DNA of 50,257 bases from a virus (Duplodnaviria > Caudoviricetes), in the IMG/VR virus record IMGVR_UViG_3300037470_000506, positions 1 to 50,257 of that record. One strand, given 5' to 3'. The first letter of the stretch is position 1, and every line of letters starts with the position of its first letter. Below are positions 1 to 50,257 of this stretch, one piece after another. The notes beneath the pieces were generated by a model that did no database searches, had not been told where the DNA came from, and saw nothing but the letters and a program-made list of their open reading frames with translations. The translations under genes and the position numbers were made by a program.

Positions 1-25
1 TCCGGCGTATCTGACCCGCGCTGCA
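1..25. repeat. Terminal direct overlap with 50233-50257 (circular assembly)
   Basis: TCCGGCGTATCTGACCCGCGCTGCA occurs at both ends; the RecT frame continues across the junction. Confidence 0.95.
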
Positions 26-1193
26 CGATCACGGCATAGCACTCGCCGCAGGTGACGGCGGTGCCGGTGACGATGTGCTTCGCTGGTGGATGGGCGCATG
101 TCTGACCGATGAGCGGCAGGCTTTCGACCTGGGCCATGAACTGGCCGCGCTGCTTCGGGTCCAGGTCGGCGAGCGACTTGACCCAATGCACGCGCTCGGC
201 CCAGTCGTGGAGCGCGTCGTGGTCGTATCCGCGCTCGGAGCCCACAGCATGGAGGCGGGCCATCCACGGATCGCCACGGCGGGGGGCCGGGGAGCCGCCG
301 GCCGAGGGCGTGGGATCACCCTCGGCCGGCTGGGAGCCTGGCACGGCTGCGCCGTCTAGTTCGGCGCCTTCGGACTCCACCGGATCATTCGGCCCACCCC
401 GGAGGGCAGCCGTGCGTTCAGCGATGCGGTCGCGCAGACCCTCGCGCCTCGGGTCGGCCACGCGCTCGACCGGCGTGTCGTAGTCGATCTCCTCGTCCCG
501 CCCGAGCATCGCCTGGACGGCAGGAGAAAGCGGCAGGCGCTTGGCGATGCGGCGGATGGGGGTCTTCTTCATCATCTCGCCGGGGTGGAGGTTCCAGATC
601 GCCGTGTCGCGCTTGTTGACGGGCGTCTTCTCCAGCGCCTTCTTCTTGATCCTGTCGAGCGCAACTCGGCTCATGACCTCGAAGTCCTCGCGGCCATCGG
701 GGAACTGCACCAGGACGTAGGCGAATGTCACGTTGTCGTCGGACGCTTCCCGCTCTGGATCAGCGAGGTCCGGCGTGTGGTGGAGGTACTTGTCCGTCCC
801 GCGCCGGTAGCTGAACTCATCGCCGATGCGGACCACGTCGACGGTGACGAGGATCCGGTCGGCCCGCCACAACAGGTCCACGAAGCCGCGCCAGCCGGGG
901 ATGAACTTCGCCTCGCCCCTGTACGGGATCAGCCAGCCCTTGCCGAGCACACCGGTCGGCTCGATGCCGACCTCGGCGGCCTCGGTGATGGCGGTGATGA
1001 GGCTGATCGGCGTGCAGTCCCACAGGCCAGGCGTCCGCAGCATCGCCTGGACCACAACCTTGCGGAAGCGATCGATCCGCATGCCATCGGGGAGGATCGC
1101 CTCGATCTCCGGCAGCCGCCGATCGAGCTCGGTGATGATCGGGTGCTGGGCAGGGGCCTCCTGCTCGACGTTGGCGACAGCGGTGCCCGTCAT
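1..1193 (-). CDS. recT: RecT-family ssDNA-annealing recombinase, 5' part; continues across the origin to 49812 (about 537 aa total)
   Basis: Manually translated from ATG 1193 (missed by the ORF track): MTGTAVANVE...LPDGMRIDRFRKVVVQAMLRTPGLWDCTPISL...GIEPTGVLGKGWLIPY...GWRGFVDL...W...EMMKKTPIRRIAKRLPLS; near YqaJ. Confidence 0.9.
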   Translation of the reverse strand, partial: MTGTAVANVEQEAPAQHPIITELDRRLPEIEAILPDGMRIDRFRKVVVQAMLRTPGLWDCTPISLITAITEAAEVGIEPTGVLGKGWLIPYRGEAKFIPGWRGFVDLLWRADRILVTVDVVRIGDEFSYRRGTDKYLHHTPDLADPEREASDDNVTFAYVLVQFPDGREDFEVMSRVALDRIKKKALEKTPVNKRDTAIWNLHPGEMMKKTPIRRIAKRLPLSPAVQAMLGRDEEIDYDTPVERVADPRREGLRDRIAERTAALRGGPNDPVESEGAELDGAAVPGSQPAEGDPTPSAGGSPAPRRGDPWMARLHAVGSERGYDHDALHDWAERVHWVKSLADLDPKQRGQFMAQVESLPLIGQTCAHPPAKHIVTGTAVTCGECYAVIVQRGSDTP

Positions 1194-1510
1194 CAGAAGG
1201 GAATGTCGTCGACGTCGGTTGTGGTCGAGGCCGCCACCGGCTGGCGGTCAGGTGCTGCCTCCGTCGGCTCCTTCGGTGGCTCCGGCACAGGCAGCGGGTG
1301 GACCCGACTGGCCTGATCGACCATGCCGCGCAGCGCTTGGCCGAGTTCATCGAGGGCAACGACCGCAGCGTGCTCGCCGATGAGCGGCAGGACGATCGTC
1401 TGCTCACCGAGCGTCTGGTCGTTGTACCCACCGGGCACCTTGCCCTCATCGGCGTCGACGATCTTGAACTCGGCGCGCACCCAGCGCGTCCGACGTGCTT
1501 CTGTGGTCAT
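1193..1510 (-). CDS. Hypothetical protein with SSB-like acidic C-terminal tail (DVDDIPF)
   Basis: 105-aa ORF coupled between YqaJ and RecT; ends TDVDDIPF. Confidence 0.75.
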   Translation of the reverse strand: MTTEARRTRWVRAEFKIVDADEGKVPGGYNDQTLGEQTIVLPLIGEHAAVVALDELGQALRGMVDQASRVHPLPVPEPPKEPTEAAPDRQPVAASTTTDVDDIPF

Positions 1511-2547
1511 GCGGCTTCGGCTTCTTCCTTTCGGCTAATTCGGAGCGGGCGATCGCCCGGCTTGAGGTCGGTGAACAGGGCGACGATCCCGTCGAGTTCG
1601 GCGACGATGGCCGCGCGCTCGTCATCGAGGATGGGCACGCCCTCGCGCTCAATGACCTGAATGCGCCTCTCCACGATCGTCTTCCGATACGCCGCGGCAA
1701 CCAGTTCCCACCGGATCGGTGTTGAGTCAGCGTTCTGCTTGAACGTCGCGCGGTAGGCGCCCGCGCGCGCAGCGGTGTTCGGCCCGAGCAGCGTCTTGAC
1801 GGCATCGGCCGCCTTCTTCTCGTCGGCCTGAAGCCCCTTGATCTCCTGCCGTGCGTGGTAGACGCCCTCGATGCCCATGGCCAGCGTCTCGTCGGCGGTG
1901 ATCTCGCCCTCGCGGAACGGGATCACCGGGCGCTGCTTGCGGATCAGCTGCTCGGGCGGCGTGCCGGTGCGGATGCACTCCATGAACTCGGCTTCGAGCT
2001 CGATCAGGTCGGCGATCAGCGCCTCGTCGCGGGGGACCTCGTAGTCACGGGGTTCGGAGCCGGCGAAGAGGACTGCGACGTAGCACACGGCGGCCCCGGT
2101 CGCGGCCATCTCGTGTTGCACTTGGACGACGTAGTGCGCCGGGATCTCTGCGGTGCCCGCCGGTCCCCACTCGTCCGTGGGGAAGCGGCGGGTCTTCGTC
2201 TCCAGGAGCGCGTTCTCGCCGATGACCCGGAAGTCGAGGCTGGTCCGCAGCCAGTCGTACTTCGGGTGACGTGGCCGCGTGTTGTCGCGGCGCACGCGCA
2301 CGGTCCGTCCCTGCTTCGCCTGCTTCTCGACCCACCACTCGGCGACAGTCGCTTCGAGCTTCTTGCCCCAGTTCGTCTGCTCGTTCGCGACGTCGGGCTC
2401 GTCGATGATCCCGGACTTCGCGGCGTACAGGGTCAGGAGATCGCCCCAGGGCGCGTCGCCCGTGATGATCGGTGCGTCGCTGGCACCGATCCCGCCGCGG
2501 CGGTCGGCGTGCCACTCGGGGCTCCCGGGGACGAGGGCGCGGGTCAT
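1507..2547 (-). CDS. YqaJ/lambda-exonuclease-like recombination nuclease
   Basis: WHADRRGGIGASD, GKKLE, SLD, LETKT, YVVQVQHEM motifs. Confidence 0.92.
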   Translation of the reverse strand: MTRALVPGSPEWHADRRGGIGASDAPIITGDAPWGDLLTLYAAKSGIIDEPDVANEQTNWGKKLEATVAEWWVEKQAKQGRTVRVRRDNTRPRHPKYDWLRTSLDFRVIGENALLETKTRRFPTDEWGPAGTAEIPAHYVVQVQHEMAATGAAVCYVAVLFAGSEPRDYEVPRDEALIADLIELEAEFMECIRTGTPPEQLIRKQRPVIPFREGEITADETLAMGIEGVYHARQEIKGLQADEKKAADAVKTLLGPNTAARAGAYRATFKQNADSTPIRWELVAAAYRKTIVERRIQVIEREGVPILDDERAAIVAELDGIVALFTDLKPGDRPLRISRKEEAEAA

Positions 2548-2741
2548 ATCTCGCTTCGCTCGTTCAGGCGGGCGGCATCACGGCAGGCACGCTGGACGTC
2601 GCTGTACGGCTGGCCGAAGGGCTCGACGGTGATTCCGCCGTTTCGGGCCCAGGCAAGCGTCCACATGTTCCCGACGGTGGTGACCTTCACGCGGGCCGGC
2701 CCATCGGCATCCGTGGGCACCGGGAGGGTGTCGAGGTTCAT
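2544..2741 (-). CDS. Hypothetical protein
   Basis: ORF with ATGA overlaps in the early operon. Confidence 0.6.
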   Translation of the reverse strand: MNLDTLPVPTDADGPARVKVTTVGNMWTLAWARNGGITVEPFGQPYSDVQRACRDAARLNERSEI

Positions 2742-2832
2742 CGGAACGCCGCCACGATCGCGCTAACGGCCAGCGCCAGATGGACGGTGCCCAGCATCAC
2801 CGCCGCCACGCGACCCAGCAGGCCCATGAGGC

Positions 2833-3153
2833 TCATCGGTCGCCGCTCAATCGTCGGAGGGTCAGCTCGTCGGCATCGGGATAGCGTTCGCGCCACGCTG
2901 CCTCGCCCGCGAGTTCGGCGCTCACGGTGGCCTGCTCCTGCTTCTCGATGGCCACGGCCTCTTGGATCACATGTACAACGTCCAAGAGCGTCGCCCTGCG
3001 CTCGCGCAGTCGAGAGCCCATGGCCTGCGCGGTCTCGCCGTCGGCAAGGTCCTCCTCCACGAGCGCGAGGCGTGCGTCAAGCCAGTCCTGCAGGGACGTG
3101 AACGAATCCACCGCGGGTACGGGGGCGGCGTGGATGTGGACGGTCATCGTCAT
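2833..3153 (-). CDS. Hypothetical protein (helical/coiled-coil)
   Basis: Coupled ORF with phage-like codon usage. Confidence 0.65.
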   Translation of the reverse strand: MTMTVHIHAAPVPAVDSFTSLQDWLDARLALVEEDLADGETAQAMGSRLRERRATLLDVVHVIQEAVAIEKQEQATVSAELAGEAAWRERYPDADELTLRRLSGDR

Positions 3154-3419
3154 CAGCGCGCTCTCTCGCGCCGGTCAGGGCCGCCCACCTTTGGCACGGC
3201 GCCGCGCAGGAACGGGTCGGCGTAGACCTGCGGGTTGACGACCTCAAGCGTCTGTTCGTCGATCCAGATGCCGTCGAGCTTGTCGCCATCGTCCTTGACC
3301 TTCTCGGGCTTCACCAGGAACTGGCGGCAGCCGTTGATGTACTCGGTTCGCCCTGTGGTGATGCCGCTGAATCCGCTGATGCGGTCCTTGACACGGTCGC
3401 CGATTTGCATTTTGGTCAA
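3153..3419 (-). CDS. Small phage protein, SH3-like beta barrel
   Basis: IGDRVKDRISGFSGITTGRTEYINGC motif; GAGGAG RBS upstream. Confidence 0.7.
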   Translation of the reverse strand: MTKMQIGDRVKDRISGFSGITTGRTEYINGCRQFLVKPEKVKDDGDKLDGIWIDEQTLEVVNPQVYADPFLRGAVPKVGGPDRRERAR

Positions 3420-3455
3420 CTCCTCAATTGTTCAGGGGGTGGTGGATGTGGACGG

Positions 3456-3767
3456 TCACCGCGTCACCGCCCGCGCCGAGTAGTCGATGCGTCGTTCCGG
3501 CCGAAACACAACCGAGTGGCCGGTCCCGGTCCATGTGACCTGCTCCAGCGCCTCAGCCAGCCCGATCCCGCCGCAGCGGCGGTCGAGGCACGACAAGCAG
3601 ACGACGCTCAGGCGGGCAGGCTCATCGGGCACCCATCGCCGCCAGAACTGCTCGGTGACGTGGTAGTCGAATCGCGGGACCTCGCCACAGTCCGAGCAGG
3701 CGAGCGTCAGGCCGTCCGAGACGGACTCGGGCCATCGGTCCATCGGGGTGACGTGCTGGACGGTCAT
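3456..3767 (-). CDS. Hypothetical Zn-finger protein
   Basis: CSDC...W...CLSC pairs. Confidence 0.65.
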   Translation of the reverse strand: MTVQHVTPMDRWPESVSDGLTLACSDCGEVPRFDYHVTEQFWRRWVPDEPARLSVVCLSCLDRRCGGIGLAEALEQVTWTGTGHSVVFRPERRIDYSARAVTR

Positions 3768-3961
3768 CGGTCGATCTCCGGCAGGCGCCCACCCGGTGCG
3801 TTATAGCGGGCGTCCAGCTCGCCCCATACCTCGGGGAAGACGGCACGCAACTTCTCCGCGTTCGGCGTGTCTGCCTGCCGCATCGCCGCCATGATCAGGG
3901 CGTAGAACGGTGGCCGATCCTGCGCGAGGCGGACGCTTTCGAGGTATTCGTGCAGGCTCAC
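3764..3961 (-). CDS. Hypothetical phage protein
   Basis: GTG start overlapping the upstream stop; FYALIMAAMRQAD...RYNAPGG. Confidence 0.65.
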   Translation of the reverse strand: MSLHEYLESVRLAQDRPPFYALIMAAMRQADTPNAEKLRAVFPEVWGELDARYNAPGGRLPEIDR

Positions 3962-4212
3962 GACGCAGCCGTCCCGATGACGATGAGCGCCACGATTAGG
4001 CCGTAGACCATCGCCATCCCGACCACGAACTTGATGGCGTGCGTCCAGTGGAAGGTGTATGGCTCCCACTCGTAGGGCGGGGTGATCTCGTCGGCCAGCG
4101 AGTGCGGCCGGATGCTGACGTGGTTGGCATCACGGAGCCCGAAGCGGATGGGGCTCACGCCATCCTCGCCGCCGAGCAGGGCGTCCAGCTCGCGGTTGGC
4201 CTCGTGCGTCAT
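3958..4212 (-). CDS. Hypothetical membrane protein
   Basis: C-terminal hydrophobic helix. Confidence 0.6.
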   Translation of the reverse strand: MTHEANRELDALLGGEDGVSPIRFGLRDANHVSIRPHSLADEITPPYEWEPYTFHWTHAIKFVVGMAMVYGLIVALIVIGTAAS

Positions 4213-4770
4213 GGCTTGTCAGCCTTCGGGCGCTGGCCGCACGACTGGCACAAGACGACGACTTCGCCGCGACGGAGCGCCTGCGAGGCGAGTCCACCGT
4301 GGCGTCCGGGGCGACAGGTCACGCGGGCACCGCCGCGAGGTCGCCCTCTTCGGGCGCGGGCTGCTCCGGCTCCCAGCGCTCGATCTCGTCGGCGGCTGCG
4401 CGCAGCGCGTTAGCGAACGCCCGCCGGTCGTCCGCGTCGCCGGTGAGCGTGAGCGTCAGCGAGGTCTCATCGACCGGCGCGTTGCCGTCAGGGGTGATCG
4501 ACAGCGAGAGGTAGAGGTACGTCGTGGGCCTGACCCTGACGGCGGGGCGGGCGGCCAGGATGTGGATGCTGGAATAAACGGTCGCGCTCACCGCGCCAAC
4601 TCCTTGACCGCCACCAGCCACGGGTACGCCTTGCCCTCGTCGAGCGAACGGCGCAGCCACATCGGGCGCCGGATGGCCTTGATCTTGTCGGTGAGCGATG
4701 TCATCGGGTGTAGACTCCAATCGTGGCCGTCGGTCCGAGGGTTCAGCGCCCTGTGAGGACCGGCGGTTCT

Positions 4771-5052
4771 CTATGCCCCTTCGGGCTTGTCGTACCTGCC
4801 GCTGCTGGCCTGTAGGCCGCGACGCAGCGCCTTCAGTCGGTCGTGGGTGTCATGGGCGGCGACGATCGCCTGCTCGACCGCCGCGTCGCGGCTCACGCGC
4901 TGGAGCAGTTGGATGGCGGCGCCGTTGGCGTACATCGCCTCAGCGGCCAGTGAGTCGGCATCCATGAAGGCACCGACCAGCGACGCGCGCGGCACGATGA
5001 TCTGCACCGGACGGCGCTTGGCGTTGATGCGGACGGGTGCGGCGGCGGTCAC
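4771..5052 (-). CDS. Hypothetical protein
   Basis: Coupled to the Cro-like gene. Confidence 0.6.
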   Translation of the reverse strand: MTAAAPVRINAKRRPVQIIVPRASLVGAFMDADSLAAEAMYANGAAIQLLQRVSRDAAVEQAIVAAHDTHDRLKALRRGLQASSGRYDKPEGA

Positions 5053-5264
5053 GACACGGCCTCAATCCGTGACTCCGGGAACAGGACCGCGATCGGTACG
5101 CCGAGCGCCTCGGCGGCCTTCGCCTTGAAGTCCTCGGACGCGCGGCGTTCCCCGCTCAGGATGCGGGCGACCAGCGACGGATCGACCTTCGCCTTGCGTG
5201 CGAGCCAGGCGGCGGATCGTTCCTGCTGTTCGAGGGTGGCCCTGAGTTCCGCTGTCACATTCAC
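5049..5264 (-). CDS. Cro-like XRE HTH regulator
   Basis: AWLARKAKVDPSLVARILSGERR...AEALGV; divergent from the repressor. Confidence 0.85.
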   Translation of the reverse strand: MNVTAELRATLEQQERSAAWLARKAKVDPSLVARILSGERRASEDFKAKAAEALGVPIAVLFPESRIEAVS

Positions 5265-5271
5265 TCCTGGA

Positions 5272-5346
5272 TGTCGGATTATTCCGACACATGCTGGAGC
5301 GAACGGTACTCCCGCTACCGATGCCTGTCAATACCCTCGTGACAGG
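5272..5346. promoter_or_regulatory. Lysis/lysogeny switch: leftward sigma70-type promoter and two operator-like inverted repeats
   Basis: Minus strand TTGACA(5331-5326)-N17-TACCGT(5308-5303); inverted repeats TGTCGGA-TTAT-TCCGACA (5272-5289) and CCTGTCA-N9-TGACAGG (5324-5346). Confidence 0.7.
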
Positions 5347-5347
5347 T

Positions 5348-5731
5348 ATGACCAGTGACGCTCAGAAGCGGGGCAAGCGCCTCCGGCAGTTCATCCTCGA
5401 CCGGTGGGCCGGGACGCGCGGCATCTCCGGCGTGGCGGACAAATCCGGCATCAACCGCGACACGCTGTATGCGTGGTTCGCTGGGCAGGGTGAGCCTTCA
5501 CTCGACCGGCTGGAGCCGCTGGCGCAGGCTCTCGGAGTGACTCGTGCGGAGATCGTCGCCGCTATCGACGGCCAGCTTCCTCCGCCGAACTGGCGTGCGG
5601 ATCTGGATGGCGCGATGCGCGAGTTCCTGGCATCGGCACAAGCGGCAGGCGTGATCGAAGTGCGCGCCACCCCGCAGCCATCACGGCGGACCGCAGCGTC
5701 TGGTCCGGAACGACGACGGGCTGTTGGATGA
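5348..5731 (+). CDS. CI-like XRE HTH repressor
   Basis: GVADKSGINRDTLYAWFAGQGEPSLDRLEPLAQALGV; no peptidase domain seen; start at 5348 chosen by inference. Confidence 0.8.
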   Translation: MTSDAQKRGKRLRQFILDRWAGTRGISGVADKSGINRDTLYAWFAGQGEPSLDRLEPLAQALGVTRAEIVAAIDGQLPPPNWRADLDGAMREFLASAQAAGVIEVRATPQPSRRTAASGPERRRAVG

Positions 5732-5970
5732 GGGTCGCAGGATCGGTGACGATGGGGGCAGCCATAAGCTCTCTCCGTGATGAGTACCGAGCGCGGCCGC
5801 GACCCGAGGATTAGGACGGATGATCGTGACAGCAGCGAGTCGCGTCCCCCTGGCGACGCAAGTATTACGCAGGCCCGGTACTAGGACCCGGAGTTATCCA
5901 CGGCACTCTCGGACGGGTGCATGAAGTGGGGGGACGCGGTAGGTTCCGCGAGGAACGAGGGAAGAGAACC

Positions 5971-6372
5971 ATGGCCGACGAGACGAAGTCCACCGCAGGC
6001 GACACGCTTCGCGGCTTCGCAATTCTTGCGGTCCTGCTGCTGGTCGGCTGGTGGTTCCTGTTCGGCCAAGGTGACGACGGAGCCGACCAGGCTGAGGAAC
6101 CGGCTCGCCCTCGGATGACAGGTGCATTCGTCCGCTGGGAGCCGGTGGACGATGCTCGTGGCTATGCCTACTTCACCATCACCAACCGGAGCAGCACGAC
6201 CGATGGCTCGGCAGAGTGCACCATCACGGTGTCCAACGACTTCGGCAACTTCGGAGTGGACATCCTGACCGGCGAGCCCGTACCTGCCGGCGAGATGATC
6301 TCCAGGCGCATCGCTATGGACGTTGACGAAGGGTCGTTCCTCATCAACCAAGGTGAAGTCACGGACTGCTGA
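5971..6372 (+). CDS. Membrane-anchored extracytoplasmic protein (lysogen-expressed candidate)
   Basis: N-terminal TM helix followed by a beta-rich domain with two Cys. Confidence 0.7.
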   Translation: MADETKSTAGDTLRGFAILAVLLLVGWWFLFGQGDDGADQAEEPARPRMTGAFVRWEPVDDARGYAYFTITNRSSTTDGSAECTITVSNDFGNFGVDILTGEPVPAGEMISRRIAMDVDEGSFLINQGEVTDC

Positions 6373-6557
6373 TGGACCGCGCGCTGGGACTGAGGCTTAT
6401 CGGCGGCCTGTTGCTCATGGCGGCGGGGCTGTATCTGTTCGGCCTCGTCTTCGCCCGCACGTGGGCCGATGGCTTCACGCCGACGCTGATCTCGGCGGTA
6501 CTCCTGTACGTCGGCGGGCGGGTGCTACGGTCTACGTCCCGAGGAAGGTCACACTGA
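6372..6557 (+). CDS. Small two-TM membrane protein
   Basis: Two hydrophobic helices; coupled to the upstream gene. Confidence 0.65.
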   Translation: MDRALGLRLIGGLLLMAAGLYLFGLVFARTWADGFTPTLISAVLLYVGGRVLRSTSRGRSH

Positions 6558-7050
6558 GTCGGAGCGGAACGGTCGCGCCCGACAGCGCCAGGTTGCCGCC
6601 ATTCGTTTGGAGGGCAAAGAGCTCAACGTAGTCGGCCTCCGCAAGAGCGCGGACGACAGAGATATTCAGGTACTGCCCCACGCCGCTGATGACTGGCACG
6701 TTCATGCGGCCAGGGATGATGCTCCCGCTTACCGTGAATCCAAGTCGTCGATAGCCGGCCGTCCCCGCCGCGAACAGGACGGCGGCGCTGATGAGGTACT
6801 TTCCGGCCTTGCCAGCAGGAATGATGATCCGCTCGGGATTAGCTCCGGCCGGATCATGGAATGCGTCGGTGTCCAGCTCGTCAGTGCCGTTGAAGATGAC
6901 GGCCGTATCCGCGCCATTCGTGAGTGTCTGATCCGTCGTCCGGGTAGCGATGCAGCCAACAAATGCAGCCGCCGCACCCCCGACGCCGGTTAGCCCGGTG
7001 TGGTCGAGGGCATCGTGCGCGGCTTCGTCCAGAAGGTTCGTGGCGACCAT
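6532..7050 (-). CDS. Tail fibre/receptor-binding protein, C1q/TNF-like domain
   Basis: IIIPAGKAGKYLISAAVLF...LAEADYVELFALQ pattern; last gene of the tail module. Confidence 0.7.
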   Translation of the reverse strand: MVATNLLDEAAHDALDHTGLTGVGGAAAAFVGCIATRTTDQTLTNGADTAVIFNGTDELDTDAFHDPAGANPERIIIPAGKAGKYLISAAVLFAAGTAGYRRLGFTVSGSIIPGRMNVPVISGVGQYLNISVVRALAEADYVELFALQTNGGNLALSGATVPLRLSVTFLGT

Positions 7051-7062
7051 GTACGGGTCCTC

Positions 7063-10000
7063 CTATTCGTAGCGCACGAGCCGGTACTGGCCCGTGGCGG
7101 GGTTATAGACAAGCGCCGCCTCATCGCCCGAGGCGACGTTGGCTGGATCGAAGTAAGGCGCGCCGCCCGACGTGATCCCCCACTTCGAGGTCACGGTCAC
7201 ATCGACCCCATCGCCGGTATCGTCGTAGGTCGCGGTACCCGGATCGACGGTGAACGTGTCGTCCAGTTCGGCGTGGGCGAGCGCATCGTGGCGGTTCTCG
7301 TTGAGGTACTGGGTGTGGTCGTCGTCGGCCAGCCCGGTCAGCGCGCCGTGGTCGGTGACGCCGGCGGCGCCCTCGGTGATGTTGGTCGAGGTGGTGGCGG
7401 TGTAGAGGTCGTCGAAGCCGTCGAGCACGTTCCCCGACAGGCCCACGTTGTCGACGTTGGTGAGCCGGATCGCGGAGCGGGGGGTGCCGTTGGTGTGGAG
7501 CACGTTGTTGGCAATGACGATCTCGGACAGGGCACCGGCGTTGGCTCCGACGATGGAGATGGCCTTGCCGGTGTTGTTGTTCCACATGCCGAACTGGTTG
7601 CCCGTGAAGATCAAATGCTTCCAGGTCGCTCCAGCCGACTGGCTGATGTCGATGCAGTCGCCCGACACGGCTTCGATGGAGCTGTCGGCAAACACCAGGA
7701 TGACCGTATCGCCGGATGAGATCGCCACCTCAAGGCCGTTGGTGAAGTTGCCCGCGTGGCCGTTGATCTTGGTATTGGTGATCTTTCCGCCACCGGACGA
7801 GTCGAGCCGGATCGCGGCGTCCGGCGAATTGACGCTTGCCACGAAGATGCTGTTGGCGATGTGCCAGTCGCCCTCGTCCGGATCACCGGCGTTCGAGATG
7901 TGGACGCAATACTTCCGCATCCCGTTCATGGACAGCCCGTCCATGACGAAGGCGGCTCCGTCCTCGCTGCGAATGCCCGTCCAGAAGCTCTCGATCCGCA
8001 GGTTCTGATAGCGCGCCATGTTGCCCGTGCCGATGGTCCGAATCCCAGCGCCAGCCGTCGGCGTGGCTGCCGAGTTCACCAGCCGCATATCTCGGAACCC
8101 CGGCGCGAAGGTGGAGCAGTTCGAGGTGAACAGGTTGGCCGTGCCCGAGGAGCATGTGATGAGCGTGGCGCCCATGCCGTCGCCCATGACGATGCCGGGC
8201 ACGGTGATGGCATCGAATCCCCCCGAGGCCAGATAGCCAACCCCTCTACCGGGGAAGTACAGCCGACCACCACCACCTGCATTCATCGCAGCGATGGCAA
8301 GATTGCCCGACGCCAACATGTCGGTAGCGTTGTCTTCGATCGCGCCGTAGGTCTGGACGTTGAACCACGGCAAGCCGGGCTGCTCATAGAAGGCGTCGAT
8401 CGCCGCCTGGACATTGCCGTAGCGGCGCTCGTCGATCTCGCTGGCCGAGTGGCCGTGGTCGCAGCGATCGGCGTACACCGAGTGCCCGTTGCGCGGGTTC
8501 GTCCAGAGCTCGAAGGTGCTCGCGTCGAACTCGCTGGTAGTAAGCACGCCGCCAGCCGTCGCACGGACCAGCCAGTATCGATAGCTGGCGGCGTCGAAGT
8601 CGCGCAGCCCGGTGTCCGAGTTGCCATCCGGCGCCGACGTCAGCCCACTCCACGACACGACGGCGGTCCAGCCGTTGGCGGTGGGGTCGGCAGCAATCTT
8701 CCCGCTCGGCAGCCAGGACCAGGCGCCAGCGTCGTTGGAGCCGTAGACGGTGCCGGCCGACGCCAGATCGGGTTCACCGGCGGCAGACAGGAAGTAGCGG
8801 AATGCCTCCGCCTCCTGCGCCGCGCCGACGTCCGCGGCCCACCAGTGATCGACGGTCGGACCCTCGTTTGACGCCGGCGACCAGCGCGTGGCTGGATCGC
8901 CGTCCACCGCATCGTGCCTGAGCGTACCGTCGACGGTGTTCTCGGACGACGCCTTGAGCGAGGCATCGGTGAGACCGAGGAGGATGTCGACTGCGCGCGG
9001 GCACAGCCTCGGGTTCGGTGGGTGGGTGTGGTGCGGCACCGGCTGCGCCGAGGCGTCCTGCTGGCCGGCCTCGCGGAACGTGGCGCCGAGATCGACCCAC
9101 GCATCCCCGATGCCAGTGCGCCGGACCTTCAGCGTGATCGAGGCGACGGGGAACTCCGCCTCGTTCCAGTCCCACTCGGTTGCCCCCGAATGCGCGGTGA
9201 CCAGGTAGTTGGGCAGGACATCGTCGAACGGCAGGTACTGCCCGGTGGCCGGAGAGCTGGCCTGGCACTTGAACCGGATGCGCGCCGTGTCGCCGGCATC
9301 GTCACGCGCCTGGAGCTGAATCGCGCCCAGCGACGGGAAGGCGTTGCCCTCCTCGTCATCGACCTGGAACGATCCCTCCCACGTCACGTCCGGCAGCGGC
9401 GATGCGGCCACCCACTCCCAGTTGTCATCCTTGCCGACCAGCAGGTGCGAGCGGCGCTTATAGACCTCCACGCCGCGCTTCGCGTCATCGAGAATGTTGC
9501 CGTTGGCTCGGTTGCCATCGGGCGACTTCATGAAGCGAATGACGCCCGCGCCCCACGCGCTGCCCGTGAAGTCGTGGGCCGTGCGATAGGCGGCGGTCGG
9601 CCAGGCGGAGACGACGAAGGTGTCGGGATCCACCCGCACGTAGAGCCCGTGCTCGCGCAGTCGTGCGATGAGCTCGGTGATCGGGCGCCCGCTGGGGAAG
9701 GTGAACAGCCACGTCGCACCGTGGCCGGCCCACGCATTGCCATCGGAATCCACGAGCTGCGTGAAGTCCACCGTGACGCCGGGGATCGGCGACTGCGGAC
9801 GTGAGGCTTCGTTCGCCTCTTGAATGGCGCGGTGCAGTATCTCGCCGGGGTCGCTGAAGTACCAGTGCCACTCACCATCGAACGGACCCTCGGCCCCGCT
9901 GACGTAGGTGACGTTCGCCATCACGACGCGCTCGAGGATGGCCTCCGGACCCGCGCCCCCGAACGTCAGCTTGCGCGTCGACCGCTCGCTGAGCGCCTCG

Positions 10001-10308
10001 AAGTCGCCCTTGTCCAGGAAGAACCCGCCGACCACCTTCTCGGCGAAGCCCGAGAGCGTCGCGCCGTCGACGGTGGCGGTGTCGATGCGCACCTGCCTGA
10101 CGTACTGCGCGCCCACCTTGCCCGGCGCGGGCGCCTCGATGAACTGTGCGTCGGCCGAGTCGCCACGGATCACCATGCGCCCCATGCCCGGGCCGTTGGC
10201 GTCCTCGCGCACCTCGTACGCCTGGCCCAGGCTGAAGCGGACCAGCCGCGTCCCGCCAACCGGATCGGTGCGCGGATAGAGGTCTCCGACGTACAGGTAG
10301 CGGCTCAC
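7063..10308 (-). CDS. Large tail protein with discoidin (F5/8C)-like domain and pectate-lyase-like beta-helix
   Basis: ASS...DAVDGDPATRW...YRYW; FNVQTYGA...GGGRLYFPG then Asn/Ile ladders; DHGALTGLADDDHTQY. Confidence 0.8.
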   Translation of the reverse strand: MSRYLYVGDLYPRTDPVGGTRLVRFSLGQAYEVREDANGPGMGRMVIRGDSADAQFIEAPAPGKVGAQYVRQVRIDTATVDGATLSGFAEKVVGGFFLDKGDFEALSERSTRKLTFGGAGPEAILERVVMANVTYVSGAEGPFDGEWHWYFSDPGEILHRAIQEANEASRPQSPIPGVTVDFTQLVDSDGNAWAGHGATWLFTFPSGRPITELIARLREHGLYVRVDPDTFVVSAWPTAAYRTAHDFTGSAWGAGVIRFMKSPDGNRANGNILDDAKRGVEVYKRRSHLLVGKDDNWEWVAASPLPDVTWEGSFQVDDEEGNAFPSLGAIQLQARDDAGDTARIRFKCQASSPATGQYLPFDDVLPNYLVTAHSGATEWDWNEAEFPVASITLKVRRTGIGDAWVDLGATFREAGQQDASAQPVPHHTHPPNPRLCPRAVDILLGLTDASLKASSENTVDGTLRHDAVDGDPATRWSPASNEGPTVDHWWAADVGAAQEAEAFRYFLSAAGEPDLASAGTVYGSNDAGAWSWLPSGKIAADPTANGWTAVVSWSGLTSAPDGNSDTGLRDFDAASYRYWLVRATAGGVLTTSEFDASTFELWTNPRNGHSVYADRCDHGHSASEIDERRYGNVQAAIDAFYEQPGLPWFNVQTYGAIEDNATDMLASGNLAIAAMNAGGGGRLYFPGRGVGYLASGGFDAITVPGIVMGDGMGATLITCSSGTANLFTSNCSTFAPGFRDMRLVNSAATPTAGAGIRTIGTGNMARYQNLRIESFWTGIRSEDGAAFVMDGLSMNGMRKYCVHISNAGDPDEGDWHIANSIFVASVNSPDAAIRLDSSGGGKITNTKINGHAGNFTNGLEVAISSGDTVILVFADSSIEAVSGDCIDISQSAGATWKHLIFTGNQFGMWNNNTGKAISIVGANAGALSEIVIANNVLHTNGTPRSAIRLTNVDNVGLSGNVLDGFDDLYTATTSTNITEGAAGVTDHGALTGLADDDHTQYLNENRHDALAHAELDDTFTVDPGTATYDDTGDGVDVTVTSKWGITSGGAPYFDPANVASGDEAALVYNPATGQYRLVRYE

Positions 10309-10766
10309 GGAGCGATGACCCAGTCAGGCGGGGAGGCGATGCTCTCGTACTTCAGCTCGAAGGCGCGCGCACCGTCCCATCCGCGGATCGGGCCGGGCTT
10401 GCTGCCCAGCGCGCGCAGGCTGGACAGGGTGGCTGTCTCGCCAGTCGCCAGCCCCTCGTTGGGCGGGTGCGCCACGAGGGCGACCAGAGCGGTCCCGTCC
10501 ATCTTGGCCATCAGCGCGTCGACCTTGGCGCGGTAGGCGGCCCGCCGGGCGGCCGCGCTGGCTCCGACGCCCCAGACGTGCCCGAACAGGCTGAGCGGAC
10601 GGATGCCCTTGATCCACGTGCCAGGCTCGCGCCCGGAGGCCCCGACCACCACGTCGTCCTCGCCCTCGAAGGTCGGCAGGTCGTCCAGCCCGCCCTCGAT
10701 CACGTCGAACCAGATGCCGGCGGCCACGTCCTGAAGCTCCAGCCCTCCGAGTACCAGTCGGCTCAT
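10305..10766 (-). CDS. Distal tail (Dit)-like protein
   Basis: Position immediately after the tape measure gene; size. Confidence 0.6.
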   Translation of the reverse strand: MSRLVLGGLELQDVAAGIWFDVIEGGLDDLPTFEGEDDVVVGASGREPGTWIKGIRPLSLFGHVWGVGASAAARRAAYRAKVDALMAKMDGTALVALVAHPPNEGLATGETATLSSLRALGSKPGPIRGWDGARAFELKYESIASPPDWVIAP

Positions 10767-13627
10767 CCGCCCACCGCCCCTTCATCGAATCTCGAGATCC
10801 CCTCCAGCTCGCGCATGAAGTCATCGCGCCCGAACGGCCCCTGGTCGCGCCCGTTGTAGTGGAGGTGGTACTCGGTCACCTGCACCGTGGCGCCCAGCCC
10901 AGCCACGCCGGCGGCGCCAAGACCCGGGGTGCTGGCGATCGCCGGAGCGCGAATATCGGGAATGGCCATGGCGTCGATGCCCGCCCAGTCGAGACGCATA
11001 GACTCGGCCAGTCGGCGCATCGCCTCCGCGCCCTTCGGTGTCCGGCGGTCGATCCCGCCGGCGATCAGGTCGACGATCGCTTCGCCGGTGTGCCCGAGGC
11101 CGCGGAACGGGGACTTCGGATCCTTCGGCTCTGAATCCGGCAGCACGATGCGCGCGGCCTGTGCTGTGCCGCGCATGGCCGACTGCAGCCGCCACACCGA
11201 CTCGTCCACGCCGTTGGCGATGAGGTCAACGATGTTGCGGCCAGCCTGCGTCCAGCCGATCTCGTTCTGCAGCGAGGTCAGGGCGGCGCGCCCAACCCGG
11301 CTGGCGGCGGTGGAGGCAGCCCGCTCGTTGGCATCCATGCCGCGCGCGTATGACGCGATCGCTTCCAGCCCCTGTGGCACTGCGTCGATCTCCATCGCGG
11401 CCAGGGACTCGCCGGTGACGTTCTCCTCGATCCAGTCGATCAACGCCTCCATCTCACGGTCCATACCCTCCCGGATGGCAGGTGGCACCGCATCGCCCGA
11501 CTCCAGTGCGCCCGGCTCCATGAGCGCGAACTCGCCTAGCATCCGATTGACGAACTCGGTCGTGGCCCCCACGGCCCCCGGGTCGTCGCTGTCGAGTGCC
11601 GTCTTGATGACCGTGATCATGTCCTGGCTGAAGATGTCCGCCTTGCGCTCGGCCTCGGTGTACGGATCGTCCATGCGGTCGAGCAGCCCCTGGAACGCCT
11701 CGCGCACCGACTCATCGGAGTCGAACATGCCGGCGATGCCACCGAGCATCGCCTTCATGTGTGCGAGCGCCGCGTCGCGCGCCGCCTTAGCGGCATCATC
11801 GATCGGGCCCATCGCACCGTCAGCAGCGGCACCGATCGGGATGCCGGCGGCCTCCAGCGCGGCCACCACCTCGGGCGGGAGAGCCTCGATGGCCGCGGCA
11901 GCCCCGTCGGCAGTGTCGGCCGCATAGCCGAGGATCTGCTTCTGGTACGCCTCCCAGGCGATGCCCGACTCCTCAACGGCATCCCACTGCGCATCGGTCA
12001 TTGCCTTGTTGCCACGTTCCACCGCATCGACCGCATCGTCGAAGCTGCGCCCGGTGGCCTCCATGTACTCGCGCACCCGCCGCTCTGCAGCGTCGAAGCT
12101 GATGCCCAGCTCGTCGGCAAGGCGGCCGATATGCTTCTCGACCTTGATCGTGTCCTCGCCCGTCGAGTCGGCCAGCGCCTTCATTTCGTCCGACAGTGGC
12201 GAGAGCGCGTCGTCGATCAACTTGTCGATCGCCAGCACCGCCAGCCCCGCGGCGACGACGAGGCCGCCCGGACCGATCATGAAGCGCGCGAAGCCGATGC
12301 CGTGGCGGATGGCAGCCGGGAAGCCCTTGGCCGAGCCGAGGAACGCCACCGCCTTGATCAGGTGGCCCAGGCCGGTGGTCAGCTTGCCGACCACGACGAG
12401 CATCGGCCCGATCACCGCGATGAACGCCAGCCCGCGGATGATGAGTTGCTTCGTGTCGTTGTCGAGCGTCTTCCACCAGGCCGACAGGCCGCGCGCCATG
12501 ACGGCGATCTCGCCCATGATCTCCACCACCAGCGGCAGGACATCGGTCCCGAGCTGGATGGCGGTGACCTGCAGGTCGGCCATGTTGCGGTCGAGCTCGC
12601 GCTGCGGCCCTTCGGTGTCCTCGTATCCCTGCTGCAGGCGGCCGAGCGAGTCGTTGACGTCGCCGAAGATGTCGTTGAGCTGCTCGGTGTCCAGCGTCAG
12701 GAGCGACGTGACGCCGCGCAGGGCGCGCACGTTGCCGAACACCAGCGACGATGCCTGCTCGTTGCCCGCGAAGCGCTCCTCGAGGGTGCGCAGCGTGGCC
12801 AGCAGCCCCTCCTCGCGCAGCTGGCGGCGCAGCTCGGCCGACGACAGGCCCATGTCGCGCAGCGCCCCCTCGGCCTCCGAGGTGGGCTTGAGCAGGCTGA
12901 TCAGCACCTGGTTGAGCGACGTCGCCGATTCCTCGGCCGACAGGCCGGTCAGCGTCATGCCGGCCAGCGCGGAGGCGACCTGGTCGAAGGTGACGCCCAG
13001 GCTGGCGGCGGTGGGGGTGACGCGACCGATGACCGAGGCGAACTCGGGCGCCTCGGCGGTGCCCTTGCTGATGGCCTCGACCAGGATGTCGGCCGCACGC
13101 GCGGCGGTGATGTTCTCCTTGCCGTAGGCGTTGATCACCGAGCCGAGCACCTTGGCGACGTCCTGCGTCTCGCCGAGTCCGGTGGCGGCCGCCTTGGCCG
13201 ACGTGCGGAGCACCTCCATCGCCTCGTCGGCCTCGAAGCCCGCCGACGCGACGAAGTAGAACGCCTCGGCCAGCTCCTGCGGCCCGCGGCCGACCTCCGG
13301 CGCCAGCTTCAGCAGCTCCTCGCGGATCCCGCCGATCTGCTCCTGTGTGACGTCGGTGAGGCCGACGACCTGGCGCAGGCTAGTGTCGAAGTCCAGTCCC
13401 ATCTTTGCCACGGCGCCGCCGGCCGCGATGATGGGCAGGGTGACGTTGCGGGTCATCGAGCTGCCCACGTTGGACATCGACTTCCCGGCGTTGATGAAGC
13501 TCTTGCCCGTCTTATCGGTGAAGCCCTGCGCAGCCTTGTAGGCGCCGCTCAGCTTCGAGTGGAACTTGGAGTCGTCGATGTCGAGGTCGAGGACGCTGGT
13601 CCCGAGCTTCGCGCCGCGCCTAGCCAT
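10763..13627 (-). CDS. Tail tape measure protein
   Basis: 954 aa, Ala-rich helical; MTRNVTLPIIAAGG...FDTSL...PQELAEAFYFVASAG (TP901-type). Confidence 0.93.
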   Translation of the reverse strand: MARRGAKLGTSVLDLDIDDSKFHSKLSGAYKAAQGFTDKTGKSFINAGKSMSNVGSSMTRNVTLPIIAAGGAVAKMGLDFDTSLRQVVGLTDVTQEQIGGIREELLKLAPEVGRGPQELAEAFYFVASAGFEADEAMEVLRTSAKAAATGLGETQDVAKVLGSVINAYGKENITAARAADILVEAISKGTAEAPEFASVIGRVTPTAASLGVTFDQVASALAGMTLTGLSAEESATSLNQVLISLLKPTSEAEGALRDMGLSSAELRRQLREEGLLATLRTLEERFAGNEQASSLVFGNVRALRGVTSLLTLDTEQLNDIFGDVNDSLGRLQQGYEDTEGPQRELDRNMADLQVTAIQLGTDVLPLVVEIMGEIAVMARGLSAWWKTLDNDTKQLIIRGLAFIAVIGPMLVVVGKLTTGLGHLIKAVAFLGSAKGFPAAIRHGIGFARFMIGPGGLVVAAGLAVLAIDKLIDDALSPLSDEMKALADSTGEDTIKVEKHIGRLADELGISFDAAERRVREYMEATGRSFDDAVDAVERGNKAMTDAQWDAVEESGIAWEAYQKQILGYAADTADGAAAAIEALPPEVVAALEAAGIPIGAAADGAMGPIDDAAKAARDAALAHMKAMLGGIAGMFDSDESVREAFQGLLDRMDDPYTEAERKADIFSQDMITVIKTALDSDDPGAVGATTEFVNRMLGEFALMEPGALESGDAVPPAIREGMDREMEALIDWIEENVTGESLAAMEIDAVPQGLEAIASYARGMDANERAASTAASRVGRAALTSLQNEIGWTQAGRNIVDLIANGVDESVWRLQSAMRGTAQAARIVLPDSEPKDPKSPFRGLGHTGEAIVDLIAGGIDRRTPKGAEAMRRLAESMRLDWAGIDAMAIPDIRAPAIASTPGLGAAGVAGLGATVQVTEYHLHYNGRDQGPFGRDDFMRELEGISRFDEGAVGG

Positions 13628-13883
13628 CGGTGCCCACCTTCGGCACGCTCTTCACGCCGATGCCGAGGCCGGCCATCTGCGCTTGGTACATCTCCTTCGA
13701 CTTCGGCCGCATGACCGGGCGGCTCTTGCCGGCCTGCTTCTGCCAGCCGTCAGCGATGCGTCGTCCGACGCCCTTCTTGAGAGTTCCGGAGCCGACCGCC
13801 ACCCGCTCCGCGGCCTGCAGCGACTCCTCGGCGCTGATGCGCGGAAGCTCGTCGGCGTAGGCATTGAGGAACGGGGTGGGCAT
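13620..13883 (-). CDS. Tail assembly chaperone, downstream (T-like) frame
   Basis: Directly before the tape measure gene; its frame stays open upstream into the preceding gene (-1 frame). Confidence 0.65.
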   Translation of the reverse strand: MPTPFLNAYADELPRISAEESLQAAERVAVGSGTLKKGVGRRIADGWQKQAGKSRPVMRPKSKEMYQAQMAGLGIGVKSVPKVGTDG

Positions 13884-13885
13884 GG

Positions 13886-14392
13886 TCAGCCAGTCGCTCC
13901 ACTTGTGGCCGGGGTAGAAGCGGCTGAGGCGGGGGAGGAGTCGGCCGAGGTCGGTGGGTTCTCGGTCCGCGGGGTCGTCGGTGTCGGGCCCATCACCGCG
14001 GCTTGAAAAGCCATGACGAGCCGAACCTGTTGCTCGGCGTCGAGGCCGTCGATCACGTCCTGCGGTGCGATGAGCACGAGGGCGCAGAACTCGCGCAGCA
14101 GGTGGATCATCCGCGTCGCGGCGGCCAGGTCATCCTGCTGCGGGATCAGCGCCTTGGCGTCCTCCGCGTAGCGCTGCAGCTTGGCGATGGCGGCCAGGCC
14201 GAACTCGGAGCGCAGGCGCATCGGGTACAGGTTCTCGGTCCACGCGTAGCGCACCGGGAACCAGCGCAGCAGGACGTCGAAGTGGCGATGCTTGAACCGC
14301 TGCCACGGCCCGTCCGGCGCATTGCGGCGAATCTTGACGGTGGGACGCTCGGGTTCTAGGTCACCGAGCGTGAGAATCGGATCGGCTGGCAT
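13886..14392 (-). CDS. Tail assembly chaperone (G-like)
   Basis: Between tail tube and tape measure; low-complexity S/A/P C-terminus typical of frameshift overlap. Confidence 0.65.
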   Translation of the reverse strand: MPADPILTLGDLEPERPTVKIRRNAPDGPWQRFKHRHFDVLLRWFPVRYAWTENLYPMRLRSEFGLAAIAKLQRYAEDAKALIPQQDDLAAATRMIHLLREFCALVLIAPQDVIDGLDAEQQVRLVMAFQAAVMGPTPTTPRTENPPTSADSSPASAASTPATSGATG

Positions 14393-14538
14393 CAGGACCG
14401 CCCTCCCTCGAACCGCTCCGCGAGCCGATCCATCTCCGCCTCGGTGGTGACACGCTCGACGCCGTTAACGTGGAGGTGGTAATGGACTGGGCGCTGGCGG
14501 CGCAGGACCGCCCTAATCAGCCGTAGAACGTGTCGCAT
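14392..14538 (-). CDS. Small hypothetical protein (48 aa)
   Basis: Manually translated MRHVLRLIRAVLRRQRPVHYHLHVNGVERVTTEAEMDRLAERFEGGRS; stop overlaps the next ATG. Confidence 0.5.
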   Translation of the reverse strand: MRHVLRLIRAVLRRQRPVHYHLHVNGVERVTTEAEMDRLAERFEGGRS

Positions 14539-14725
14539 GGCTATCTCTGCTCTCCTGAGCTCTGACGGGTTGACGGATCAGGCGGATGCCGACACGCGCG
14601 CAGTCGGCTTCGAGCCGCTCCAGATCGCGCAGGCGACGCTTGGCGGCGTTGCGGTGGAAGCGGACGTCGTCGAGGATCCGCCGACGCTCGATCTGCGCCG
14701 CCGCATGGGTCAGGGTCACGGTCAT
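14513..14725 (-). CDS. Hypothetical protein
   Basis: Coupled ORF. Confidence 0.5.
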   Translation of the reverse strand: MTVTLTHAAAQIERRRILDDVRFHRNAAKRRLRDLERLEADCARVGIRLIRQPVRAQESRDSHATRSTAD

Positions 14726-14979
14726 GCCCGCTTCCTCGCCCTCGACCGCTTCGGCGCGGTGTGGAGGCTGAACTTGCGGCGGTCCGGGTTGGCGATGTGC
14801 CGGGTGAGCACGACGTGCAGGCGGAGCGCGCGGCCGGAATCGACCACGACCGCACGCTCCACGTAGCCCACCTTCCCGAGGCCGCCATAGGCGACGTCGT
14901 GCCCTCTGAACTGCTGGCCCGCGCTCGCGGTCCAGCGCCCGTCAGACGCGAGAAGGTGGAAGGCAGCTCGCTCGATCAC
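14722..14979 (-). CDS. Hypothetical protein
   Basis: GTG overlapping the tail-tube stop codon. Confidence 0.5.
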   Translation of the reverse strand: MIERAAFHLLASDGRWTASAGQQFRGHDVAYGGLGKVGYVERAVVVDSGRALRLHVVLTRHIANPDRRKFSLHTAPKRSRARKRA

Positions 14980-15569
14980 GAGCCGGCGTCCGGATCCTCG
15001 GCCCGGACCACGCCGAACTCCTCGCCCTCGTCGGCGGTGGTATCGACCAGCGCCACCACGAGGAACTCCAGACCGGCCGGCTCGCCCTTGACGAACGTGA
15101 CCTCCGGGGCACCCTCGGTGTAGCCACGGGGGAGTTCGTACTGCGCGGCCAGCGTGTCGTCGTAGGGCGACGTCCCTCGGATGAGCCACGCCGACTCGTT
15201 GATCCCGAAGCCGCGGTACAGGCCGACGACCCGCTCGCCGCCGGAGTCGGTCACGGCTCCCTGGTGCAACGCGTCCGCGAGCGCTTCGAGCGTCAGATCC
15301 CACAGCGTGAACTGGACCTCGAAGTCCTCCTCGGTGCGCGCCGCCTTGATCGGTCCGGTGGATCCGGCCGGCCGGATGCGGTTGACCGACTGGGGGTGCC
15401 GGACGACCACCCCGTCGTTGCTGTACGACTTGTTGCCATTGACGCCGAGCTTCGTCCATCCGGCTGCGACGATCGCTGCGTCGGCATCTGTCAGTGCCGG
15501 AAACGCGGTCCCGACGGGCGCCCGGTAAACGACTTCCGGGCCGCCGATTACGATGCTGGAAGGCTCCAA
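14976..15569 (-). CDS. Major tail tube protein
   Basis: VYRAPVGTAFP...GWTKLG...DGV...FTLWDLTLE; position; GGAG RBS. Confidence 0.8.
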   Translation of the reverse strand: MEPSSIVIGGPEVVYRAPVGTAFPALTDADAAIVAAGWTKLGVNGNKSYSNDGVVVRHPQSVNRIRPAGSTGPIKAARTEEDFEVQFTLWDLTLEALADALHQGAVTDSGGERVVGLYRGFGINESAWLIRGTSPYDDTLAAQYELPRGYTEGAPEVTFVKGEPAGLEFLVVALVDTTADEGEEFGVVRAEDPDAGS

Positions 15570-15590
15570 CTTCGTCTCCTCTCCGTGGCC

Positions 15591-16109
15591 CTAAGCCACA
15601 AACGTTTCGATGAATGAGGCTCCATAGATCCCGACTGCTTCCGGCGCCTCAGTGACCGGGTCGGGGAACTGGAGGGGACCCCCCTCCACCGTGTAATCGC
15701 GCACGAGTGCGGTGCCACCGCTATGGACGGCGCGGGCATTCGACACGCTCTTGAGGAAGGCCTCGACCTCATCGAGCAGGACCATCGCGTCGCCCTCGGT
15801 GCGCCCGTAGCACTCGATGTCCTGGCGGCGGCGGCTCCACGGCGCGCGGGATTCATCGCCGCCAGAGCGGATGCGGCCCGATGGCCGGATGACGACGATG
15901 CGCACCGACTTCGCCTGGAGCAGTGCCGCCCAGTCGTGGCCGGTGTAGCCGGTCAGCGGCTTGCCGGCCTCCTTGCGCGGATAGCCCAGCGCGAAGATGG
16001 GCGCGACGGTCAGGCTCGGGATCGAGTCCTGCGGCAGCAGGAGGCTCGTGATGCTGGACTGGCCGAGCAGGATGAGACGTGTGGTGGCGATGTCGTTCGG
16101 CACGCTCAC
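15591..16109 (-). CDS. Tail terminator protein
   Basis: Position before tail tube; RRQDIECYG motif. Confidence 0.6.
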   Translation of the reverse strand: MSVPNDIATTRLILLGQSSITSLLLPQDSIPSLTVAPIFALGYPRKEAGKPLTGYTGHDWAALLQAKSVRIVVIRPSGRIRSGGDESRAPWSRRRQDIECYGRTEGDAMVLLDEVEAFLKSVSNARAVHSGGTALVRDYTVEGGPLQFPDPVTEAPEAVGIYGASFIETFVA

Positions 16110-16387
16110 GGGGTGGCCTCCATTCGGGCCGCCACGAAATCGCGAGCCGTGCCACAGGTGCAGGCCTGCACGACGAGCGTCTCGGATTGCGGGCGGTGCC
16201 AGCCGAGCACCTGCCACGCGTGAACGTGCTCAGGCTCAGGCGCGGCGGCCGCTGCGGCCTCGGCTTCGCGCGCCGCGACGAGGTAGGCGTGCAGCGAGCC
16301 CGCGACCTCATGACCGAAGCGCACGGATCGCTCCTCGGCTGCCGCGTTGCCGAGAGCCTCGATGGCCTCGGTGACCATGTCCGCCAT
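16106..16387 (-). CDS. Hypothetical protein
   Basis: HVHAW...CTCG motif; coupled ORF. Confidence 0.6.
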   Translation of the reverse strand: MADMVTEAIEALGNAAAEERSVRFGHEVAGSLHAYLVAAREAEAAAAAAPEPEHVHAWQVLGWHRPQSETLVVQACTCGTARDFVAARMEATP

Positions 16388-16755
16388 CAGCCGATCCCCT
16401 TCCGGTACTCATCGGCCAGGCGGTCCTGAACCGCGGGGAAATTGACATCGGCGGCGGTGCGCAAGGCAGCGCCGTTCTTGACCTCGAGGATCAAGAGGTG
16501 GAAGGCATCTCCCTCGCCGCCGGTCACGTTGCCGCGGATGCGCCGCTTCTGCTTCCTGGCCGGGTTCGTGCCGATCGAGCCTTCGGCCGTGCCGGTGCGG
16601 CTCACCCAGCCCTTGTGATTCGCTCGGGCGTACTCGGCGGTGGCCTCGGTCGTGCGGTCTATGGAGCGCATGGAGGCACCCTCGACCCGCTTCTGGATGT
16701 CTTTGCCCAGCCAGGTGAGGTAAGACCTACCAAAGCGCTTCCGCGTGGCCATCAC
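16387..16755 (-). CDS. Tail completion/neck protein (HK97 gp10-like)
   Basis: RTGTAEGSI motif resembles the (D/R)TG.L..SI signature; position. Confidence 0.6.
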   Translation of the reverse strand: MMATRKRFGRSYLTWLGKDIQKRVEGASMRSIDRTTEATAEYARANHKGWVSRTGTAEGSIGTNPARKQKRRIRGNVTGGEGDAFHLLILEVKNGAALRTAADVNFPAVQDRLADEYRKGIG

Positions 16756-17129
16756 GCACTCACCCGGCTGAGCGTCAGTTCGAGGTGCGTGCGCGCGTTG
16801 AGGACTGTTTCAACATGCAGGATGGCCGGCTCGATCACGGCTCCCAGTCGGTTGACGACGGCCGGGTGAGCGGTGCCGGCGACCGGTCCACCGAGGCGGT
16901 CGGACTCGGTGACATCGGCCGACAGCGGGATCAGGGCGCGGAGGTCCGTAACGACCGCCGTCGTCTCCTCGGTCACCACCTCACGCTCCGTCGAGCCGTA
17001 CAGGAAGATCGGTAGGCTCGGGAGGTGCTCGGCCCACACCGCGGGCAGCGGGTTGCCGAAGCCATCGTTCCCGGACGAAGTGAAGCGCTCGACGTACGCG
17101 CGCTGCGTCATTCTCGACCGGCTAGTCAT
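16752..17129 (-). CDS. Head closure (head-tail adaptor) protein
   Basis: DGFGNP...W...DVTESDRL...HLELTL. Confidence 0.7.
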   Translation of the reverse strand: MTSRSRMTQRAYVERFTSSGNDGFGNPLPAVWAEHLPSLPIFLYGSTEREVVTEETTAVVTDLRALIPLSADVTESDRLGGPVAGTAHPAVVNRLGAVIEPAILHVETVLNARTHLELTLSRVSA

Positions 17130-17674
17130 CGCAGCCACATCCCCGCGAGCTCGGTGATGAGCTCGTCGCGCTGCTCCTGGTAGCCGAGCCCACCCGCCCG
17201 GGCTCCGACCGACTCCTCGGAGTAATCGCCATCGCGGCGGGCATCGAGGCCCGACCATTCAAGCGACAGCTTCACCAGGTCAGCGACCACGCGGTCATAG
17301 CGGTCATCCGTGGCGGCGCCGGCGTAGGTGATGTGGAGGTCGCCGCGCCAGCACGACGGGGAGCCCGCCGACAGCCGTTCGAGCAGGATGCCGCCCGGGC
17401 GCAGCCGGTAGTCAACGGCTGCGTCGAGCTCGGCCCCGTCCTCTGTGACCTCGTCGACCGTGGCGGCCGGCGGATCGAGCGGGATGAAGCGCTGCCCGAT
17501 GCCATCGGCATACGACTCGATGCTCCCCGCGCCGATGCCGGTGCGCGTGGCGATCTCGCCGACGGCGCTCTTGGCCTTCGACGCAAGGGTCGCATCGGAC
17601 AGGTCACTCTCCACGCCGAACGCGCGCAGCGCAGCCGCGAGGGTCGCGTCCGAGCCCGTCCAGTCGACGCTCAC
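17126..17674 (-). CDS. Head-tail connector protein
   Basis: ITYAG...V...DGDYSE; position after capsid. Confidence 0.65.
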   Translation of the reverse strand: MSVDWTGSDATLAAALRAFGVESDLSDATLASKAKSAVGEIATRTGIGAGSIESYADGIGQRFIPLDPPAATVDEVTEDGAELDAAVDYRLRPGGILLERLSAGSPSCWRGDLHITYAGAATDDRYDRVVADLVKLSLEWSGLDARRDGDYSEESVGARAGGLGYQEQRDELITELAGMWLR

Positions 17675-18663
17675 GCCACAGCCCTCCCCGGGAAGCGCAG
17701 CGCGATCGCGCGCTCGTACAGATCCATGAGCCGCTCGATCGCCGGGATCTCGGCGTGGAAGCGCGCGGCGTGCTCCATGCCCTTCGCGGCCCATTCGGCG
17801 CGCAGGTCGGCGCTCTGAACCAGCCGGCGCAGGACGGTGACGAGAGTCCGCGGGGTGGCGTTCGCGAACGGCAGGCGACGGTTGAACTCGCGTCGCATCC
17901 GATCGATGGTGTACGGCGTGGCCCCGGCGATGACCGGTAGGCCCATGCCCCACGCCTCGATGGCATTGCAGCCGTAGCCGCCGGGGTACTGCGTGCCCTT
18001 CTGTGCATCCACCGTGGCGACCTGGTCGAAGTAGATATCCGCCGATGCCTTGCGCCGGATGCAGTCGGCGTTGGTGACGCCCTCGATCAGGTCGAGCTCG
18101 ACCGACAGGCCCTCAGCCTGCAGCTTCGCGACGGCGGCGATGAGGAGGTCGGTGCCCTTGCCGGCGCGGAAGGTGGGCGCCGTGGCCACGCGAACCGTTC
18201 CGTCAGCTTCGCGCCGCTCACGGCCACGAATGGCGGCCAGCCCGTCAAGGTCGAACGCCGTCGGCAGCCAGTGCAGGGCCTCGGGATCGGGCTCGGTCAG
18301 ATCGAGCGTGCTCACCGCCTGAACCCATCGATGCGTTCGCGCATAGGCCATCAGGTCGGCTGAAGACGAGCGAAAGATCGTGCCGTGGTGATGCAGCAGC
18401 ACGGGACGCGGCTGGTTGCGACCGTAGCGGTCGTAGGCCGTTACATGGTTGTTGAGGTGGACGATGTCGGCGCTGATCCACAAGCGACGCACGGCCGCGC
18501 CGTTGCCGCTGGCAATGATGTCGGTGGCGTACTTCGCGTAGGTCACCGTGGCCGTGACGGCGCGGATGCGCAGCCGATTGGTCATGTGCCGATCGGCTGC
18601 CCGCTTCCAACGGATGTTCTGTCCGCCGGTGTCCTGGCCGGCGCTGATGATGAGCGCGTCCAC
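17671..18663 (-). CDS. Glycosyltransferase, GT-B (GT4-like)
   Basis: ADIVHLNN, HHHG, KGTD, ADIYFDQ...GYGCNAIEAWGMGLPVI. Confidence 0.85.
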   Translation of the reverse strand: MDALIISAGQDTGGQNIRWKRAADRHMTNRLRIRAVTATVTYAKYATDIIASGNGAAVRRLWISADIVHLNNHVTAYDRYGRNQPRPVLLHHHGTIFRSSSADLMAYARTHRWVQAVSTLDLTEPDPEALHWLPTAFDLDGLAAIRGRERREADGTVRVATAPTFRAGKGTDLLIAAVAKLQAEGLSVELDLIEGVTNADCIRRKASADIYFDQVATVDAQKGTQYPGGYGCNAIEAWGMGLPVIAGATPYTIDRMRREFNRRLPFANATPRTLVTVLRRLVQSADLRAEWAAKGMEHAARFHAEIPAIERLMDLYERAIALRFPGRAVA

Positions 18664-18672
18664 CGCGGACCC

Positions 18673-19131
18673 TTACCTGCTCTTGGAGGCTGACGCCTTC
18701 TTCCGGGTAGCCCTCTTCGGAGCAGCCTTGGGCTTCGACTCCGGCTCGCTGTAGCGCGTCGCTGCGAGTGCGATCAGTGCCGCCTCTGGCGTGTCTGCCT
18801 CGATCTCGTACTCGGCGTATAGCGAGGCCAGCGTGACCTCGTCGAGCTTCGCGAGCGCTTCCGACAGCGGGACCACATCGGCGTCGGTCGTCAGCTGCAG
18901 CTCGCCGAACTCCTTGATCGCGGCGACATTCGGCTCCGGTAGCGGTTGGGTCGCCGGATGCGGCCCGACCGAGTCCCCGGTGGCATGGACCTTCGGCGCC
19001 CGGAACTTGTCCGGGAAGGCGCCCACCAGCGCGTCGTTCGCGCGGTACAGGTCGCCTGCCCGGACCAGCACCCGGATGCCGGCCAGGCGAGCCACGAATG
19101 GCCGCCTGGCCTGCAGGAGGTCAACCGTCAT
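18673..19131 (-). CDS. Post-capsid hypothetical protein with basic tail
   Basis: Follows the MCP gene; GDLYRANDALVGAFPDKF; Lys-rich end. Confidence 0.7.
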   Translation of the reverse strand: MTVDLLQARRPFVARLAGIRVLVRAGDLYRANDALVGAFPDKFRAPKVHATGDSVGPHPATQPLPEPNVAAIKEFGELQLTTDADVVPLSEALAKLDEVTLASLYAEYEIEADTPEAALIALAATRYSEPESKPKAAPKRATRKKASASKSR

Positions 19132-20597
19132 CAGGACGGCTCCACGCCCACGCGGAGTAGCCGGAAGGCGTTGTCCACGAGGATCTTGGAGTTGTTGAAC
19201 CAGTAGGCGAAGATGCCGCGCTGGCCGGTCGGACGCCGGGAGGCGCCGAACAGGTGCGGGATGATCTCCATCCGCATCCCGATGCGATCGACGATCAGGA
19301 ACTGGCGGAAGTCACCGAACACCAGGATGTCGGCGTCGTTCTCAACGACCGAATCCATCGTGCTGATCTCGCGAGCCCGATACCCGATCAGCCCACCGGG
19401 GCGGCCCTCCTCGAGCTGCACCCACATGTTGGATCCGCCGTTCTCATCGAACTGGCGAACCTCGTCGTAGATGCTCGACTCGCCCAGGAACTGTCCGCGG
19501 GCGCGGAAGCGCGGGGGTGTCGCGTTCTTGAGGGCGTACACATCCTCGGGACCCATCGAGGCGTCGCCGGTGAACACGAGGCTGGTGGCCGCCAGGGCGC
19601 CGACGATGCCGTCCGGCTGCGTGCCGGTCGTCCCGTCGCCGGTGACGAACGAGCCCGCCTCCTCGGTGTCCTTTGCGTCCTGGATGACCGGCGCGAGCTG
19701 CGCCTGCACCGCGCCCCACGCCAGCTCGAGCTCGATGCTGAGCGGGATGAAGACGTCGACGCGGTTGGTGGCCACCTCGGGGTTCGCGAGGTCGTTCGGG
19801 TCGGCGTCGGCCGCCTCGGCGACCTCCGTCCCGCGGGTGGCGGTCACGCCGGCCGTGGTGACGCCCTGCCACGCCTTGCCGACGATGCGCTCGATGCGCG
19901 CCATGCCGTCGCGAAGCGGGTTGATGACGCCGTCGCTGGTCAGGATGAGCGTCGGGTCGAGCTGGAACGGCACCGCGGCGCCACCGGCGTTATCGGTGCC
20001 CAAGGTCAGCGCGGCGAGCTCGACCGAGTTCAGGTTCGCGCCGCCGCTGCGGAGTGCCTTGCCGAACGCCTGCCCGTAGGACGGGCTGCCGGTGGCCAGG
20101 ATGTGGCGGGCCAGTGCATCGGGATCGTCGACCGTGTCGAAGAGCTTGGTCAGGTCGGCCTTGACCTTGTCCTCTTCGGCATTCGGGTGCGGGTAGACCG
20201 CGCCGTCGATCGCCTTGCGGGCACCGTCAGTCAGCAGCGAGCTGTAGTCGCCGTCGCTGCGCGCGAGCTGGCGGTACGCCGCGAGCTCGAACACGTTGTC
20301 CGGCAGACGCGATCCGCCGCGCAGCGCGCTCGGGCGAGTGTCGGTGCCCACACGCTCATGACGGCTCTCGTCGCCAGCGAGGCCCTCGATGTACTCACGA
20401 CGGGCGTTGAGCTCGGTGATCCGGGCATCCACCTCGACGCGCTGAGTCTTGAGGGCATCCCACTCGGTGGTCGCTTCGGCAGACATCGGCAGGCCGGCGA
20501 ACTCCTTGTCGAGCTCGGCGGTGCGAGCATCGATGAGCGCGCGGTAGTCGGTCAGCTCTTCGACCGTCCGGAGGGAGTTGAGATCTTCCAGTTCCAT
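19131..20597 (-). CDS. Major capsid protein, HK97 fold
   Basis: Coiled-coil delta domain, GGAAVP, GDGTTGTQPDGI, FGDFRQFLIVDR; ATG 20597 with GGAG RBS. Confidence 0.93.
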   Translation of the reverse strand: MELEDLNSLRTVEELTDYRALIDARTAELDKEFAGLPMSAEATTEWDALKTQRVEVDARITELNARREYIEGLAGDESRHERVGTDTRPSALRGGSRLPDNVFELAAYRQLARSDGDYSSLLTDGARKAIDGAVYPHPNAEEDKVKADLTKLFDTVDDPDALARHILATGSPSYGQAFGKALRSGGANLNSVELAALTLGTDNAGGAAVPFQLDPTLILTSDGVINPLRDGMARIERIVGKAWQGVTTAGVTATRGTEVAEAADADPNDLANPEVATNRVDVFIPLSIELELAWGAVQAQLAPVIQDAKDTEEAGSFVTGDGTTGTQPDGIVGALAATSLVFTGDASMGPEDVYALKNATPPRFRARGQFLGESSIYDEVRQFDENGGSNMWVQLEEGRPGGLIGYRAREISTMDSVVENDADILVFGDFRQFLIVDRIGMRMEIIPHLFGASRRPTGQRGIFAYWFNNSKILVDNAFRLLRVGVEPS

Positions 20598-20599
20598 GG

Positions 20600-21742
20600 C
20601 TAGTGACTCCTCGTACGTGATGCGGACGCGCCCCACGCCGCGAGGCGTTCGGCCGGTGTCCTCTTGTCGGCCGCGATCGCCGCAAGCACGTGCTCGGGGA
20701 TCGCGTCGTCAGCGGGGTCCGCATCGCCCTCGTGGGCCTCCTCATGCGGCTCGACAGCCGCGTCGGGGTTGCCCTCGACAGCGGCGAGAAGGGAGTCGTC
20801 CTCGACGGCCGGCTCCAGTGAAATGGCGGCCAGGTTCAGCGGGCTCATCGCCGCGCGATTCGACCGGGAGGGGGCGGCGCGCTTCGCCAGGCGGCGGACA
20901 GTCGCCTCAAGGGTGGCGATGCCATCGACCATGCCGGCGGCCACGGCCTCGTCGGCCAGCAGCATCCGGCCACCGCCGAAGTCAGAAGTGACCTTGCTGG
21001 CGGCGATGCCGCGGCCCTTGGCCACGTCGTTGACGAACATCGAGCCGAAGCGGTTGACGACGCGCTGGATCTCGGCGTGCGCGTCCTCGGACAGCGGCTC
21101 GTGCGGGTTACCCTCAGCCTTGAACGGCGCGTTGTCCGAGGTGATGAGGGTGGTGGTGATGCCCTCGGCTTCCTCGGCGCGGCTCTGGTCGACGTGGCGC
21201 GCGATCGTCCCGATGGCACCGGCCATGCCCGAGGGGGCGATGAGGATCTCGTGGCACTGCGCGGCGATGTAGTAGGCGGCCGACGCGCACCAGTAGTTCA
21301 CGATGGCGGCGATGTGCTTGCCGCCCTTGGCGCGCACGTCGCGCAGGTAGGCCGCGAACTCGGCCAGCCCCTCCACCGAGCCGCCTGGCGAGTCGATGTC
21401 GAGCACGATGGCGTTGATGTCGGGATCGCCGAGCGCCTCGTCGATCGCCCCGCCGAGCTCCTCCAGGCTGGTGCCGCCGGAGAACGCGAGCATGAGGTTC
21501 ATGCGCGGGGCGATGATTCCGTACACCGGGATGACGGCCACGCCGCCGATGTCCTGACGCCCGATGCGCTCGCCGTTCGAGAGCGCCGCCGTCGCTACGC
21601 GGGCCTCGATCTCCTCGGGGGTGAGTTGCTCACCGCGGACGCGCTCCAGGACGACGCGCGCCATGATGTCCAACGTCTCGCGCTCGATCGCCCATGGGCG
21701 GTTGAACACCGTCTGCAGGACGTGCGCGTACCTGTGTCGCAT
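20600..21742 (-). CDS. Prohead protease, S49 (SppA/ClpP-like)
   Basis: LDIDSPGG, CASAAYYIA, GAIG, FKAEGNP. Confidence 0.92.
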   Translation of the reverse strand: MRHRYAHVLQTVFNRPWAIERETLDIMARVVLERVRGEQLTPEEIEARVATAALSNGERIGRQDIGGVAVIPVYGIIAPRMNLMLAFSGGTSLEELGGAIDEALGDPDINAIVLDIDSPGGSVEGLAEFAAYLRDVRAKGGKHIAAIVNYWCASAAYYIAAQCHEILIAPSGMAGAIGTIARHVDQSRAEEAEGITTTLITSDNAPFKAEGNPHEPLSEDAHAEIQRVVNRFGSMFVNDVAKGRGIAASKVTSDFGGGRMLLADEAVAAGMVDGIATLEATVRRLAKRAAPSRSNRAAMSPLNLAAISLEPAVEDDSLLAAVEGNPDAAVEPHEEAHEGDADPADDAIPEHVLAAIAADKRTPAERLAAWGASASRTRSH

Positions 21743-21784
21743 GCAACCACGCTCGGGGTCGCACGGGGTAGCAAGTCAAGAGCC

Positions 21785-21823
21785 CTTGCACATAGCAGCT
21801 ATGTGCAAGATCGCGCAAGATCG
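21785..21823. promoter_or_regulatory. Perfect inverted repeat and direct repeats upstream of the protease-capsid genes
   Basis: CTTGCACATAGC-A-GCTATGTGCAAG (21785-21809); GCAAGATCG twice. Confidence 0.55.
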
Positions 21824-21858
21824 TGTGCTAGTCGCGCGGGTTGAGCGTGGCGCGCCTT

Positions 21859-22101
21859 TTACGGCAGCGGCGGGATGTGCCTCGGTTCGGCGCTCGTCTC
21901 GGCGATGGGCACGACTTCCATCCGTAGATCGTCCTGATACGTCTCGACGTGCTCATGGCGCATCGGGAGCCAGCCGAACCGATCCGGCCGGGCGGGGAGA
22001 AGCATCCAGAAGTAGTCAGCACGGTTCGTGCAGTCGCGCATCTCGCACAGCGGCGCGACGCGCTCGATGCCGACCACGAGCGGCGGCAGATGGACGGTCA
22101 C
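21859..22101 (-). CDS. Hypothetical protein
   Basis: ORF inserted in the head module. Confidence 0.5.
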   Translation of the reverse strand: MTVHLPPLVVGIERVAPLCEMRDCTNRADYFWMLLPARPDRFGWLPMRHEHVETYQDDLRMEVVPIAETSAEPRHIPPLP

Positions 22102-22104
22102 GTC

Positions 22105-22308
22105 TTAGTGGTTCACCGGCCGGGCGCGATTGAGCCACGGATCGTAGACGTACCACACCTCGCAGACGCCGCACTCCCAGTTCTGCGGGAACGGGTAGTT
22201 CGGGCCACCGAGTGGAACCGCTCGGCGCCATTGCTCCGGATGCTCGCACTCGCGCCCCTCGGCCACGAGCATCATCCGGTATGCGTAGAGCGCCTCGGTC
22301 TCCGTCAC
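22105..22308 (-). CDS. Small Zn-ribbon-like protein
   Basis: CEH...CGVC. Confidence 0.55.
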   Translation of the reverse strand: MTETEALYAYRMMLVAEGRECEHPEQWRRAVPLGGPNYPFPQNWECGVCEVWYVYDPWLNRARPVNH

Positions 22309-22691
22309 GTCCGGTACCGATCTTCAGCCCACTCGGCGTGGCCGCCCTCGATGCGATCGCTCCGCCCATGGACGTTCGTCAGGATGTACCGCCCTGGCGG
22401 ATGCTTCGCTCGCGCCTGCTCCCGATACGGCTCGCGTTGATCCTCGGTCATGGTCGCCCACATTCCGGGCGGCACGAGTCCGGCGGCGATCGCCTCGATC
22501 AGCCCAGCATGCCACTCCGGCTTGAGCGCCGGCGCGTTCGGTCGGACGACCCAATTGTTCATGGGTCCGCCGATGAGCGTGATGTTCCCGGTCGGCGGCG
22601 CGTGAGTCAGCCCTGCTGGGCGTCGCGACGTTGCCTTCTCGATCGCCTTGGCGGTGGCGCGCTGGAGGTGGCGGCGGTCGGCGCGGTTCAT
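22305..22691 (-). CDS. Hypothetical protein
   Basis: MNRADRR start; LIGGPMN motif. Confidence 0.6.
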   Translation of the reverse strand: MNRADRRHLQRATAKAIEKATSRRPAGLTHAPPTGNITLIGGPMNNWVVRPNAPALKPEWHAGLIEAIAAGLVPPGMWATMTEDQREPYREQARAKHPPGRYILTNVHGRSDRIEGGHAEWAEDRYRT

Positions 22692-22885
22692 TCGGGGCCG
22701 GCCGATTCCAGCTCATGACAGGGCGAATACGGCCGCGATGAGTGGCACCAGCGCTGGCGCGGCTCGTCTCGGTAGATCGTTCCGTGGCAACGACGACAGT
22801 GCAGTCTCCGCTCGATCTCCCACAGCGACGGCCGTGCGGGACGTGGCGTGGTGATCTCGACCTCCATGCTACCGACGCGGGTCAT
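22688..22885 (-). CDS. Small Cys/His protein
   Basis: CRRC...CH...CH. Confidence 0.5.
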   Translation of the reverse strand: MTRVGSMEVEITTPRPARPSLWEIERRLHCRRCHGTIYRDEPRQRWCHSSRPYSPCHELESAGPE

Positions 22886-23103
22886 GCGACCGGCTCCGCG
22901 TTTTCGACGGCGTCGCGGATGACCTCGCAGAGCGCGAGTAGATGACTGTCCTCGCCTCGCAGGTAGATGACGCGCTGCTCCGGATCGGAAACCGATTCGA
23001 TGCCGACGATACCGCGGTTCACGAGGTCGCCCATCGTCCCGATCAGCCCCTCGACAGGCACCGCGAACGGGACCAGCACTGTTAGCTTCTCCATGCCCGT
23101 CAT
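22882..23103 (-). CDS. Hypothetical protein
   Basis: Coupled ORF after the acetyltransferase. Confidence 0.5.
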   Translation of the reverse strand: MTGMEKLTVLVPFAVPVEGLIGTMGDLVNRGIVGIESVSDPEQRVIYLRGEDSHLLALCEVIRDAVENAEPVA

Positions 23104-23104
23104 C

Positions 23105-23971
23105 CTACGCCTCCCAATCCACGTACTGCCCGCCGTCACCGGGCCTCGAATAGAAGCGCACCCCGTAGCGGCGCAACTGGTCGCGCAGGCGCTCGGATGC
23201 CTCGGTGACGGGGCCTGTGATCCGATGCTCGCCGAAGTCGAACACGGCGCCATGAGTGGCAGCGTGGACGGGCGAGATGGATATGGCAGCGGCTGCTTCA
23301 TCATCGCCGGGGTAGTCACAGACGAAGGCGGTCCGCCACTGATCGAAGGCGGCGTGATCGAAGGGTCGCGGGTAAGCCCGCTCGCGCAGCACCTTGGCCG
23401 GAATGCCGCCTGCCAGCGACCCGGGCGGGATGTCGCGGGTGACGACCGATCCGACGCCGACCACGACATCCGAGCCGATGCTGACGCCCGGATTGACCAC
23501 GGCGCCTGGCAGCCACACGCGATCGCCGAGCGTCACCTCGCCGAAGGCGACCGGGAAGCCGTCGAGAGCCGAGAGGTACGCGCCGTGGGTGTAGAGCTTC
23601 GTCCCGGTGCCGAGCCCGACTTCGCTACCGATGCGGACTGGGCGCGCGGTGTTGATGAACGAGTCGCGGCCCATGTGGAGGAAGTGGCCGGCGCGCAGCG
23701 ACGACTGGCGCTCGAAGCACGAGCCCCCGCCGATGATGGCGCCTGGCAGGATCCACGCCTCCTGGCCGATCTCGATGTCTCGGCCCTCGATGGTCACGTT
23801 CTCATGGACCGTGGAGTAGGCGCCGATGGCCAGGTGGCCCGGTCGCGCGATCTTGATGCGGACGTTCGGCCCGATGGTCACCTGTTCGCCGAGCCACACG
23901 CTGCCCTCGATCTCGGCGGACGGGTGGACCTCGGCGCCCGCGGCCGCATTGACGATGGAGCGGATGCTCAC
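23105..23971 (-). CDS. Left-handed beta-helix (hexapeptide repeat) acyl/acetyltransferase
   Basis: VTLGDRVWL...VNPGVSIGSDVVVGVGSVVTRDIP...GGIPAKVLR; YTH catalytic-type His. Confidence 0.9.
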   Translation of the reverse strand: MSIRSIVNAAAGAEVHPSAEIEGSVWLGEQVTIGPNVRIKIARPGHLAIGAYSTVHENVTIEGRDIEIGQEAWILPGAIIGGGSCFERQSSLRAGHFLHMGRDSFINTARPVRIGSEVGLGTGTKLYTHGAYLSALDGFPVAFGEVTLGDRVWLPGAVVNPGVSIGSDVVVGVGSVVTRDIPPGSLAGGIPAKVLRERAYPRPFDHAAFDQWRTAFVCDYPGDDEAAAAISISPVHAATHGAVFDFGEHRITGPVTEASERLRDQLRRYGVRFYSRPGDGGQYVDWEA

Positions 23972-24267
23972 GATGCCCGCTCCACAGGGGAGCCACATTC
24001 GTCGCACACTTGGATCGGGACCCATCCGGGGCAGGCGTAGGCGGTATGTGTCGAGCCGTGGACGTGATCCGGGTCGGCCGCGATGGGTCGCTCTCGTCGG
24101 TATTTGGCGTCAGCGACGGCATCTCGACGCTGCGAGCACGCGCAGTCGAGGCAGTACCCATGACGACGCGGATTGTCGTACCAGGGATGGCGGCCGTAGA
24201 CGTGGCCACACTCGCACATCTTCGCGTCGAAGTCGGCCTGCGTGCGTCGAGGTCGAACGACGCTCAT
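23968..24267 (-). CDS. Cys/His-rich protein, paralog 1
   Basis: CECGH...H...CLDCAC...CPG...CDEC; closely similar to 40484-40765. Confidence 0.75.
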   Translation of the reverse strand: MSVVRPRRTQADFDAKMCECGHVYGRHPWYDNPRRHGYCLDCACSQRRDAVADAKYRRERPIAADPDHVHGSTHTAYACPGWVPIQVCDECGSPVERAS

Positions 24268-24494
24268 GCCGGGTCCAGCCGGATCGGGAATCCTCCGCGC
24301 TCACTCTCGTAACCCTGTTCTCGGTTGAACGCGCGCTGCTCCTCGGCCATCGCCGCGTCCCATTCGGGGGTGTGGACGATGCCCCGGTAACGCTCGGCGT
24401 TGTATGTCGCGAGGCGGTCCCAGCGATGCTCGCGGTCCCACCGCTCCCACCATTCGCGGTTCCGCCGCTCGCGCCAGTCGTCTAGCCACCTCAT
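24264..24494 (-). CDS. Hypothetical Trp/Arg-rich protein
   Basis: RLATYNAERYRGIVHTPEW. Confidence 0.6.
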   Translation of the reverse strand: MRWLDDWRERRNREWWERWDREHRWDRLATYNAERYRGIVHTPEWDAAMAEEQRAFNREQGYESERGGFPIRLDPA

Positions 24495-24742
24495 GCGTCG
24501 CTGCCTTCGGTCGGGAGCGTGAATGGGGCGGCTCGGTGCCACGGCTCAGAGACATCGATGGCCGCCGCCGCCGCCTCGCGCGCATGTTCGTCGGAGCAAT
24601 AGTGGCTCGGAGGATCGCGATAGACGACCACCCATCCTTCGGGCAATCCCTGCGCAGCCTCAGTGCCGATGGTCGTGGCCGATGCGTCACAAAGGTGGCG
24701 CTCACAGTGCCAGCGGCGAATCTCCATTCGTTGATATGCCAT
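24491..24742 (-). CDS. Small Cys-containing protein
   Basis: CERHLC...PEGW...YCSDEH. Confidence 0.6.
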   Translation of the reverse strand: MAYQRMEIRRWHCERHLCDASATTIGTEAAQGLPEGWVVVYRDPPSHYCSDEHAREAAAAAIDVSEPWHRAAPFTLPTEGSDA

Positions 24743-24764
24743 GTCGTCTCTCCTTTCGGTCTGA

Positions 24765-25397
24765 CTACCAGTGGGCGCGGATCACCTCGAAGGCCTCCGC
24801 TGCCCGGACGCCCGCCTGCACGCCGCGTACGGTCGCCGTGCCGCGGATGAACGCCGGGTCCATGTAGATGCGGTGCGCCTGGCTGCGATAGGTCGCCGCG
24901 TGGCGCACCTTGAGCTCGACGTGCTCCTCCTCCAGCCGGACGTACCCCGCGAACGTCGCCGCGCGGACCGTGTTCATCGCCAGCTCGTAACCCAAGATCG
25001 TCGAGTGCTTGAACGCCCGCACACCTTCCGCGCTGACGGTCGAGTGGTCCTGGTGCACGTCGCTGCCGGTCGGCAGCAGCACGAGGTCATAGTTGCGGTC
25101 GCGGATGTCGATCAGCACGTCGAGCACCTGCTGACGGTGAGTCGGGAAGAAGCGATTGGGCACGTCGTGCAGCGACAGGCGCCCGGGGTCGATGCCGAGC
25201 AGCGCGGTGGCCGCCTGCCACTCGGCGATCAGGTCGGCCGCGCTGAAGCCGTCGGGGATCAGGTCCGCGCACGTGCTGAACGTCACAACATCGACCTCGG
25301 CGCCCGCGGCCGTCAGACGCGCCAGCGTCCCCGCGCAGCCGAACTCGTCGTCAGGGTGCGCACCGAGGAAGAGGACCCGGCGGAAGGCGGTAATCAT
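24765..25397 (-). CDS. PIG-L/LmbE-family N-acetylsugar deacetylase
   Basis: AHPDDE, DVHQDH, YRSQ, AEAF motifs. Confidence 0.92.
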   Translation of the reverse strand: MITAFRRVLFLGAHPDDEFGCAGTLARLTAAGAEVDVVTFSTCADLIPDGFSAADLIAEWQAATALLGIDPGRLSLHDVPNRFFPTHRQQVLDVLIDIRDRNYDLVLLPTGSDVHQDHSTVSAEGVRAFKHSTILGYELAMNTVRAATFAGYVRLEEEHVELKVRHAATYRSQAHRIYMDPAFIRGTATVRGVQAGVRAAEAFEVIRAHW

Positions 25398-25527
25398 CGC
25401 GGCGGTGGAGGGATCGGCCGGGGTCGGGGTCCGGACGGTCGTTCGAACCGCTGGACGCGACCGCCACGGGGCCGGCCGCCTAAGAGCAGGGCCAGGATGA
25501 TGAGCAGGACAATCGCCTCGTCGCCAC

Positions 25528-27147
25528 TCACGACCCGTTCAGCCTCCGCCGCACGGTGTCTCGGCTCACGCCGAGCTCGCGGGCCAGTGAGTCGTAGCCG
25601 GATGGGCGCCCCTCGGCGCGGAGCCGTTCCTGCGCCTCGCGCACCTGGTCGACGGTCACGATGTGCGATGGACCGGGCAGCGCCAGGCGGGCCGGCTCGT
25701 GGGCGATGGTCTCGCGCATGAACAGGTGCGGGAACGCGCCGACCAGCGGATCAGAGGCGTCGAGGTAGGTGCCGCGCTCGATGTGGCGCCCGGCGTGGAT
25801 GCCGGTCACCGGCCAGAAGGTCTGATTGGCGATGGCGGGACCCGATCCCGGCGGCTGGAGCTGGACGCTCACCATGCCGGTGTGGCGCAGCAGGGTCAGG
25901 TCGCCCGACACGACGGCAAGCTTGACCGATTCATGCTCCCAGCCGGCGTTGCCGAGCTTCACGATCGCCTCGGCGTGCTTGCCGAGGACCTCGGCCTCGT
26001 CCTTGCGATCCTCGGCCAGGAACGGGATGTCGCGGTCGTCGTACCACAGCTGCGAAGCGGACGGGACGTCGGTGACCGTCTCCAGCGATCCGGACAGCCC
26101 GCGCCACAGCGGACGCATGGTGCGGTCGCCGAGCAGGCGCCGAGCGGCGAGGAAGTTGCCCGAGTTCAGCGCCGAGCCCTGGAGCCCCTCGCTGATCCCC
26201 ACGACCACCGGATGGACGCCGGCCGCCGCCGCGATGCGCACCTCGCCCGCGCCCTGCACGACCTTGAAGTCCATCTGCTGGAAGTCGCGGCCCACGACCT
26301 CGCTCGATGCTCCACCACCGAGGTACGCGGTCTTGTAGGCGTTCATGACGCCCTTGTGCTCGTCCTCGAACAGCGCAATCCACTCCTTGGCCGCTGCCAG
26401 CGTGACCTTCGGGTCGAGTGTCACGATCATGTTCGGGGTCGCCGCGTTCTCGAAGAACTTCTGCTTGTGAGTGGTGGCCGCCGAGTCCGACAGGATCTCG
26501 CGCAGCACCGGCAGCATCCAGCTCATGCCGCGATACGAGGCCAGCGGGTCGGGGATCGGCGCCCAGTGCGCCACCTCGTCGGGCAGGAAGGTCTGCGGCT
26601 CGTTCCCCGAGCCCAGGCCTCCCGGCACGTAGATGTAGCCAACGACCTCCGCATCCACGTCGTGCGGGTCGAGCGACTCGTTTCGGTTGCGCGAGCCGAG
26701 CAGGATCGATACCCAGTCCGGCCGCAGCCGCTTCAGCCGCCCCGGCCGCCGGGCGATGAAGGCGTTGCCCCCGATGTCCACGTCCAGGATGGCGCGCGCC
26801 AGCAGGTCGCCGGTCTGCTTGCCCGGCTCCGGCTGCTCGAGCAGGCTGAGGGCCGAGGTCCCGAATAGGTCGCCCGGGCGGCCGGAGCGCCGCTGGCGGA
26901 ACTGGAAGCGCGCCTCGCTGAACAGCATGAAGCGCGCGAGCACGCAGGCGAAGATGATGCCGTTGGAGCGGTAGGCACCGTACGTCAGACCCTCGTACGT
27001 CTGCTCGATCTCCTCCTTGTTGCCGACCAGCGTGGTGTTCAGGGTCAGCGGGAAGTTGCCGAAGCTGAACATCTGCGCCCAATCGTCGACGCTCAACGCG
27101 GCGACCTGGCGCGAGGCCGGGAGCAGGTCGCGGATCAGGGCGGTCAT
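25528..27147 (-). CDS. Portal protein (HK97-type) with C-terminal extra domain and HTH
   Basis: GGNAFI...LRPDWV...DEVAH...RGMS...FFENAATP; ends SLARELGVSRDTVRRRL. Confidence 0.92.
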   Translation of the reverse strand: MTALIRDLLPASRQVAALSVDDWAQMFSFGNFPLTLNTTLVGNKEEIEQTYEGLTYGAYRSNGIIFACVLARFMLFSEARFQFRQRRSGRPGDLFGTSALSLLEQPEPGKQTGDLLARAILDVDIGGNAFIARRPGRLKRLRPDWVSILLGSRNRNESLDPHDVDAEVVGYIYVPGGLGSGNEPQTFLPDEVAHWAPIPDPLASYRGMSWMLPVLREILSDSAATTHKQKFFENAATPNMIVTLDPKVTLAAAKEWIALFEDEHKGVMNAYKTAYLGGGASSEVVGRDFQQMDFKVVQGAGEVRIAAAAGVHPVVVGISEGLQGSALNSGNFLAARRLLGDRTMRPLWRGLSGSLETVTDVPSASQLWYDDRDIPFLAEDRKDEAEVLGKHAEAIVKLGNAGWEHESVKLAVVSGDLTLLRHTGMVSVQLQPPGSGPAIANQTFWPVTGIHAGRHIERGTYLDASDPLVGAFPHLFMRETIAHEPARLALPGPSHIVTVDQVREAQERLRAEGRPSGYDSLARELGVSRDTVRRRLNGS

Positions 27148-27299
27148 GCTCGGGCCCGATCGATGTCGACGAACAGCAGGGCGCCGAGCAGCAGGCCAGC
27201 GGTGATCAGCGCGGCCGGTGGGTAGATGAGCGCGATGCCCACCACGATCAGCGCCAGGCTGGCCGCAAACAGGATGGCGGCGATGGTACGGCGGCTCAC
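27144..27299 (-). CDS. Small membrane protein between terminase and portal
   Basis: LIVVGIALIYPPAALITAGLLL. Confidence 0.65.
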   Translation of the reverse strand: MSRRTIAAILFAASLALIVVGIALIYPPAALITAGLLLGALLFVDIDRARA

Positions 27300-28813
27300 G
27301 ACCCGCCTCCGAACAGAACGAAGGGTGTGGGCGCCTCTTCCTCGGCGGGGAGTGCGTAGAAGGCGTTCACGAAGCTGGCCGCATCGAGCGCGTCGATCAC
27401 GCGCCGCTCCTGGTCGGCGAGGCGCCCCTCGACCGGCCGATCGAAGCGCACGTCGCCCCCCGGCAGCATGCGCGCGATCGCGTTGAGCACGTGCTGCGCC
27501 AAGCCGGGGTCGCCAGTGTGATGCAGCCAGTCGTTGCGCAGCGCCTCCATGAAGGCGTCGTAGTTCTCCACGTACTGCGTGTTCGACTGCGGCCAGTCGA
27601 TGACCTCGGCGCCGATCTCGTCCTCGATCCAGGCCGCGATGTCCGCGGCGCCCGAGATGTCCATGACGACGGTGTGGATCGGGTAGACCGTGTGGATCGC
27701 CTTCAGCGCCGTCTTGATCTCGTCGGGGTGCAGCGAGTTCCCGTCGCGCGGCGGGGTGATGATCGTTGCCGGCCCGAACAACCGATCCTTGGGGTCCTTC
27801 ATCCAGAAGGGCACGGCGGACGTCGTGTCCCACTTCCACGCCACGTCCAGGCCGAGCGCAATCGCCTGCCCCTTCGGGATGCCGGACTCCGACTTGGCGG
27901 CCGCCCACTCGGCCTCGGTGACGGCCGACTTGCCGCCGCGGGTGGCGATGTTGCACGCGAAGCGCTTCCAGTGGGCGAGCGTCATGGTCGGCGACGCGAA
28001 CTTGGTGGCCAGCGTCTGGGGCGTGATGCGGCGCGAGGGGTTGGCCGCCTTGACCACCTCCATGTCCTCGACGTCCGCACCCTCGGGCACGGCATACTCG
28101 TGCATGACGACATTGCCCGAGACGTAGCGCATACCACCGGTCGGGAGCCGGGTGACCTCGGTGGCCGTCTCGCGGATCCGCTTCCGGGTGACCTCGAACT
28201 CGGTCCCCGGCTCGCCGGCAGTCGAGATCAGCGCGATCTGGCCGCCGCGCTTGCGCAGCTTGCCGGTCCACGTCCGGTACAGCTTCATGTTCTTCATGCG
28301 GTGCGGCTCGTCGATGATGCCGAGCGTCGGGATCACGCCGTCACCCGTGTCATCGTCGGCGGCGAACACCTGGATACGGCCGCCGCGGAAGTGGTTGATG
28401 CGACGGAAGCCCTCCAGGCACAGGAAGCGGGGGACCGTCGTCTTGCGCTTGCCCTTGGCCTTCAGGATCGCCGACTCCCGCTCTTCGTGGAGCGCCGGGG
28501 TGCGGATGACGAAGCCCTCACCCTGCTGGTAGAGGATCACCGCCTGGTCGCGCGACGACGCGGCCACCGGGACCGCAGCCCGATCCCGATGCTCCGCGTG
28601 GTACAGCGCCAGGTCGGCGAGCAGCGTCGTCTTGCCGTTCTCTTCGGGAACCACGAGCCAGCACTCGGGGTAGCCGGCGAAGAGATCGGCGGCCCACAGC
28701 TCCTGGAACTCGTCGAGGATGAACGGCTCCAGGTTGTCGAGCGTCATGGCCGCCGACCAGGCGCGGAAGTGGTCGACGGTGAAGGGCTCGGAGATCGGAG
28801 CGGCGAGAACCAT
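27296..28813 (-). CDS. terL: Terminase large subunit
   Basis: Walker A PEENGKTT, Walker B IIDEPH, ISTAG, nuclease GLDVA..D and IDALDA. Confidence 0.93.
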   Translation of the reverse strand: MVLAAPISEPFTVDHFRAWSAAMTLDNLEPFILDEFQELWAADLFAGYPECWLVVPEENGKTTLLADLALYHAEHRDRAAVPVAASSRDQAVILYQQGEGFVIRTPALHEERESAILKAKGKRKTTVPRFLCLEGFRRINHFRGGRIQVFAADDDTGDGVIPTLGIIDEPHRMKNMKLYRTWTGKLRKRGGQIALISTAGEPGTEFEVTRKRIRETATEVTRLPTGGMRYVSGNVVMHEYAVPEGADVEDMEVVKAANPSRRITPQTLATKFASPTMTLAHWKRFACNIATRGGKSAVTEAEWAAAKSESGIPKGQAIALGLDVAWKWDTTSAVPFWMKDPKDRLFGPATIITPPRDGNSLHPDEIKTALKAIHTVYPIHTVVMDISGAADIAAWIEDEIGAEVIDWPQSNTQYVENYDAFMEALRNDWLHHTGDPGLAQHVLNAIARMLPGGDVRFDRPVEGRLADQERRVIDALDAASFVNAFYALPAEEEAPTPFVLFGGGS

Positions 28814-29826
28814 CAGCCGGCCCTCGCGGGAGACATGGCCGGCCGTAGTGCGTCCAGCAACGCGGCGTAGTGGGGCCCATCAAGGGGCGCCGTCCCATCC
28901 CAGACGTGATCGGCTGGTCCACGCGGAGCGAGAATGCGCAACATCCGCTCGACGTAGCGTGGCTCGCTCGAAGCCTCGCGCCGGCTCGCGAGCCGTCCAC
29001 GTCGCACATCGTCGGGGGTGTCGCAGCGGACCGTGATCGTGTCGGCGCGCCAGAACCCCTGCTCCCAATCTGAGCTACCAGCGGACTCCACGACCGAGCG
29101 ACGGCTGATCCGCCGGGCCAGACTTGCCCACGCTCCGCTCGGACGGACCAAATGGCCGGGCATGTCGGCGATGTCAAGCCGATCGAGACCGAGGTCGCGG
29201 GCGAGATGCTTCGCGAGTGCGGTCTTGCCCGACCCCGGCTGCCCCACGACGTGGATGATGCGGATACCCGCCGGCGCGCGGACGGTTCCCGGTGCGACCA
29301 CGGGTCGAGGGTCGGGCGTGGGCTTCTGCGGCAGCAGCTCGACCCCGAGGTACGAGCGGACATGCCTCTCCTCGGCAGGTCCCCCGGATCGACCCTCGGG
29401 TCGGCGTGGCGGCATACCCCCCCCCAGTACCCGGTGACCCTCGAACTCTTTCTCGCGGCAAGGCGCGGGGTCAGCATTTACGAGTGCCGGCAGCCCGTCG
29501 AAGGGGTACCCCCCTACCCGTGGTCGCTCCCTCCCGTACTTCGCTCGCTCGTTGCACCACGGATGCGCCACCACGTAGCCGGAGCTGGCATCGCCGTCGA
29601 CCACGTGCGCCGCGACCCAGCGCTCGCCGGGCTGGATGATCTCGCCGTCGTAGCCGCAGGGGGCGGGCAGGGTGGTGGCCAGGTGGGCACGGGCATCCTG
29701 ATGCTCCCCTCCGTACCCTCGCTCTGTCGTCGTTCGGCGGTGGCGCAGGCAGAAGCCACGATGACCTGGAGCAGCGGCCTCCGGGCAGCGGCCGCCGCGT
29801 ACGAGCTGACGACAGGGGCGCCTCAC
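28813..29826 (-). CDS. Degenerate HNH-like domain read through into a P-loop (nucleotide-kinase-like) domain; the kinase may also start at ATG 29415
   Basis: RRPC...FCLRH...RGYGGEHQ..R...AH...HPWCN, then VVGQPGSGKTALAKHLA. Confidence 0.7.
   Translation of the reverse strand: MRRPCRQLVRGGRCPEAAAPGHRGFCLRHRRTTTERGYGGEHQDARAHLATTLPAPCGYDGEIIQPGERWVAAHVVDGDASSGYVVAHPWCNERAKYGRERPRVGGYPFDGLPALVNADPAPCREKEFEGHRVLGGGMPPRRPEGRSGGPAEERHVRSYLGVELLPQKPTPDPRPVVAPGTVRAPAGIRIIHVVGQPGSGKTALAKHLARDLGLDRLDIADMPGHLVRPSGAWASLARRISRRSVVESAGSSDWEQGFWRADTITVRCDTPDDVRRGRLASRREASSEPRYVERMLRILAPRGPADHVWDGTAPLDGPHYAALLDALRPAMSPARAG
29417..29520. other. Candidate cos/packaging region
   Basis: G-runs (GGTAGGGGGGTACCCC, G9) and GACCCCGCGCC...CGCGAGAAAG on the minus strand between HNH and terminase, the usual cos position. 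Confidence 0.4.
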
Positions 29827-29952
29827 CTGTGCGCTCCCCATGCCCCGTCCGCGCGGAGGCGCCAGCCCATGAGCGGTGTCATAGGATCGTCCAGCAGGCG
29901 GCGCACGGCCCTCGCTCACCCCAGCAGTCGCCGCAGCAGTCCATGCAGTAGG

Positions 29953-30252
29953 TCACCCGAAGTACCCCGCTGCCATGCGCTGGAGACGGTCGAGGGTGCG
30001 GGTGTCAGTGACGATGCCGGATGGTGCAGCGACCCACGGAATGCGGGGTGCGCCGATGCGGGCCACCTCGGCCTCGATGGCCGCGTTCTCCTCCGGCGTG
30101 CTGAACGGTCGCCGGTCCGAACATGGGCACGAACAGCCGTGGCACGACCAGTGCTCGCCATCCTGACAACGCCGGCAGCCGTCGTACATCGTCGGGTCGG
30201 CGGCCTTCAATCGGTAGCCGGTCTCCGGCTCGATGAGGTCAAACGCGCGCAT
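29953..30252 (-). CDS. Cys-rich hypothetical protein
   Basis: CRRC...HWSCHGCSCPC. Confidence 0.55.
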   Translation of the reverse strand: MRAFDLIEPETGYRLKAADPTMYDGCRRCQDGEHWSCHGCSCPCSDRRPFSTPEENAAIEAEVARIGAPRIPWVAAPSGIVTDTRTLDRLQRMAAGYFG

Positions 30253-30412
30253 GGCATTGGTGCGACGTGGGCTCATTCGTCACCCTCGTGGTTCTGCACG
30301 TCGAGGCGCTGGGGCTCATCGTCCTCATCGAGCAGGTGATGCTCGCGGCGCAGCAGCAGCAGCGCGGCGACTACCAGCGCGCCGATGAACACGAAGAGCG
30401 GCAACTCGGGCA

Positions 30413-30742
30413 TCAGCGGATCGCGCCCTGTGCCCGCAGGCGCTGCTCGGTGCGCTTGCGGCGTGCGCGGCTAGGGCCGCGGACCGGTCGATTGGTGACG
30501 AGCCGCTCGATCTTCGCGTGAGCCTCTCGCCTCGCGGCCAGGCGGTGCGAGAAGAGCGGAGCGGACGACAGGAACGCACCGATGCGCCGTCCGCGCCAGC
30601 CGACTGACCGCATGCGAGGCTGGACGCGCAGCCACTTCGGCAGGCGAGCCTTCAGGCGCTCGAGCCAGTTGACCGGCTCGAACACCTCGGTGGACCATGT
30701 GCGGCCCTGGAGCCCAGCCGCCCGGAACTCAGCACGATTCAT
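30413..30742 (-). CDS. Basic hypothetical protein
   Basis: Arg-rich ORF. Confidence 0.5.
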   Translation of the reverse strand: MNRAEFRAAGLQGRTWSTEVFEPVNWLERLKARLPKWLRVQPRMRSVGWRGRRIGAFLSSAPLFSHRLAARREAHAKIERLVTNRPVRGPSRARRKRTEQRLRAQGAIR

Positions 30743-30754
30743 CGGATCAGCCGC

Positions 30755-31114
30755 TCACCGGGCCGGTGACGGGGTGTCATCGGGTCCGGTCGTATCCGTG
30801 GTGCCCTGCATGATGCGCCCGGCCTTCGAGGCGACCTCGAACGAGCCGGAGGCCGCAGTGACGACGGCGGCCCAGGTCAGCACGGCGCCCACGATGGCCG
30901 CGCCGTTGAGCACCGGCTGCAGGTCGTAGGCGGCCAGCCCGACGAGCGCAGCGGCCAGCACCATCAGCGTGTACAGCACCCCGCGGCCTTGGTTCGGCAG
31001 GAAGGGGACGGCGCGCTTCAGCAGCTCGACGAGGCCCGCCAGGGCACCGGCCCACACGACGGCACCAGCGGCCGTGAAGACCTCGGCGAGGGGAATCGGT
31101 AGTAGGTCACCCAT
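30755..31114 (-). CDS. Holin-like membrane protein
   Basis: Three TM segments, LVELLKR motif; downstream of the endolysin. Confidence 0.6.
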   Translation of the reverse strand: MGDLLPIPLAEVFTAAGAVVWAGALAGLVELLKRAVPFLPNQGRGVLYTLMVLAAALVGLAAYDLQPVLNGAAIVGAVLTWAAVVTAASGSFEVASKAGRIMQGTTDTTGPDDTPSPAR

Positions 31115-31307
31115 GAGACGGTTCCTCCTGTTCGAGATAGCAGTGGGAGCAGCGCCGCGTGTCGCCGAGCGCCAGCAGGGCGTCGGCGGTCTCCGCGTCG
31201 ATGGTTTCGCGGCCTTCGACGTCGTCGACGTTGCAAGATTCCCGAGGGTCTTTGTGGAGCGTGTCCACTCCCTCATTCCTGTTCAGCACGTAGTACGGGT
31301 CGCTCAT
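31107..31307 (-). CDS. Small Cys/His protein
   Basis: LH...ESCNVDD...RRCSHC. Confidence 0.6.
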   Translation of the reverse strand: MSDPYYVLNRNEGVDTLHKDPRESCNVDDVEGRETIDAETADALLALGDTRRCSHCYLEQEEPSHG

Positions 31308-31486
31308 CGCAGGTACTCCTCGTTCCACCATGCGATCAGTCCCCGACCTTTTCCGTCGCGACTCTCATGGGCGCCGTAGTGACCGGCGTCCCGCGTGCAC
31401 CACCACACGTCGTTCTTGGCGGCGCAGCGGATGCCGCGGGTGGCGCCAGTGATCTTCTGGCGAGTGGAAGGTCGCTCCACGGTCAT
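31304..31486 (-). CDS. Small Cys/His protein
   Basis: C...CTRDAGHYGAH. Confidence 0.55.
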   Translation of the reverse strand: MTVERPSTRQKITGATRGIRCAAKNDVWWCTRDAGHYGAHESRDGKGRGLIAWWNEEYLR

Positions 31487-32427
31487 CGCAGCGCCTCCAC
31501 CGTGGCGGCAGCCGGGATGCGTGCCCGCTCGATCTTGTCGGTCAGCGCGGCAACAAGAGCAGACGAGGGTTCAGGCGCCGGCCGCGGGTTGGTGAGGCTG
31601 CGGCGCGGGATCTCGAGCAGCTCCGGCCCTACCTCGGGGTCCGGGTACAGCGCCAGCAGCACGCGGCTGGTGGGCGTCGTGATCGCGCCATTGACGATCA
31701 CCGTCTCCTCGAGGAAGGTCGTCAGCTCGACGGCCGGCGCGGCCCACGCCTTGGGGATCACGCCCTGCCCGGGCTCCTGCGCGCGGAACGGTGCGCCGGG
31801 GACCGTCGTCCAGGTCTCTCGCTTGCGGCGCCAGGTACGGGTCAGCAGCATGTCATCCTCCTGTGTCGGGGTCGCAAGCAGTGCCGCGCGGAAGGTCCCC
31901 CAGTCGGTGCGGTCGGACTGCCCCTCGCTGTGGTTGTAGAGCGGATCGGGTGCGAGACTGGACGCGAACTGGGCCAGCAGCTCCGCGTAGCGGCGGCGTG
32001 CGCCGGCCATGAAGCCGCGGTCCGCGCTGAGCTTGGGAATCGTCACGCCGGTGGAGCCCGCGATGCTGACCGCGTAGCTGGCGGCGTTCGGATCCCACCA
32101 GCGATCGCCCAGGATGCGCGCCACGCGCGGATCCGGCGGATCGCGCCATGGCGGTCGGCGTGGATTCATGGAGTGCGACGCGTGCTCCGGGCGCACGATG
32201 CGCCTCGCCTCGAAGCCGTCGGCCTTCGGGTACCACAGCTCGTGGTAGGACGCCGAGCGCTCGGGCATGGCGATCAGAACGTTGACGATGGTGCCGACGG
32301 CCCCCGCCTCTCCCTCGCCGCCCTCGGTCGTGTGGCTCGCGATGCCGCGCGGACGCAGCGTGCCGCCGGCCAGAATGGTCTGCGGCATGCCATCGCGAAA
32401 GTCATCGACCACGGCGTAGAAGGCCAT
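31483..32427 (-). CDS. Endolysin, probable Zn N-acetylmuramoyl-L-alanine amidase
   Basis: HTTEG, ASYH, SHS, NH motifs in amidase_2 order; flanked by membrane proteins. Confidence 0.6.
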   Translation of the reverse strand: MAFYAVVDDFRDGMPQTILAGGTLRPRGIASHTTEGGEGEAGAVGTIVNVLIAMPERSASYHELWYPKADGFEARRIVRPEHASHSMNPRRPPWRDPPDPRVARILGDRWWDPNAASYAVSIAGSTGVTIPKLSADRGFMAGARRRYAELLAQFASSLAPDPLYNHSEGQSDRTDWGTFRAALLATPTQEDDMLLTRTWRRKRETWTTVPGAPFRAQEPGQGVIPKAWAAPAVELTTFLEETVIVNGAITTPTSRVLLALYPDPEVGPELLEIPRRSLTNPRPAPEPSSALVAALTDKIERARIPAAATVEALR

Positions 32428-32615
32428 CAGTCGGCCTCCTCAGGGTCGTCGCCGTACAGGCCGACCGGCAGCTCCTCGGCGGGCTCGATTGAGCCCTCGT
32501 CGCCATCGGCCAGGTGCCCGGCGTCGACGGCCTGCTCGAGCGCGAGGAACACGTCGGGCGCATCGACCCGTAGGGCCGATCCGCTGTCCGGCAGGCGGAT
32601 CTCGAAGCGGCTCAT
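32427..32615 (-). CDS. Small acidic protein
   Basis: Coupled ORF. Confidence 0.55.
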   Translation of the reverse strand: MSRFEIRLPDSGSALRVDAPDVFLALEQAVDAGHLADGDEGSIEPAEELPVGLYGDDPEEAD

Positions 32616-33055
32616 CAGTCACCCTCCCTGAAGGGCGGCGGCCGGTCGCTTGAGCGGCGCGTCAGCCAGAAGGCGATCGCGAACACGATGGGGATGACCC
32701 CGAGCAGCACGATCATCAGCGTCGAGGCGCCCGCCGTGCCCCCGAGCGTCGGCAGGCCGATGAAGCGACGGGCCACCAGGATGCCGAACCAGCAGAAGAC
32801 CAGCGTGATGACCGCGAAGCTCGCTGACAGCAGGCCCAGCAGCCACGAGCGACCCTCGAGCAGCCAGCGCAGCGGCCGGCCGATCCAGCGCACCAGGGGG
32901 TGGCTGAACAGCGGCGTGTGATACGTGGGCTCCGAGTCGGGCGCTGGCTCGCGATGGCTGGCCCAGAACAGGCGGGCGAAGAACACCGTCGCCGCCAGGT
33001 CACCGAACGGGATGACCAGGATCAGCCACAGCAGGAAGCCGACGTCGTCTGTCAT
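32615..33055 (-). CDS. Membrane protein (lysis module)
   Basis: Three hydrophobic helices. Confidence 0.65.
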   Translation of the reverse strand: MTDDVGFLLWLILVIPFGDLAATVFFARLFWASHREPAPDSEPTYHTPLFSHPLVRWIGRPLRWLLEGRSWLLGLLSASFAVITLVFCWFGILVARRFIGLPTLGGTAGASTLMIVLLGVIPIVFAIAFWLTRRSSDRPPPFREGD

Positions 33056-33234
33056 CGCGGTCGCGGCCGATGCATGGCGGCGTGGGCGCGGCGGGCCAGC
33101 TTCTCGACGCGCACGACCTCCGTCATCGCGTCGTCCCACACGTCGAAGCGTTCCTGCTGCTGACGGCGCTGCTCCTCGACCTCGGGCTGGTGGGTGTCGG
33201 AGCGCCGGCGGAGTCGGGAGAGCCAGCTCAGCAT
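33052..33234 (-). CDS. Small hypothetical protein
   Basis: Coupled ORF. Confidence 0.5.
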   Translation of the reverse strand: MLSWLSRLRRRSDTHQPEVEEQRRQQQERFDVWDDAMTEVVRVEKLARRAHAAMHRPRPR

Positions 33235-33476
33235 CACGAGCTGCCCGCCAGCTTCTCGACCACCTTGGTCAGCGCCCTCACCGCGTCGGTCTGCTCGCCG
33301 AACCGGTCGGCGTACGACTTGACGATGGCCACCTGCGCCTCGTAGTCCTCGCGCGGCACCGTGGCTCGCGGCAGCAGCGACCCGTCGCCGAGGCGTCGCA
33401 GGAAGTACAGCAGCAGGCCGCCCATGGCGGCGATCAGCGCGATGGCGGCCGAGACGATGACCGGGTCGGTGGTCAT
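33234..33476 (-). CDS. Single-TM protein, first gene of the late/lysis operon
   Basis: N-terminal TM helix followed by a coiled coil. Confidence 0.6.
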   Translation of the reverse strand: MTTDPVIVSAAIALIAAMGGLLLYFLRRLGDGSLLPRATVPREDYEAQVAIVKSYADRFGEQTDAVRALTKVVEKLAGSS

Positions 33477-33652
33477 CGTTCAGCTGGTGAAGCACGTCAC
33501 CACGCGCCTCGGTCCGGGGACGTGTTGCGACCTGCGGGCATCCGCACAGGACTACCCGCAGGCCCAGTGACCAGGATGGAGACTCCGCCTCGCACTCAAT
33601 GATTGAGCACGATTCGCGGTTTAGCGCAACCCCTCAGCGCGGGTCCGGCGGG

Positions 33653-34843
33653 TCAGCCCTTGACAGTGCCGATCGGCCGCAGTCGCTCGACGATCTCGAC
33701 CAGATCGGTACTCGCCTCCATGACGCTCTCGATGTCCTTATAGGCCCGCGGAGCCTCGTCGACCACCTCACTGGCATCGGGTGTGTAGACCCGCGTTCCG
33801 GCCGCGGTCAACTCGGCGAGCATCTCGTCAACGCCGGAGTACATGCGCTTCGCCGCGGCGCGGCTCATCGCCCGTCCCGCGCCGTGCTGGCACGTCTCGA
33901 ACGAGTCGGGGTTGCCGAGTCCCCGCGCCCAGTACGAGCCAGTGCCCATGCTGCCCGGGATCAGCACGTCCTCACCCGCTCGAGCGCGGACCGCGCCCTT
34001 GCGGTGGACGATGCCGTTCGTGCCCCGATGGTTCTCCCAGGCCGCGTAGTTGTGGTGGCAGTCCACGATGACCTGCCAGGCGCCGATGCTCGTGTGCTCG
34101 ACGAGCGCCTCGAAGACGCGCGCCAGCATCCGCGCTCGGTTGTGCTCGGCGAACCTCAGCGCGTACTCCATCGACTCCCAGTAGCCGCGGGCGAGATCGT
34201 CGTCCCACGGCAGGTACGCCAGCTCCTTGTCGGGGAGCGCCGAGAACCAGCGCTGGTTGAGGGCCAGCGCCGCCTTGTGGAACGTGTCGCAGATGCGCTT
34301 GCCGAGCGACCGGCTGCCAGAGTGGAGCATGACGTAGACGTGGCCGTCTTCATCCGTCTGGAGCTCGATGAAGTGGTTACCGCCGCCGAGCGTCCCGATC
34401 TGGTGCTGGACCTTCGAGATCCACGCGGGCTCGATCCACGCCGGCCACGTCGCGAGCTCGTCGGGCCACTCCTGCGGCGTCGCGTGCTCCGCCTGCGGAC
34501 CGTTGCCCACCGGTACGCCGGCGAGGATCGCGGCGCCGATCGCATCCATGCGTTCGACGGCTTCCTCGACGGTGAGGTCGGTGCGAGCCAGGACGACACC
34601 ACAGCCGATGTCGACGCCGATCGCGTAGGGCACCACCGCGCGATCCGCGAAGAGGACGCCACCGATGGGCATCCCATAGCCCTGATGGGCGTCGGGCATC
34701 AGCGAGACGTGGCTGATGACGAACGGCAGCCGCGCCAGGTTGTCCGCCTGATCGAGCGCACCCCGCTCGGCGGCACGTGCCCAGTTCTTGACGGGCTTCC
34801 CATTCGCCGGGACGTGGACCTCCGGTCCGATTGCGAGCGCCAT
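33653..34843 (-). CDS. rtcB: RtcB RNA ligase
   Basis: MPDAHQGYGMPIG, GVDIGCG, GTLGGGNHFIE, HSGSR, HHNY, HRKGA, IPGSMG, HGAGR, DEAPRAYK. Confidence 0.96.
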   Translation of the reverse strand: MALAIGPEVHVPANGKPVKNWARAAERGALDQADNLARLPFVISHVSLMPDAHQGYGMPIGGVLFADRAVVPYAIGVDIGCGVVLARTDLTVEEAVERMDAIGAAILAGVPVGNGPQAEHATPQEWPDELATWPAWIEPAWISKVQHQIGTLGGGNHFIELQTDEDGHVYVMLHSGSRSLGKRICDTFHKAALALNQRWFSALPDKELAYLPWDDDLARGYWESMEYALRFAEHNRARMLARVFEALVEHTSIGAWQVIVDCHHNYAAWENHRGTNGIVHRKGAVRARAGEDVLIPGSMGTGSYWARGLGNPDSFETCQHGAGRAMSRAAAKRMYSGVDEMLAELTAAGTRVYTPDASEVVDEAPRAYKDIESVMEASTDLVEIVERLRPIGTVKG

Positions 34844-34869
34844 GTGATCCCTTTCGTGGTGCGGTCAGG

Positions 34870-35145
34870 TTACCCGGCGATCGCCAGATTCAGCGGCCCC
34901 GGCTCATCCTTCATCCGTCGCGGACGATGGCCGAGCTCGAAGCGAACCGGCTTGCCGTGCTCACGTTCGACCTCCATCTCCAGCCAGTCGACGAACTCGG
35001 CGGGCGTGAAGCGGTTGAGTTCGCAGCCGCAGTCCTCGGGGTCGTGCGAGCAGATCTGTGCCATCAGATGACGCGCCGCGGCACGGAGGTCAGAGAGCAC
35101 CTCCGGCGTGAAGGTCGCCAGGAACTCGCGGCGTGGCTGGGTCAC
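34870..35145 (-). CDS. Hypothetical protein
   Basis: ORF upstream of rtcB. Confidence 0.55.
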   Translation of the reverse strand: MTQPRREFLATFTPEVLSDLRAAARHLMAQICSHDPEDCGCELNRFTPAEFVDWLEMEVEREHGKPVRFELGHRPRRMKDEPGPLNLAIAG

Positions 35146-35173
35146 GCGCGGCTAGCCCTCCTCTCCGACGCGC

Positions 35174-35920
35174 TCATCCATCGGGTCGCTCCTCCTTACT
35201 GGTGAGCCGAAGGTGCTGCTCGATGAGGTCGGCGGCATCTTGTAGCTGCACCATCGTTCCATCGGAGAGGGTGACGGTGCAGATGTGGTTCTCATCCAGC
35301 GAAGGCGGGGTGGCGCGAGCCTCGGCAATGGCGGTGCGGGCCGCTCGCAGGGCAGTCGAGATGATGAGGTCCGGATCATGGTCCGGTTCGGCGGGAACCC
35401 GCATCTCCCATCGAAGCCTGCCGGAACAGAGATCATCGACGGCCTTCTCGGCTCGCTCGATAAGCCGCAGCGCTTCGTCGCTCGGCTCCGCGAATGCGGG
35501 TGGGCGGTGGCGGTTGCATTCGTTGTAGCCGTTCTGTTGCGCCGAGATGCAGTTGTAGCAACTCGGCTCCCCGGAGTGCTCACCGGATGCCGAGCCGGGC
35601 TCCGGGGTGAACGGATGGGAGGTCATGCGCGATCGTCCGAGAGGCGGGCGAGGTTGGTGGCGTAGCGGGATGGCCTTCTGGATGAGCGGCTCGCCTACCG
35701 CCAGCGGGGTCTCCTGATCGACCACCCGCAGGGCTGCCCGGACGATTTGCTCCACATCCAGCGAAGGCGGGGTGGCGCGAGCCTCGGCAATGGCGAGGAT
35801 GGCGCGCAGAAGGTCCGGTCGGCGGGTCTGCCACATTCCGTCATTCGGCTCGTGGGCCGCGAGAAGCTCGCGTCCTGCCTCGGTGCTCGGCTCCTCGGAT
35901 GCGGGTGGGCGGTCAGTCAT
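35174..35920 (-). CDS. Repeat-module protein (probably two cassettes fused by a frameshift near 35668)
   Basis: Contains RPPASEEPSTE, RPPAFAEPS and two AEARATPPSLD motifs. Confidence 0.65.
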   Translation of the reverse strand: MTDRPPASEEPSTEAGRELLAAHEPNDGMWQTRRPDLLRAILAIAEARATPPSLDVEQIVRAALRVVDQETPLAVGEPLIQKAIPLRHQPRPPLGRSRMTSHPFTPEPGSASGEHSGEPSCYNCISAQQNGYNECNRHRPPAFAEPSDEALRLIERAEKAVDDLCSGRLRWEMRVPAEPDHDPDLIISTALRAARTAIAEARATPPSLDENHICTVTLSDGTMVQLQDAADLIEQHLRLTSKEERPDG

Positions 35921-36416
35921 GGTTCTGCTCCGTTAGGCGGGCGAGGATGTGTTCGGCCAGCATTCGTGGAGCGATAACGCCGTTCTTGCCGGGGATTGAG
36001 TCGGCCAGAATCGCCGTCAGCACATCCAGCGAAGGCGGGGTGGCGCGGGCCTCGATGGAACGTGTGAAATCGAGCAGCGCGGCTACGTCCTCCACAGACA
36101 CCTTGCTAAGCCGTCCACGTTCTCGTTGTAGATGGCGCATTCCTTCGAGCACAAGTGCAGCCTCGGTGCTCGGCTCCTCTATGTTGATGCCAAGTACTCG
36201 GGCGTTATGCGCCAGAACGGCCTCAACGATGCGGGGGTCTTCGTAGTTCGCATCGCCCACTCGCCCCGGGCTCGGCTCCCCGGATGCGGGTGGGCGGTGG
36301 TCTATGCCAATTTCGCCATCTTCTTTGAAGTGGTAGACGTTGGTTCCGCCGCATCCTTCTTCCGGGCAAGGCTCCGTGCTCGGCTCCCCGGATGCGGGTG
36401 GGCGGTCAGTGGTCAT
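35913..36416 (-). CDS. Repeat-module protein
   Basis: Three A motifs and one B motif in 167 aa. Confidence 0.7.
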   Translation of the reverse strand: MTTDRPPASGEPSTEPCPEEGCGGTNVYHFKEDGEIGIDHRPPASGEPSPGRVGDANYEDPRIVEAVLAHNARVLGINIEEPSTEAALVLEGMRHLQRERGRLSKVSVEDVAALLDFTRSIEARATPPSLDVLTAILADSIPGKNGVIAPRMLAEHILARLTEQNHD

Positions 36417-36550
36417 CGGCTCTTGCCTCGCTTCTCAATGAACTCGCAGCCCTCGCAGCCCTTGACGACGGTCGCATGACGCCACAGGTGCAGGATTACG
36501 AATCCCAACAGGCTCGGCTCCCCGGATGCGGGTGGGCGGGGGTCAGTCAT
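36413..36550 (-). CDS. Repeat-module micro-protein (45 aa)
   Basis: Manually translated MTDPRPPASGEPSLLGFVILHLWRHATVVKGCEGCEFIEKRGKSR. Confidence 0.55.
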   Translation of the reverse strand: MTDPRPPASGEPSLLGFVILHLWRHATVVKGCEGCEFIEKRGKSR

Positions 36551-36653
36551 GCGTGTTCTCCAATCCAAGAACTTCCTGTGAGCATCGGCGAGCAGCGATC
36601 TCGCACCAGCGCTCGATGTGCGACTCGACCTTGAAGCCGCCGCGCATCTTCAT
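36543..36653 (-). CDS. Micro-protein (36 aa)
   Basis: MKMRGGFKVESH...; ATGA overlap upstream, stop inside repeat A. Confidence 0.45.
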   Translation of the reverse strand: MKMRGGFKVESHIERWCEIAARRCSQEVLGLENTHD

Positions 36654-36808
36654 GGCTTCTCCTCCCCGAAGTAGATGAGGCCGTGGAAGTCGCCGTGGCC
36701 CTTCGGCTGGTTGCACAGTCCGGCTATGTCGCCAAAGCCGTTGTAGACGGGGTGGTTGCACGTCTCCTCGGTCGGCTCCTCGGATGCGGGTGGGCGGTCA
36801 GTGGTCAT
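36650..36808 (-). CDS. Repeat-module micro-protein with C..C...GH..H motif
   Basis: MTTDRPPASEEPTEETCNHP...CNQPKGHGDFH. Confidence 0.6.
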   Translation of the reverse strand: MTTDRPPASEEPTEETCNHPVYNGFGDIAGLCNQPKGHGDFHGLIYFGEEKP

Positions 36809-37493
36809 CGGTGGATTGCAGCGCGGCATGGAGTCGTCGCACAAGTGCTTCATAGGTGGCTATGGCGATCGGTCCGTTGGCTCCGGTCGGCCACGTCACC
36901 ATCGCGCTGAGGAGAGGGCGTTCTCGTTCCAGCGACTCGCGCGACGCGGCCTCGGCTTCGATCTTTCTGATGGCACGAGCCATCTCAGGGTCCGGTCCGC
37001 CCTCGTCCTCCCAGTGTTCGAGGACATAGCGGCCTGTCGGGGTCGAGGGGACGTCGGTCTCCTCTTCGAGCGGCTCGACGGGAAGCGGGATGCTGCCCTC
37101 CCAGCCGGGCATCGTCACGAACGTCCGGCCGCCAGACCGACACAGGTACGACTTGTCGGCCTCGTCGCAGCCCTGCGGACACAGGCCGCGATAGACCGGG
37201 TAGGTGGGCAGGTACTGCTCGTCGTGGTTGTGGGGCCACGGGTGCCACGACTCGGCGTGCCCGATCTCGTCCTCGTCGGTGAGCGCGTCACGGATCACGT
37301 CTAGCGAAGGCGGCGATGGCGCGGCCTGGGCTTCGATGGCGAGGATGCTGGCGGTCGCTACGGCTAGACTGTCGCGTCGCTCCTGTTCATTAGCGATGCT
37401 GTTGGTTAGCCACGCCGCGAGCATGTGACGGTGCTCGCGCCCCGCCTCGGTGCTCGGCTCCCCGGATGCGGGTGGGCGGATGGATTCGGTCAT
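36798..37493 (-). CDS. Repeat-module protein
   Basis: MTESIRPPASGEPSTEAGR...ILAIEAQAAPSPPSLDV. Confidence 0.7.
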   Translation of the reverse strand: MTESIRPPASGEPSTEAGREHRHMLAAWLTNSIANEQERRDSLAVATASILAIEAQAAPSPPSLDVIRDALTDEDEIGHAESWHPWPHNHDEQYLPTYPVYRGLCPQGCDEADKSYLCRSGGRTFVTMPGWEGSIPLPVEPLEEETDVPSTPTGRYVLEHWEDEGGPDPEMARAIRKIEAEAASRESLERERPLLSAMVTWPTGANGPIAIATYEALVRRLHAALQSTDDH

Positions 37494-37804
37494 CGGTTCC
37501 ACTCCCACGGCTGCTCCGCTAGGTCACACCACTTGCTGCTTCCTAGAGGTGCCTGATGCGTGCTACACCACACGTCGGAAGTCTGCCGCCGATCAGCGTC
37601 CGGCTCACACTTCGCCACGTAGTCGATGTCCCCGACGAGGCCGGCGAGGGAGCGGAGGGCCGTCACGATCCCTCGGTTGATGTACGGCTCACCGTGAGAG
37701 TCGTCCGGGCGGGTGATGTACTTGCCGCGCAGGGCCAGCCTAAGCGCCGCAACATTCACGGTCTGCTCTGGCGGCTCCCCGGATGCGGACGGGCTGGGGT
37801 CCAT
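37490..37804 (-). CDS. First ORF of the repeat array
   Basis: MDPSPSASGEP...; GGAG RBS. Confidence 0.6.
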   Translation of the reverse strand: MDPSPSASGEPPEQTVNVAALRLALRGKYITRPDDSHGEPYINRGIVTALRSLAGLVGDIDYVAKCEPDADRRQTSDVWCSTHQAPLGSSKWCDLAEQPWEWNR

Positions 37805-37824
37805 CGGGTCGTCTCCGGTCTGAC

Positions 37825-38012
37825 TAGCCCTTATTCCAGCCCCTATCCGGTCCGTCACCATGCGCCCCATCCGGGCCTAAGCGGCCCATCCTGTGAGGCA
37901 CCGGGACCCACGGATTGCCTTGCGCCGAATCCGGTATGCGGTACCAATCTCGCCCTCCTGAGCACGATTCTACTCCTCTCAGGCTCCAGACAGCCCGTAT
38001 TACAGCCCTTAT
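37825..38012. mobile_element. attP: tRNA-3'-like core flanked by arm-type repeats
   Basis: Core CGAATCCGGTATGCGGTACCA (37926-37946); tandem AGCCCnTAT pairs with 12-bp period at 37826/37838 and 37992/38004; immediately downstream of the integrase. Confidence 0.75.
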
Positions 38013-39160
38013 GCACTGCTGATGCCGCCCAGAAGCGCCTCCAGCGCGCGCGCCGCATCTGCCTGCATGGTCGGCAGAACATGGCTGTACGTGTTGAGCG
38101 TCATCTCGACGGTCGTGTGCCCGAGCGCCTCGCTCACGACCTTGGCGTTGACGCCGGCGGCGAGCATCAGGGTCGCGTAGGTGTGGCGGATGTCATGGAA
38201 CCGCCGAGCGGGCAGCCCGAGCGAGGCGAGCAGCGGCCGGAAGCGGCGCTCGGTGAAGTGCTCCCAGTCGAGCGGCTGCCCATCGGGTCCGGTGAAGATC
38301 AGGTCATCGTCGGTCAGCCGATGACCGATGCGGAGCAGTGCTTCGGCGCGCGCGAGTCGATAGCCGCGCAGCATGGCGGCCGTCGCGGCCGTGACCGCGA
38401 TGCCGCGCATCTTCGCGGTCTTCGGCTCATCCACCATCCAGCGGCCCTTGTGGCGGTAGAGCTCGCGTCGGACGTGGAGCACGGCACCGGCTTCGTCCAG
38501 GTCAGACCAGCGCAGCCCGGCCAGCTCACCGAGGCGCATGCCCGTGCGCAGCGCCACGACGATGAGCACCTCGGACTCCTTGCCCGCGATGCCCGCGGTG
38601 AGCGCCTGCACCTGCTGGGGAGTGAACGGTCGGATCTCGGTCTTCGTCTTGCGCGGCTTCTTGATCTTCGATGAGGGGTTGACGGCGATCAGGCGCCACG
38701 CGACGGCCTGCTCGAGAGCGGAATGCAAGACGGCGTGCAGGTAGTGAACGCTGGCCGGACTGGCGCCGGCATCCATACGATCGGCGTACAGGCTGGCGAT
38801 GTCCTGCGCGCTCAACCTGGAGAGCTTCTTCTTCCCGAGCTCGGGGATGAGGTAGCGATTCGTCAGACCGGCATACCGCTCGTAGCTCCGGGGCCGCAGC
38901 GAGAGGCGCGCCACGTCGAGCAGCCAGCGGGTCATGAACTGCTCGACGGTCTGGCGGTCGCCCGGAGTCATGCCCTTGGCGACCTCAGCGAGCGCGTCAT
39001 CGCGCGCCTTCGCAGCCTCCTTGGGACTGCGGCCGTAGACCGAGTACCGCTTGTGCGTCCGCGGATCGGTGTAGCGCGCTTGGAAGGAACCGTCTGGCAA
39101 TTGCCGCGGAGCGGAGCCAGAGCCCTTGTCGCGGCGAATGTCGCCCATCGAGTCCATCAT
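38009..39160 (-). CDS. int: Tyrosine integrase
   Basis: TGMRLGELAGLRW, FHDIRHTYAT, LGH, TLNTYSH. Confidence 0.96.
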   Translation of the reverse strand: MMDSMGDIRRDKGSGSAPRQLPDGSFQARYTDPRTHKRYSVYGRSPKEAAKARDDALAEVAKGMTPGDRQTVEQFMTRWLLDVARLSLRPRSYERYAGLTNRYLIPELGKKKLSRLSAQDIASLYADRMDAGASPASVHYLHAVLHSALEQAVAWRLIAVNPSSKIKKPRKTKTEIRPFTPQQVQALTAGIAGKESEVLIVVALRTGMRLGELAGLRWSDLDEAGAVLHVRRELYRHKGRWMVDEPKTAKMRGIAVTAATAAMLRGYRLARAEALLRIGHRLTDDDLIFTGPDGQPLDWEHFTERRFRPLLASLGLPARRFHDIRHTYATLMLAAGVNAKVVSEALGHTTVEMTLNTYSHVLPTMQADAARALEALLGGISSA

Positions 39161-39405
39161 CGCACCACCGGAGGTCGCGGCGGGTTCTCATGGATCATCG
39201 GATCGGGGCGGTGCGGCATCACGCGGTCGATGGGGTTCGTGCCTCGATGCCACCAGTCGTGGCCGTTGCCGAAGACCCACCGTGGCCGCCAGTTCGGGCA
39301 GACGTCCCACTCATGCTGGGTCAGCGCGCCGGTGAAGACATCATGGCGACTCGTCGGGCGTGTAACGGGTACGAGCTCTGCCCCGCACTTTCTGCAGTGG
39401 GTCAC
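39157..39405 (-). CDS. Small Zn-ribbon-like protein
   Basis: HCRKCG...CP...H. Confidence 0.55.
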   Translation of the reverse strand: MTHCRKCGAELVPVTRPTSRHDVFTGALTQHEWDVCPNWRPRWVFGNGHDWWHRGTNPIDRVMPHRPDPMIHENPPRPPVVR

Positions 39406-39647
39406 GATGCCCTCCGTGCCTGTTCGTACTCGGCTCGAGCGGCCGCCAGCCGTTCCTCGATGTAGGCGTCGAAGTCGCTCCGCAGGACGCGCCAGGTGCC
39501 GCCTTCGTGGGAGCGGAAGGCGCGCAGCTGAGGCGGCTCGCCATCCGGACCCGACGCGATGAGGCGGCCGACGCTCGTCTTGCCGATGTTCAGCCGATCG
39601 GCGACCTCGCGCAGGGTCATGGCGATGGGCTCGAAGCGCTCAGCCAC
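39402..39647 (-). CDS. xis: Excisionase-like HTH_17 protein
   Basis: MTLREVADRLNIGKTSVGRLI...WRVLRSDFDAYIE; upstream of int. Confidence 0.8.
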   Translation of the reverse strand: MAERFEPIAMTLREVADRLNIGKTSVGRLIASGPDGEPPQLRAFRSHEGGTWRVLRSDFDAYIEERLAAARAEYEQARRAS

Positions 39648-39795
39648 GACGCGGCCTCCGGTACAGCCGCAGGTCGTGCCACAGCTCGGCGACAACCAGC
39701 ACGCAGGCGGCGAGGCCGACGCCCGTCCAGTCGAAGGCGGTGTAGACCGCCGCGAATAGCGCGCCGCCGATGAGGAGCTGCAGGGCAATGCTCAC
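39640..39795 (-). CDS. Small membrane protein
   Basis: Manually translated VSIALQLLIGGALFAAVY...; GTGA overlap. Confidence 0.5.
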   Translation of the reverse strand: MSIALQLLIGGALFAAVYTAFDWTGVGLAACVLVVAELWHDLRLYRRPRRG

Positions 39796-40487
39796 GAGGC
39801 GACCCGCCGCCCGGCGAGGCAGCGCAGCGTCGCCGCCCAGAACTCTGGGCCGGGGTTCGGCGCGTCCATGCGCCTCGCCGAGGCCACGACTCGCGCCCGT
39901 AGCTCACCTTCCCGTCCCCACGGCCGGACCTCCAGGAGCCCGGCGCCCTCCGGCAACTCGGTCGGCAGGATGCAGCGCACGGGCGCCGCGTACCAGAATT
40001 CGGTCGCGATCTCCATGGCCGCTGCCCACTTGGCGCGCTCCTCGATCGTGTAGCCCGCTCCCAGCAGGCGATCGAGCGCCTCGTCATCCTTGCGGCGCAT
40101 CGCCTCGCGGGCCACATCTGGGCTCACCCGGAGGCGACCGTCGTACTTCAGGATCGTCTTCGGCTTCAGCTCGCGCAGCCAGTCGGCGCGCGACACCTTG
40201 ACCTCGTACACGATCCGCGCGTAGTTGTTCGATGGGACGAGCCCAATCGCCAATGCATCGAACCGCTGTGGCTCGCCATACGAGCCGGTTTCCGCTGGCA
40301 CCTCGCGCAGGAAGACCCAGCGACCCGGGCGTCCGTTCCAGCCGCCCTCGTCATGGCGCTTGGCCAGCACGTCGAGCACGTCGGTCGCCGTGATCCCGCC
40401 GCCCTTCGGGATGTCCACCAGCGGCTGCCAGCCTTCCTGGAGCTCCATCTCGTCCACGTCCGGGAAGAGCAACCGCTGTCCGCTCAC
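39792..40487 (-). CDS. MmcB-like PD-(D/E)xK nuclease
   Basis: RFDALAI...YEVKVSRADWLREL...FWYAAP...ELPEGAGL. Confidence 0.7.
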   Translation of the reverse strand: MSGQRLLFPDVDEMELQEGWQPLVDIPKGGGITATDVLDVLAKRHDEGGWNGRPGRWVFLREVPAETGSYGEPQRFDALAIGLVPSNNYARIVYEVKVSRADWLRELKPKTILKYDGRLRVSPDVAREAMRRKDDEALDRLLGAGYTIEERAKWAAAMEIATEFWYAAPVRCILPTELPEGAGLLEVRPWGREGELRARVVASARRMDAPNPGPEFWAATLRCLAGRRVAS

Positions 40488-40765
40488 GCCTTCACCTCGA
40501 CGGGGATGCCGCACTCATCGCACAACTGGATCGGTACGAATCCGGGACAGGCGTAGGCGGTGTGCGTCGAGCCGTGGACGTGGCTCGGATCGGCGGCGGC
40601 CGCTTGCTGCCGTCGATACTCGGCTGCCGCTACCGCATCGCGGCGGAACGAGCACGAGCAGTCCAGGCAGCATCCGTGGTCGCGCGGGTTGTCCTGCCAC
40701 GGATGGCGACCGTAGACGTGGCCGCACTCGCAGAGCTTCGCGTCGAAGGGTAGGCGGATGCTCAC
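40484..40765 (-). CDS. Cys/His-rich protein, paralog 2
   Basis: FDAKLCECGHVYGRHPW...HVHGSTHTAYACPG. Confidence 0.75.
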   Translation of the reverse strand: MSIRLPFDAKLCECGHVYGRHPWQDNPRDHGCCLDCSCSFRRDAVAAAEYRRQQAAAADPSHVHGSTHTAYACPGFVPIQLCDECGIPVEVKA

Positions 40766-41154
40766 GATGCCAGCTCCAGCAGCACGTCGGCGTGGCACGG
40801 CCCGGGAGGGCACCAGCCGACGAGGTCTTGGCCGCGTAGCGGTTCGAGGTCAGGCTTCTCAGGGAGTACGAAGTCGCGCAGATACATGCTTGCTGCGCTC
40901 GATGCGAAGCCGGTTTCGATGCCGACAGCCGTCACGGCGATCGGCAACGCGTCGGTGATCCACGCCCGGTGCAGCGCCACGGCAGCTGCTCGTCGGCCTT
41001 CCGCCTCGCCACGGTAGCCGAGCAGGATGGCGACCCACGGCATGGCGGCGTGGTCGACCGGCCACGGGTTGCCCCAGATCGACGGGCGGCCGACGTACAC
41101 CGCGCCATCCGGCATCCGCCAGCCCTTCGTCCGCTGCCGCTGGATGCGCTTCAT
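40762..41154 (-). CDS. DUF4326-family protein
   Basis: YVGRPSIWGNP...LRGQDL..WC....CHADVLLELA. Confidence 0.85.
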   Translation of the reverse strand: MKRIQRQRTKGWRMPDGAVYVGRPSIWGNPWPVDHAAMPWVAILLGYRGEAEGRRAAAVALHRAWITDALPIAVTAVGIETGFASSAASMYLRDFVLPEKPDLEPLRGQDLVGWCPPGPCHADVLLELAS

Positions 41155-41423
41155 GCCGCCAGCCGCCGCATCTGCCGAGGCCAACCCCGAACGCTACGAC
41201 CGCCGACCGCGAGGGCGTAGCGGCCGCAACCCGAGCAGAGCCGGGAGTCCTGACCGGCCTTGACCCGCTTCTCGGCGACGGCGTGCCAGGCACCGTAGGC
41301 CTCGGGCATCGGAGCGTGACGGCGCTCGTTTGGGCAGTCGAAGCGTTGCAGCGACACGTTCGTCGCGCCGGCGGCTTCCTCGCCGCCGCAGATGAAGACC
41401 TTGTCGCGCGTCTTGCGGCTCAT
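41151..41423 (-). CDS. Hypothetical Cys/His protein
   Basis: CP...H.PMPEAYGAWH...CSGCG. Confidence 0.6.
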   Translation of the reverse strand: MSRKTRDKVFICGGEEAAGATNVSLQRFDCPNERRHAPMPEAYGAWHAVAEKRVKAGQDSRLCSGCGRYALAVGGRSVRGWPRQMRRLAA

Positions 41424-41839
41424 GCCGGCCGCTCCGAGATTGGGCCGAGGGCCTCGAAGTGCCATGCCCCGATGCTGTCGCGATGCGATCGCCAGTTGAA
41501 CGCAAGCACCATCCGCATGCCGCGTGAGTACGGCTGCGTCAGGGGATCGGCGCGTGCCGCGGAGTCGCGCCAGTCACGGCGGCCCGTGAGGAACGGGCAC
41601 TGCGCCATGGCCAGCTCAGCGCAGGCCGGATGCATCCACGGGTCCGCGAAGCAGGTCCGACCGTCGTCAGGGCCGATGAACGCGATCGGGCCGCTCCTGA
41701 TCCTGCGTCCGCAGATGCCGCAACGGGTCCGCTCGGCGCACTGGTCCACGTGATCGGCGTCCAGCTCCTTGAAGTCGATCGGCTCGCGGGTCGCATCGAC
41801 CATGAACGGCACGGTCAATCGGCCCACGGTCCCGCTCAT
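41420..41839 (-). CDS. Zn-binding phage protein
   Basis: CGICG...FIG...DPWMHPACA...CPFL. Confidence 0.65.
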   Translation of the reverse strand: MSGTVGRLTVPFMVDATREPIDFKELDADHVDQCAERTRCGICGRRIRSGPIAFIGPDDGRTCFADPWMHPACAELAMAQCPFLTGRRDWRDSAARADPLTQPYSRGMRMVLAFNWRSHRDSIGAWHFEALGPISERPA

Positions 41840-42453
41840 GCCTGTACTCCCGCCTGGATGGAAACGCGATCCGCCGTGCGGTCACCGGGCTCGACCCACG
41901 CCTGACCGATGCCCTCGAAGAAGTCTCGCTCCTCCCGGCATGGCCAGCGCTTTCCGGATCGGTACAGGTACCCGTCCTTGACGCGGCGCAGGTACTTCTG
42001 GCAGTCCGTGACCAGGCGATGCGACCACTCGGCGGGTCCGGTGCGGATGCAAAGCTGCAAGCCCCACGAGTCGGGATCATGGACGAGGAACAGGTCCACC
42101 GGAAAGCCCTGCCAGACGAGAGCCTTGTACGAGTCGCCATCGCGGCTGCCGATCTCGACCGAGCCATCCTTGCGGTGGCTCTCGACGTCGCGCAGCGGCA
42201 GGGCGCCGGACGCGCGGAGCGAGTAGAGCGTCTCGGCGAGGTAATCGATCTCGACCGGTGTGCCCCACAGGTCGCCGCCCTCGACGGTCCCGACACGCGG
42301 CATGGCCACGATCTCGATGTCCGACACGAGCGGAGCGCCACGGCGGATGCTGCCTGCGATCTCGATGCGATCGCACGACGGACCGAGTATCGACACGAGC
42401 GACTCAGCCGCGGTCCGAGCGGAGGAGAGCCCGACCTTTTCGCCCTGGCTCAC
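41836..42453 (-). CDS. Minimal X-family DNA polymerase (palm+thumb, pol-beta-like nucleotidyltransferase)
   Basis: IAGSIRRG...SDIEIV...VDLF...RTGPAEW...EERDFF..IG..WVEP..R. Confidence 0.85.
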   Translation of the reverse strand: MSQGEKVGLSSARTAAESLVSILGPSCDRIEIAGSIRRGAPLVSDIEIVAMPRVGTVEGGDLWGTPVEIDYLAETLYSLRASGALPLRDVESHRKDGSVEIGSRDGDSYKALVWQGFPVDLFLVHDPDSWGLQLCIRTGPAEWSHRLVTDCQKYLRRVKDGYLYRSGKRWPCREERDFFEGIGQAWVEPGDRTADRVSIQAGVQA

Positions 42454-42923
42454 GCCGCACCCCGCTCGGCGTGCTGGTCGGCCCACGTGACCGCGACGGC
42501 GAGGGCGCTCCACACATCGCCGCTGATTCCGTACAGCGGTCCCGGTTCAGCCTTCCGGCCGATCGCAGCTGAGCCGCCGTAGCGGTCGATCAGGGCTGCG
42601 CGGATGTTCGGGTCCTTCGCTCGCATGCTGCCGCAGAGATGGATCTTCACCGCCTTGCGGCCGATGCGGTCGGTCGGGGTCGGGAAGGCGGCCTGTGCGA
42701 ATCGACCCGACCAAAACACCGTCTCGAACACCTCGCGTCCGACCGGCATGCCGAACGACTCGACCTTCTCGATGACGACGCGGGTGACGCCGTTCCAGCC
42801 GTGGCAGAACTGGAGCACGTCGAGGTTCGGGCTCTTCCCGAAGTCCACGATCTTGTCGCCCGTCGTGACGATCCACGCCGACTGCTCGGGACCGGGATCG
42901 ATGGCGAGGATGACCGTGCTCAT
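42450..42923 (-). CDS. RuvC-like Holliday junction resolvase
   Basis: ILAIDPG, VVIE, DVWSALAVA. Confidence 0.75.
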   Translation of the reverse strand: MSTVILAIDPGPEQSAWIVTTGDKIVDFGKSPNLDVLQFCHGWNGVTRVVIEKVESFGMPVGREVFETVFWSGRFAQAAFPTPTDRIGRKAVKIHLCGSMRAKDPNIRAALIDRYGGSAAIGRKAEPGPLYGISGDVWSALAVAVTWADQHAERGAA

Positions 42924-44095
42924 GCCGGCGCTCCGTGCTGCTCGTTGGCGGCGAGCCAGTCGCGCAGCTCGTCGACCTGCTCGGGAACCTCGCCCTTGCG
43001 GCCGCCGCGGATCCAGACACCGACCGCTCGGCGGATGAGGCTCTGTCGCTCCCGCTCCTCCGGCGACTGCGCGGCCGGCGGCGCATGGCGGCGCTGATCG
43101 GCCTCAGCCTGGCGCCGTTCACGATCGCGCTCCTCGGCCCTCGATCGCTCGGCCAACCGGCTCTCGGCCATGCGCTTGAGGTCCCACGGCAGCACCTTGC
43201 CGCGCCGCTCAAGACAGGCTGCGAAAGCCGGAGCGATCTCGGTCTGCACCCAATCCGCCGAGTAGCGGCGATCCATGTCCTCCCAGGCAGCGACGTACTC
43301 CCGATCGCCGAGCCACTTGCCGGAGTCGAACAGCTGACGGCAGGCGAGCGTCGCCGAGTCGGATTCGGATGGCAGCTCATGGCTTGCCAGCATTGCGTCT
43401 GCTGCTGGCTCTGCTGCTGGCTCTGCTTCTGCCTCTGTATCTGCCTCTGCTCTGCTCTGGCGCGCGTGGGCTTTCGTTACAGAAATTTCGGTAACGGCCG
43501 TTACATCGTTACCAACTGACGGGATAGGGCGAAGCCGCATGCCCGCCTGTTCGAGTGTCCTCCCGCCCTTCGCGGCATTGCACGAGTAGCAGGACGTGAC
43601 GAGGTTCTCGGTATCGTCGGTCCCTCCTTGCACCTTCGGGATGACGTGGTCAGGCACCAACGCCTTCCGGTCGGGAGTCGCCCCGCAATATCGGCAGGTA
43701 TAGGCGTCACGCTCGAAGATCGGGGACCTCATCCGAGCTCGGTGAAGACGAACCCGCTCTCGCACCTGATCCGGCTCATCCGATGGGTACCGCTGGCGAT
43801 CGTGATCGGCCAGGTCGTGGATCGCGATCCCGCCCGCGCCCAGGTCGTCGAGGAGCCGGATGCCGATGAGCCGGTCGAGGAGCCGGGAGCACTTCGAGCG
43901 GCTCGTCTCACGCCGCCGCAGGACGCGCAGGGCATCCTCGCGGTCAACGAACGCATCGCCGCCCATGACCTCGACCGCGGCGCGCAGGTCGGTCCAGGCC
44001 CCGAGCTCGGCGTGGTTCAGGTCGCGGAACTTCTCGTGCCGCCGCAGCTGTACGGCGTAGACCCGGAACCAGCGGCCACGCGGATCAGCGGCCAT
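42920..44095 (-). CDS. Replication initiator-like protein with internal HNH domain
   Basis: N-terminal WFRV...HEKF; IFERDAYTCRYCG...DHVIP...GG.D...NLVTSCYSCN..KG; low-complexity linker. Confidence 0.7.
   Translation of the reverse strand: MAADPRGRWFRVYAVQLRRHEKFRDLNHAELGAWTDLRAAVEVMGGDAFVDREDALRVLRRRETSRSKCSRLLDRLIGIRLLDDLGAGGIAIHDLADHDRQRYPSDEPDQVRERVRLHRARMRSPIFERDAYTCRYCGATPDRKALVPDHVIPKVQGGTDDTENLVTSCYSCNAAKGGRTLEQAGMRLRPIPSVGNDVTAVTEISVTKAHARQSRAEADTEAEAEPAAEPAADAMLASHELPSESDSATLACRQLFDSGKWLGDREYVAAWEDMDRRYSADWVQTEIAPAFAACLERRGKVLPWDLKRMAESRLAERSRAEERDRERRQAEADQRRHAPPAAQSPEERERQSLIRRAVGVWIRGGRKGEVPEQVDELRDWLAANEQHGAPA
43399..43512. repeat. Candidate intragenic replication origin
   Basis: CGTTAC at 43475, 43499, 43507 and inverted at 43491 around AGAAATTT; adjacent TCTGC-type repeat run 43399-43459. 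Confidence 0.45.
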
Positions 44096-46617
44096 CAGGC
44101 AACCTCCGCCGGATCGATAGCCGCCAGGTCGAACAGGGTCGGCATAGAGGCATGGCGCGCCGCGGCCTCCACGTAGGCGACGCCATCGGTGAAGTACGTC
44201 GGGTTGAGCTCGACGCCGATCGCCTGGCGCCCGAGCTTGAGCGCGCAGTAGGGCACTGTCATCAGGCCCCCGAACGGGTCGTAGACCGTGTCGCCCTCGT
44301 TGCTGAACTGGACGATCAGCCGGTCGACGATGTCGAACTGGAGCGGGCACAGGTGGTACGCCTGGCCCTTCTGGTACTGGTTGAGGTTGAGGGTCCGCAT
44401 GCGCGCCACGTCGGTCCACACGTCGGGATGCCATGACGGCGGCTGGAGCAGCATGAAGGTGACGGGCAGCCGCCCCTTCGCCTCGAGCGCTTCGCCTAGC
44501 GCGACGTGCGCCTCGAAGTCGTATAGCTCCGTGAGGTTGTGGTCACGGAAGAGGCGGAAGATCTTGTCGTGCGCGATGCCTTCGAGATCCTCGGGCGTGA
44601 GCGGTCGGTTGCCGTTGCTACGCGCGAAGCCGTGCGCATCGATCTGCCAGCGCGAGCGGGTGTAGGTGGCCTTGCTCTTCACGACCGGCACGTCCGCGTA
44701 GCCGTTGGATCGATCGGTGGGCGGCTTCCGGAAGAGCAGGATGTACTCGGGCAGCCCGGCGCCCATCTTCGTCCCGTCCTTGGTCTGCTCCGTCCAGCCG
44801 AGGCGATAGGTCTGGTTGTTCTCACGGACGACGTCGGTGACGATCGTCTTCATGCCCAGGAAGGCGAAGCCGTGGCCGGTGTAGTGGGTGATCGCCTCGG
44901 CGTGGAACGGCTGCACCGTCTGGAAGCCGTAGCCGGTCATGCCGCCAGGCACCACCCGATCCTTGACGTGGATAGCCGCGACCCGCCCGGGCTGGAGCAC
45001 GCGCAACAGCTCGGGGGTCAGGTAGTCCATCTGTTCCCAGAAGTGGGCGTTGTCCTCGGTATGGCCGAAGTCGTTGTAGCTCGGCGTGTACTCGTACTGC
45101 GTCGCGAACGGGATGCTGGTGACGATCAGCCCGACCGATGCGGCCGCCATGCGCGCTGTTTCTTCGACGGCGTCGGCGTTGACGATCAGGTAGCCCTCGC
45201 CGGCGACCTCGCGACGCTCGACGCCGATCGACCGCCGCAACCCAGACGCGATCGCTTCGCGTGCCAGGCCGTGCTCGGTGATGATGGCGCCCATGCGGGC
45301 GACCATCTGCTCGTGCTGCTCCCACTTCCGCTCGAGGCTCCCCCGGATCTCGCGCTCGGCCTCGGTGTAGATCAGGTCGATCCGGACCGGCTCGTCCTGG
45401 AGGAAGCGGTGGATGCGATGCACCGCCTGGATGAAGTCGCTGAACTTGAAGCCGATGCCGACGAAGATCGCGCGATGGCAGTGGCGCTGGAAGTTGCAGC
45501 CTGAGCCGAGCATGACTGGCTTCCCGGCCAGGATCCGGTAGTCGCCGTCGCTGAACCCGATGACCCGGCGCTCGCGCTCGTCGAGATCCTGCGTGCCCCA
45601 CACCGTGACGGCCTCGGGCAGCGAGGCCTCGATGGCGCGGCGCTCATCCTCCAGGTCGTGCCACAGCAGGAAGTGATCGTCGGGGTCCGCGTCGACCAGC
45701 TCGCACATCGTGGCGACCCGCGCCTCGAGGCTGGTCCGCTTCTCGCGCGACGCCTCCTGCACGCCGAGCGCAGCGTTCCGGAACATCCGCCCGCGGCCGT
45801 GCCGATCGAAGTCGCCCTCGCTGGTGGATGGCAGCTCATGCCAGCGCACATCGAGCGCGGGCAAGACGTAGCCCTCGTCGGAGTACCCGAGGTCGGAGGG
45901 CTTCTGAATGAACAGGGCCCACGAGGCGACCCACATCCAGAAGTCGTGCTCCATGTGCGGCAGCAGGGTGAGCTTGTCGGCCTTCGTGCTGTCGCGCTTG
46001 AAGAATCGAGTCTTCGCCTGGCCGACATCCATGATGTCGAGGAAGGCGGCGTAGGCCAGCAGCTCGATGTACTCGTTCGGCGACGGGGTGGCCGTGGCCA
46101 CGAAGCGGTACCGGGCGGTGCCCTCGTACAGGCGCATGAACTCCCGGAAGGTCTTCGTGCCACCGAAGCCGCGCAGGATGGCCGCCTCGTCGAGGCTCAC
46201 GACGGTGAAGGCCCGAGGGTCCAGCTTCCCCTCGCGCACCGATTCGTAGTTCGTCAGGTAGATGCCGTCGCCGGCGGCCTCCTCGTTGGTGCGGATGAAG
46301 GTTGGCGCTAGCCCGAGCATCCGGGCGTCGCGCGTGAACTCCTGCCGCACGCCGAGCGGGAGCACGATGAGACCCTTGCCGCCCTCATGGGCGAGAACGA
46401 GGCGCACGATCTCCAGCTGAATGAGCGTCTTGCCCAGGCCGAACGACGCGAACACCGCGCGCCGGCCGCCGCGGATCGCCCACACCACGGCGTCCCGCTG
46501 GTGCGGCTTGAGGATCGGGTTGACGTCGGACGGGTCCACCTCCATGCCGCTCGCGGTGGCGAGCTCGGCCTTCGCCTCCAGAAACGCGGCGTAATCGGTG
46601 CGCTCGGCAACGGTCAC
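44095..46617 (-). CDS. SF2 (SNF2-like) helicase fused to an N4/N6 DNA methyltransferase
   Basis: FGLGKT, LDEA, TATPSPN, QAVHRIHRF; IVTSIPF, HLCP, VYDPFGG...GVEL. Confidence 0.88.
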   Translation of the reverse strand: MTVAERTDYAAFLEAKAELATASGMEVDPSDVNPILKPHQRDAVVWAIRGGRRAVFASFGLGKTLIQLEIVRLVLAHEGGKGLIVLPLGVRQEFTRDARMLGLAPTFIRTNEEAAGDGIYLTNYESVREGKLDPRAFTVVSLDEAAILRGFGGTKTFREFMRLYEGTARYRFVATATPSPNEYIELLAYAAFLDIMDVGQAKTRFFKRDSTKADKLTLLPHMEHDFWMWVASWALFIQKPSDLGYSDEGYVLPALDVRWHELPSTSEGDFDRHGRGRMFRNAALGVQEASREKRTSLEARVATMCELVDADPDDHFLLWHDLEDERRAIEASLPEAVTVWGTQDLDERERRVIGFSDGDYRILAGKPVMLGSGCNFQRHCHRAIFVGIGFKFSDFIQAVHRIHRFLQDEPVRIDLIYTEAEREIRGSLERKWEQHEQMVARMGAIITEHGLAREAIASGLRRSIGVERREVAGEGYLIVNADAVEETARMAAASVGLIVTSIPFATQYEYTPSYNDFGHTEDNAHFWEQMDYLTPELLRVLQPGRVAAIHVKDRVVPGGMTGYGFQTVQPFHAEAITHYTGHGFAFLGMKTIVTDVVRENNQTYRLGWTEQTKDGTKMGAGLPEYILLFRKPPTDRSNGYADVPVVKSKATYTRSRWQIDAHGFARSNGNRPLTPEDLEGIAHDKIFRLFRDHNLTELYDFEAHVALGEALEAKGRLPVTFMLLQPPSWHPDVWTDVARMRTLNLNQYQKGQAYHLCPLQFDIVDRLIVQFSNEGDTVYDPFGGLMTVPYCALKLGRQAIGVELNPTYFTDGVAYVEAAARHASMPTLFDLAAIDPAEVA

Positions 46618-46940
46618 GGCAGGGCTAGCTCCTGCTGGATGCCCTCAGCCGCCCACAGGCGCGCGACCTCCGCCCACGACAGACGGAAGCACTCGGTGTA
46701 GATCGCGCTGTCGGCATCCGGCTCACGGCCGTAGGTGCGCCATGCCTCGACGCCCCATCCCTGACACTGGACGTACCACCGCTCGGAGGTCGAGTGCCCG
46801 CACCCGAGGCAGGTCCGGGTCGGATAGTGCGGATCGCGATGCCACCCCGCCGGCTTCTCGAACTCGCGGGCGAGCCACGCGCGCTCTTCTTGTGCCGGCA
46901 CGTACGGCTGCTGCCAACCCTGCAGCTTCGGGCCGATCAT
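46614..46940 (-). CDS. Hypothetical protein
   Basis: Coupled ORF, CLGC. Confidence 0.55.
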   Translation of the reverse strand: MIGPKLQGWQQPYVPAQEERAWLAREFEKPAGWHRDPHYPTRTCLGCGHSTSERWYVQCQGWGVEAWRTYGREPDADSAIYTECFRLSWAEVARLWAAEGIQQELALP

Positions 46941-47347
46941 GCGACGCTCGCCTCCGCGTTCAGCCAGTCGAGCGCCTCACGGCTCGTGCCCACGCCGAGC
47001 TTCGAGCGGATCACGAACAGCGTCTGCGCCACCGCCTCGACCGAGACGCCCCGGAAGTCAGCGACGCCCACGTAGGAGCCGAGCTGCTGGTAGAGGCGCA
47101 GCGTGTCGATCTGATGGGCCGTCAGGCGCGGCGCGATGCCGAGTGACCTGCGCGCTCGGCCCTCGACGGCGTCGATGCGCAGCAGGTTGGCTCGGTGGCC
47201 CGCCTGGAACGCACGCTCGAGGCGCTCGATGCTCGGCAGGGGCAGGTCTAGCTCCGGAGCCGCGAGCTTGGCGATGAGCGCCTCGACACGGCGGATCAGC
47301 GCGTCAGCGCGCTCGGTCGCCGTACGGTCGCGAAGCTCAACGGACAT
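46937..47347 (-). CDS. LuxR/GerE-type HTH regulator
   Basis: LTAHQIDTLRL...VADFRGVSVEAV...IRSKLGV. Confidence 0.7.
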   Translation of the reverse strand: MSVELRDRTATERADALIRRVEALIAKLAAPELDLPLPSIERLERAFQAGHRANLLRIDAVEGRARRSLGIAPRLTAHQIDTLRLYQQLGSYVGVADFRGVSVEAVAQTLFVIRSKLGVGTSREALDWLNAEASVA

Positions 47348-47673
47348 CAGGTCCAGCCCTCGTTGAGCTCTTCGTCGGACGACACGATGAAGCCGCGGGT
47401 CTTGGCCTCAGCCGGGTGCTCGTGAATGAATCGGTGACAGGCGCGGTGAGCGGACACGAGCGTGCGCAGGTCATCCTTCCCGCCGTGGCTGCGCGCGAGC
47501 CGGTGGTGCGGATCGAGGTGGCCGCCGGGGCGCAGGCACCACTGGCAAGTCCGGCGGTCGCGCTCGAACATCTGCCGACGGGTGTCCGGCGGGACGCCAC
47601 GGATGCGACGGCGGAAGCGCTGGCGCGCCTCCTTCGCGATGGGCGTTGGCTTCGGGGCAGGGTGCAGCGTCAC
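47347..47673 (-). CDS. HNH endonuclease
   Basis: ERDRRTCQWC...DPHHR..RSHGG...HRACHRFIH. Confidence 0.85.
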   Translation of the reverse strand: MTLHPAPKPTPIAKEARQRFRRRIRGVPPDTRRQMFERDRRTCQWCLRPGGHLDPHHRLARSHGGKDDLRTLVSAHRACHRFIHEHPAEAKTRGFIVSSDEELNEGWT

Positions 47674-48074
47674 AGATGAGCCTCTTGCTTCACGGGTGGT
47701 GTCCAGTTCCAGAAGCCGAGCGAGCCACGGGCCGGGATCGGCACGTCGAACGCCGTCGGGTGATAGACGAACCAGGCGTAGCGCCCGTCCGCGAAGTCGC
47801 CGAACCACAACTCCTCAGCGCTGAGCGTGTGGCGGACCTCGTGTGTCGGCGCGCAGCCCATCAGGCTCACGGTGCCGAGCACGGCTCCGAGCGGGAGCGC
47901 GTCGGGATCGAGGCCGAAGTCGATCGCCGCCTCGCGCGCGTAGGCCGGCATGCTCTTCGAGGCATGGATCGCGATGCGCTCGCGGATCGACGTCGACCAT
48001 CCACGAGTCTCGACCTTCTTGCGGCCGGTCACGACGAGCGTCGCCCATGGCTGGGTCAGGCTGAGAGCCTTCAC
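47670..48074 (-). CDS. ASCH-domain protein
   Basis: MKALSLTQPWATLV..G.K.VETRGW...IAIHA...RGSLGFW. Confidence 0.9.
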   Translation of the reverse strand: MKALSLTQPWATLVVTGRKKVETRGWSTSIRERIAIHASKSMPAYAREAAIDFGLDPDALPLGAVLGTVSLMGCAPTHEVRHTLSAEELWFGDFADGRYAWFVYHPTAFDVPIPARGSLGFWNWTPPVKQEAHL

Positions 48075-48316
48075 AGACCGGCTCCGACCTGCTTCGGCTG
48101 ATTCGATGGCCAGTCCGGCGGGCCGTTCGTCGCGCGATGCTCATCGCAGTACATGCCGCGTCGACGCCATTCCTCGATATCGAGTGTCACGACCTCGGCG
48201 CCGCCAGCCGCCAGCTCTTCAGCGGCAGACTTTCGAGCACGCTCGGGATCACGATCGAGGACGAACACCGCCGCGTTGCAACCGCACGCCTCGTAGACCG
48301 CGATGACCTTGCTCAC
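48071..48316 (-). CDS. Hypothetical protein
   Basis: Coupled ORF, CGC...CDEH. Confidence 0.55.
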   Translation of the reverse strand: MSKVIAVYEACGCNAAVFVLDRDPERARKSAAEELAAGGAEVVTLDIEEWRRRGMYCDEHRATNGPPDWPSNQPKQVGAGL

Positions 48317-48546
48317 GAGGCGATCTCCAATCTCAACTGCTCGGGCTTCTCGATGAGCCGGTACTGCCAGACAGCGCTCTTCGGATCACGCCGCTTCTCG
48401 ATGCGATAGCCGAGCAGCGCGAGCTCGTGCAGCCGGCCGCCGAATCGCAGGCCGCCGACGTCGGGCGATGCCAGGTCGAGGCCGCGGACGAACGCACCGT
48501 CAGCGGCGCGGAGGCGGGACAGGACGCGGGCTGCGGACGGCTTCAT
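48313..48546 (-). CDS. Winged-HTH protein
   Basis: RVLSRL...RFGGRLHELALLGYRIE...YRL. Confidence 0.65.
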   Translation of the reverse strand: MKPSAARVLSRLRAADGAFVRGLDLASPDVGGLRFGGRLHELALLGYRIEKRRDPKSAVWQYRLIEKPEQLRLEIAS

Positions 48547-49100
48547 GCGACCTGCTCTCCCGACGGCGAGTAGCGGTGGAGGCGGCCTTGCCGCCACGGC
48601 TCATGCCCGGCGGGTAGCTCGCATGGCTGCTCGGTAATCGACGATCGAACCGGGCAGCGAAGAGCGTCGAGCAGTTCGCTGGCCGACTGCACGAGTCCGG
48701 TTGCCATGCGGTACATGAGCTCGGGGTTTGAGCCACCCGGTGCCGGGAACTCGGCCTCGTCGAGAACGATCCACAGCGGCTTGCCGGCTCCGACGAACCA
48801 CCCGGCTTCGAGGTGTGCGGAGCGGCCGCACGGCAGGACCAGGACGCCAGCGTCGGCCCACTGCATCGCGCTGAAGTCGGAGTCGAAGCCGGCGACGGCG
48901 ATCGGATGCTCGATCGCGTCGAGGTACTTCGCCGCGTTCCACCGCTGCCAGTCCTCATCGACCTCAGCCCATGAGAACCCGAGGTGGTCGCCGCCGGGCG
49001 GGTGCATGAAGTCGTAGACCTCGTGGCCAGCCGATCGCAGCAGCGCGACGGTGTTCTGCTGGTAGGGATTGCGCCAGGACGACGCGACGTAGAGCTTCAT
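48543..49100 (-). CDS. Nucleoside 2-deoxyribosyltransferase-like protein
   Basis: KLYVASSWRN...GHEVYDF...D...AD..VLVLPCGRSAHLEAGW. Confidence 0.75.
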   Translation of the reverse strand: MKLYVASSWRNPYQQNTVALLRSAGHEVYDFMHPPGGDHLGFSWAEVDEDWQRWNAAKYLDAIEHPIAVAGFDSDFSAMQWADAGVLVLPCGRSAHLEAGWFVGAGKPLWIVLDEAEFPAPGGSNPELMYRMATGLVQSASELLDALRCPVRSSITEQPCELPAGHEPWRQGRLHRYSPSGEQVA

Positions 49101-49233
49101 GCTCCGGCCTCATCGGTCGGGTCGTAGGGCACCGGGATGGCGGTCTGACTCATCTCGCGCAGCAGGGCGATCGTCAGCAGCAGGGCAGCGGTGGCAACGC
49201 CGGCGAGGAAGCCGATGGCGAAGCGATCGAGGC

Positions 49234-49815
49234 TCACGAGGCGCGCATCTCCAGCACCGCGCGCTCAAGGTCGGTCAGGTCCCATACCGCCAGGACGGCA
49301 TAGAGGTCGCCGCCGATATGCTTCAGGAGCGCCGGGTCATGTGGCGCGCGGCGCGTGTTGGGCGCCCGCCACACGGCCTCCCACAGGACGTGGTAGCCGC
49401 TGAGCGAGTGGCGTGGTCGGAGGCGCGGCGGGATCAGCGGCATGGTCGCCCAGCGGTTCGTCAGCCACTTCGCGTTGTTGCGCGGGAGGGTGTCGGGCGG
49501 AAGCTGAAACACCCGGTCACGAGCTCGAACGTTGCCGGCGGGCGCGAAGCGGCACGAGCCGTCACGGTCCATCGTCACCTGCACCGAGGCCTCGTCGGCG
49601 CGGGCGATCGCCAGGCGCGGCCGGCCCTGGTCGTCGACGCCTCCGGCCGCGATCGTCTCGGACAGGCGGATCAACTGCTTCCCCTCGCGCAGCGCCTTGT
49701 AACCGCGCATTAGCTCGCCGTCAATCTGGTTGCGCTCGGCCATGAAGGCGGCGCGGTACTCGCGGAACGCCGCCTCGGCGGCCTCCTGCGGCATGGTCAT
49801 CGGATTCAGGTTCAC
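49234..49815 (-). CDS. Conserved-looking phage hypothetical protein
   Basis: PLIPPRLRP...YHVLWEA.W...DPALLKH...VLAVWDLTDLER. Confidence 0.7.
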   Translation of the reverse strand: MNLNPMTMPQEAAEAAFREYRAAFMAERNQIDGELMRGYKALREGKQLIRLSETIAAGGVDDQGRPRLAIARADEASVQVTMDRDGSCRFAPAGNVRARDRVFQLPPDTLPRNNAKWLTNRWATMPLIPPRLRPRHSLSGYHVLWEAVWRAPNTRRAPHDPALLKHIGGDLYAVLAVWDLTDLERAVLEMRAS

Positions 49816-50257
49816 GACTCGTCTCCTTCCGTGAGCGAGGCTCGGAGTTGATCGGCGTCGGGCCGCTTCGCCGCTTCCTTGGCGGCATCGGCGCGCTGGC
49901 GCGGGGACTGCTTGGCGACGCGGAGCGCTTGGCGGATCGGCCGCTCCTGCCGCTCGAACCACTCGCCGTACACCTTCGGAGCGGCCAGGTCGAGAGCGGC
50001 GAACACCTGGTCGAAGTCGGCGGTCGTCAGATCCGTGAGGGGCTGTGGCTCATCGAAGCCGAGCACCGCAGCGGCATACGTCTCCAGCGATGCGGGATCG
50101 GTGAACGACGCCGGCTGGCTGCCGGGGGGAACGGCTTGTCCAGCCGGCGTCGTATCTGTTGCCCGCGCCGCCGGAGCGGGGGGCGACTCCGGCTGCGCGG
50201 TAGCCGGAGCGGAGGCGCCCAATTCCTCCGGTTCCGGCGTATCTGACCCGCGCTGCA
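49812..50257 (-). CDS. recT: RecT C-terminal extension (3' part of the gene starting at 1193)
   Basis: Frame continues ...DTP-E-P-E-E-L-GASAPATAQ... across the circular junction. Confidence 0.85.
   Translation of the reverse strand, partial: QRGSDTPEPEELGASAPATAQPESPPAPAARATDTTPAGQAVPPGSQPASFTDPASLETYAAAVLGFDEPQPLTDLTTADFDQVFAALDLAAPKVYGEWFERQERPIRQALRVAKQSPRQRADAAKEAAKRPDADQLRASLTEGDES

Follow-up and report, generated by a model that had tools for sequence, protein, structure and literature searches.

The window analysed here (the whole stretch of 50,257 nucleotides) belongs to a temperate sediment phage with a circular 50-kb genome. On its minus strand, beside attP, seven overlapping and coupled ORFs run from 37804 to 35174 (Table 1). 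An earlier sequence-only reading had described them as variable segments joined by repeats; the array is real, but one of its ORFs (36543–36653) carries no repeat. A single 248-aa ORF is called at 35174–35920. We divide it into two genes, 7a and 7b, fused by a frameshift near 35670, because the LARL copy lies out of frame and the module is intact in three relatives (P0025, P0045, P0071). In general, the anatomy is start-A-x-B-y-C, where A, B and C are linkers and x and y are variable fillings, with additional stacked A-z-A units. Over 30 aa, the piece x' of ORF6 has 83% identity to P0002/P0003.

Table 1. Features of the array and of the phage genes discussed in the text (window positions)
Feature	Positions	Strand	Remarks
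RecT-family annealase	3..1193	-	candidate engine; PF03837, E 1e-23; runs off contig end
YqaJ/RecE-like exonuclease	1507..2547	-	PF09588, E 2e-21
RtcB RNA ligase	33653..34843	-	neighbour downstream of array
Gene 7b	35174..35626	-	partial A-z-A-x-B-y-C, with a widespread helix-loop-helix module as x
Gene 7a	35623..35920	-	A-x-B-y-C; frameshift near 35670 fuses 7a to 7b
ORF6, 167 aa	35913..36416	-	A-z-A-x-(partial A)-x'-B-y-C
ORF5, 45 aa	36413..36550	-	A + segment
ORF4, 36 aa	36543..36653	-	no repeat
ORF3, 52 aa	36650..36808	-	A + Cys/His segment
ORF2, 231 aa	36798..37493	-	A-x-B(degenerate)-long y
ORF1, 104 aa	37490..37804	-	degenerate A, then unique segment
Repeat A	35480..35507	-	internal, in frame
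Repeat A	35885..35912	-	
Repeat A	36270..36297	-	internal, in frame
Repeat A	36378..36405	-	
Repeat A	36512..36539	-	
Repeat A	36770..36797	-	
Repeat A	37452..37479	-	
Repeat A, degenerate eighth	37769..37796	-	6 mismatches
Repeat A, partial copies	about 35561-35614; 36148-36179		
Repeat B	35293..35333	-	41 bp identical to 35755-35795
Repeat B	35755..35795	-	41 bp identical to 35293-35333
Repeat B	36021..36053	-	
Repeat B, degenerate	37299..37334	-	differs at synonymous sites too
Block C	35174..35210	-	RLTSKEERP type, with AAGGAGGAG
Block C of gene 7a	35623..35652	-	out of frame with called ORF
Block C (LARL...), gene end	35913..35945	-	GGAG before next ATG
attP region	37826..38012	+	two pairs of arm-type direct repeats, 37826-37846 and 37992-38012
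attP core	37926..37952	+	identical to 3' end of tRNA-Glu(CTC), Chloroflexota MAG
Tyrosine integrase	38009..39160	-	

The 28-mer of repeat A has 7 matches within 3 mismatches, all in 35480–37479, where 100 shuffles predict 0; with the degenerate eighth and the partial copies, this agrees with the roughly ten full or partial copies claimed before. Likewise, the four claimed copies of B were found, including the 41-bp identical pair. Exact repeats in the array measure 41, 31, 31, 30, 29, 29 and 28 bp. The short LARL motif is indeed shared, but it is only the beginning of the longer gene-end block C, which places a Shine-Dalgarno-like GGAG or AAGGAGGAG ahead of the next ATG. Scans of the array gave 0 promoter-like sites and no terminator-like site. 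The lower GC ascribed to some segments holds in part: GC3 ranges from 0.58 to 0.90 over 14 segments, and 7 of them fall under 0.78, the minimum among 17 small control ORFs.

An alternative coding frame of A, PPTRIRGAE, was rejected, since, where a gene begins, it follows the upstream stop. In that frame, five of the eight distinct A variants, which fall at second codon positions, would be silent.

All 27 positions of the attP core agree with the 3' end of tRNA-Glu in a Limnocylindria-type Chloroflexota (G005), and the tRNA was tRNA-Glu CTC in all 12 scanned loci. Four copies of AGCCCBTAT were found in the two arm regions against 0.22 expected; from their position beside the tyrosine integrase, they appear to act as arm sites. 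The four repeats and the tRNA match together support the attP. The RecT/exonuclease pair invoked earlier is present: this array-bearing phage encodes both RecT and YqaJ.

A profile search yielded 97 further proteins, 84 of them with linker B. Among the 3,486 pairs that these 84 proteins form, 39 share one side of B (at least 15 aa; 18 only to the left and 21 only to the right), and none shares both sides, in a protein database clustered at 90%, where identical two-sided pairs would be hidden. Since just 6 of the 99 clusters comprise two or more members, this bias looks small, yet it is real. The common sides are 84–100% identical (median 99%), and in 33 of the 39 pairs identity ends exactly at the edge of B. 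One-sided sharing, the lack of two-sided sharing and the abrupt loss of identity show, at the protein level, that exchange takes place at the linkers, in relatives that were chosen by linker similarity and are not independent lineages.

The 70 A..B proteins, 4 of which come from the window, fall into 59 x clusters and 60 y clusters. One x is paired with 5 different y, and the same y occurs with three or four different x. Stacked copies of A are present in 18 of the 97 relatives. In a three-way case, P0187 reads z1-x1-y1, P0206 x1-y2 and P0214 z1-x2-y2. The earlier proposal that the repeats are exchange points at which A-x-B-y modules are swapped and stacked is thus borne out by other sequences, and relatives carry different pairings instead of the same segments in the same order.

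Modules are drawn from a wider pool, and pieces also occur in unrelated genes. One module serves as x in two proteins and as y in another two, and a free-standing gene of the window (3456–3767) has 67% identity to the y of P0225. The x module of gene 7b gave 456 matches at E≤0.001, and among the matches listed just 2 of 141 module-bearing proteins carry A or B.

Searches of other collections covered both DNA and protein. A 17-mer of repeat A had 42 single matches in IMG/VR DNA, all unrelated; repeat B and degenerate A had 0 there, and IMG/VR protein-pattern scans confirmed no relative. INPHARED phages gave no match by blastn or tblastn, A and B were absent from the DNA examined of 59 terminase and 9 integrase relatives, and a diverged member turned up in 1 of the 10 whole records searched. 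Degenerate A had 0 matches in GTDB genomes, and A was found in 0 of 401 likely-host-order genomes with up to 2 mismatches allowed, so it is not a host repeat in the genomes searched. A profile search of 401 genomes of the host class matched 21, mostly weakly; L233, the sole one inspected, is a diverged member in a replication-region context, with no integrase seen beside the array. RNA datasets listed with the array sequence numbered none.

These observations point to small phage genes whose pieces are reassorted between phages at in-frame DNA linkers, probably by RecT-type recombination. When phages co-infect a cell or one passes through a lysogen, RecT/YqaJ would pair two copies of A, of B or of the C/start junction over 25–41 bp of identity. 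An equal crossover would swap x or y, and an unequal one would stack, delete or fuse units. The products would stay translatable because the linker copies have one frame in common and C carries the ribosome-binding site of the next gene. In the circular phage, transcription may run through int and attP towards rtcB. The minimal pairing segment of Red-beta is given as 23–27 bp in PMC3945230, a length that the exact repeats of the array (28–41 bp) reach. We infer that RecT-type recombination at 25–41 bp of homology is the best mechanism; host RecA could be an alternative engine for the 31–41 bp copies.

The products may be small accessory proteins made early, in which new pairs of modules are tried out on the host, with a role that is probably counter-defence or host takeover. 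A further reading, which we consider possible but put forward tentatively, is that the linkers form an evolved system resembling exon shuffling: an in-frame socket (start-A-x-B-y-C-RBS) that takes up folded mini-domains from the wider gene pool of phages, recombines them at a pace exceeding point mutation and is selected because fresh combinations prevail in host–phage conflict. If so, 59 x and 60 y types would bring thousands of combinations within reach.

Conserved boundary or linker sequences have been proposed for the joints of phage mosaics, and in one case 29-bp direct repeats flank an acquired segment; at most joints, however, no conserved boundary can be found, so their role stayed open (PMC3029335). 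As there, short homology lies between unrelated modules, here in different genomes, and breakpoints map to conserved sequence. General recombination was proposed in that source; here RecT and YqaJ are encoded. In contrast to those rare joints, mostly at gene borders, three linkers lie within coding sequence in a fixed frame, are repeated in tandem and have dozens of alternative fillings.

The PeSL of T4-type phages, according to PMC2839356, are promoter-terminator cassettes of about 100 bp that lie between genes and move whole genes by way of mini-circles. Both systems have conserved DNA repeats in a variable region where recombination inserts, deletes or replaces ORFans. The present linkers, unlike PeSL, are 27–45 bp long and coding, lack a promoter/terminator consensus, and the units that they move are gene fragments. 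Among lambdoid phages, the Ea22/Ead early proteins (PMC10834534, PMC7093339) are likewise small accessory genes near int/xis with within-gene mosaicism, variable domains and a short conserved C-terminal tag. The array differs from them in its tandem arrangement, its explicit DNA linkers, its place on the far side of attP and the lack of a long coiled coil; the array ORFs and 103 relatives had no Pfam match to Ead/Ea22 or DUF551 that reached the curated cut-off. Rad52-like proteins (Red-beta, RecT) mediate relaxed recombination in temperate phages, which was studied with longer, diverged homologies; a phage-encoded RecT with an exonuclease and homology lengths fitting 23–27 bp are common to both, while repeated in-frame linkers are not described in the part of PMC3945230 available.

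No published description of this linker-gene family or of an in-frame three-linker array was found in the literature searched, which was mostly non-subscription and consisted of main texts. Judged from sequence, the array appears to be an intragenic, in-frame variant of boundary-sequence or PeSL shuffling, not found in that literature. Joints, alternative modules and a candidate recombinase come together in one family with countable breakpoints. This offers a concrete route by which phages could make many small orphan genes, a testable substrate (30–41 bp linkers plus RecT) and, within the literature searched, an initial view of how genes vary among phages of uncultured Limnocylindria-type Chloroflexota.

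It is also conceivable, though we regard it as unlikely, that the linkers persist simply because they recombine, and that most products are functionless passengers. Gene 7a is frameshifted (a contig from the probable source run agrees with the window here), and P0003 and P0194 apparently are too. Several segments are short, codon adaptation is poor in 9 of 14 (CAI 0.29–0.52), and known domains are absent: neither the array ORFs nor 103 relatives had a Pfam or PHROG match that passed the cut-off. Against a passenger role, most members retain their frames, starts and ribosome-binding sites. Across 66 sequences of the gene 7b module, 5 columns are invariant and another 10 nearly so, and the module has a confident predicted fold. 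In the model of the A-x-B part of this gene, pLDDT is 96–98 over the module and 62 and 67 over the linkers. Foldseek found no match to this module at E≤0.001 in PDB or BFVD; the best was an unnamed viral protein (1.6e-3), and the ESM Atlas gave unnamed clusters only, under 0.9.

Less probable still is a protein-level reading, in which a paralogous family has A, B and C as conserved peptide motifs that act as hinges or as tags for targeting or binding, and recombination is a by-product. All linker copies do have one frame, and at most positions a single residue occupies more than 90% of 85–86 copies, partly by construction. Moreover, the diverged relatives L233 and L254 keep the EPxT..G..L / ILAIEAEA / LD..L frame with little DNA repeat. 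At the DNA level, where the evidence consists of three contigs (L044 being a near-duplicate of a contig in the protein set, P0157 and P0191), the picture is different. L043 and L044 have 3 A copies each, with other fillings and the same codons. Same-residue copies use CCA in 13 of 13 cases and GCA in 10 of 10, degenerate copies excluded, against 6% each in 14 core genes, as the earlier reading had noticed for A. Both other contigs retain these rare codons.

Variants of A comprise 6 distinct nonsynonymous and 2 synonymous changes (16.7 and 7.3 sites), near the neutral expectation, and those of B 3 and 2 (21 and 9 sites); with such small numbers, the linkers give no sign of purifying selection on the protein. 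A one-step codon-neighbour test of linker variants counted 19 of 24, where 15.5 were expected, and 19 of 26, where 15.9 were. What the conserved codons show is that the DNA has been homogenised or recently shared by descent; they do not show that it is under selection. If homogenised linkers are an outcome of the same recombination traffic, the shared rare codons are explained. The linkers are low-confidence coil in both models (gene 7b and P0161, the latter poor with pLDDT 66) and, by prediction, form flexible hinges that join helical modules. The peptide-motif and DNA-linker readings are not mutually exclusive.

Very improbable, in our view, is a dedicated site-specific system like that of integrons or shufflons, with A, B and C as cutting sites for a recombinase, either the neighbouring integrase or a different one. 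Integrons and shufflons also place an array of variable units beside a tyrosine recombinase; here there are no palindromic attC-like sites, no inverted orientation and no palindromic or arm/core sites at cassette borders, and the units are parts of genes. The array adjoins attP and int, breakpoints at B are sharp, and the attP core and A have a 10-base look-alike in common, but 15% of 2,787 random genome 27-mers match equally well. Arm-type repeats occur at attP only, with none in the array, and neither A nor B forms a hairpin that is stable or conserved (z +1.0, +1.3); these tests gave no sign of site-specific recombination. Variants inside B travel with x in some proteins and with y in others, which suggests unfixed crossover points, with mutation as an alternative source. 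The position beside attP, confirmed in this phage, is not general: no integrase adjoins the L043 array within the 1,254 bp examined, and L233 lies elsewhere, as described above. Compared with a diversity-generating retroelement, defined by a reverse transcriptase and a TR/VR pair varying at adenines, the array has the reverse anatomy: its repeats are constant and its fillings unrelated.

Contigs of the probable source run (the same probable source as the window, and not independent evidence) tile 35100–37900 without differences or gaps in the 8 listed of 24 pieces, at an even depth of 5.3–9.3. They break only at repeats of at least 31 bp, so the module order between those repeats is not proven; the tiling itself speaks against misassembly. 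Chimeric joins at repeats, in the window and in homologues from short metagenome contigs, could inflate the pair count because B can exceed the assembly k-mer, but we give an artefact the least credence of all, as the 59 x and 60 y types exist regardless and the relatives, on contigs of about 87 different lengths, come from assemblies of ENA, JGI, NCBI and Logan.

What stands of the 'library' of shuffled genes proposed earlier is the re-pairing of modules between relatives; its generation within one phage population was not observed in the assembled contigs of the source run, which showed no alternative joints and cannot reveal rare variants. Two of these contigs do leave the window at A copies and continue into unrelated flanks (loose ends at 35855–35914), a hint of co-occurring donors.

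The array is a real feature of the phage genome, and the basic gene format is start-A-x-B-y-C, where x and y are variable pieces. Seven overlapping ORFs were found on the minus strand (37804–35174), as the sequence-only reading had proposed. It had described them as variable segments joined by the repeats, but ORF4 carries no repeat and the last ORF consists of two fused genes, 7a and 7b. Because the LARL block of that ORF is out of frame, and the module is intact through LARL in three homologues, a frameshift near 35670 must join 7a to 7b. Repeat A occurs in seven copies with at most three mismatches from a 28-mer (0 expected by chance), besides one degenerate and two partial copies; six A copies come a few codons at most after a start codon, and two more sit inside genes, in frame. 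Four copies of repeat B are present, two of them identical over 41 bp. Block C, at the end of genes, opens with LARL and contains a GGAG or AAGGAGGAG motif shortly ahead of the next ATG.

The evidence that these repeats mark points of exchange comes from homologous proteins. A profile of eight A-x-B-y-C sequences was run on the 7,995 best candidates 42–293 aa long and, with a cut-off of E≤10, matched 99 proteins, two being the window's own. The other 97 carry B in 84 cases, A in 70, at least two A in 18 and two B in 3. The 70 proteins with A followed by B sort into 59 clusters of x and 60 of y. Among their pairs, 17 have a common x, 12 a common y and none both. When the 84 non-window proteins were compared from B outwards, 39 of 3,486 pairs had 15 or more residues in common on one side and 0 on both, although any pairs identical to the left and right of B would be concealed by clustering of the set at 90% (only 6/99 clusters have more than one member). 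Identity ends precisely at the edge of B in 33 of these 39 pairs. The shared sides have a median identity of 99% (lowest 84%), so exchange is faster than point mutation. At the population level, these protein sequences thus support the earlier idea that the repeats are swap points.

The pieces are drawn from a wider gene pool. For the x of gene 7b there are 456 matches among 50% representatives, and A or B is carried by 2 of 141 listed matches with its core motif; the y of one homologue, P0225, matches a stand-alone gene of this phage; and a single module fills the x slot in two proteins and the y slot in two others. In 7 of the 14 variable segments GC3 is lower than in any of 17 small control ORFs, which bears out in part the low GC noted earlier. 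Codon adaptation is lower than in the controls in 9/14, and both features would be in line with mixed origin. Two linker dialects were recognized, V-S-TSKEE and A-A-SASGE, with B8 and C concordant in 44/45 (lineages not independent); the window array mixes both.

Scanning the DNA of JGI metagenomes turned up two short contigs (L043 and L044) that have three A copies each but whose fillings differ, and L044 contains two copies each of B and C as well. One C variant there, RLSASGEQ (1–60 and 840–880), resembles the core of A at the DNA level, so an old junction at a gene end may have given rise to repeat A. Nine lengths recur among the parent contigs of the profile matches, suggesting that arrays exist on other contigs too. 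No copy of the repeats was found in the 401 genomes searched from the likely host's order, in IMG/VR (DNA and protein-pattern scans) or in INPHARED. More diverged same-frame members occur in a replication-type region of a genome from the class of the likely host (L233) and in a terminase relative in IMG/VR (L254). Around the former, where genome G504 looks phage-like, a different direct repeat of 23–31 bp lies at gene junctions (L233, 1627–1758 and 2517–2547). Another terminase relative (L100, 2031–2653) has five 30-bp in-frame repeats of AEVERLR type, perhaps another linker array.

We infer that the best mechanism is RecT-type homologous recombination at the linkers. The array's exact repeats measure 25–41 bp; PMC3945230 gives minimal pairing segments of 23–27 bp for Red-beta and 31–34 for RecA and describes RecT-type enzymes as acting on short, diverged homology. 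Pfam assigns both RecT and YqaJ in the phage genome. Equal exchange at the linkers would swap x or y, unequal exchange would stack or delete units, and the fixed frame, with the ribosome-binding site in C, would keep the products translatable. Neutral churn of array pieces is a live rival. A site-specific system at the linkers has no support: the attP core is no more like A than 15% of random 27-mers are, neither A nor B forms a notable hairpin, arm sites are restricted to attP, and variants inside B accompany either side.

Conserved codons in repeat A, claimed earlier, were borne out in 13 copies from three contigs: CCA in 13/13 and GCA in all 10 copies with Ala (genome use 6% each). Among the distinct variants of A, 6 are nonsynonymous (16.7 sites) and 2 synonymous (7.3 sites); in five B copies the figures are 3 (21 sites) and 2 (9 sites). 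Not counted were two C-type look-alikes in L044 and two degenerate copies, A at 37769 and B at 37299, the latter with differences at silent sites. These counts agree with recent shared descent plus homogenisation by recombination, and demonstrate neither selection on the DNA nor constraint on the protein.

The array works in like manner to boundary-sequence mosaicism (PMC3029335) and PeSL shuffling (PMC2839356), but falls outside PeSLs, being coding and without promoter or terminator (PMC2839356); it is also reminiscent of the mosaicism seen inside Ea22 genes (PMC10834534, PMC7093339). Membership in Ead/Ea22 fails, as neither the array ORFs nor their relatives gave a profile match. Our literature search found no description of the family or its format, and a term search of PMC4503421 and PMC9836094 gave nothing relevant.

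The same short stretch stands at both ends of the record, so the phage is circular, with 50,257 bp. A single public run contains it, from a sediment metagenome from which it may have come. It encodes a terminase, major head protein, tyrosine integrase, excisionase-like protein, RecE-like exonuclease and RtcB. The AGCCCBTAT repeat occurs four times between int and the array, as two pairs that flank a core (37926–37952) whose 27 bases are identical to a Chloroflexota genome. Integration would put the array at the far end of the prophage from int, as proposed earlier. In the core-pattern scan, Limnocylindria-type and other Chloroflexota MAGs predominate, with some other taxa (among 80 listed of 120 loci), and 12/12 core-matching loci checked hold tRNA-Glu(CTC), which makes a Limnocylindria-type bacterium the likely host.

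Features located in the window
Feature	Position	Remark
Stand-alone small Cys-rich gene	3456–3767	recurs as y module of P0225, 67% identity
Helix-loop-helix module of 7b, 50 residues, DLC.G..RW.M.VPA.PD.DPDL	35327–35479	456 relatives among 50% representatives
Frameshift, 7a + 7b into a single 248-aa ORF	35660–35680	contig from the probable source run (sediment metagenome) identical there
attP, complete: two arm-type repeat pairs + 27-bp core	37826–38012	core = tRNA-Glu(CTC) 3′ end, Limnocylindria-type Chloroflexota

From a 66-sequence alignment, AlphaFold predicted the fold of the 7b module confidently (pLDDT 96–98), whereas the ends, which cover A and B, scored low (62 and 67). The module had no Pfam, PHROG or PDB match, and structural comparison gave no function-naming match; it appears to be an unnamed widespread domain. 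By position and size, we would guess that the array proteins are early accessory effectors. RtcB has a role in RNA repair, on which basis they might possibly act in counter-defence. A simple scan found no terminator-like site between int, the array and rtcB; our guess is that, in the circular phage, transcription takes in int and the array and runs on towards rtcB.

The RtcB RNA ligase gene (33653–34843) lies directly downstream of the array, ahead of lysis-type and packaging genes. ARAGORN called a tRNA-Arg, probably spurious, within the terminase gene (27298–27395). PHROG matches indicate that an 840-aa protein joins a helicase-like part to a DNA methyltransferase (44095–46617), and several genes among the head genes (17671–25397), judged by eye, look sugar-modifying (acyltransferase-, deacetylase- and glycosyltransferase-like).
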